From a virus (lineage: Duplodnaviria; Caudoviricetes): a stretch of DNA of 24,549 nucleotides. The notes below the pieces were generated by a model. The model searched no databases. It was given only the letters and a program-made list of their open reading frames with translations, and was not told the DNA's origin. Positions 1-24,549 of the stretch are shown here, piece by piece; within the stretch, counting starts at the first letter, position 1, and every line of letters begins with the position of its first letter. A program made the position numbers and the translations under genes. The stretch covers positions 1 to 24,549 of IMG/VR virus record IMGVR_UViG_3300047272_000342; one strand, given 5' to 3'.

Positions 1-22
1 AAATATGCCCTACAATGGAACA

Positions 23-532
23 ATGTCTCGAAAAGCAGCTCGCGGGCAGAAGCTTCCTCCACAAGAGGTTGAGCTTCTCAACTCGCTTACCGCGGACGCC
101 CTTATTGGTCGAGTGAATGCCCTTTACACGCAAGGCTGGTCTTTGCAGTGCATAGGTGAAGCACTCTCGCCCGTACGTCCACGAACTACGATCCGCAGCT
201 GGGTTTTGAAGGCATCCTCTAAAGAGAAGAGCGATACAGGAATAATAGACGCCCCTATTCCGTCACCAAAACTGGTTTCAGAAGAAGGCGTTTACCAGAA
301 GAAGCGTAAGTCCACAGATATCTCTACAAAGGTTCTTGAGGATATTCGGCTTCTGGCTCCACTCGCACGCACCTTCCGTTCTAGAATGGCCTCTACATCT
401 GCACCAGCGGTTGCGAACCAGCGACTAACTGGGCTTTGTAAGGAGCTTCACACTAATGGCGTATCCATTCGTGCATTGGCTGAGGCAGCGGGCGTAACGT
501 ATCGAGCAATGTATAAACGGGTTATTCTCTAG
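23..532 (+). CDS. Double helix-turn-helix DNA-binding protein
   Basis: Two HTH-like segments: GWSLQCIGEALSPVRPRTTIRSW and GVSIRALAEAAGVTYRAMYKR. Start moved from 5 to ATG 23 because TACAAT (11-16) lies 6 nt upstream, the leaderless pattern seen elsewhere in the window. Confidence 0.7.
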   Translation: MSRKAARGQKLPPQEVELLNSLTADALIGRVNALYTQGWSLQCIGEALSPVRPRTTIRSWVLKASSKEKSDTGIIDAPIPSPKLVSEEGVYQKKRKSTDISTKVLEDIRLLAPLARTFRSRMASTSAPAVANQRLTGLCKELHTNGVSIRALAEAAGVTYRAMYKRVIL

Positions 533-565
533 ACCCCCTCACAGGAAGAAGAACATCAAGTCAAT

Positions 566-595
566 TTGACACGTCTGTCGGGAGCAGGCTACAGT
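566..595 (+). promoter_or_regulatory. SigA/sigma70-type promoter for the NlpC/P60 gene
   Basis: TTGACA (566-571), 18-nt spacer, TACAGT (590-595), in the intergenic gap. A purine-rich RBS lies at about 631-643. Confidence 0.6.
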
Positions 596-650
596 GTCCC
601 ATATCACAAACGGCTGAGAAATCACTCTCAAAGGAAAGGTAGGCCGCCAA

Positions 651-1346
651 ATGAAGCAAAACACAACCGAACCCAACAGTGGAAAGAAAAGACCAAACGT
701 TTTTATCCACTATGCACTAGGAATCATGCTAGTGATGACTGCATCGGCTCCACAGCCAGTTGCAGCCGCCGCTGTATCTCCTATCACTGCACCATCATCG
801 GCAATACTAAAAGAGGATGTAAAAGATCCAGTATCAGCATTATTGCCATCCCCTGCGTTTACTCTGCAAGAGTATGCGCTGACATTACAGCTAGATCAGC
901 TGGAGCAGCAGCTCGAAGAAGCGGAAGAAAAGGTAGACGCAAAAATTGCATCTATCGACGCTGAGTTCGAGAAGTATGCGACTGTAGACGCCCTTATTGA
1001 GAAGCTCTACAGTTACGTAGGAAAATCTGCCTACGTATTTTCAGGAATAGGCCCGTCGGGCTGGGACTGCTCAGGCTTAACCGCCTGGTTCTACAAGCAG
1101 TACAAAGGTGAATATCTAGAGCACCGTGCTTCAGCGCAAGTTGAGAACGGTACTCAGACTGATAGCCCAGTTCCTGGAGACGTAGTTGCGTTTACCTACA
1201 AGGGATCTAAGTCCGCATACCACGTAGCTATCTACGTCGGTGGCGGTATGATGATCCACGCAAAGAACTCACGGGAGGGCACAGTCCTCGAATCCGTGAA
1301 GGGTTTTGCAAAGAAGAATAGCAAGGTTGCATATATTCGCTATTAG
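651..1346 (+). CDS. Secreted NlpC/P60 family peptidoglycan endopeptidase
   Basis: N-terminal basic plus hydrophobic signal-like segment, a coiled-coil (LQLDQLEQQLEEAEEK), and a C-terminal domain with GWDCSG (catalytic Cys), PGDVV, YHVAIYVGGG (His) and MIHA. Confidence 0.9.
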   Translation: MKQNTTEPNSGKKRPNVFIHYALGIMLVMTASAPQPVAAAAVSPITAPSSAILKEDVKDPVSALLPSPAFTLQEYALTLQLDQLEQQLEEAEEKVDAKIASIDAEFEKYATVDALIEKLYSYVGKSAYVFSGIGPSGWDCSGLTAWFYKQYKGEYLEHRASAQVENGTQTDSPVPGDVVAFTYKGSKSAYHVAIYVGGGMMIHAKNSREGTVLESVKGFAKKNSKVAYIRY

Positions 1347-1355
1347 TGTTATGCT
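1327..1355 (+). promoter_or_regulatory. SigA-type promoter for a leaderless transcript
   Basis: TTGCAT (1327-1332), 17 nt, then TATGCT (1350-1355) preceded by TGn. ATG follows 6 nt later at 1362. Confidence 0.65.
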
Positions 1356-1361
1356 GTGTGT

Positions 1362-1574
1362 ATGAACACACTAACTACACCAATCGCAGGGGTTGTCTAC
1401 CTGGTGATCGTTGCCCTCATTGCAGGTCCAACACTATATCGCCTGGTAGGCAACCTTTCGCGTTTACGGAAGAACCGTAAGGCAATCGCACACACACCTG
1501 GACCACTCCTAGGTGTTATCTACCCTGACCGTTTCGGCACAAACAAACCTACAGACGAGGACACTGGACGATGA
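1362..1574 (+). CDS. Small membrane protein (1 TM)
   Basis: Hydrophobic IAGVVYLVIVALIAGPTLY followed by a basic stretch. Start taken as ATG 1362. Confidence 0.65.
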   Translation: MNTLTTPIAGVVYLVIVALIAGPTLYRLVGNLSRLRKNRKAIAHTPGPLLGVIYPDRFGTNKPTDEDTGR

Positions 1575-1735
1575 AACTTTATCTCTTCCTTCGCTCAATC
1601 ATTTGGACTTCGGTTCTCTCGGTTACTGCGTGTATTGCTGCACTAGTAACTGCGTTTATCGCACCCACCCTGTCCATCCCGCTAGGCCTAGTTGCAATCG
1701 CACTTGCCACGCTATCTCCTAGACGGGTTGACTAA
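1571..1735 (+). CDS. Small membrane protein (54 aa, 2 TM), absent from the ORF track
   Basis: ATG overlaps the previous stop (ATGA 1571-1574). Translation: MKLYLFLRSIIWTSVLSVTACIAALVTAFIAPTLSIPLGLVAIALATLSPRRVD*. It fills the gap exactly. Confidence 0.7.
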   Translation: MKLYLFLRSIIWTSVLSVTACIAALVTAFIAPTLSIPLGLVAIALATLSPRRVD

Positions 1736-1913
1736 AATCGAATCTCTACTTATAGCCCTTTCTATTACCGCTCTGGTTTTAGTACTGGCGTTTGTTCTAT
1801 TCGCTTTATTCTTCACACTAATAGTTTTTCTTGGCCCAGCAGACGCATTTGATGTCTCGCTAGACCAGAACGCACCAACCACACACCAAAAGAAAGACAT
1901 AGACAATACATGA
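1728..1913 (+). CDS. Small membrane protein
   Basis: Hydrophobic run of about 30 residues (LLIALSITALVLVLAFVLFALFFTLIVFLG). Likely TTG start at 1728 overlapping the previous stop; its own stop overlaps the next ATG (ATGA). Confidence 0.6.
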   Translation: MTKIESLLIALSITALVLVLAFVLFALFFTLIVFLGPADAFDVSLDQNAPTTHQKKDIDNT

Positions 1914-2197
1914 CAGATCTTCCATCCAGAACAATCACAGTAAAAACCTACGACGAGTTCAGAGACACCGTTCCATTTAGCGGCGTCTTCGAAATGACAG
2001 ACTGTTCCGTAGAGATTTGGTGCCCAGAGCTAGCCGAAGTAGAAGAAGTCGGCAGAATGGTTGCACTAATTGAATCCATGGTTCACGTAACTGACATTCG
2101 CGTAGGATCAAGCATCGAAGATTTCGCTTCTGACGATTACAGAGTAATCATCTCAGAGCAGCCCGACAAACTAGCGAAAAAACGATCTAGCCGATAA
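1910..2197 (+). CDS. Hypothetical protein
   Basis: 95-aa ORF coupled by an ATGA overlap; no motif recognised. Confidence 0.7.
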   Translation: MTDLPSRTITVKTYDEFRDTVPFSGVFEMTDCSVEIWCPELAEVEEVGRMVALIESMVHVTDIRVGSSIEDFASDDYRVIISEQPDKLAKKRSSR

Positions 2198-2204
2198 GAG
2201 AGAA

Positions 2205-2798
2205 ATGACGACAATCACAATGAGCGACGAAAAAAAGTACATAAAGAAAAACCAGCGACTGCCAGAGGACATTAAGCGAGAGTTCGAGTTGATGTCTGAC
2301 AACATCAAGCGCGACAAGCTTATTAAGAATCTAGTTGACGCCAGTTGGACTTACGAAGCAATCTCGAATGCGTCTGGACTAACCAGAGAGCGTATTCGAC
2401 AGATTGCAAATGCTGTAGAGAAGCTAGCTGCAGAGTTTAACTTTGACTTAGGGATCGATATCCCAGAACCACCGACAAAGCCTGAAAAGGTTGGCCCGAC
2501 ATACGTTGAGCCAAAGCCAGAGACATTGAAGCGTCTACTCGAGCTTCAGCCATACGCTCAGCAGGTTCGTGCCAATGGAAAGCAGTACCGAAAGGAAGCA
2601 GAGGAGTATACCGCTCTGCTAAATCACGCTCACGTTAACGAGGGCGTTACTCTTTACCGTTTGGCAAAGCGTTTAGGCGTCACCCACGGTGCGCTACGCT
2701 TCCGCCTTGTTCGCTACGGCTACAAGAAACCAGTTACAGCAACATCAAAGGTTTACGAACCAATTGTTCGAGAGAACAGACTTCTAGGAGAGGAATAG
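2205..2798 (+). CDS. Double HTH DNA-binding protein (sigma70 region-4-like first HTH)
   Basis: WTYEAISNASGLTRERIRQI (classic TRERIRQI HTH) and GVTLYRLAKRLGVTHGALRFRL. Confidence 0.8.
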   Translation: MTTITMSDEKKYIKKNQRLPEDIKREFELMSDNIKRDKLIKNLVDASWTYEAISNASGLTRERIRQIANAVEKLAAEFNFDLGIDIPEPPTKPEKVGPTYVEPKPETLKRLLELQPYAQQVRANGKQYRKEAEEYTALLNHAHVNEGVTLYRLAKRLGVTHGALRFRLVRYGYKKPVTATSKVYEPIVRENRLLGEE

Positions 2799-2802
2799 AT
2801 AT

Positions 2803-3054
2803 ATGCGCGATTTAATTGATCAGTACAACATAGATATGCAGCAGGAGAATTTCGCAATGCTAGTTGCAGCGCGAGTTAACGACATTCTGGCTGGTACAGC
2901 TGTCACGCTTCACTACGAGCTAGTTGGCGGGATGATGTACACCAGAGAGCAGGAGACTCTACTGTTTGCAGATCTAATTGCCCGCGCAGTATGCGCAAAC
3001 TTAAACCGAGATGATCTAGAGACCCTAGAGACACTAGAAACCGCAGGAGAGTAA
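2803..3054 (+). CDS. Hypothetical protein
   Basis: 83-aa ORF with an upstream GGAGAGGA RBS. Its stop overlaps the katG start (TAATG). Confidence 0.65.
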   Translation: MRDLIDQYNIDMQQENFAMLVAARVNDILAGTAVTLHYELVGGMMYTREQETLLFADLIARAVCANLNRDDLETLETLETAGE

Positions 3055-5246
3055 TGAACGACGAAGCAACATGCCCAGTTCCTCACGGAGCTAGCAACTC
3101 GACTGGCACTGCCAACACATCTAAGTGGTGGCCAGACCAGCTAACGACCGACGCTCTAATCCACAACTCAGAGAAGAGCAACCCTTACTACGACGACTGG
3201 GACTACAAGTACGAGTCTGAGTTTGATGACCTAGATCTAGCTGAAGTTAAGGCTGAAATCACCAAGGTAATGAAGACCTCACACCCGATGTGGCCTGCTG
3301 ACTACGGACACTACGGTCCTTTCTTCATTCGTATGGCTTGGCACTCAGCTGGTACCTACCGCGTAAGCGATGGTCGCGGTGGTGCAGGTCAGGGTCTTCA
3401 GCGATTCGCTCCACTGAACTCATGGCCTGACAACGTAAACCTGGACAAGGCTCGTCGTTTGCTTTGGCCAGTAAAGCAGAAGTTTGGACGTAAGCTCTCA
3501 TGGGCTGACCTGATGATTCTTGCAGGTAACGTTGCACTCGAAGACATGGGCTTTAAGACTTTCGGCTTTGCTGGTGGTCGCACAGATGTTTGGGAACCCG
3601 ACAACACATACTGGGGCTCAGAGACCGAGTGGCTAGCAAACGGACGTTACGACGCAACTCGCGATGCAGGAACTCTAGAGAACCCGCTTGCAGCTGTACA
3701 GATGGGACTTATTTACGTAAACCCTGAAGGTCCAGATGGCAATCCAGACTTTATAGCTGCAGCAAAAGACATCCGCGAAACCTTCAAGCGCATGGCGATG
3801 AACGATGAGGAAACTGTTGCTCTTATTGCTGGTGGTCACGCTTTCGGTAAGACTCACGGTGCTCACGATGCTTCCTACCTAAAATGGGAGCCAGAGAACG
3901 CGCCTATCCAGTCTGCTGGACTAGGCTGGGCTAACACCAAGGGCAAGGGTCACTCAGAGGACACCATCTCCTCAGGTCTTGAAGTTACTTGGACTCCGAC
4001 TCCAACCAAGTGGGACAACAGCTACCTAGAGATGATCTACGGCTACGACAAGTGGGAGATTGAAGAATCTCCAGCAGGTGCTAAGCAGTGGAAGCCAGTT
4101 GCTGACGAGGTACACCTTGCTCCGCATGCTCACCTAGAGAACAAGTATGTCGAGATCCGCATGCTAACCACTGACCTAGCTCTGCGTTACGGCGATCCAG
4201 AGTACTACCGCATTTCACGCAAGTTCCTAGAGGACTTCGACTACTTCTCAGATGTATTTGCACGCGCATGGTTCAAGTTGACTCACCGCGACATGGGACC
4301 AAAGGCTCGTTACCACGGCTCGGAAGTTCCAGACGAGACTCTGCTTTGGCAGGACCCAATTTCTGGCCCTAAGCACACCGTGCTAACTACAACTCAGCGT
4401 TATATGCTGAAGGCTGGCATCCTGCAGGCAATTACCACCGATCCTTCTATTGCTACCAAGCTGATTAGAACTGCGTGGTCGTCTGCGTCAAGCTACCGAA
4501 ACTCAGACAAGCGCGGTGGAGCCAACGGTGCACGCGTCATCCTGAGACCTCAGATCAGCTGGATGTCTAATGATGCAGACGAGATCCTAAGCACTGTCAG
4601 CCTTCTCACCCGAATTGCTAAGAGTGCAGACATTCAGGTCTCTACGGCTGACTTGATTGTTATCGGTGGAGATGTAGCAATTGAACGGGCAGCACAGCTA
4701 GCTGGCGTCTCTCACGTCGAAGCCGCTTCGGATAACTGGCGTTCAGATGCAACTCAGGAAGAGACCGACGTTGAGTCTTTCGACTACCTGAAGCCACTTG
4801 CTGACGGATTCACCAACTGGATTCCAGAAGGAACTGAAGACATCGCAGAGCGTCTACTTCTAGAGAAGGCAGCCCTACTCGGCTTGACCCCTCCAGAGAT
4901 GACAGTTCTTGTTGGTGGTCTACGAGTTCTAGGAGTTACACACGGCAACACTAAGCACGGTGTTCTCACTGATACGCCTGGTGTTCTAGACAACTCCTAC
5001 TTCCGCAACCTATTGGATATCAATATTGCTTGGGCACCTAAGGCTGACCAGAAGGGCGTCTATGGCTCGCACTCCTACTTCAATGGAGAGCGTAAGTGGA
5101 CTGCAACCCGCGCTGACCTAGTCTTCGCATCAAACTCTGTATTGCGTGCCCTCGCCGAGGTTTACGCATCAGATGATGCAAAGGATAAGTTCGCCCAGGA
5201 CTTCCTGTGGGCATGGCACAAGGTCATGAACTCAGATAAGTTCTAA
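3054..5246 (+). CDS. katG: Catalase-peroxidase KatG
   Basis: 730 aa. Motifs: CPVPH N-terminus, WWP, RMAWHSAGTYR (distal Arg/Trp/His), GLIYVNPEG (adduct Tyr), RMAMNDEE (adduct Met), GGHAFGKTHG (proximal His), MLTTDLAL, and the C-terminal domain SDKRGGANGAR...WHKVMNSDKF. RBS AGGAG upstream. Confidence 0.97.
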   Translation: MNDEATCPVPHGASNSTGTANTSKWWPDQLTTDALIHNSEKSNPYYDDWDYKYESEFDDLDLAEVKAEITKVMKTSHPMWPADYGHYGPFFIRMAWHSAGTYRVSDGRGGAGQGLQRFAPLNSWPDNVNLDKARRLLWPVKQKFGRKLSWADLMILAGNVALEDMGFKTFGFAGGRTDVWEPDNTYWGSETEWLANGRYDATRDAGTLENPLAAVQMGLIYVNPEGPDGNPDFIAAAKDIRETFKRMAMNDEETVALIAGGHAFGKTHGAHDASYLKWEPENAPIQSAGLGWANTKGKGHSEDTISSGLEVTWTPTPTKWDNSYLEMIYGYDKWEIEESPAGAKQWKPVADEVHLAPHAHLENKYVEIRMLTTDLALRYGDPEYYRISRKFLEDFDYFSDVFARAWFKLTHRDMGPKARYHGSEVPDETLLWQDPISGPKHTVLTTTQRYMLKAGILQAITTDPSIATKLIRTAWSSASSYRNSDKRGGANGARVILRPQISWMSNDADEILSTVSLLTRIAKSADIQVSTADLIVIGGDVAIERAAQLAGVSHVEAASDNWRSDATQEETDVESFDYLKPLADGFTNWIPEGTEDIAERLLLEKAALLGLTPPEMTVLVGGLRVLGVTHGNTKHGVLTDTPGVLDNSYFRNLLDINIAWAPKADQKGVYGSHSYFNGERKWTATRADLVFASNSVLRALAEVYASDDAKDKFAQDFLWAWHKVMNSDKF

Positions 5247-5257
5247 TACATTGAACA

Positions 5258-5289
5258 CAGAGGCCCCTCGCGAAAGCGGGGGGTTTCTG
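5258..5289 (+). terminator. GC-rich stem-loop after katG (probable intrinsic terminator)
   Basis: CAGAGGCCCCTCGC-GAAA-GCGGGGGGTTTCTG forms 14 bp including 3 G-U pairs with a GNRA loop, 12 nt after the katG stop. The U-tract is short. Confidence 0.75.
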
Positions 5290-5296
5290 CTATGAT
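5288..5296 (+). promoter_or_regulatory. Extended -10 promoter for the heme oxygenase gene
   Basis: TGCTATGAT (TGn + TATGAT). RBS AAGGAG at 5320-5325. Confidence 0.55.
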
Positions 5297-5330
5297 AGAA
5301 TCGTAAACCCACAAAAAACAAGGAGAAATT

Positions 5331-5936
5331 ATGCTCTCTCAAGCCGTACGCGAAGCATCAAAAACTGCGCACGTTGCAGCCGAGCGTAGCCCTTTCATGA
5401 CTGCATTGATGAAGGGTGATGTTGGCTCTGACGCCTACCGTGACTACCTAACTCAGCTTGCTCCAATTTATGAAGCCCTTGAAGCATGGGACGACAAGCG
5501 TAACCCTTGGCCGCTATTTGACCGTCGTCTTGATCGATTTGAGCGCATCATCTGCGACATCGAATCTCTTGGTGGTTCCGCTCTCGTTTGCGATGCAACT
5601 CTGGAGTACGCCGATCACATTAAGTCCCTGGTTGCATCTAACGACTGGGTGCGGCTTCTCGCTCACCACTACACCCGCTACCTCGGTGACCTATCGGGCG
5701 GGCAGGCAATTGCTTCCTTAGTTACTCGTAACCTCATGATTCCGCCGAACTTCCTATCTTTCTATGAGTTCGACTGTATCGATGACAAGGTTCGCTATAA
5801 AGAGACTTACCGTGAGAATCTAGATACCCTGGTTCCAGTAGAAGACTACCAATTGTTCATCGATGAAGTAGTAGCCGCGTTTGGCTACAACCAGAGAATT
5901 TTCGATGCTCTTGCTAAGCGCTGGTTGACAATCTAA
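5331..5936 (+). CDS. hmuO: Heme oxygenase (biliverdin-producing, HmuO/HO-1 family)
   Basis: Proximal His in SKTAHVAAERSPF, the IYEALE helix, the signature HHYTRYLGDLSGGQ, FYEF, and FIDEVVAAFGYN. Confidence 0.93.
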   Translation: MLSQAVREASKTAHVAAERSPFMTALMKGDVGSDAYRDYLTQLAPIYEALEAWDDKRNPWPLFDRRLDRFERIICDIESLGGSALVCDATLEYADHIKSLVASNDWVRLLAHHYTRYLGDLSGGQAIASLVTRNLMIPPNFLSFYEFDCIDDKVRYKETYRENLDTLVPVEDYQLFIDEVVAAFGYNQRIFDALAKRWLTI

Positions 5937-5953
5937 AGTTATTGCGATACCAT
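5925..5953 (+). promoter_or_regulatory. SigA-type promoter for a leaderless transcript
   Basis: TTGACA (5925-5930), 17 nt, TACCAT (5948-5953), 6 nt, then an in-frame ATG at 5960. Confidence 0.75.
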
Positions 5954-5959
5954 CTGAGA

Positions 5960-6493
5960 ATGAGCAGATGGAATTATGGACTAACCCCTACCGAAGAAGC
6001 AATGGCATGCAGCGTGGGGTTCCTACGGCAGCAGCCATATCTAGGTGCACCAGAAGCCAACCGTAGATATTCCGAAGGGGATATGTGGGAGACTTGGCAG
6101 CACACTATGACTGTCATGTCTGAAATTGCGTTTGCCAGAATGATGGGCATAGAAGATTTCTCCCCTAGTGTAAATACTCGTAAAGGCGAGCCAGACGTTG
6201 GCGTCTGGGAGGTCCGATACAAGTTCACTGATGGCGGATTGAGAGAACCATCGCTTAGATTTAGTGGTGATGTAGACAAGATGACCTCCCCTTACGTTCT
6301 GCTTACTGGTGGGCCAGAAAAGAAGATTATTCGAAGCGCTGTTAATGACTACAGAACCCCAGACTTTGTTGCGCACGGCTGGTGCTACCCAAATGAAGTC
6401 CTGCGACCAGAGTTTGTAAACGGTGAGGAGAATGGCAAGCCTACTTATTTGGTACCACTTTCTGCTCTACGTTCAATGTCTGAGCTAGAATAG
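5960..6493 (+). CDS. Hypothetical protein, possible PD-(D/E)XK-like nuclease fold
   Basis: SEIAFARMMG ... EPDVGVWEVRY resembles the E...PD..E-x-K/R arrangement. Start reassigned from TTG 5942 to ATG 5960. Confidence 0.5.
   Translation: MSRWNYGLTPTEEAMACSVGFLRQQPYLGAPEANRRYSEGDMWETWQHTMTVMSEIAFARMMGIEDFSPSVNTRKGEPDVGVWEVRYKFTDGGLREPSLRFSGDVDKMTSPYVLLTGGPEKKIIRSAVNDYRTPDFVAHGWCYPNEVLRPEFVNGEENGKPTYLVPLSALRSMSELE
6481..6491 (+). promoter_or_regulatory. -10 element for a leaderless terminase transcript
   Basis: TGAGC-TAGAAT (hexamer 6486-6491), 6 nt before ATG 6498. No SD upstream. Confidence 0.55.
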
Positions 6494-6497
6494 CTAC

Positions 6498-7904
6498 ATG
6501 GGTAAAAGCATTATGGAGATCCTCGCGTCTCTGCCAGAGGCAGAACGCATGGCGGCGCTCGAAGGAATGGATCCCGAGCAACTGCTCTGGGACTGGTCTG
6601 TCTGGGGTCGTCCAGAGCAGCAAGCTCCCGAGGGCGACTGGAACATCTGGCTTGTACTTGCAGGTCGTGGTTTTGGTAAGACTCGTCTAGCTTCCGAATG
6701 GGTTCGCGAACAAGCGAAGTATACCAATGAAGGCCAACGCCGTTTCGCACTTGTTGCCCGTACCGCAGCTGACGTACGTGACGTTATCGTTGAAGGTGAG
6801 TCGGGCATTATGAATGTCACCCCGCCTTCTGAGAAACCTCTATACGAACCTTCGAAGCGTCGTCTAACTTGGCCTAACGGAAACACAGCAACCCTATTCA
6901 CCGCGGATGAGCCTGACGGTCTTCGTGGTCCTCAGTTCACTCACGCATGGGGCGATGAGATTGCGGCTTGGCGTCAGACCCCCGATGCCGCAGGTATGAC
7001 CGCCTTCGACAACCTCCGAGTTGGTACTCGTCTTGGTAAGAACCCAAAGATTCTAGTTACCACCACTCCGAAGCGTACTCCGCTTCTCTACAAACTTATT
7101 GAAGAGCAAAAGACTGGCCGCGTTGCGATTACTCGTGGTTCAACCATGGATAACGCAGGTAACTTGTCTGGTGCCTACCTTGACACAATGCTCGGCGTAT
7201 ACGAGGGAACATCCCTTGCCCGCCAGGAGCTCTATGGTGAAATGCTTGAAGCCATGGAAGGCGCGATGTGGACCGAGGAAATGATCGAGGCTGGACGCGA
7301 AAGCATCTACCCGTTCTCCACTCCACTTCGCATCATTGGTGTTGACCCGTCTGTTGCCGAAAATCCTCGCGATGAGTGCGGAATTGTTGTTGTTGCATCT
7401 TCTGCAGAGCCAGATCTCTACAAACGTAACGCTTGGGTGCTTGAAGATGCTTCAGTACTCGGTTCACCGACTGTTTGGGCCCAAAGAGTCGTAGATATGG
7501 CAAGAAAGTGGGGTTGTCCCGTTGTTGCGGAAGTTAATCAGGGTGGTGCAATGGTACGCAACGCGATCAACACCATCGACCCATCAATTAAAGTACTTGA
7601 AGTCCACTCAAAGCAGGGAAAGCAGCTTCGAGCAGAGCCTATATCTCTGGCTTATGAACAACAGCGCGTCCATCACGTTGGTTACCTCGCTGATCTAGAG
7701 TCTCAGATGATTTCATGGGTGCCAGGTGAAGGAAAATCTCCTGACCGTATCGATGCACTCGTTCACGCGCTCACTGCGCTCCTAATTAAGCCTCCAGCAG
7801 GCTTTTCTGGTGGAAAACTACGCGCAAAAAGCTTCGCAGACCGAAAATTAGGGATAACAACCCCCAATAGCAGGCCTACAGGTCGAATTTTTAGGGTCAA
7901 ATAG
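6498..7904 (+). CDS. terL: Terminase large subunit
   Basis: Walker A LAGRGFGKT, LRGPQF...AWGDE Walker B, the VTTTP motif III, and nuclease domain IIGVDP, AEVNQGG, SPDRIDA. Confidence 0.95.
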   Translation: MGKSIMEILASLPEAERMAALEGMDPEQLLWDWSVWGRPEQQAPEGDWNIWLVLAGRGFGKTRLASEWVREQAKYTNEGQRRFALVARTAADVRDVIVEGESGIMNVTPPSEKPLYEPSKRRLTWPNGNTATLFTADEPDGLRGPQFTHAWGDEIAAWRQTPDAAGMTAFDNLRVGTRLGKNPKILVTTTPKRTPLLYKLIEEQKTGRVAITRGSTMDNAGNLSGAYLDTMLGVYEGTSLARQELYGEMLEAMEGAMWTEEMIEAGRESIYPFSTPLRIIGVDPSVAENPRDECGIVVVASSAEPDLYKRNAWVLEDASVLGSPTVWAQRVVDMARKWGCPVVAEVNQGGAMVRNAINTIDPSIKVLEVHSKQGKQLRAEPISLAYEQQRVHHVGYLADLESQMISWVPGEGKSPDRIDALVHALTALLIKPPAGFSGGKLRAKSFADRKLGITTPNSRPTGRIFRVK

Positions 7905-8254
7905 TGAAAATACTCTTAGATAGGTTTCCTTGCCACTTAGCCGCTATCGGGGCGGGAAAAGTGGAAGATGTGACCACAATGAGGAGTTTTGAGCCTACAA
8001 AAGGGTCAAATTACCTAGAAATCACTCGAGTTATAGTCACAGACACTTTAATTCTCATTGCCAAGGACGGTAATGACGGTCCCGAGATCGTATTTAAAGA
8101 GACCTACGACGAATTCATTCCATCTGACGAGCCAACTAAGGACTCTTTTGTTGTCACAACGTCTGGAAAGATGATAGCATTCAAAAAAGATACTGGCTGC
8201 GGGTGTGGATCACGCCTTAGGGGCTGGAATCCATACAAAACACTGAATACATAA
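7904..8254 (+). CDS. Hypothetical protein with a C-terminal GCGCG motif
   Basis: GTG start overlaps the terL stop. KKDTGCGCGSRLRGWNP near the C-terminus. Confidence 0.7.
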   Translation: MKILLDRFPCHLAAIGAGKVEDVTTMRSFEPTKGSNYLEITRVIVTDTLILIAKDGNDGPEIVFKETYDEFIPSDEPTKDSFVVTTSGKMIAFKKDTGCGCGSRLRGWNPYKTLNT

Positions 8255-8271
8255 CGACATGGAGTACTATT

Positions 8272-8562
8272 TTGGATTTTAGCTTAACTGTATTTGTAAT
8301 ATACTCGCTGGCTGCGTACAGAGTTACCAGATTTTTTGTTGAAGATGTTTTGTTCGAACCAGTACGCAATAAAATATGGAGTAAATTCCCTCCAAGCACC
8401 AAATTCGGATATCTACTCACCTGCTATTGGTGTTTAGGTTTCTGGGTAGCATTTTTCTTTATTATCATGGCCTACCTGCTACCTGAATTCACATTTGTGG
8501 TATCATTAATTTTGGCTATCTCTGCTTTGATCGGGTTAATCTCAACCCGACTAGAGCGATAA
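8272..8562 (+). CDS. DUF1360-like membrane protein
   Basis: LAAYRVTRFFVEDVLFEPVR ... GYLLTCYWCLGFW, about 3 hydrophobic segments, GGAG RBS. This family is typically seen between terminase and portal in actinophages. Confidence 0.75.
   Translation: MDFSLTVFVIYSLAAYRVTRFFVEDVLFEPVRNKIWSKFPPSTKFGYLLTCYWCLGFWVAFFFIIMAYLLPEFTFVVSLILAISALIGLISTRLER
8496..8506 (+). promoter_or_regulatory. Extended -10 promoter candidate for the portal operon
   Basis: TGTGG-TATCAT, about 75 nt upstream of the portal start. RBS AGGAG at about 8569-8573. Confidence 0.4.
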
Positions 8563-8580
8563 CAGTTTAGGAGCCTCATC

Positions 8581-10317
8581 TTGGGTATTTTCAAAAAGGA
8601 CAGCGGAAAGGCTAGAGAGTCTAGACCGAATCTACGCGCCTCTGCCCCAAAGAATGCAACGCGTGTTGCACCAGGAGTCTCTATAGACTCTTTCGGTATT
8701 GTTTACGCCGAGCCTCAGTCTTTCAACTCACCTCGTCCTATGACAGCTGCTGCTGCTCAAGTAAATCTTCAAGACAAGGGTGAAGCAGAACGCTTCAAGT
8801 CTCGTCGCCAGTCTGCTGACACCGCTTGGCAGTCAGAGGCCTGGGAATACTACGACGCAATCGGTGAAGTCAAGTACGCCTTTAATCTAGTTGCGTCTGT
8901 TGTGTCTCGTATTCGTCTTTATGCAGCTGCTATTGCAAACCCAAGCGAAGCACCTGCACCGATTGACTCTGTAGATAAGGTTGATTCTCGACTAGCTGCT
9001 GCCGCAGAGCGTGCTCTAACAAGACTAGACTCTGCTTTTGGTGGACAGGCTGGCCTTCTTAAGGATGCAGCGCTGAACTTGCAGGTGACTGGCGAGTGCT
9101 ATCTGGTTCAGGTTCCAGAGCGTCTTGGTTCTGGCTTACCAGAGTCATGGGACATCCGCTCTGTTGACGAACTCCAGGTCGACTCTAAGGGCAATTACGT
9201 CATCAACTCACGTCGTGACGTAAGCGGAAGCTCTTCTATGTTGTCGCAGGGTAACAAAGATGCACTTAAGCTACCTCAGAGTGCATTTGTTGGTCGCATC
9301 TGGCGTGCACACCCTCGCTACACTCAGGAGTCCGACTCTTCACTACGCGGTCTACTAGACCTCTGCGCCGAGCTTCTACTTCTAAACCGTACCTTCCGTG
9401 CAACTGCACGTTCACGCCTCAACGCTGGTGCTCTTTACTTACCAGATGGTCTATCAGTAGCTGCGTCTCCAGATCCAGACTACCCATACGACGAAGATGG
9501 CAACTACAACGAAGGCTTTACCGCCGAAGAAGCTGCCGATGACTTCGAAGACCAGCTCATCGATGCGATGACCACTCCGATTAAGGACGAGGACTCTGCT
9601 TCTGCTGTTGTTCCGCTAATCATTCGTGGTCCAGCAGAGCTTGGCGACAAGATCAAGCAGTTCAAGTTCGAGCGTTCATTCGACCCAGCCCTAGCTCAGC
9701 GTGCTGACCGAGTGCTAGAGCGCATCATGCAGGGTCTAGACGTCCCTAAAGACATCGTGACGGGTCTAGCGAACGTTAAATACTCTAACGCTCTTCAGAT
9801 CGATGAAAGCCTCTACAAGGCACACATCGAGCCTCTGATGCTGTTGATCGTTGACGCACTAACTGTTATGTACCTGCGTCCATACCTTATTGCAAATGGA
9901 TACACTCCAGACGAAGTAAAGAACGTTTGTATCTGGTACGACCCATCTCTAGTTGCTACCCGCAATGACCGTGCAGCCGATGCTGACATGGGCTTCGACA
10001 AGATGGCTGTGTCGTATGACGCATGGCGTCGCGCTCACGGATTCTCTGAAGCTGATGCTCCAGATGCCAAGGAGTACGCGCTACGTCTAATCGCAGCTAA
10101 GGGTATGGTTACTCCAGAAACTACAGAGGCTGTTCTTGCTGCAATTGCTCCAGACATTATGAATAGTGCTAGAGCGGCTTCGCAAGCTGCATCTCCTGCC
10201 CCTATTCCACCAGCAGTGGATGAGATTTTGCAGGAAGCAACTGGCGTACCAGCGCCTGGCGGTCAAACTGAAGAAACTACTCCCCCACCAGCACTAGCTG
10301 AGCCAGAGGAAGCGTAA
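8581..10317 (+). CDS. Portal protein
   Basis: 578 aa, two genes downstream of terL. Motifs WQSEAWEYYDAIGEV, GECYLV, RIWRAHP, RSRLNAG and SAVVPLIIRGP match actinophage cluster-B-like portals as I recall them. Pro/Glu-rich tail. Confidence 0.85.
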   Translation: MGIFKKDSGKARESRPNLRASAPKNATRVAPGVSIDSFGIVYAEPQSFNSPRPMTAAAAQVNLQDKGEAERFKSRRQSADTAWQSEAWEYYDAIGEVKYAFNLVASVVSRIRLYAAAIANPSEAPAPIDSVDKVDSRLAAAAERALTRLDSAFGGQAGLLKDAALNLQVTGECYLVQVPERLGSGLPESWDIRSVDELQVDSKGNYVINSRRDVSGSSSMLSQGNKDALKLPQSAFVGRIWRAHPRYTQESDSSLRGLLDLCAELLLLNRTFRATARSRLNAGALYLPDGLSVAASPDPDYPYDEDGNYNEGFTAEEAADDFEDQLIDAMTTPIKDEDSASAVVPLIIRGPAELGDKIKQFKFERSFDPALAQRADRVLERIMQGLDVPKDIVTGLANVKYSNALQIDESLYKAHIEPLMLLIVDALTVMYLRPYLIANGYTPDEVKNVCIWYDPSLVATRNDRAADADMGFDKMAVSYDAWRRAHGFSEADAPDAKEYALRLIAAKGMVTPETTEAVLAAIAPDIMNSARAASQAASPAPIPPAVDEILQEATGVPAPGGQTEETTPPPALAEPEEA

Positions 10318-10778
10318 TGGAACAGAACCTAACTAACGCCGATGTTGCGCAGAAGCTAGCCGTACTACTCTCGGATGTAGTTGTTGCTAAATTCATCATG
10401 CACGGATATCACTGGAATGTTTTAGGACCAGATTTTGGCGAGTACCACGAGTTCTTCGCAACTATCTACGAGGACTATGACGATTCAATTGATTTGATTG
10501 CAGAGAACATTCTCAAAGTTGGCTATGCTGCACCGTACTTACTCACAGACTTCCTAGAGATGTCATGCATCAAAGAGGAACGTCTAGGGGATGTCTCCTC
10601 TAGGGAGCTACTAGAGTCGGCACTTAGAGTTAATGCCCACCTGACCGAATGCCACTACTCAGCTTTTGCTGTAGCCAACGACGCCAACAAGCAGGGTTTA
10701 GCTGACTTTCTTGCTGGCAGAATTGACACTCTAGAAAAATGGAACTGGCAAATCAAGGCCTTCTTAGGAGTTCGCTAA
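10317..10778 (+). CDS. dps: Dps family mini-ferritin (DNA starvation/stationary phase protection protein)
   Basis: HGYHWNVLGPDFGEYHEFF...DLIAENI carries the ferroxidase-centre His/His/Asp/Glu. C-terminal LEKWNWQIKA. TAATG overlap with the portal stop. Confidence 0.92.
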   Translation: MEQNLTNADVAQKLAVLLSDVVVAKFIMHGYHWNVLGPDFGEYHEFFATIYEDYDDSIDLIAENILKVGYAAPYLLTDFLEMSCIKEERLGDVSSRELLESALRVNAHLTECHYSAFAVANDANKQGLADFLAGRIDTLEKWNWQIKAFLGVR

Positions 10779-11522
10779 ATGTCATCATACTTAGAAGAAG
10801 TAATTCTCGCACCAGCTGACCGTCTACCTGATATTGATGCTCCTGACTTAGTGCCGCAGCCATTAGAGATCATCAACGATGATCCAGAGGATACTGTACC
10901 CGTCTCGGAAGAAGACTTCTTCAGCGAACCGCGCAAGATTCGATTCTCGCCTGCTACTGAGCAAGAACTTAGAAACAAGTTCTTTACACACAATGCGGCT
11001 CACGGTAGTGACATCTCTAAAAAAGCTGACATCCGTGCAATTCGTGCAGCATACCGACGGGGAGCTGGAGCATTTACGGCTAGCGGTCGTGCCGACTTTA
11101 ATCGTCACTCGTGGGCAATGGCAAGAGTCGATGCCTTCCTGGGGCTACTAGCTTCTGGCAGACCTGCAAACTCGTCATACACATATGACAATGATTTGCT
11201 ACCAGCAAGCCACCCAAAGTCAGCAAAGAGAAATGCAGAGTCACTATCCGATGCTACGGCTGCTGTAAGCGCAGCTACCAGCAACTCGTTAGTTGCCAGT
11301 ATTACAGCGGCTAGCACGTATTCGACAGACGAGCATGCGATTTTTGCGTTAGCAGAGTACTCTGGTCTAGGCTATGAAGTTATCCCCGCTATTCGTGCTG
11401 CTTGGAACAGAGCAGATGCCTCAGAAGAAGGCTCATTCCAAAGAGCTTATGAATTAGCCGCTAATCTTTACAATAGTAAAGATGCCGATCTACTACCAGC
11501 ACAGGAGACTATCGATGGCTAA
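10779..11522 (+). CDS. Phage head-module protein with a YRRGAGAF...WAMARV domain
   Basis: LRNK..HN...IRAAYRRGAGAF...HSWAMARVDAFL..L is a small domain I recognise from phage head-associated proteins; function unknown. Confidence 0.7.
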   Translation: MSSYLEEVILAPADRLPDIDAPDLVPQPLEIINDDPEDTVPVSEEDFFSEPRKIRFSPATEQELRNKFFTHNAAHGSDISKKADIRAIRAAYRRGAGAFTASGRADFNRHSWAMARVDAFLGLLASGRPANSSYTYDNDLLPASHPKSAKRNAESLSDATAAVSAATSNSLVASITAASTYSTDEHAIFALAEYSGLGYEVIPAIRAAWNRADASEEGSFQRAYELAANLYNSKDADLLPAQETIDG

Positions 11523-12027
11523 ATGGCACGACTACATCCAGCCTACAGAGCTAGCAGATACTGTTACCCACTTCAACGACAAGGTTGGAGACTCTAGACA
11601 TGTATCCTCCGACGCCGCACTATCTGTTGCTCAGATGGCATGTGACTACTACAGCTACCTAGATAGCTCAGAGGAAATTGCTGATGCTATTCGCTACGAC
11701 GTACAGAGCTTTGCAGAGTATGCAACACTAGGTGTCAATGTTTCAGAAGAGCTAGAGTTCGCCGAAAGATATTCCACTTTGCTTGCATCAGGTCACCCAG
11801 AGAACGGGTTTAAGAACCTAGACCAGGCAGCCAACTGGATTTCAGGGGCTCCCGAGCTTAACAACACCGCAAAACGAGCAATTGTTGCGGCACTATCTCC
11901 TAAGTCAAGTGAAGTGGAGACACTACACGCCAACACCAGACTTATGCTTATGTCAAAAGATGGCCAGCTATCTGATAGCACCGCTGCCTACCTGGAAAAA
12001 GCACTAAGCCTAGTATCTAGCAAATAA
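11515..12027 (+). CDS. Hypothetical protein
   Basis: Start reassigned to ATG 11515 (RBS AGGAG 11503-11507). Shares an LL.SGHP/LLPASHP-like segment with the upstream protein. Confidence 0.7.
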   Translation: MAKWHDYIQPTELADTVTHFNDKVGDSRHVSSDAALSVAQMACDYYSYLDSSEEIADAIRYDVQSFAEYATLGVNVSEELEFAERYSTLLASGHPENGFKNLDQAANWISGAPELNNTAKRAIVAALSPKSSEVETLHANTRLMLMSKDGQLSDSTAAYLEKALSLVSSK

Positions 12028-12043
12028 TTACCTCATATGCTCA

Positions 12044-12054
12044 TGAGGTAGAAT
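12044..12054 (+). promoter_or_regulatory. Extended -10 promoter candidate
   Basis: TGAGG-TAGAAT in the intergenic gap, overlapping the inverted repeat TACCTCAT (12029-12036) / ATGAGGTA (12043-12050). Confidence 0.55.
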
Positions 12055-12089
12055 TGTACTAGCTTTCTACCCTTTATAAGGACATGTTC

Positions 12090-14840
12090 ATGCTTGAAAC
12101 TTTTTCACTAACCGCTGACGGTAACTCAGCCGCCGCCCGTAGAGCCCGCGTAGCACTTCAGCCTCGTGACAAGTACGGACGTTGGGTTCCGACTGGTGCT
12201 AGCTTGTTTGCTGGCCTAAGCGCTCTTGGCTCTGTTGTTAACGTCCGAGGAAAAGCTATCGGTGGAACTAACAAAAAGGGCCAGATCAGAATGTTGGTCG
12301 GCAGCGGATACGAGAAGTACGGCATCAAGCCGAATACAGTTCTGACCGTTGACTCTAAGAACGGTGAGCTTTTCTCTGGTGCAGTTCTAGACAAGAACTT
12401 CCTGAAGAAGAAGGGAATTAACCCTGACCTTCGACACAGTCTTCCAAAGAATCTGGTAGACCAGCCTCAGACTCTTGACAAGATGGACCCTCAGCCAGCT
12501 GACGAGTTAGACATTGATCTAGCTACAAATGGTCTTAGCGATGACGAAGACAAAGATCTAAAGGCTGAACGCGACAAGGAGCCTCTAGCAACTCTTCCGC
12601 CAGCGATGGAAGTTGCAGAAGGCGAAGAAGTTGCAGACATCGTTGAGGCAGCTGAGCAGGGCAAGACTAAGCCAGCGTCTATTGGCGACCAGGATGCTGC
12701 CGACATTGCTGCATCTGATGCACTTGGAGAAATCTTCTATGGTGGAGATGCTCCTTCTGTAGAAGACCTAATCGACAAAGCTGCTACCCCTACACCTGCT
12801 GCTCAATCAGACGACACAGGTATTGCTGACTTAAAGCCAGGCGACATGGTGCTTCTACAGGGCCGTCCAATGAAGGTTGAGTCTGTGAAGCAGCGCGCGC
12901 TCTCTGGCGGCTGGGACCTAATGGTAGATGACGGCACTGGTCGAGGACCAGTAAACGTTGCAGACCCTAAGAGATTCCCTAATGGCATCCCAGCCAATGC
13001 AACTCTAAAGAAACTTAAGACAGGTGCTGCCCCTGCAGCTACAACTAAGCCTGCAGCTGTCAAAAAAGCTGACGATGCAGCGCCTGCTGCTCCAACCGCG
13101 CCTGCTGCTCCAACAGCACCTAAGCAGGTTACCAAGCCAGCTCCGAAGGCTAAAAAAGTTACCAAGCCAAAAGCAACTCTTCCTACTATCCCTAAGGGTA
13201 GAGAAGATGATGGCAAGGATGTTCCTCGCAATTTGAACTCTCAGGAGCAAATGCGTCAGACGCCTATTGCTCAGATGTTTGACGACAATGGTAACCCACT
13301 ATTTAAGCGCGATAACAAGGGCAAGCGAGTAGCTGCTCAAGATTCTAACGCTATCTACAATGCTCTCTTAGAGCAGAACCCTCAGGCTAAGGTAGACAAG
13401 TCGGGGCACATCATCCTAGAGCGTGGCACATTTACCGACAAGGATGGTAAGAAATATAAGTACGAAGTAGCGGTAGCTAAAACCCACGGCAACCAGTACA
13501 TGGAACGCTACACTTTCACCGATGAGGCGACTGGCGAAAAACAGTCCTTTTACCACTATGACTACAAGGACTCATTCGCAGCTATCTACGGCGAGGACAA
13601 TGGTGTAAACGTATTCCGCGACATCATCCTTGGCGAGCGTATGCCAGGCAAGCCAGGCTCTAAGATGACTCGAGAGAAAGAGTTCTATTTTGGAGACAAG
13701 TCCACTCTAGCTAAGCGATTGATGTTCTTCCGAGGTAAGAAGTCTACTGGCACAGAGATTACTGATGACATGCTTGATGATTCAAACTTCAAGCTGCTCA
13801 CCCCAGAAGAGGTCGTGCGTAAGTACCTCAATGGACGCGGTGAGAAACTTAACATGGCTGAAGGAAAAGCCAAGGGAACTAAGCTTCAAAGCTTTGTTGG
13901 CAGCGCATGGGAAGCTATCGAAGCCGATGACATGGAAGTATTCCAGCAGCGTATGGTCCAGCTACTTGGCCGCCTACCTGACAACGAGGAATCAAGATCT
14001 CTACTTGTCAACACTCTTAGGGACCAAATCAAGAGTAAGTTCAATGGAACACCTCAGGGGCGAAAGCTAGCACCTCTTGCTAATAACATTGAAAAAGCCA
14101 TCATGTCTGATGGTCTAGATCTGCGCGACATTCAGCGACGCCCCTGGGCCTCAAAGGATGGCAAAACAATTCTTAAGGTTGGCGACAAGGTTCGCTACTG
14201 GAACAACGTTGGTGAGTGGTCTATCGGTGAGGTAGTCAGACTTCGCGAACCTCGTAAGGGTTACGACGACATTGTTGCTGTTAAATTTGCTAACGGGACT
14301 CAGAACGTTCTACGCGCTAAGTACATGGATGTTCTAGGAGACGACCTAGACACCGAACTAAACTTGCACGACAAGGATAGCGATTCCACTGACTACATAG
14401 CATCTCTAAAGAATGATGCGCTCCGCGAAGCACGCGGTATCTTCCTAGACTTCGGCGACGCTCTGAAGCAAGAAGACGACAGTCAAAACGCACCTGCTGG
14501 CGCTCCAGTAAACACCACTAACCCTAACGCTGGGCAGCCTTACTTAGGTTCAGATGGTGTAGATGCAGATGCCCCTGCAGCCGATGTTGCAGATCAAGCA
14601 GATGCAGAGGAGCCTGCAACCGAGGCCGAACCAGAAGCACCAGCAGAAAGTAATATCTCTGACTTGGCGGCTGGAGATGCTTGGTATAGCGATGAAGGTG
14701 ACTACTTAGGAACTTTCGTTGAGGCGCAGGTTGTCGAGGCGGATGACGGCACACAAGCATGGGCTGTTATCTACCTGGATGAAGATGGTGATGAGCAGCT
14801 CGAGATCGTTAATCTCGAGGAGTCACGCCTCCCAAAATAG
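12090..14840 (+). CDS. Large head-associated multidomain protein (0-frame product; N-terminal part of a frameshift fusion)
   Basis: About 916 aa; ATG 12090 is better spaced from AAGGA than ATG 12084. Contains N-terminal QPRDKYGRW, three KOW/SH3-like barrels (DLKPGDMV, LKVGDKVRY, DLAAGDAW), and Ala/Pro/Lys and acidic linkers. Ends CTC CCA AAA TAG. Confidence 0.8.
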   Translation: MLETFSLTADGNSAAARRARVALQPRDKYGRWVPTGASLFAGLSALGSVVNVRGKAIGGTNKKGQIRMLVGSGYEKYGIKPNTVLTVDSKNGELFSGAVLDKNFLKKKGINPDLRHSLPKNLVDQPQTLDKMDPQPADELDIDLATNGLSDDEDKDLKAERDKEPLATLPPAMEVAEGEEVADIVEAAEQGKTKPASIGDQDAADIAASDALGEIFYGGDAPSVEDLIDKAATPTPAAQSDDTGIADLKPGDMVLLQGRPMKVESVKQRALSGGWDLMVDDGTGRGPVNVADPKRFPNGIPANATLKKLKTGAAPAATTKPAAVKKADDAAPAAPTAPAAPTAPKQVTKPAPKAKKVTKPKATLPTIPKGREDDGKDVPRNLNSQEQMRQTPIAQMFDDNGNPLFKRDNKGKRVAAQDSNAIYNALLEQNPQAKVDKSGHIILERGTFTDKDGKKYKYEVAVAKTHGNQYMERYTFTDEATGEKQSFYHYDYKDSFAAIYGEDNGVNVFRDIILGERMPGKPGSKMTREKEFYFGDKSTLAKRLMFFRGKKSTGTEITDDMLDDSNFKLLTPEEVVRKYLNGRGEKLNMAEGKAKGTKLQSFVGSAWEAIEADDMEVFQQRMVQLLGRLPDNEESRSLLVNTLRDQIKSKFNGTPQGRKLAPLANNIEKAIMSDGLDLRDIQRRPWASKDGKTILKVGDKVRYWNNVGEWSIGEVVRLREPRKGYDDIVAVKFANGTQNVLRAKYMDVLGDDLDTELNLHDKDSDSTDYIASLKNDALREARGIFLDFGDALKQEDDSQNAPAGAPVNTTNPNAGQPYLGSDGVDADAPAADVADQADAEEPATEAEPEAPAESNISDLAAGDAWYSDEGDYLGTFVEAQVVEADDGTQAWAVIYLDEDGDEQLEIVNLEESRLPK
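13080..13114 (+). repeat. 18-nt-period tandem repeat in a linker (APAAPT x2)
   Basis: GCGCCTGCTGCTCCAAC at 13080-13096 and 13098-13114. Confidence 0.8.
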
Positions 14841-14885
14841 ATAGGGCTGCAGTTGGCCCACAAGATGGGACACCAGCTACAGCCC
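14817..14885 (+). promoter_or_regulatory. Programmed -1 ribosomal frameshift signal 1 (SD-like, slippery heptamer, stem-loop)
   Basis: GAGGAG 14817-14822, in-phase C CCA AAA 14831-14837, a 6-nt spacer, then the stem GGGCTG-C-AGTTGG-CCCA / CAAGA / TGGG-ACA-CCAGCT-A-CAGCCC at 14844-14885. Confidence 0.85.
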
Positions 14886-16978
14886 CTGCTCCGAAAGTAG
14901 CTCCAAATCTAGCTAGTAAGAAATTCGACCTAGCTGGAATTAGAGATCTCAAGAAAAAGGGACCAGGTAGACCTAGGACTACCCCTATTGACCCTAGCTG
15001 GCACGACCTTCGCGCAATCGAGTCTTATATTTATGACAGCATCCCTGCTGGCCACGATTTCGACAAACTAGAGGAGCTTATTTCGGATGTTCGGGCTGCC
15101 CGCACTGACGGAGATACAGATGCGTACGCTACCGCACTTCGCGACCTTCTCAAGTTTCACTATGACAGCTTTGATGCAGCTAACGCATATAAGTCGCCGC
15201 TTGACTTAGTTAAAGCCGACAGATTCATGTCACCTCGTGAAGTTGCTAAAGTAGCTGGATTCCTTCACAATAAAGACCGATCTGGAACTAGCCCTAAAAC
15301 TTACGATGAAGTTAAGTCGGAGTTGGCTAACGAGCTTCGTACAAAAATCCCTCGTATCTCTAGCATCCTAGCCGCACTCGGCGGAGACTGGAAAGCAGAA
15401 GGTGCACTAGAGCTAATTGACCGCTACGAGTCAGAGTTCGAGCAAGCCTATAAGGATGCTGGACTATCTGGATCAGAGGCTAAGTTCCGCGCTCAGGCAA
15501 AGGCTGCAGCTAAGGTGCGCAAGATGATGGACTCTCCATCTACCGCGCACATAAAGCTCTCTTCGGCTTCTGACAATGCTGACATTTTTGTGTACATGGA
15601 CACTGGCCTACCAGCTGGGTCACCATATGCTCCAATTATTGATGACACAGAGGCTTCTGCGATTCTCGGCGGTATCCGAAAAGCTAGAGCTAACAGATTC
15701 AACAAGGATAGGGTAGTTATCCACGCTTTGGCTGGCGGTACGGACCTACCTAAGGCAGTAGCATCACAGATAGGCGAGGGCGATGCTGCATTCACCTTCC
15801 ACCCTGGTGGTAACGGTGGAGTATTTATCTACCCTAAGAAGATAACTGCCATTGGCAAAGATTTGTCGTTCAACCCTAAGTGGTACTCTACTGATGTTTC
15901 GTCTGTAGAGGCTGCCTATCAGCACATCATTGTTCACGAAACTGGCCACTTAATGATGTACAAACACTGGGGTTCAGACAAGGATAATGGTAGAGCGTCC
16001 CTAGTTGCTGACATCAAGAAATTTAAGGTGGCTGGCGGAGCAAGCGAGTATGGTGACCAGAGCCCATCGGAGAACTTTGCAGAGCAATACGCTAAGTACC
16101 TGCTGACTGGTGACGCAACTCCAGAATTCTTAGCCTTGCTAGAGTCTAAGGGTCTAACTAAGGCTCAGATAAACAAGAAGTGGAGAGACGCTTACAAGAC
16201 AGAGTCTCACTCTAAGTTCTTCGACTTCCTAGACAAGATCTGGGAAGATGATAAAGCTCAGTTCATTCCAGAGTTCAACGGGCCAGAAGCATCCGAATAC
16301 TCTAAGTATAAGAAGTTTGGAGCTGGTAGAGTCCACAAGTTAGCTAGACTACTCGGGTTCACAAATAAGAAGCCTCAGCTAATAGACTCCGTTCCTGACG
16401 ACAAGTACAAAATTTGGCGAGCAGTAGATAATATTGACCGTGATGGAGTTAATGTCCCAGCAGAGCAGCTGCACGATGAGTATCTGACTCTAGATAAGCC
16501 TTGGTTCGGATATGGAATCTACGGAGATGGCCAGTATTTTGCAGCTCACGAAGGTGACACTTACAGCTTCGGTCAGTATGCTATGGCTTTTTCTCTAGAC
16601 CCTAACGCTAAGGTGTACGTTTACGGCAGACGTTACGGCTCGGGCGGAATCTATAGCCCTGTAAACAATGGCAACTACGATGTAGAGAAATTCAGCTCTG
16701 AATTGCAGAGTAGCTTGCTCAGGGAGGTAGTTCTGAACGAGATAGCTCCTGATGCTACTGAAGCAGAGATTCGAGTAGAGATACAGCTTCTCAAGAGTAA
16801 ACTCGGACTTACTGGTGATTCTCAGCACGATGCATCTATTTTGGCTGGAATGTTTGGATTCCAGGGCATAGAAGTTGTTGGAGGCGGTACTTCTAGCTAC
16901 ATTGTTGCACTTGATAGAAGCATGATAAGGATGCCTAAGCCTAGAAAAGACCTACTTAGAACAAGTAGATCTAGATAA
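14837..16978 (+). CDS. -1 frame extension (713 aa): HEXXH metallopeptidase plus ADP-ribosyltransferase-like domain
   Basis: Frame is open from 14813 to 16978 with no ATG/GTG/TTG before 15227. Peptidase motifs: HETGH 15935-15949 and SEY...SENFAE 16043-16084. ART-like motifs: IWRAV, GYGIYGDGQYF, GFQGI and YIVALDR at 16412-16918. Confidence 0.75.
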   Translation: MDRAAVGPQDGTPATAPAPKVAPNLASKKFDLAGIRDLKKKGPGRPRTTPIDPSWHDLRAIESYIYDSIPAGHDFDKLEELISDVRAARTDGDTDAYATALRDLLKFHYDSFDAANAYKSPLDLVKADRFMSPREVAKVAGFLHNKDRSGTSPKTYDEVKSELANELRTKIPRISSILAALGGDWKAEGALELIDRYESEFEQAYKDAGLSGSEAKFRAQAKAAAKVRKMMDSPSTAHIKLSSASDNADIFVYMDTGLPAGSPYAPIIDDTEASAILGGIRKARANRFNKDRVVIHALAGGTDLPKAVASQIGEGDAAFTFHPGGNGGVFIYPKKITAIGKDLSFNPKWYSTDVSSVEAAYQHIIVHETGHLMMYKHWGSDKDNGRASLVADIKKFKVAGGASEYGDQSPSENFAEQYAKYLLTGDATPEFLALLESKGLTKAQINKKWRDAYKTESHSKFFDFLDKIWEDDKAQFIPEFNGPEASEYSKYKKFGAGRVHKLARLLGFTNKKPQLIDSVPDDKYKIWRAVDNIDRDGVNVPAEQLHDEYLTLDKPWFGYGIYGDGQYFAAHEGDTYSFGQYAMAFSLDPNAKVYVYGRRYGSGGIYSPVNNGNYDVEKFSSELQSSLLREVVLNEIAPDATEAEIRVEIQLLKSKLGLTGDSQHDASILAGMFGFQGIEVVGGGTSSYIVALDRSMIRMPKPRKDLLRTSRSR

Positions 16979-16983
16979 AGAAT

Positions 16984-16994
16984 TGGTATAGGAT
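16984..16994 (+). promoter_or_regulatory. -10 element for a leaderless transcript
   Basis: TAGGAT (16989-16994), 6 nt before ATG 17001. Confidence 0.5.
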
Positions 16995-17000
16995 TATCTT

Positions 17001-17285
17001 ATGGTCGATTATAAGAAACTTAGCGCAGAGTATTCACAGAGGTTTGGCTATGCAATATCTGCAGCAACGCACTCTGACTACTTCAGTGTTGATGGTAAAA
17101 CTTGGGACCTAACCGCTGACTGGACTAAAGATGCCAATCACGTATTCGCGGCGGAAGATTTTCAGGCCTATATTTTCAATCAAATAAAGATTATAACTGC
17201 TCCCTCAAACAAGAAGCCACCTACAATGGAGCAGCTTCCAGAAGAGCTTAGGGCTTGGCTATTGAGAGTAGAGGCTAGAGGCTAA
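17001..17285 (+). CDS. Hypothetical protein (candidate immunity/antidote protein)
   Basis: 94-aa ORF directly after the effector-like domains. Function is inferred from position only. Confidence 0.55.
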   Translation: MVDYKKLSAEYSQRFGYAISAATHSDYFSVDGKTWDLTADWTKDANHVFAAEDFQAYIFNQIKIITAPSNKKPPTMEQLPEELRAWLLRVEARG

Positions 17286-17467
17286 TGGCTGAAAGAAAGC
17301 ACAAAACTGTATTTACTTTCGTGGCAGACAACGTCACGGGCGAGCTTGGGGATAAAGAAGTCACCATAGACTTGTCTAAAATCTCAGATGATGAGCTAGA
17401 TCAACTAATCTTTAAGATCCCAGAGGCAACCTCCGAGATCGTTTACCGCGAAATATACGGTCAATAG
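17285..17467 (+). CDS. Hypothetical protein
   Basis: 60 aa, TAATG-coupled to the upstream gene. Confidence 0.6.
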   Translation: MAERKHKTVFTFVADNVTGELGDKEVTIDLSKISDDELDQLIFKIPEATSEIVYREIYGQ

Positions 17468-17488
17468 AATAACACTACTGGGAAACAG

Positions 17489-17497
17489 TGCTAAAAT
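17489..17497 (+). promoter_or_regulatory. Extended -10 promoter candidate
   Basis: TGCTAAAAT in an intergenic gap, overlapped by the inverted repeat GCTAAA-N6-TTTAGC (17490-17507). Confidence 0.55.
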
Positions 17498-17546
17498 TGA
17501 ATTTAGCCATCAGACTGGTCATTTCCCGCGATTAGAGAGATAGAAC

Positions 17547-17912
17547 ATGGCAAAAAACAGCATTGTAGACGTATGGTTCTACGTAAATCCTGAAACTCAG
17601 GTGGTTGATGCTGCCATCTGCTACTTTCCGCTGGGTGTGTCCAAGCGTGTTGACTCCGACTGGGAGTTCACCAACAAAGAAGAAGCTGGCCTATACGGCG
17701 AGCTAGCTGCCCACGACGTGTATCAGTTGAACTGGGAAACTGATCCTAAAACTATTGACGACTCTTTCGACTTCGACAACTATGACGATGCGAATCACGA
17801 AGCAATTAAGCTGTTTGACAAGGGAGAACTTACATTAGAGTCTCTAAAAGAGTACTCGGAGTTCCTATACAGTGGTTCCGAATTAGGATCGGCTGAAGAC
17901 GGCGAGGAGTAG
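17547..17912 (+). CDS. Hypothetical acidic protein
   Basis: 121-aa ORF whose 3' end supplies the GAGGAG RBS for the next gene. Confidence 0.7.
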   Translation: MAKNSIVDVWFYVNPETQVVDAAICYFPLGVSKRVDSDWEFTNKEEAGLYGELAAHDVYQLNWETDPKTIDDSFDFDNYDDANHEAIKLFDKGELTLESLKEYSEFLYSGSELGSAEDGEE

Positions 17913-17913
17913 C

Positions 17914-20900
17914 GTGTTCAAATTCCTAGGGTTAACTGAGAATCTAGCGGTTTTCAGTGGCGATAAAGTTTATGCTGTTGTAGATACAGCTAAGAACCTG
18001 GTTCAAGACATGAGCCAGGTTGAAATTCAGGCGCTCATTGCATCTGCGTCTCTTGCAACTAACAATGTTGTAGTTTCTGATTCGGTCGTAGAGCTAGCTA
18101 AGGCTGCTTTAGTAGTGCCAGAGTCCACAATCACAGCATCTGGTGATCGTATGTACACGATTCCAGCTGGAGTTCAAGACGAGGCTGTTAGAGGTCTCGA
18201 ATGGCGCAAAGAAGAGAAGCGCGGCGGCACCCCTGTCGGTCTCAACACAGCTAGAACTCTAGCCGATGGTGGGCAAATAGGTATCAAAAAGATCCGCCAC
18301 ATCGCTAAGTACTTCCCTCGTCACGAAGTTGACAAAAAGGGCAAGGGCTGGGCACCTGGTGAAGACAACTTCCCGTCTAACGGCCGTATCGCTTGGGCTC
18401 TTTGGGGTGGTGACGCCGCTTGGCGTTGGGCTCGTGCAATCGTAGAGCGTGAGAACAAAAAAGCGCTCACATCTACTGGCTATGCTTTGCCAGGTTACGA
18501 AGATGATATCGAGACTTACGGGTATGGTACTGGCTACGATGCTGACCTAAACCCATTTAAAATTGCACATGAGCTTGACTTAAACGTTGGGCCAGAGTTT
18601 ATGGCGCGCGTGCGTTTAGATGGCTCTGGTATTGACCGTCTATACAAGATCGAGATCGATGGTCGCGTATATATCTGGGACGACTGCGGCTGGGATGACC
18701 TTGGCCACGTAGATGGTGACGTCTACACATACGACAAGGCTTTAGATGACCCGTATGATTTGACAGAGACAGATCACGTAATCATTGACCCTTCTGCTGC
18801 TGTAATTATTTCTGCCTTCTTCCAGGAGAGACCTAACCAGCCAGTACTTCTGATCGAAATTGATCCAGAAGAAACTATGCTTATGTCTGATGGCCTATAC
18901 GAAGAAGACTTCGACATGGTCGATAGAGTTATGACCGCTGCAGGCGAGCCAGTAACTAACCAAGACGGCAACTACACCCCTGACGAGCGCTCTGATAAAG
19001 CTGCTAAGCAGGTTAGAGATGCTTCTGGTAAGTTCGCTAAGGCTGGCTCCCGTGTAGTTGTCGCTGGCGACGAAAACCGTGGCTCTGGAGTGATTGAAAG
19101 CGTTGACAGTAGCACTGGCTTAGTCTCAGTTAAATTGGACAGCGGTAGCACTATCGAGGTAGATGCTAAATACACTCGTGCTGAAGAAGCTCCTACTACT
19201 GGACCTAGACGAGTTCCTACTATTCAGGCACCTCTAGACATGTCTGGTGTTCTTGGCGTACCTAGGACTTCAGGTACATCTAAGAAGGCGCAGCTTCCTG
19301 GCACTCTCCCAGTCATGACAAATGCAGACATCGCTCTGATGATCAGCGACTGGCCAGCGTACGTCGCAAAGCAGCGTGCTGCTTACAAGCTTCACAGTGA
19401 CACTGACCCTGGCATCAAAACCGTAACCAAGGGAAAACAGTCTACGGCTCCTGGTCTATCAGAGTACGACAAAAAGTACATGAAGAAGAACTACGACCTA
19501 GATATGTCGGCTGAGGGTATTACTGCTTCTGCAGAAGAGTCTGATGAAATCAACTCTCCTAAGGAGTCTGATGTACCAGCTAAGTACCTAGCTTTAGTGT
19601 CACCTGATGACAGCACTGCTGTTATGGACCTTGTTGCTATCGTTCCAGAGACAAAAACCACTACAGCTCCTGCTCTATATAGACGAGAAGCTGGTAAGTG
19701 GATTAAAGATGACCAGATCCTTATGGACCTCAAGTCAGCTACTCCTCCAGACGTAGTTGAGCTAGATGATCAGGCTATTCTAAATGATGTTCTCGTTCAG
19801 ACTGATTCTGCAATACAGGCGTCTGGCTACCTAGACTTTTCTATCTTCTGGGAGACTACCGTTGAGCCGATCTTGGCGGCTGGTGGACTAGACCGCAACC
19901 GCGAAAACGCTGAGGAGCTTCGTAAATACTGGACCCGCGGCAAGGGTGCACTAAAGATTCGTTGGGGAACCCCTGGCGACTGGACTCGTTGCGTTCGCAA
20001 TCTTTCAAAGTACATGGGCGCTCGCGCTAAGGGGTATTGCCAGCTTCGTCACAAGGAAGCAACTGGTGTCTACACTGGAAGTAAGCTAAACCCTGGGAAA
20101 AAGAGCCAGAGCTTCAGCACACTATTCCAGACTGAAGCAGACTTCGATAAAGTAATTACTCAGCGCGCAGTTCTAGCTGCTAGAGCAGCAGACGCACGTG
20201 AAAAGGTTGGACTAGTGGCAGGAGCCGTTAAGCCTACAGAGGGCGCTAAATTCCACATCCCTATGATCGTTCCAGAAGAGATGGAATCGGGAGATGGTCG
20301 TAAGTTCTCAAAGGATGCCATCACAACTAGAGAGCTACCACTGCCTCTTCTATGGCAGATTAAGACTGGTGCTGGGCACGACGGGTCTGTTGTAGTTGGT
20401 CGCATCGACTACATCGAAAGAATTGAAGGCGGAATGGGTAATGCCTATGGTGTTTTTGATACTGGACCTTATGGCCGTGAAGCTGAACGACTAGTTAAGC
20501 ACGGGTTCCTTCGTGGAGTTTCAGTAGACCTTGACCAGTTCGAGGCTAAAGAAGACAAGAGACCGACTGACGAAGCATCAGAAGACGATGGTCACATCGG
20601 TAAGGACAAACTTACTATCAATAAGGCTCGCATAATGGCTGCTACAATTGTAGCAAAGCCTGCATTCCAGGAATGCTCTATTTATCTCCAAAATTCAGGG
20701 GACCAGGAGGAAGAAATGACCCCAGAGGATGGCGTGTACGAGGAGTCTCTAGAAGACTTCAGCGACGTCGAACCTATCACAGCTTCTGGCTACCTTGCGT
20801 CAGAGATTCCAGTTGCTCCACCAGCTGAATGGTTCGAAAATCCAGGCCTAACTAAGGCCACACCACTTACCGTTGACAAAGATGGCCGTGTCTATGGACA

Positions 20901-22008
20901 CATTGCTGCTTGGCACGTAAGCCACATTGGACTTCCACGTTCAACCAAGCCACCACGTTCGCGCAGCAAGTACGCCTACTTCCACACTGGCGTGATCCAC
21001 ACTGCAGTTGGCACCGATGTTCCTGTTGGTCAGCTAACTCTAGCTGGAGGCCACGCTCCTCTAAATGCTGACGCTGCTTCTGCTGCAAAGCACTACGATG
21101 ACACTGCTTCCGCTGTAGCTGACGTCCACATGGGTGAAGACGAGTACGGCATTTGGTGTGCTGGCTCACTACGCCCAGGCGTAGATGAGTACCAGGTTCG
21201 CGCACTACGCGCTTCTGCTCCTTCAGGAGACTGGCGTCCAATCAATGGCTCACTTGAGCTAGTTGCAGTTTGCCAGGTTAACGTTCCAGGATTCCCTGTT
21301 GCTCGTGCGATGATCGCGTCTGGCAAGGTACTAGCACTAGTAGCCGCTGGTGCTAACTACATGGCAATGATGAAGAGTAACGTTGTTAGCTCTCTAGTTG
21401 CTAAGGCAGATCTTCTAGGTCAACTATCATCTAGCGCTCCTGACCTAAAGTCTCGCGTTAAGACTGCTGAACGCAAACTGCGTGAGGCAAACATAGAGGC
21501 ACTAACAGCTAGTGCTGCGGAGATGCGCGAGAAGGCTTTAACTGCTGCTGCTATTGCAGAGTTGGCAAAAATCTCTGAAGAAGAGCGTATGGATCTAGCT
21601 AAAGATGGCAAAGCAATGCCTGATGGTGCTTACCCTATCCGTGACACCGAAGACTTGAAGAATGCGATTCAGGCATACGGACGAGCAAAAGCATCTGAGC
21701 GTGCAGCAGTGCGTAAGCACATCATAAAGCAGGCTCGTAAGCTAAAGCAGTCTAGCCTCATCCCACAGCACTGGGTTAACGCAGACTCCATGGAAGCCGC
21801 ACAGCGTGTAGCTAGTATGCGAGCAGCAATTACAGCCGCTGCCGTTCGAGGCGAGAACCCTTGCTGGGACGGTTATGAAATGATTGGAATGAAAGAGCAG
21901 GACGGCAAGTCAGTTCCTAACTGCGTTCCTATCGATGCAGCATCTGCATCCGAGGAGGTGGTGGTTTCAGCCGCCCCAAAAGTGAGGAGATCTCCGACTC
22001 AGAGCTAA
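17914..22008 (+). CDS. Multidomain capsid maturation (prohead) protease polyprotein (0-frame product)
   Basis: 1364 aa upstream of the capsid gene. HK97-like protease domain at about 20245-20680 (ESGDGR, LPLLWQ, GHDG His 20377, GVSVD Ser 20521, VAKPAF). A second conserved domain has VYGHIAAW...HYDDT...SGDWR...VNVPGFP. Several small accessory modules. Confidence 0.85.
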   Translation: MFKFLGLTENLAVFSGDKVYAVVDTAKNLVQDMSQVEIQALIASASLATNNVVVSDSVVELAKAALVVPESTITASGDRMYTIPAGVQDEAVRGLEWRKEEKRGGTPVGLNTARTLADGGQIGIKKIRHIAKYFPRHEVDKKGKGWAPGEDNFPSNGRIAWALWGGDAAWRWARAIVERENKKALTSTGYALPGYEDDIETYGYGTGYDADLNPFKIAHELDLNVGPEFMARVRLDGSGIDRLYKIEIDGRVYIWDDCGWDDLGHVDGDVYTYDKALDDPYDLTETDHVIIDPSAAVIISAFFQERPNQPVLLIEIDPEETMLMSDGLYEEDFDMVDRVMTAAGEPVTNQDGNYTPDERSDKAAKQVRDASGKFAKAGSRVVVAGDENRGSGVIESVDSSTGLVSVKLDSGSTIEVDAKYTRAEEAPTTGPRRVPTIQAPLDMSGVLGVPRTSGTSKKAQLPGTLPVMTNADIALMISDWPAYVAKQRAAYKLHSDTDPGIKTVTKGKQSTAPGLSEYDKKYMKKNYDLDMSAEGITASAEESDEINSPKESDVPAKYLALVSPDDSTAVMDLVAIVPETKTTTAPALYRREAGKWIKDDQILMDLKSATPPDVVELDDQAILNDVLVQTDSAIQASGYLDFSIFWETTVEPILAAGGLDRNRENAEELRKYWTRGKGALKIRWGTPGDWTRCVRNLSKYMGARAKGYCQLRHKEATGVYTGSKLNPGKKSQSFSTLFQTEADFDKVITQRAVLAARAADAREKVGLVAGAVKPTEGAKFHIPMIVPEEMESGDGRKFSKDAITTRELPLPLLWQIKTGAGHDGSVVVGRIDYIERIEGGMGNAYGVFDTGPYGREAERLVKHGFLRGVSVDLDQFEAKEDKRPTDEASEDDGHIGKDKLTINKARIMAATIVAKPAFQECSIYLQNSGDQEEEMTPEDGVYEESLEDFSDVEPITASGYLASEIPVAPPAEWFENPGLTKATPLTVDKDGRVYGHIAAWHVSHIGLPRSTKPPRSRSKYAYFHTGVIHTAVGTDVPVGQLTLAGGHAPLNADAASAAKHYDDTASAVADVHMGEDEYGIWCAGSLRPGVDEYQVRALRASAPSGDWRPINGSLELVAVCQVNVPGFPVARAMIASGKVLALVAAGANYMAMMKSNVVSSLVAKADLLGQLSSSAPDLKSRVKTAERKLREANIEALTASAAEMREKALTAAAIAELAKISEEERMDLAKDGKAMPDGAYPIRDTEDLKNAIQAYGRAKASERAAVRKHIIKQARKLKQSSLIPQHWVNADSMEAAQRVASMRAAITAAAVRGENPCWDGYEMIGMKEQDGKSVPNCVPIDAASASEEVVVSAAPKVRRSPTQS
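21952..21981 (+). promoter_or_regulatory. Programmed -1 ribosomal frameshift signal 2
   Basis: GAGGAGGTG 21952-21960, 14 nt, then in-phase C CCA AAA 21975-21981. The 0-frame stop comes after 8 more codons. Confidence 0.8.
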
Positions 22009-22643
22009 AGAAGCTACGTCAGGCTAAAGAAGAGGCTGACAAGCAGACTGAAGAAGAGATCAAAGCCGCCGAAGAAGTAAAAGCTAACAAGGGCAAAACT
22101 GCTCCAGACGAGTATGACGAAGAGGGTCGCCAGAAGTATGTTTCTGGCATCAACCAGCCTCGTGATGCTAAGGGTAAGTACCGCAAGGTTCTTGCTCGTC
22201 TAAAGCAGGACCTTGGTGTAGCTGGACTAGCCAAAGCACTTAACAAAGCTGAAGACGCTGAAAACTTGGACTTTGCTGGAGACTACGAGGCATCAGCCGC
22301 GGCCAGCTCTAAGTTGCTGAAGATGATCGACAGGATCGACACCAAGGCTCTAAATCCAGAGGCTTTAGAGAATGTTAGACTTACTGCAGCTGAACTCGGA
22401 AAGACAATAGCTAACTTGCCATTGCCTTTCGGAGAGGACGCTCAGAAACTAAAATTTAGCGATCTTCCATCTGGACTGAAGGACCTCATCGAAACGATGA
22501 TTACTAAAGTCGAGCAGAAGATCGGTAAAAAGGATGCTGACATTGCTACGCAAAGTCTAAAATCCTACATGTCAGGTGCAGACCTGTATTCTCAGGGAGA
22601 AGTTCAATCTGAGATGAGTAAGCTGCTCCGACTCCTTACCTAA
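21981..22643 (+). CDS. -1 frame extension (220 aa) of the protease polyprotein
   Basis: Frame is open from 21921 to 22643. It reads SEEISDSELKKLRQAKEEADKQ...KYVSGINQPRDAKGKYRKVLARLKQDLG... and continues into the 22266 ORF. No start codon or RBS before TTG 22266. Confidence 0.8.
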   Translation, partial: SEEISDSELKKLRQAKEEADKQTEEEIKAAEEVKANKGKTAPDEYDEEGRQKYVSGINQPRDAKGKYRKVLARLKQDLGVAGLAKALNKAEDAENLDFAGDYEASAAASSKLLKMIDRIDTKALNPEALENVRLTAAELGKTIANLPLPFGEDAQKLKFSDLPSGLKDLIETMITKVEQKIGKKDADIATQSLKSYMSGADLYSQGEVQSEMSKLLRLLT

Positions 22644-22645
22644 AA

Positions 22646-22760
22646 AGTAAGGTAAAATTATCGTAGGTAGAGCGCCTCACGTATTGTTGCGTCGAGTCCC
22701 TCGGCCTTGACTGTAAATCAAGGGCAAATTGCCCAAACACTAACTGGCCTAGGAGGTACA
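22646..22760 (+). promoter_or_regulatory. Capsid gene promoter, structured 5' leader and RBS
   Basis: GG-TAAAAT (hexamer 22653-22658), hairpins at 22676-22696, 22705-22723 and 22722-22734, and SD AGGAGGT at 22751-22757. Confidence 0.55.
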
Positions 22761-24549
22761 GTGTACGACCAAATTAAAACTCAGCTAGATACTCTAGCCG
22801 AGCTAGGTGACGAACAAGTCGCCGAGCTTCAGGCAGAGATTATCTCGCAGTTTGAAATGGTTGAGGGTGAAGACCCGACTCCTGAGACAGTTGATGCTAT
22901 GACATTGTTAGCTGATTCTCTTGACATGGTTCGCGGCGAGCTTTCTCGCCGTGAGACAGCAGCCGCTGAACTTGCAGCGAAGGCTGCAGAAGCTGTTGCT
23001 CGTGTAAAGGGTGACGCTGACAGTGAGGGAGAAGAAATGGCTATTACTGAAGACGAGCCTGTAGTAGAGGAAACTCTAACAGAGGAAGCTCCAGCAGAAG
23101 ACGTAGTTCCAGCCGAAGAGGAAGCCCCAGCTGCGGAAGAAATTCCAGCAGAAGAGGAGACCACTGAGGAAGAGGCTACAGAAACCGAAGAAGAGGAAGA
23201 CAAAAAGGAGGAAGAAATGTCTACCGATGAAACAATTCAGGCATCTGCTTCTGACGAGTCAACCGCTGAGGTTGCTGCTGTCGCAGAAACTGTAGAAGAG
23301 ACCGCTGCTCCAGAGGCAGAGCTTTCAGCAACCGATGAGGTTGCAGAAGCTCCAGTCGAAGAAGCTGTCGTAGAAGCGCCAGTCGAGGCTGAAGCTGCAG
23401 TTGAAGAAACTGTAGTCGAAGCAGCCGAGGCTAGCGAAGCATCAACCGCTCAGGAAGACGGTTCTGAACTATCAACCACCACAGAGGAAGCCACTGAGCT
23501 TTCAACTGAAGTTACTGCAGAGGCAGTTGCTGAAGTTGAGACCGCTGCAGAGCTATCATCTGACGAAACTATTGAAACACCAACCGCTCTTTCGGAAGAA
23601 GAGCAGAATCAGGAGCAGGCAGTGACCGCTGCAGCAGAACAGCCTTTCGAGGCACCAGCTGACCGTCAGCCTGTAGTTCAGGAAATCGCTAACCCAGTGG
23701 CAATCACCGCTGGTGCAGACATCCCTGGTTACAGCGCGGGAAGCACCGTAAATGACCTAAACGAAGTTGCATCTCTTATGGAGAAGCGCCTTCACTCACT
23801 ACGCCGTGTTAACGGTGGCGACGGAGAGCAGCACATTGTTGCATCGTTCTCTACCTCATACTCTGAGGACCGCTTCCTAGGCACCGACGCTGAGGCTAAC
23901 ACCGCTAAGATCAACGCGAGCACCGCTCTTGTTGCATCTGGTGGCCACGCTGCTCCAGCTGAGGTTAAGTACGATATCTTCGGTATCGGCTCAACCACCA
24001 ACCGTCCAGTTCGTGACGCACTTCCTAAGTTCCAGGCAGACCGTGGCGGTATCCGCTTCGTAACCGCTCCTTCATTCGCAGCTGACACTTATGCTGACGC
24101 TGTTGGTGTATGGACCGCTGCAAACGACTCAGCTGAGACTCCTAGCCCATCGGCTAAGACCTCTCTAACTGTTTCTGCTGCTCAGGAGAACGTTGCTGTT
24201 ACTGACGCTGTAACCCTACAGCTACAGTTCGGTAACTTGATGACCCGTGCGTACCCAGAGCTAATCGCTCGCCACAACGAACTTGCTCTTGTACAGCACG
24301 CTCGTGAGGCAGAAGTTAACCTTCTATCGAAGATTAGCGCAGCTTCAACTGCAGTTACTTCTGGAACCCTAATCGGTTTTGGTCGCGACTTCTTGGTATC
24401 TGTACGCAAGGCAGCTGTTGCTTACCGTTCACGTCACCGCATTGCTCCAACTACCAAGTTGACTGCAATCGTTCCTGACTGGATCTTCGATGCAATGGCT
24501 TCTGACCTAGCAATCGCGATGCCTGGCGACAACACCATTGGTGTTAGCA
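22761..24549 (+). CDS. Major capsid protein with a long acidic N-terminal scaffold-like region (partial, runs off the window)
   Basis: GTG 22761 after AGGAGGT, with 596 stop-free codons to the window end. MYDQIKTQLDTLAEL..., an E/A/T-rich tract, ITAGADIPG, then ALVASGGHAAPAEVKYDIFG...RPVRDALPKFQADRGGIRF...FGNLMTRAYPE. This resembles cluster-B-type actinophage capsid proteins. Confidence 0.88.
   Translation, partial: MYDQIKTQLDTLAELGDEQVAELQAEIISQFEMVEGEDPTPETVDAMTLLADSLDMVRGELSRRETAAAELAAKAAEAVARVKGDADSEGEEMAITEDEPVVEETLTEEAPAEDVVPAEEEAPAAEEIPAEEETTEEEATETEEEEDKKEEEMSTDETIQASASDESTAEVAAVAETVEETAAPEAELSATDEVAEAPVEEAVVEAPVEAEAAVEETVVEAAEASEASTAQEDGSELSTTTEEATELSTEVTAEAVAEVETAAELSSDETIETPTALSEEEQNQEQAVTAAAEQPFEAPADRQPVVQEIANPVAITAGADIPGYSAGSTVNDLNEVASLMEKRLHSLRRVNGGDGEQHIVASFSTSYSEDRFLGTDAEANTAKINASTALVASGGHAAPAEVKYDIFGIGSTTNRPVRDALPKFQADRGGIRFVTAPSFAADTYADAVGVWTAANDSAETPSPSAKTSLTVSAAQENVAVTDAVTLQLQFGNLMTRAYPELIARHNELALVQHAREAEVNLLSKISAASTAVTSGTLIGFGRDFLVSVRKAAVAYRSRHRIAPTTKLTAIVPDWIFDAMASDLAIAMPGDNTIGVS

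What the first reader, a model, noticed from the sequence alone, without database searches (positions are those of the whole stretch)
12090..22643. Candidate new system: frameshift-dosed, capsid-loaded, protease-processed effector delivery in the head module
Seen together: (i) two giant head-module ORFs each with in-phase C CCA AAA at the 3' end and a start-less -1 continuation; (ii) the first continuation carries peptidase and ART-like enzyme domains; (iii) a Q-x-R-D-x-x-G-[KR]-[WFY] motif in the carrier, the protease and the protease extension; (iv) recurrent [ILVM]-[TVQ]-A-[SAG] sites at domain boundaries; (v) small separately promoted genes after the enzyme domains. Established: phage -1 frameshifts set protein ratios (tail chaperones, T7 gp10, Lactobacillus phage A2 head protein at CCCAAAA), and phage polyvalent/MuF-fused proteins carry metallopeptidase and ART domains. 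Inference: recoding fixes a minority of armed carrier molecules, which are loaded into proheads, trimmed and injected to counter host defence or remodel the host. I do not know of a description of this combination.
Basis: partly seen in the sequence, partly recalled or inferred. Interest (0 to 1): 0.92.

Follow-up and report, generated by a model that had tools for sequence, protein, structure and literature searches.

The report
Two frameshifts dose phage head cargo
In a family of freshwater actinobacterial phages, conserved slippery sites very likely make some ribosomes step back one base, adding a swappable enzyme tail to a predicted head-carried protein and setting how often the head protease keeps its tail domain, which would let the phage ration cargo that is probably packaged and may be delivered to the host.

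Summary
Both C CCA AAA sites are real. Site 1 (14831): 27 phage lineages end the carrier gene on an in-phase slippery heptamer, 25 with a strong hairpin about 6 nt downstream. No other long ORF end among 793 has one. The -1 tail varies: a zincin peptidase in 25 of 26, plus an ART-like domain or ArdC-N. Small downstream genes track each enzyme domain, as immunity genes do.

Site 2 (21975) is no assembly error (three independent runs). Its polarity flips: the window and one other lineage need the shift, while 12 lineages keep the heptamer and a Shine-Dalgarno-like stimulator in frame (predicted truncation, as in dnaX). Five cultured Microbacterium phages carry an in-frame site with a hairpin.

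Not supported: trimming of the cargo (cleavage motif absent from carrier and tail) and separate promoters. Packaging and injection are inferred; no frameshift was measured.

The scan had noted both frameshifts and the cleavage motif on other genomes. Ten literature searches found the parts (A2 head frameshift, MuF toxins, polyvalent proteins) but not this combination. New variant of a known kind.

The parts
8581..10317 (+). portal protein (context)
   Evidence: PHROG 776, E 9e-105
12090..14840 (+). carrier ORF, 916 aa, no known family; N-terminal leader with a relaxed cleavage-like site and the QxRD motif
   Evidence: no Pfam, PHROG or NCBIfam hit; leader compared
12159..12185 (+). QxRDxxG[KR][WFY] motif in the carrier
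14831..14837 (+). site 1 slippery heptamer C CCA AAA, followed directly by the carrier stop TAG (14838-14840)
14844..14885 (+). predicted stimulatory hairpin 6 nt after site 1
   Evidence: z -3.9, 0 of 200 shuffles as stable; basal stem invariant in 10 of 10, two inner pairs with compensatory changes
14837..16978 (+). -1 frame cargo tail, 713 aa: helical region, zincin peptidase, ART-like domain
15542..16168 (+). zincin metallopeptidase domain (HExxH at 15935-15949)
16304..16975 (+). ART-fold domain, activity uncertain
17001..17285 (+). small gene that accompanies the ART-like domain; candidate inhibitor
   Evidence: 9 of 9 ART-bearing tails, 0 of 27 others
17285..17467 (+). small gene that accompanies the lethal-factor-like zincin; candidate inhibitor
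   Evidence: 19 of 26 split lineages; absent with ArdC-type and enzyme-less tails
17547..17912 (+). conserved small acidic gene before the protease, independent of cargo type; extended -10-like site at 17469-17497
17914..22008 (+). multidomain head maturation protease precursor, 1364 aa in frame 0, with 11 cleavage-like motifs; protease core about 20260-20700; QxRD at 19009-19035
   Evidence: PHROG 18402 E 2e-62; Peptidase_S78 E 0.002, below cutoff
21953..21964 (+). Shine-Dalgarno-like element: AGGAGGTG ends 14 nt, and GGTGG 10 nt, before site 2
21975..21981 (+). site 2 slippery heptamer C CCA AAA; frame 0 stops at 22008
21978..22643 (+). -1 frame protease extension, 221 aa, helical, QxRD at 22155-22181; in frame or a separate gene in most relatives
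22761..24549 (+). major capsid protein with acidic N-terminal extension and 5 cleavage-like motifs (cut by window end)
   Evidence: PHROG 777 E 2.5e-51

Best explanation
Two conserved slippery heptamers in this phage head module very likely act as programmed -1 ribosomal frameshift sites: site 1 would add a swappable enzyme tail (zincin peptidase plus an ART-like domain) to a minority of carrier molecules that are probably packaged in the head, and site 2 would set how many protease precursors carry a C-terminal helical domain. Shown by sequence comparison: conservation of both signals, variability of the tail, co-variation of the small genes with it, and reversal of site 2's polarity between lineages. 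Inferred: most ribosomes stop at 14840 and make a 916-aa (about 100 kDa) carrier, while hairpin-stalled ribosomes make a 1629-aa (about 178 kDa) armed form. The shared QxRD motif likely addresses carrier, protease and extension to the prohead. The protease likely cuts itself, the capsid leader and the carrier's short N-terminal leader, but not the cargo. The armed form would enter the next host with the DNA, as MuF toxins and polyvalent proteins are thought to. The two small genes likely inhibit the two enzymes in the producing cell.
For: Site 1: 27 lineages from 48 locus rows, all -1, with C CCA AAA (19) or A AAA AAA (8) 0 or 3 nt before the stop; hairpin in the top 5% of local windows in 25 of 27; all 33 of 793 long ORF ends with such a heptamer are carrier ends. 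First starts in the tail scatter from +27 to +387 nt, and the region before the window's first ATG is conserved and folds. A fused relative (L006) has the same RGPK peptide coded without a slip site. Site 2: gap-free contigs across it in runs X4, X6 and X8 from three studies. GTG GTG and C CCA AAA are invariant in ten lineages whose fourfold sites are only 36-52% identical, with GTG at 8.8% of Val and AAA at 24% of Lys codons; the same cassette appears in 4 further lineages found later. GGTGG ends 10 nt upstream, within the 9-14 nt given for -1 stimulators. Cargo. Of 65 distant homologues of the ART domain scanned, 18 are fused to MuF, portal or minor capsid domains.
Against: No frameshift, virion protein, cleavage or enzyme activity was measured. 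The carrier matches no MuF or other virion family. Site 2 has no significant 3' hairpin in the window (z -0.6 to -1.2), and 54 of 72 fused lineages lack a heptamer at the defined positions. Six lineages start the extension as its own gene. Many relatives have a single-ORF carrier (40 loci, not de-duplicated). The ART match is weak (Z 5.4), and the last-strand Glu seen in 7 of 11 homologues is absent in the window copy. Small-gene co-occurrence could be simple linkage, and 6 of the 9 ART partners were in the profile used; L175 has the zincin-partner gene without a HExxH in its last 800 aa.
Confidence: 0.62

Rival explanations
1. The frameshifts are real, but the tail acts in head assembly or in the producing cell (self-processing zincin, nucleic-acid-binding or inactive ART fold) and is not delivered as an effector.
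For: The zincin is the constant part (25 of 26 tails), and PMC5512222 proposes autoprocessing roles for such peptidases. The ART catalytic acid is uncertain. L122 and L123 have short or missing tails.
Against: Domain swapping (ART, ArdC-N, others) and domain-matched small genes follow the MuF toxin-immunity pattern. The same ART family is fused to head proteins elsewhere.
Confidence: 0.25
2. Site 1 is programmed, but site 2 is only a tolerated one-base deletion: Pro-Lys happened to be slippery and rescues the extension in two lineages, with no shifting selected in the in-frame relatives.
For: No hairpin in this clade; most fused lineages have no heptamer; a nearby -1 stop is expected in any frame.
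Against: Rare codons GTG GTG and AAA stay invariant at saturated synonymous divergence. The base before CCA stays C under Gly, Ala and Ser codons. Five cultured phages carry heptamer plus hairpin near the same boundary.
Confidence: 0.2
3. The downstream frames are separate genes started by reinitiation or non-canonical starts (for example the ATA overlapping the carrier stop), or the breaks are assembly errors.
For: ATA at 14837 overlaps TAG in the window; six distant lineages do start the protease extension separately.
Against: In 15 of 27 lineages another codon sits between heptamer and stop, so the ATA overlap is not conserved. No conserved start exists. Independent contigs carry the site-2 break.
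Confidence: 0.05

Closest known systems
MuF polymorphic toxins with immunity genes (PMC12226406, passages; MuF-VIP2 fusions in Microbacterium phages, PMC7302621, passages)
   Same: Head-module gene with a conserved N-terminal part, a variable enzymatic C-terminus and one or two small downstream genes.
   Different: No MuF domain detected; the tail is attached by a -1 frameshift; the constant enzyme is a zincin.
Phage polyvalent proteins (Iyer et al. 2017, PMC5512222, passages)
   Same: MPTase, ArdC-N and ART domains; relatives hit MPTase-PolyVal and ArdcN above cutoff.
   Different: The word 'frameshift' does not occur in that paper's main text; the window's own tail hits no PolyVal model.
Lactobacillus phage A2 head-protein -1 frameshift, T3/T7 gp10, lambda G/GT (Atkins et al. 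2016, PMC5009743, passages)
   Same: A -1 shift near the end of a structural gene makes a longer minor product; A2 has two such events.
   Different: Those extensions are Ig-like or chaperone domains on major proteins, not swappable enzymes. That A2 uses CCCAAAA is recalled, not seen in the held text.
dnaX tau/gamma frameshift, including reversed forms (PMC5009743, passages)
   Same: SD-stimulated -1 shift; one base change swaps which product needs the shift.
   Different: Here it lies in a phage protease precursor, uses C CCA AAA, and lacks a clear 3' hairpin in the window's clade.

Membership tests
Programmed -1 ribosomal frameshift (site 1) | In-phase X XXY YYZ heptamer with overlapping -1 ORF | tested here: met
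   27 lineages
Programmed -1 ribosomal frameshift (site 1) | 3' stimulatory structure about 5-9 nt downstream, conserved | tested here: met
Programmed -1 ribosomal frameshift (both sites) | Measured transframe product | not testable with these tools
   needs reporter, profiling or mass spectrometry
dnaX-type SD-stimulated -1 frameshift (site 2) | SD-like element 9-14 nt upstream, conserved beyond protein need | tested here: met
   spacing
dnaX-type SD-stimulated -1 frameshift (site 2) | 3' stem-loop | tested here: inconclusive
   z -0.6 in the window, 2 of 14 rows below -2; present in the five cultured phages
MuF polymorphic toxin | N-terminal MuF domain | tested here: not met
   no Pfam, PHROG or NCBIfam hit for the carrier; the carrier was not folded, so a remote fold likeness is open
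MuF polymorphic toxin | Variable C-terminal enzyme with cognate downstream gene | tested here: met
   co-occurrence only
MuF polymorphic toxin | Small gene binds or neutralises the enzyme | not tested
   no complex prediction was obtained
Polyvalent protein | Two or more conflict domains (MPTase, ART, ArdC-N) in one chain | tested here: met
Polyvalent protein (phage type) | Packaged and delivered with the DNA | not testable with these tools
   indirect only
Zincin metallopeptidase | HExxH, downstream Glu and zincin fold | tested here: met
ADP-ribosyltransferase superfamily | ART fold | tested here: inconclusive
   Z 5.4, rmsd 4.2, 112 aligned; consistent family but under the tool's Z 8 caution; Foldseek best E 0.02
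ADP-ribosyltransferase superfamily | Catalytic residues | tested here: inconclusive
   first-strand Arg and Tyr invariant; last-strand Glu in 7 of 11, absent in the window copy
Prohead serine protease (S78/assemblin type) | Profile match to the protease domain | tested here: met
   PHROG E 2e-62; Pfam S78 E 0.002, below cutoff

The most novel reading that the evidence does not exclude
A two-dial recoding system in the head module. One hairpin-driven frameshift rations a polymorphic enzyme cargo, each domain with its own inhibitor gene, onto a non-MuF carrier. A second, SD-driven frameshift of reversible polarity rations a QxRD-bearing loading domain released from the protease. The QxRD motif is a shared prohead-targeting signal, and the armed carrier is injected to counter host defence.
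Probability: 0.35. Interest if true: 0.87.

Novelty: new variant of a known kind. Interest (0 to 1): 0.72.

Why it matters
It would add a class of phage frameshift that gene callers miss: the cargo is annotated as a separate, truncated hypothetical gene. It would link recoding to the copy number of packaged effectors and point to a non-MuF route for loading enzymes into actinophage heads. Site 2 looks like a natural experiment in frameshift polarity reversal, which the review I read describes for dnaX. It can be tested in cultured Microbacterium phages (A3Wally, Cece, Pumpernickel, Big4, Zooman).

Tried and rejected
Assembly error at site 2: my first reading, rejected. Cargo trimming by the motif: 0.7 and 0.6 sites per 1000 aa in carriers and tails of 32 rows, against about 8 in the protease ORF. 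Separate promoters: below chance. Single origin of the two split site-2 lineages: rejected on the protease-core tree (AU p 0.016, 22 rows), though recombination could explain this. No family or look-alike for carrier or extension; no solved-sequence hit for the ART profile; Foldseek gave nothing at E<=0.001. The context block at the end is shifted by one base and was not used (redone); L225, classed as split there, is a fused gene cut by the contig start. Junctions without a slip site were left out of the site-1 count: they are gene pairs upstream of the carrier, or single-ORF carriers followed by a 330-440 aa gene with its own start. In-frame heptamers inside distant single-ORF carriers are suggestive only. 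RNA runs with small shares were not used.
Full report
Setting. The window is a whole 24.5-kb virus record, estimated 15% complete. It holds terminase, portal, head protease and major capsid genes. The nearest annotated relatives are Actinomycetia phage DSL-LC01 and the large Microbacterium phages A3Wally, Cece, Pumpernickel, Big4 and Zooman. The DNA runs holding the stretch are freshwater, aquatic or estuarine, and homologues lie in an Actinomycetota and a Rhodoluna MAG, possibly as binned phage contigs. The host is likely a freshwater actinobacterium.

Site 1. The carrier ends CTC CCA AAA TAG, and the -1 frame runs 713 codons further. Among relatives, 48 locus rows fall into 27 lineages (85% identity over 150 nt, window included). 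Each ends the carrier on C CCA AAA (19) or A AAA AAA (8), 0 nt (12) or 3 nt (15) before the stop, with a long -1 ORF. In 25 of 27 the next 50 nt fold in the top 5% of local windows. Of 793 unique long ORF ends, 33 carry such a heptamer and all are carrier ends. The window's hairpin has z -3.9; in ten relatives its base is invariant and two inner pairs show compensatory change. The first canonical start in the tail varies from +27 to +387 nt, and the region before the window's first ATG is conserved and predicted helical. L006 encodes the same junction peptide in one frame and lacks the slip site. A programmed -1 shift is the best reading; its efficiency is unknown. Many relatives, including the cultured phages, have single-ORF carriers, so the shift is not obligatory.

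Cargo. The window's tail holds a zincin (HExxH, ExFAE; Z 10.7 to lethal factor, 9.3 to PPEP-3) and an ART-like domain. The ART call rests on Z 5.0-5.4 matches to NatT, ParT, MbcT and PARPs and on PARP or ART-PolyVal hints in relatives; the last-strand Glu is missing here. Across 26 split lineages 25 have a HExxH and 9 this ART domain; 6 of the 26 tails scanned carry ArdC-N plus MPTase-PolyVal. A profile search found 1141 homologues of the ART domain. Of 65 that I picked from the 150 listed, 14 carry MuF (two below cutoff), 3 a portal and 1 a minor capsid domain. This supports head loading by analogy only, since the carrier itself matches no family.

Small genes. The 17001 family follows 9 of 9 ART-bearing tails and 0 of 27 others (3 of the 9 were outside the profile). 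The 17285 family follows 19 of 26 split tails and 6 of 10 single-ORF or cut carriers. It is absent after the six ArdC-type tails, which have a different small gene, and after the enzyme-less tail of L122, whose sibling L119 has both. This matches the two immunity genes behind a MuF toxin (PMC12226406, passages). Linkage alone could also produce it, and binding was not tested.

Site 2. Close relatives read GGC CCA AAA GTA GAA in frame where the window has one base fewer. The break is genuine: contigs of runs X4, X6 and X8 cross it without a gap, and L127/L129 share it. Of 80 lineages from 172 loci, 72 are fused, 6 have a separate gene and 2 need the shift. Fourteen fused lineages keep C CCA AAA in frame at the same position, 12 with GTG GTG upstream. 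In ten lineages compared, fourfold sites are 36-52% identical, and elsewhere only 2 of 17 conserved Val and 0 of 23 Pro codons are invariant, yet these codons do not change. The set was chosen for the heptamer, so GTG GTG is the independent evidence. GGTGG ends 10 nt before the heptamer in 11 of 11 rows, even though the window has an extra codon; Atkins et al. give 9-14 nt for -1 stimulators. A shift would truncate in those lineages and extend in the window, the reversal that review describes for dnaX. The two split lineages are not sisters on the protease tree. All five named Microbacterium phages examined carry an in-frame heptamer about 180 codons before the protease stop, followed by a hairpin and a -1 stop within 3-7 codons. 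Against: no strong hairpin in the window's clade, and 54 of 72 fused lineages have no heptamer at these positions.

Motifs. QxRD sits in carrier, protease and extension and recurs in relatives; its role as a targeting signal is inference. The cleavage-like motif is enriched in protease and capsid and falls between PHROG-defined domains. It is at background in carriers and tails. A relaxed version precedes QxRD in most carrier leaders by eye. Site 2 follows a relaxed copy, so the extension is likely released as its own protein, which fits the six lineages where it is a separate gene. T4 internal proteins and their cleaved leader are a recalled analogy.

Literature. I saw passages of PMC5512222, PMC5009743 (first 300,000 of 449,034 characters held), PMC7302621, PMC12226406 and PMC10611076. 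For PMC10885494 I saw passages, section 19 and its one held supplement. That paper notes VIP2 and MuF-like genes among predicted phage frameshifts, the nearest hint in print; its full prediction list was not in the held supplement and may bear on novelty. Ten searches found no description of this combination; subscription journals are largely missing from the library.

Verdict. A real, conserved double-recoding head module with polymorphic cargo. Recoding at site 1 about 0.9, at site 2 about 0.75, packaging about 0.7, delivery as an effector about 0.55. New variant of a known kind; interest 0.72.

Noticed in passing
window 3054-5936 and 10317-10778: Catalase-peroxidase, heme oxygenase and a ferritin/Dps-like gene flank or sit inside the packaging module: an iron and oxidative-stress set of host-like genes.
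   Followed up: partly
L081:10636 (DSL-LC01); also L152, L158, L161, L169: Single-ORF carriers with an in-frame C CCA AAA and a -1 stop within 3-4 codons; DSL-LC01 has a strong hairpin after it. Site 1 may also exist in truncating polarity.
   Followed up: partly
L082-L085, L187: Cultured Microbacterium phages have an in-frame slippery heptamer plus hairpin about 180 codons before the protease stop; the records show it as one CDS.
   Followed up: yes
L122:4878-5723; L123:4994: The frameshift signal is kept although the tail is short, enzyme-less or missing.
   Followed up: partly
L005, L041, L084, L133, L149: Single-ORF carriers hold other cargo: PIF1 or UvrD helicase parts and a PI3/PI4-kinase-like domain; Atuin's is annotated DNA helicase.
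   Followed up: no
window 12047, 16984, 17490, 22650: A GGTA(G/A)AAT-like word recurs upstream of head genes, by eye: a possible late promoter, not tested statistically.
   Followed up: no
window 16304-16975: The cyanophage A4 pre-ejectosome chain 9k3a_B ties for the best structural match of the ART-like domain (Z 5.4, rmsd 6.0).
   Followed up: no
window 651-1346: NlpC/P60 peptidoglycan hydrolase-like gene.
   Followed up: no

Follow-up and report, generated by a model that had tools for sequence, protein, structure and literature searches.

Does a phage gene that ends in CCA AAA TAG encode one protein or two? The gene in question, ORF A, lies in a 24,549-nt stretch of DNA (positions 1 to 24,549 of IMG/VR record IMGVR_UViG_3300047272_000342), referred to here as the window. 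As far as searches show, the phage is uncultured. Behind the stop codon of ORF A, the −1 frame is open until 16978, with its preceding stop, TAA, at 14810-14812. A preliminary description of the locus proposed a −1 frameshift cassette and placed TAA, GAGGAG, heptamer, TAG, hairpin and −1 frame end correctly. Here, we describe the evidence that programmed −1 frameshifting at 14831 is, judging by sequence and its conservation, very likely real, and discuss what the longer product might do. The features of the cassette are as follows.

12090..14840, + strand: ORF A, the carrier; 916 aa (918 from ATG 12084); head-module gene
14817..14822, + strand: GAGGAG, resembling a Shine-Dalgarno (SD) sequence, 8 nt 5′ of the heptamer; letters not conserved
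14831..14837, + strand: slippery heptamer C_CCA_AAA (Pro-Lys) in the 0-frame register; predicted junction R-L-P-K / I-D-R-A-A
14838..14840, + strand: 0-frame stop TAG, within the 6-nt spacer between heptamer and hairpin
14844..14885, + strand: stimulatory hairpin, 16 bp, with arms GGGCTG (14844-14849) and CAGCCC (14880-14885)
14837..16978, + strand: −1 extension, 713 aa, with a disordered linker (1-52), a helical region (53-232), a zincin and an ADP-ribosyltransferase (ART)-like domain

The cassette is more than a chance arrangement, for two reasons. First, across the 15 window genes, heptamers of the type XXXYYYN (Y = A/T) occur in register at 12 of 6968 codon positions, and only the one at 14831, an X XXY YYZ heptamer in the 0-frame register, has a strong hairpin (−24.5 kcal/mol, versus −3.2 to −12.3 for the others). 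Second, C_CCA_AAA is used at none of the 146 internal Pro-Lys dicodons in the two frames of 15 related loci. The hairpin has a z-score of −2.89 and is equalled in 2 of 200 shuffles. It begins 6 nt 3′ of the heptamer, in the range of about 5–9 nt that is expected of a stable stimulatory structure. No pseudoknot partner for its loop or bulge was found within 74 nt, and no U tract follows the stem.

The same arrangement recurs in relatives, which were collected in two ways. Searches with the carrier protein yielded 16 contigs, 14 of which have the C CCA AAA TAR end, the GGGCTG..CAGCCC stem and a −1 frame of 702–1002 codons. A separate set, fetched by an unrelated gene (the protease tail), contained 40 assessable loci. 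Heptamer (XXXYYYZ) and hairpin are both present in 30 of these, with the letters C_CCA_AAA in 16 and A_AAA_AAA in 14; nine loci are single in-frame genes and one is unresolved. In six of the 30, the upstream frame has no BLAST match to ORF A, which counts against our reading. Two of 14 DNA-pattern matches (L010 and L023) fall in short frames unrelated to the cassette; we treated them as chance matches and left them out.

For 15 loci (L016, a near-duplicate of L013, was left out of the statistics), pairwise carrier identity goes down to 32%, with a median of 46. A single codon is used at just three of the 93 invariant carrier residues, and two of the three are heptamer residues (Pro and Lys); the corresponding figure for the extension is two of 51 (I1 and A4). 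The windows of minimum synonymous change of both frames fall at the slip site. The codon 5′ of CCA encodes L, V, G or S, yet its third base is C every time. In all 15 loci, the hairpin window is more stable than every one of the 94–124 other 50-nt windows of the two frames, and the spacing between the hairpin arms (21, 24, 27 or 30 nt) is always a multiple of 3. The close clade keeps the GGGCTG/CAGCCC base of the stem, and the upper stem is variable. Covariation of the stem, a check suggested in the preliminary description, is thin: one compensatory pair out of 12 in seven sequences, a score reached by 19 of 500 shuffles.

The cassette had been called “textbook”, with an upstream SD as one of its parts. 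For the SD, the term is too strong. Internal SDs, which are common but not universal at −1 shift sites, are spaced 9–14 nt from the heptamer, according to the review by Atkins (PMC5009743); the spacing is shorter in the window and 6–10 nt across the 15 loci, with duplexes of −2.2 to −8.9 kcal/mol that rank within the top 1% of background in just 6 of the 15. The conserved stimulator is the hairpin, not the SD, and GAGGAG is a possible weak helper of the shift.

How might the frame change? In the mechanism that we propose, the hairpin would stall ribosomes, some of which would slip back one base at C_CCA_AAA. Slippage is very probably in tandem: tRNA-Pro would shift from CCA onto CCC, and tRNA-Lys from AAA onto AAA. 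The frameshift heptamer of Lactobacillus phage A2 is reportedly also CCCAAAA. Alternatively, ribosomes could pause at the stop codon, with peptidyl-tRNA-Lys alone slipping; the product would be the same, and release-factor supply would then regulate the ratio of the two forms. This fits the window and 11 of the 30 loci, where the stop adjoins the heptamer. However, a sense codon precedes the stop in the other 19 at an unchanged hairpin distance, and the upstream C and the CCA, neither of which single slippage needs, are invariant in the close clade, so we regard a pause at the stop as improbable. Stop codon readthrough was rejected as an explanation, since it yields just a short 0-frame tail.

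Could the downstream frame instead be a gene in its own right? The first possible extension start had been put at 15227, with no SD, and this holds: codon 131 is the first ATG, GTG or TTG of the frame, and its anti-SD duplex amounts to merely −0.2 kcal/mol. The loci have no extension start codon in common, and 11 invariant residues precede the first ATG of the window. The −1 frame is thus a conserved coding frame without a start of its own. A separate gene would have to begin at an internal ATG or, by translational coupling, at the ATA that overlaps the stop codon. This ATA, codon 1 of the frame, is indeed invariant in 15/15 close loci, and gene callers predict free-standing proteins for the extension, but the called starts differ from record to record (profile positions 13–101). 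Moreover, SD and ATA are 14 nt apart, the strong stem begins 7 nt into the frame, and many distant loci open the frame with AGT, AGC, AGA or ACC. The existence of in-frame fusions also argues against a separate gene, which we consider very improbable. Natural single-chain carrier-plus-protease proteins comprise P0080, P0077, P0138, L048 and L049, and in a carrier tree built with FastTree, single-gene forms are scattered at several places among the shifted forms. Cultured Microbacterium relatives have one long gene in the same slot, which counts against frameshifting. In cultured relatives, the carrier family is represented by A3Wally gp85 and Pumpernickel gp82. A search for full-length fused proteins of 1263–3605 aa, a weak test, found none.

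Another possible source of a frame change is RNA polymerase, which could insert an extra base at C3A4 or A7, making the shift transcriptional. Such slippage usually needs about 8–9 A or T. Seven consecutive A occur in 14 of the 30 loci, but the window has four only; furthermore, the heptamer is always in codon register and the hairpin is at the distance expected for a ribosome. There is little chance that polymerase slippage is the explanation. Lastly, an assembly error or a recently broken gene would leave a similar trace, and in-frame forms do exist in relatives. An indel error in the C3A4 run had been named as a point to check: contigs (not raw reads) from 3/3 independent runs of other studies (X3, X7 and X8) span the site without a gap; a fourth run, X1, may be the source run. 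The 31 extensions with this architecture fall into 24 groups at 90% identity. To the extent that contigs permit, this last alternative is refuted, and its probability is negligible. Conservation, synonymous constraint, heptamer turnover and natural in-frame fusions together lend strong support to the original proposal of a −1 frameshift.

By −1 slippage, one gene would yield the 916-residue carrier and a 1629-residue form with a protease/ART-like cargo. These sizes, also given in the preliminary description, are correct if translation starts at ATG 12090, which has a better SD than 12084 (−4.8 versus +0.8). The N-terminal region of ORF A has the motifs LTADG and QPRDKYGRW. Beyond ORF A, the motif RDxxG[RK][WFY] occurs, among the 15 window genes, only in the protease and the protease extension. 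Neither ORF A nor the extension has a Pfam or PHROG match above cut-off; in particular, ORF A has no Phage_Mu_F match. An Atlas search with the carrier core gave no usable match. By tblastn against cultured phages, ORF A has a weak N-terminal match only and the extension no match. Nothing was found below E 0.5 in a PDB profile search or at E <= 0.001 with Foldseek. Two domains are predicted in the extension.

15533..16171, + strand: zincin-like metallopeptidase; H367-E368-x-x-H371 with E412/E416, invariant in 12/12 aligned homologues
16295..16951, + strand: ART-like domain; invariant R528, G563-x-G565-x-Y567 and E679; fold matches weak

The zincin has the HExxH helix, the later Glu helix and a three-stranded sheet, with moderate fold matches (Z 8–10). 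For the ART-like domain, many ART-fold chains are among the top matches, but these are weak (Z about 4–5, best 5.5); one of 12 extension members has a PARP match (E 3e-4). The family PF18760 (ART-PolyVal) has an Atlas feature match of 0.93 and weak Pfam matches in 2 of 25 profile relatives, and its Pfam model has no match in the ART-like domain of the window. The H-Y-D clade to which PF18760 belongs carries His, Tyr and Asp in strands 1, 2 and 5, respectively; by our reading of which positions of the model lie in which strand, this domain has invariant Arg, Tyr and Glu instead. A kinase-like domain, recognized by motif, is inserted in 4 of 12 extension homologues. The cargo is thus predicted to combine a zinc protease with an ART-like domain, an arrangement known from phage polyvalent proteins. 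From the HExxH zincin fold and the ART-like fold, we infer that the earlier term “effector” is appropriate.

The cargo varies. The shifted loci fall into eight cargo groups, ranging from 263 to 1036 codons, and the slip signal is kept. The 263-codon cargo, found in two relatives, lacks HExxH. In six relatives, the −1 frame encodes ArdC-N and MPTase-PolyVal, both of them hallmark polyvalent-protein domains (PMC5512222), and Pfam matches to PolyVal models are limited to these six. Three small ORFs follow the cassette.

17001..17285, + strand: s1, 94 aa; present where the ART module is and nowhere else
17285..17467, + strand: s1b, 60 aa; accompanies related protease cargoes, including those that lack ART; some relatives have it fused to s1
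17547..17912, + strand: s2, 121 aa; spans several cargo types

Nine loci have both s1 and the ART domain, 31 have neither and none is discordant; the nine are not independent cases because the phages are related. On this distribution, s1 is a candidate inhibitor or partner of the ART module, and s1b a candidate partner of the protease.

A second copy of the heptamer lies in the next large gene.

17914..22008, + strand: polyprotein resembling a prohead (capsid maturation) protease; 0-frame product of 1364 aa
21953..21964, + strand: strong SD (AGGAGGTGGTGG), 10–14 nt 5′ of the second heptamer
21975..21981, + strand: second C_CCA_AAA, eight codons 5′ of the protease stop
21981..22643, + strand: second −1 extension (220 aa), which 47 of 53 examined records have in frame with the protease

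The polarity of this site is reversed in relatives; in an in-frame relative such as L046, a shift would truncate the product. Its SD falls in the 9–14 nt range, at 11 nt in 12 of 14 strong cases, and it has no strong stem in the window. Cargo polymorphism, cargo-linked small genes and the site at 21975 are absent from the preliminary description.

What would the long form be for? The cassette gene is placed between the portal and the protease/capsid genes, in a window without tRNA genes.

6498..10317, + strand: terminase large subunit and portal
22707..24549, + strand: major capsid protein, incomplete because the window ends

The cargo of the long form would probably be packaged inside the head for delivery to the host, and we consider this explanation as a whole, from −1 slip through carrier and cargo-bearing form to delivery, to be quite probable. 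It is somewhat more likely than an even chance that the carrier is a head-internal protein and that the shift sets a fixed carrier-to-cargo ratio. Whether the cargo acts on host proteins after injection, with s1 and s1b keeping it inactive during assembly, is a slightly less than even bet. Frameshifting could also be real and the cargo something other than a host-directed effector: a protease for self-processing or with a structural role, or an ART aimed at protist grazers, i.e., a Trojan horse. Autoproteolysis has been proposed for such proteases (Iyer et al., PMC5512222), and a Trojan horse for VIP2-type ARTs of freshwater phages (Kavagutti et al., 10.1101/670067); cargo without HExxH also fits. 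However, PF03496 (VIP2-type) has no match in the ART-like domain of the window, which resembles polyvalent-protein ARTs, and a target within the bacterium would agree with the dedicated small gene that accompanies the ART. We regard a non-effector cargo as unlikely. More tentatively, the host-directed reading may extend to a frameshift-dosed polymorphic effector system of freshwater actinobacterial phages, in which a head-internal carrier is made in excess and −1 slippage loads a fixed fraction with an exchangeable cargo (protease, ART, kinase or ArdC), every cargo type having a matching small inhibitor gene; the second, reversible-polarity site would set the long-to-short ratio of the prohead protease.

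Several known systems share parts of this design. The Atkins review (PMC5009743) describes two −1 shift events in phage A2, in the major head and tail proteins, and, for A2, T3/T7 gene 10 and Ig-like extensions, the same ending of a virion-protein gene by a −1 shift that gives short and C-terminally extended forms. These extensions are described as structural or Ig-like domains and sit on major head and tail proteins, whereas here the carrier is not the major capsid protein and the extensions are predicted enzymes, swapped between relatives. The same review gives an XXXYYYZ heptamer and downstream stem for E. coli dnaX, IS911 and carboxysome cso2, lists C_CCA_AAG as highly shift-prone in E. 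coli, and mentions reversed-polarity cases for dnaX and an apparent lack of SD for cso2. By comparison, site 1 ends in AAA rather than AAG and has no conserved SD at 9–14 nt, whereas site 2 has an SD and, in the window, lacks a strong stem. A similar ending of a virion-protein gene (A_AAA_AAA, TAG and a stem-loop) has been proposed for Enterococcus phage phiEf11 ORF10, but mass spectrometry did not confirm its extension, which is 21 aa long (PMC5221750). Polyvalent proteins (Iyer et al. 2017, PMC5512222) are likewise large and multidomain, with zincin MPTase and ART domains and a portal-terminase head module; at least two predicted effector-type domains in one chain and a portal-terminase packaging module are found here too. 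The window domains match neither PolyVal Pfam model, the ART first-strand residue is apparently Arg rather than His, and the word “frameshift” is absent from the main text of that paper. MuF polymorphic toxins (Jamet et al. 2017, PMC5576092) likewise combine a head-module carrier, a variable C-terminal enzyme and a small downstream gene. That family also has short and long forms, but these are encoded by separate genes in separate phages, and “frameshift” is absent from the text (PMC5576092), whereas here one gene would make both forms.

The natural variants provide a ready series for the rules of −1 shifting in Actinobacteria: two heptamers, stop codons adjacent or not, SD- versus hairpin-driven sites, both polarities and in-frame fusions. 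Known phage frameshifts produce tail chaperones or place structural domains on virion proteins. In this phage, slippage would set the dose of a swappable, enzymatic cargo directed against the host, linking recoding to polymorphic effector systems. With cargo behind a frameshift, gene callers truncate the effectors; indeed, all nine full-length relatives that the protein library contains are fragments with a shifted start.

The window carries a phage head module, whose genes and neighbors are arranged as follows.

Features of the window (nucleotide positions)
3054-5936: catalase-peroxidase and heme oxygenase genes, beside and upstream of the head module, as is an NlpC/P60 gene
6498-7904: terminase gene
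8581-10317: portal gene
10317-10778: Dps-like ferritin gene, inside the head module
12084/12090-14840: ORF A, the carrier
17001-17467: small genes s1 and s1b, which track ART and protease cargo modules
17914-22008: prohead-protease-like polyprotein gene
21953-22643: site 2 region (Shine-Dalgarno [SD] sequence, heptamer and extension)
from 22707: major capsid gene

The phage probably infects an actinobacterium: its capsid protein is closest to those of DSL-LC01, an Actinomycetia phage derived from a lake, and of large Microbacterium phages, the runs that best hold the window DNA are freshwater and estuary metagenomes, and one relative was found in an Actinomycetota MAG.

ORF A was initially described as fused to a downstream effector extension by a textbook −1 frameshift. 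All of the listed elements of this site (site 1) were recovered: the 0 frame terminates CTC CCA AAA TAG, with the heptamer at 14831-14837; a 16-bp stem begins at 14844 (−24.5 kcal/mol, z −2.89); and the −1 frame runs for 713 codons from 14837, with its first start at codon 131 and no SD sequence there. The predicted products are 916 and 1629 aa. Among 12 in-register heptamers at 6968 codon positions of the window genes, only site 1 has a strong stem. As for an indel error, contigs from three other studies cross site 1 with no gap, a comparison made on contigs rather than raw reads. In the most likely mechanism, a ribosome holding CCA in its P site and AAA in its A site would meet the stem, the tRNAs would re-pair on CCC AAA, and reading would continue ATA GAT AGG. 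AAA is the minority lysine codon in the window (125 vs 285 AAG); its use may fit a host in which a separate tRNA reads AAG.

Querying with the carrier protein or its alignment yielded 16 distinct contigs (L009 included), 14 of which have C CCA AAA TAR followed by GGGCTG..CAGCCC and a −1 frame of 702-1002 codons; in the other two (L006 and L045), one gene of ~1370 aa ends in a different HExxH tail. Scanning for the DNA pattern gave 14 matches, 12 of them such loci and two unrelated. One match (L023, 1599-1650), which includes the CAGCCC arm, lies between genes of an unrelated phage and was treated as chance. Fifteen loci were compared, comprising the window, 11 pattern matches and three metagenome loci; all contain the pattern, and all except L015 and L017 were also retrieved by the carrier-protein search. 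A single codon is used for only 3/93 invariant carrier residues and 2/51 invariant extension residues; of these five residues, four flank the site of the shift. The amino acid before CCA varies (L, V, G or S), while the third base of its codon is always C. In 15/15 loci, no other 50-nt window of either frame is as stable as the stem window, even though the upper stem varies in sequence and arm spacing differs in steps of three. Column-wise covariation, proposed earlier as a check on the stem, is modest: in seven equal-length sequences, pairing is kept in 96% of cells, with one compensatory pair and 19/500 shuffles scoring as high.

A search with the protease tail, which is blind to site 1, found 47 loci, of which 40 were assessed and seven lacked the protease start. 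The ORF A slot holds a −1 junction in 30 (nine being contigs already found), a single gene in nine, and an unresolved arrangement in one. Clustered together with the window at 90% identity, the junction loci fall into 24 groups. C_CCA_AAA serves as the heptamer in 16 loci and A_AAA_AAA in 14; a stop comes directly after it in 11/30 and after one sense codon in 19/30. A G+C stem follows in 30/30, a figure flattered by trying three window sizes and setting the best one against local background. Because the letters change while the XXXYYYZ pattern and the distance to the stem are kept, tandem tRNA slippage is favored; this conservation is predicted neither if the extension is a separate gene nor if stop-dependent pausing drives the shift. 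Site 1 is a real, widely conserved feature, and we consider it very probably a programmed −1 ribosomal frameshift.

Carrier and protease cargo also occur in nature as single chains (P0080, P0077, P0138, L048 and L049). On a carrier tree built from 35/42 rows (seven lacked the core), single-gene forms occupy several places among shifted ones, and the number of label changes is 5 vs a shuffled mean of 14.8; the root is a midpoint, so the tree gives no order of events. In DSL-LC01 (L029), an in-register slippery heptamer lies at codon 2213 of a single 3289-aa gene, and the protease is encoded as three separate genes.

The preliminary description also assigned a stimulatory role to an upstream SD sequence. 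A purine-rich element is indeed present, but its spacing is 8 nt vs the 9-14 nt given for −1 stimulation in a review (PMC5009743). Across the 15 loci, the best anti-SD duplex has an energy between −2.2 and −8.9 kcal/mol, lies 6-10 nt upstream, and is in the top 1% of background in six; in the wider set, 7/30 reach the top 3%. The purine-rich stretch may help shifting in some lineages; it is not the conserved signal of site 1.

CCCAAAA occurs just once more on the + strand of the window (21975-21981; site 2), eight codons ahead of the protease stop, and a −1 frame of 220 codons opens there. The domain that it encodes shares the protease reading frame in 47/53 records, is cut off in two, and is split in four: the window, L009, L026 and DSL-LC01, where it is a separate gene. 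The heptamer is kept at 15/49 junctions, 14 of them with an SD sequence whose energy lies between −9.6 and −16.1 kcal/mol and whose spacing is 11 nt in 12 cases. A shift would truncate the protein after 2-13 codons in 12 of the 15 and extend it in three (the window, L009 and L026), a polarity similar to the reversed dnaX cases in PMC5009743. The SD sequence is encoded as GTG GTG, used by 0/98 other Val-Val pairs of these genes. A frameshift at site 2 does not account for four relatives (L057, L060, L066 and L067) that have GTG GTG with CCG AAA instead of CCA AAA at this junction. A contig of another study (X10) aligns across the window site without a gap, differing by 20 substitutions.

The site 1 extension is confidently modeled (pLDDT 82), with a predicted order of disordered linker right after the shift, helical region, zincin and C-terminal domain. 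In the zincin, HExxH and downstream Glu residues are invariant, and the model resembles lethal-factor, PPEP and YbeY-type zincins (Z 8-10), a fold class named MPTase by Iyer et al. (PMC5512222). The C-terminal domain matches ART-fold chains weakly (Z 4-5 only), falls with ART-PolyVal clusters by features, and has a PARP match (E 3e-4) in 1/12 members; we name it ART-like, with no named clade assigned. A MuF domain also occurs in 5/25 scanned relatives retrieved by profile. The best fold match of the 16295-16975 model, a weak one (Z 5.5), is a cyanophage A4 pre-ejectosome chain (9k3a_B).

Cargoes behind the cassette fall into eight groups of 263-1036 codons, six cargoes having ArdC-N plus MPTase-PolyVal. 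HExxH is absent from two cargoes, and 4/12 close cargoes have a kinase-like 300-residue insert (L014, L015, L017 and L021; extension residues ~400-690), which splits the HExxH helix from the third zinc ligand. Among 40 loci, s1 (94 aa) and the ART module are both present in nine, which are related to one another, and both absent from 31, with none discordant. s1b (60 aa) comes after related protease cargoes, whether or not ART is present, and is fused to s1 in L009, L025, L026, L082 and L087. Both are candidate inhibitors of cargo modules, much like the small genes that follow MuF toxins (PMC5576092).

Virion proteins extended by frameshifting are known from A2, T3/T7 and Listeria phages (PMC5009743) and phiEf11 (PMC5221750), and site 1 would work in the manner of the A2/T7 extensions and of dnaX. 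Its long product is similar to polyvalent proteins and to MuF toxins, although the window carrier is not a MuF member. Our literature search, largely outside subscription papers, found no paper on a frameshift appending polyvalent or toxin-type cargo; "frameshift" is absent from the main texts of PMC5512222, PMC9503650, PMC5576092, PMC10611076 and 10.1101/670067, and these proteins may appear in supplements to the Iyer et al. and Kavagutti et al. papers. Polyvalent proteins and T4 Alt (PMC9503650) offer an analogy under which the cargo would be delivered to the host and aimed at a host target.

Gene position, an RDxxG[RK][WFY] motif and an N-terminal LTADG suggest that the carrier is packaged in the virion. 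Within the window, RDxxG[RK][WFY] occurs only in ORF A (residue 28), the protease (residue 368) and the second extension (residue 61), and is possibly a capsid-targeting tag. LTADG resembles motifs in the portal, protease and capsid: across 8581-24549, [LIVM]-x-A-[ASGD]-[GA] has 11 copies in the protease, three in the capsid and one each near the N-termini of the portal and ORF A; katG and NlpC have one each. RDxxG[RK][WFY] is also found at the N-termini of equivalent genes in cultured Microbacterium phages. Lastly, L006, whose carrier lacks a frameshift, encodes a VIP2-type ADP-ribosyltransferase (3-1067; PF03496, E 7e-17) just upstream of its terminase.

Follow-up and report, generated by a model that had tools for sequence, protein, structure and literature searches.

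The protease polyprotein gene of an uncultured freshwater phage with actinobacterial affinities is predicted to carry a programmed -1 ribosomal frameshift site near its 3' end. This reading, which rests on comparative sequence evidence, is given a probability of about 80%. The slippery heptamer, C CCA AAA, lies on the + strand at 21975..21981 of the window (the whole stretch of 24,549 nucleotides that was analysed) and is in phase with an open reading frame (ORF) at 17914-22008. A frameshift at this position had been proposed in a preliminary description of the DNA, and the proposal is supported by the presence of the break in several strains, by selection on the -1 frame, and by codon-level conservation. 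The underlying measurements are reproduced from the sequence: CCCAAAA at 21975-21981 divides as C CCA AAA in the 1364-aa ORF, the -1 frame is open from 21921 to 22643 (240 codons), 95 codons separate the shift from TTG 22266, and the predicted products are 1364 aa and 1576 aa. As had also been noted, the same heptamer occurs in equal phase at both gene ends. CCCAAAA is found twice on the + strand, at 14831 (site 1) and 21975 (site 2), 3 and 11 codons from the ORF ends, and a long -1 frame is open at both.

The window covers a packaging and head region with terminase, portal, two large ORFs, the protease polyprotein, and the major head gene. Metagenome runs that contain the window sequence are freshwater, aquatic, or estuary samples. 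Judged by the downstream domain, the cultured phages closest to it comprise Actinomycetia phage DSL-LC01 together with large Microbacterium phages (8 records), and the protease region has matches in 875 phage records, mostly of Actinobacteria. The polyprotein ORF (17914..22008, + strand; PHROG 859/21470/18402) lies between the portal and capsid genes. The next ORF encodes the major head protein (PHROG 777). A homologous protease region is shared with relatives annotated as capsid maturation protease or MuF-like fusion genes. Within it, a putative prohead serine protease-like domain is encoded at 20248..20748 (+ strand), as suggested by alignment and Pfam Peptidase_S78. Its H44 and S92 are invariant in 44/44 aligned sequences, and by analogy with the Peptidase_S78 family they are presumably the catalytic residues. 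The Peptidase_S78 match to the window domain has an E-value of 0.0017 and a score of 18.9 bits, below the curated cut-off of 21. Matches at E<=0.5 are present in 42/44 family members (best member 3.2e-05), and the domain has no PDB sequence match.

Iron and oxidative-stress genes are present within the packaging region (3054-5936 and 10317-10778). This region contains a ferritin/Dps-like gene (Pfam E 8.7e-17), a 730-aa ORF that is presumably catalase-peroxidase-like, and a 201-aa ORF that we assume to be heme-oxygenase-like, the last two by sequence features. A short Cys-containing segment, NPCWDGY...PNCVP (PHROG 36547/9737), is inserted at 21855-21930, just ahead of site 2, and is missing from the linkers of most of the relatives listed.

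The 5' flank of site 2 contains the purine element GAGGAGGTG at 21952-21960, 14 nt upstream of the heptamer as previously described. It begins an internal Shine-Dalgarno-like element, GAGGAGGTGGTGG (21952..21964, + strand, duplex energy -13.8), which is a predicted 5' stimulator. The spacing of 14 nt is inside the range of 9-14 nt given for 5' Shine-Dalgarno stimulators of -1 frameshifting in the available text of PMC5009743. Codons for V-S-A-A at 21964..21975 (+ strand), directly before Pro-Lys, match a putative protease cut motif identified by motif counts, at which cleavage may occur. The 0-frame stop, TAA, is at 22006..22008 (+ strand), 8 codons past the heptamer, and is at an equal distance in two related loci, L021 and L023. 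On the 3' side, GGAGATCTCC at 21986-21995 had been described as a weak hairpin, but it has a 2-nt loop and folds no better than shuffled sequences. No 3' stem-loop is found in the 61 nt past the heptamer (z -0.37; 71/200 shuffles are as good), which argues for no 3' stimulator at site 2 rather than a weak one. Frameshift efficiency at site 2 may be low because this structure is missing. No promoter-like site is found near the junction.

The frame break at site 2 is genuine and is not a sequencing error. Eight metagenome runs were compared, at the level of contigs rather than raw reads. Contigs that bridge site 2 with 0 gaps occur in 4/8 runs, from four studies not marked as a possible source of the window. 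These are from runs X5 (20669-23500, 54 substitutions), X8 (21850-22473, 16 substitutions), X15 (21908-22154, 0 substitutions), and X4 (21933-22125, 1 substitution). No bridging piece is present for X1, X3, X10, and X19 among the matches listed, and no indel at site 2 is listed in any of the 8 runs. In X19, the one RNA run compared, a contig begins at 21982 and does not bridge the site. An assembly error in a homopolymer, with a continuous gene in reality, is consistent with the continuity of 73/80 related loci and with the C4A4 run at site 2. However, the gap-free contigs come from four other studies, the missing base is 3' of the C4A4 run and outside it, and L021 and L023 contain the identical break. 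Such an error is extremely improbable, and the preliminary view that the break is real is confirmed.

The -1 frame extension (21981..22643, + strand) encodes 220 aa (24.2 kDa) and is predicted to be all-helical (model pLDDT 80). The strain differences tested within it are synonymous. Twenty substitution rows fall in the extension; the 12 from long near-identical contigs were tested and all 12 are synonymous, 8 of these ahead of TTG 22266, and the other 8, which come from short or divergent contigs, were omitted. Between the extensions of L021 and L023, near-identical in protein, 33 codons differ synonymously and 5 non-synonymously. Purifying selection thus acts on the -1 frame, which is a working coding sequence.

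No usable start is found in the -1 frame. TTG 22266 is the first ordinary in-frame start and has no ribosome-binding site: its rRNA pairing energy is +0.3, compared with -1.9 to -11.1 in 9/10 other starts and +1.5 in the tenth. It also sits 37 codons past a conserved QPRD tag. The preliminary description had named an independent start as an explanation of the downstream protein that would count against a frameshift. Because no ribosome-binding site precedes TTG 22266 and the invariant tag is upstream of it, a restart there does not account for the 95 conserved codons. The downstream domain could still be encoded separately and be initiated independently, at TTG 22266 or a near-cognate codon, and the heptamer be a relic. 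Separate versions do exist: DSL-LC01 also has the domain as a separate gene, L063 and L078 have separate genes with their own starts, and there are many further separate domain proteins of 175-188 aa. These known versions begin ahead of the QPRD tag, unlike TTG 22266, and the 95 codons before TTG 22266 vary only synonymously between strains. The sole near-cognate codon next to a purine run, ATC 21990, adjoins GAGGAG without a spacer. A separate gene is consequently regarded as quite unlikely.

The modelled extension consists of a charged helix, the QPRD tag, a four-helix bundle, and three further helices (pLDDT 80). This agrees with the charged helical segment and QPRDAKGKY that had been described, the helix being predicted and QPRDAKGKY beginning at 22155. 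The tag occupies 22155..22181 (+ strand), and its residues Q60, P61, R62, D63, and G66 are invariant in 83 aligned sequences. The related motif Q-x-R-D-x-x-G-[RK]-[FWY] has three copies in the window (12159, 19009, and 22155), each in a large head-region protein, and a six-frame translation of the window contains no other copy. It is a candidate packaging tag. The extension has a sub-threshold match only in Pfam, no match in PHROGs or among PDB sequences, and no usable match in the ESM Atlas. A Foldseek search of the model against PDB and viral models returns nothing at E<=0.001. In a wider structural search, which barely covered residues 153-221, residues of about 61-148 match four-helix bundles from numerous unrelated structures, with a best Z of 10.7. 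Matches to such generic bundles indicate no function. The extension is a probable head protein.

The motif [LIVM][TVSI]A[ASG] occurs 13 times in the protease ORF, compared with 2.4 in shuffled sequences, and one copy is at residue 1351. The capsid protein contains 6 copies, compared with 1.8, and other ORFs contain 0-3. Since a predicted cut motif lies directly before the heptamer, the extension may be released rather than kept on the protease. Stand-alone versions of the domain often retain an EAV-x-AA leader. The odds are about even that in each of the three arrangements (fused, shifted, and separate) the domain is released by cleavage and packaged, with the gene arrangement setting its dose.

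Among 80 related loci, the domain is in frame with the protease in 73, in the -1 arrangement in 2, and a separate gene in 3; 2 are uninformative because the upstream part is missing. The two -1 loci, L021 and L023, have the window-type arrangement with an identical heptamer and a stop 8 codons on. L063, L078, and L079 had been candidates for the out-of-frame state and were rejected, as L063 and L078 have their own starts and L079 is judged alike. In L025 and L032, near 8863, a stop directly followed by ATG splits the protease gene just past the protease domain. These two loci, whose in-frame stop is far upstream and within the protease region, were excluded from one of the alignments. A different break interrupts the protease gene of DSL-LC01 at an earlier point.

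Compared with fused genes, the window has one base fewer just 3' of the heptamer (GT GAG vs GTA/GCC/GAC GAG). In a quick tree of 49 rows, the shifted genes are nested among fused relatives and the window is apart from L021 and L023. A single shifted clade is rejected by an AU test (p 0.021) on 19 rows under a simpler model that gives some false rejections. As the window and L021/L023 do not form one clade in these analyses, the shifted state probably arose twice or moved by recombination. The nesting of shifted genes in fused ones suggests that the extension state is derived, and the extension polarity is a rare and probably derived state. Continuity in close homologues had been named as a result that would count against the frameshift. 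The continuity itself is found (73/80 loci), but the frameshift is not refuted by it, because the fused genes keep in-linker heptamers far above chance.

Fifty distinct fused genes, de-duplicated from 79, were examined in a linker of the 70 codons before the domain. The enrichments reported here are to be read with a linker length fixed after the first sites were seen and with relatives that share ancestry and are not independent. The linkers contain 12 C CCA AAR (0.38 expected from the rest of the gene), 12 G GGA AAR (0.60 expected), and 9 A AAA AAR (0.87 expected). T TTA AAR is not enriched in the 50 linkers (1 vs 0.43 expected). An in-phase linker heptamer is present in 30/50 genes, compared with 7.2 on average and at most 18 in 1000 rounds of synonymous resampling. 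In linkers, CCCAAAA (12/12) and GGGAAAA (10/10) are always in X XXY YYZ phase, compared with 3/9 and 4/12 elsewhere. The A-run heptamers are a weaker class, with 9 in phase and 6 out of phase. Pairing to rRNA upstream of linker CCCAAAA and GGGAAAA has a median of -6.7, compared with a background of -2.7. Hairpins 3' of the site are predicted in some relatives (L110 -21.6, L108 -14.1).

Constraint is also apparent at the level of codons. Ten heptamer-bearing lineages, with fourfold sites 36-52% identical, keep GTG GT(G/T)...G(C/G)C CCA AAA. The Val-Val pair begins with GTG in 10/10 of these lineages, and GTGGTG is used in 0/40 Val-Val pairs elsewhere; x-Pro-Lys elsewhere in these genes is encoded with CCCAAAA in 0/21 cases. 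Because the lineages were chosen for the heptamer, only the Val-Val count is unbiased. Val is encoded by GTG in 11% of cases and Lys by AAA in 30%. Conservation of the heptamer in homologues, which had been suggested as a check, is thus found at the codon level and as a site in 30/50 fused genes. The remaining 20 have no C/A/G-type linker heptamer, and any perfect X XXY YYZ is present in 1 of those 20, so the two-product scheme is not universal. In L013, L016, L025, L034, and L042, x-Pro-Lys is present at or near the joint without a heptamer.

In fused genes with a site, the -1 frame stops within 1-14 codons. The site is present in 6/6 cultured Microbacterium phage records (L107-L112), where the -1 stop follows within 1-5 codons. 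These six sites are 12-14 codons before the domain; five are C CCA AAA and one is A AAA AAA. Microbacterium foliorum phages A3Wally, Zooman, and Big4 have predicted truncating sites. In L107-L112, the predicted truncating site is inside a 1534-1552-aa protease gene and is unmarked in the feature tables shown.

The site is most likely a conserved -1 ribosomal frameshift, and the simplest account is that the frameshift is older than the frame break. A recent single-base loss could instead have inactivated the domain, leaving a pseudogene tail in which the heptamer is incidental or a leaky rescue. The shifted state is indeed rare (2/80 loci and the window) and nested in fused relatives, and 20/50 fused genes are without a site. 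Against this, strains with a shared break differ synonymously throughout the extension, the break is at the identical base in lineages with fourfold sites 44% identical, and fused genes show constraint on the heptamer at the level of codons. Inactivation is given little credence, on a par with a separate gene. RNA polymerase slippage on the C/A runs, adding a base and fusing the frames in place of ribosomal slippage, is less credible still and is considered very unlikely. Some relatives have A7 runs at equivalent sites, and slippage of this kind is the route used by T. thermophilus dnaX according to the available text of PMC5009743. The window has only C4A4, however, and CCCAAAA and GGGAAAA are strictly codon-phased (22/22) with Shine-Dalgarno-like 5' elements.

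Site 1 (14831..14885, + strand) comprises C CCA AAA, TAG, and a strong hairpin (z -3.86 vs shuffles), and its -1 frame is open for 713 codons to 16978. By these sequence features it is a textbook frameshift cassette, and it is kept in relatives. Among 17 related loci with the gene start, a count that omits L081 as a repeat of L021, 6 genes end in C CCA AAA and a stop and 6 in an A-run heptamer. In these 12 the -1 frame extends for 262-887 codons; the other 5/17 are longer genes without the heptamer.

A pattern scan matched two unrelated portal-MuF fusion genes on GC-rich phage contigs (L085 and L097), and a narrower scan found only the L085 contig. Relatives of the L085 gene (L114-L192; 79 loci, 70 distinct) were then surveyed. 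C CCA AAA is in phase at the junction in 26/26 complete in-frame portal-MuF ORFs, with a -1 stop within 1-48 codons, and in 1/3 cut ORFs. The junction heptamer is the sole in-phase copy in 23,276 codons of 69% G+C. MuF is in the -1 frame in L190 and L184, and L172 has a 129-codon -1 extension. As the query was picked for having the site, these counts represent one family only. They suggest that frameshift sites of this kind also occur outside the protease gene.

Most known phage frameshifts affect genes for tail chaperones, capsid proteins, or tail proteins. The frameshift of Lactobacillus phage A2 reportedly uses CCCAAAA. The same heptamer is named for the major head gene of Lactobacillus phage BH1 in the available text of PMC6950654. 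As far as these systems are described there, the window resembles A2-type capsid and tail frameshifts in having this heptamer shortly before a virion gene ends, a C-terminal extension, and two sites per structural region. It differs from the A2/T3 type in that the gene encodes a maturation protease polyprotein rather than a major capsid or tail protein and the extension is modelled as all-helical (pLDDT 80) rather than Ig-like beta, and from the A2 type in that the host group is Actinobacteria. The tail assembly chaperone G/GT, common in actinobacteriophages, uses a -1 slip to set a two-protein ratio (PMC10885494, available text). A slip at site 2 would likewise set the ratio of two assembly proteins, but in a head module between portal and capsid genes and not directly upstream of the tape measure. 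For actinobacteriophage head genes, the available text of PMC7302621 describes fusion and fission; each fusion is presented there as a single ORF, and tail chaperones are the only case in which it mentions frameshifts. The literature searched, which was without subscription papers and larger supplements, contained no report of a frameshift on a gene for a maturation protease or a portal-MuF protein.

The closest parallel outside phages is dnaX. In E. coli, a -1 frameshift yields the short and long forms gamma and tau, and in some bacteria the polarity is the opposite, with the long form depending on the shift; C_CCA_AAG is highly shift-prone in E. coli (all PMC5009743, available text). Features of dnaX-type sites found at site 2 are an in-phase heptamer in a frame overlap, conservation beyond protein constraint, and the 5' element spacing. 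To the extent covered by that text, the two systems share an X XXA AAR heptamer, an internal Shine-Dalgarno 5' element, and, in fused relatives, a -1 stop soon after. They differ in that the site described here is in a phage head gene, has C CCA AAA in place of A AAA AAG, and has no 3' stem-loop at site 2. Also unlike dnaX, one phage family combines heptamers of three types with both polarities and a split-gene state.

The proposed mechanism is tandem slippage of tRNA-Pro and tRNA-Lys (CCA AAA to CCC AAA) in a fraction of ribosomes, helped by rRNA pairing 5' of the heptamer. Most ribosomes would stop 8 codons later and yield 1364 aa, and a minority would yield 1576 aa. The added part would be the conserved 220-residue helical domain, which is predicted to be cut free by the protease. 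Two further steps are more tentative and are suggested by motifs, namely cutting at V-S-A-A just ahead of the heptamer and packaging of the domain via the QPRD tag. The site would thereby set the dose of a probable head protein per protease. In the fused arrangement, a slip would truncate the product and give a short form without the domain. Since such a slip meets a stop after 1-14 codons, the product ratio would be reversed relative to the window. If a single base immediately 3' of the heptamer is lost, the fused state becomes the shifted one; with that base missing in the window, the short form would be made by default and the long form only after a slip. The polarity of the site has probably flipped in this way, from truncating in most relatives to extending here, and it probably tunes the dose of a helical head protein.

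A broader generalization is marginally favoured, namely that a portable -1 cassette is a general dose control in actinobacterial phage head polyproteins, situated at joints between core protein and passenger, where one base flips the passenger between majority and minority. If so, many annotated 'fusions' (protease-tail domain, portal-MuF) would make two proteins. The portal-MuF sites, if true, predict free portal and portal-MuF from one gene, and the cassette would explain how a portal ring is built from a portal-MuF fusion with few MuF copies. Truncating sites within intact ORFs escape annotation. Because sites are predicted in cultured Microbacterium foliorum phages, the claim is testable at the bench. 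The fused, shifted, and split genes would form a natural series for the evolution of head protein stoichiometry.
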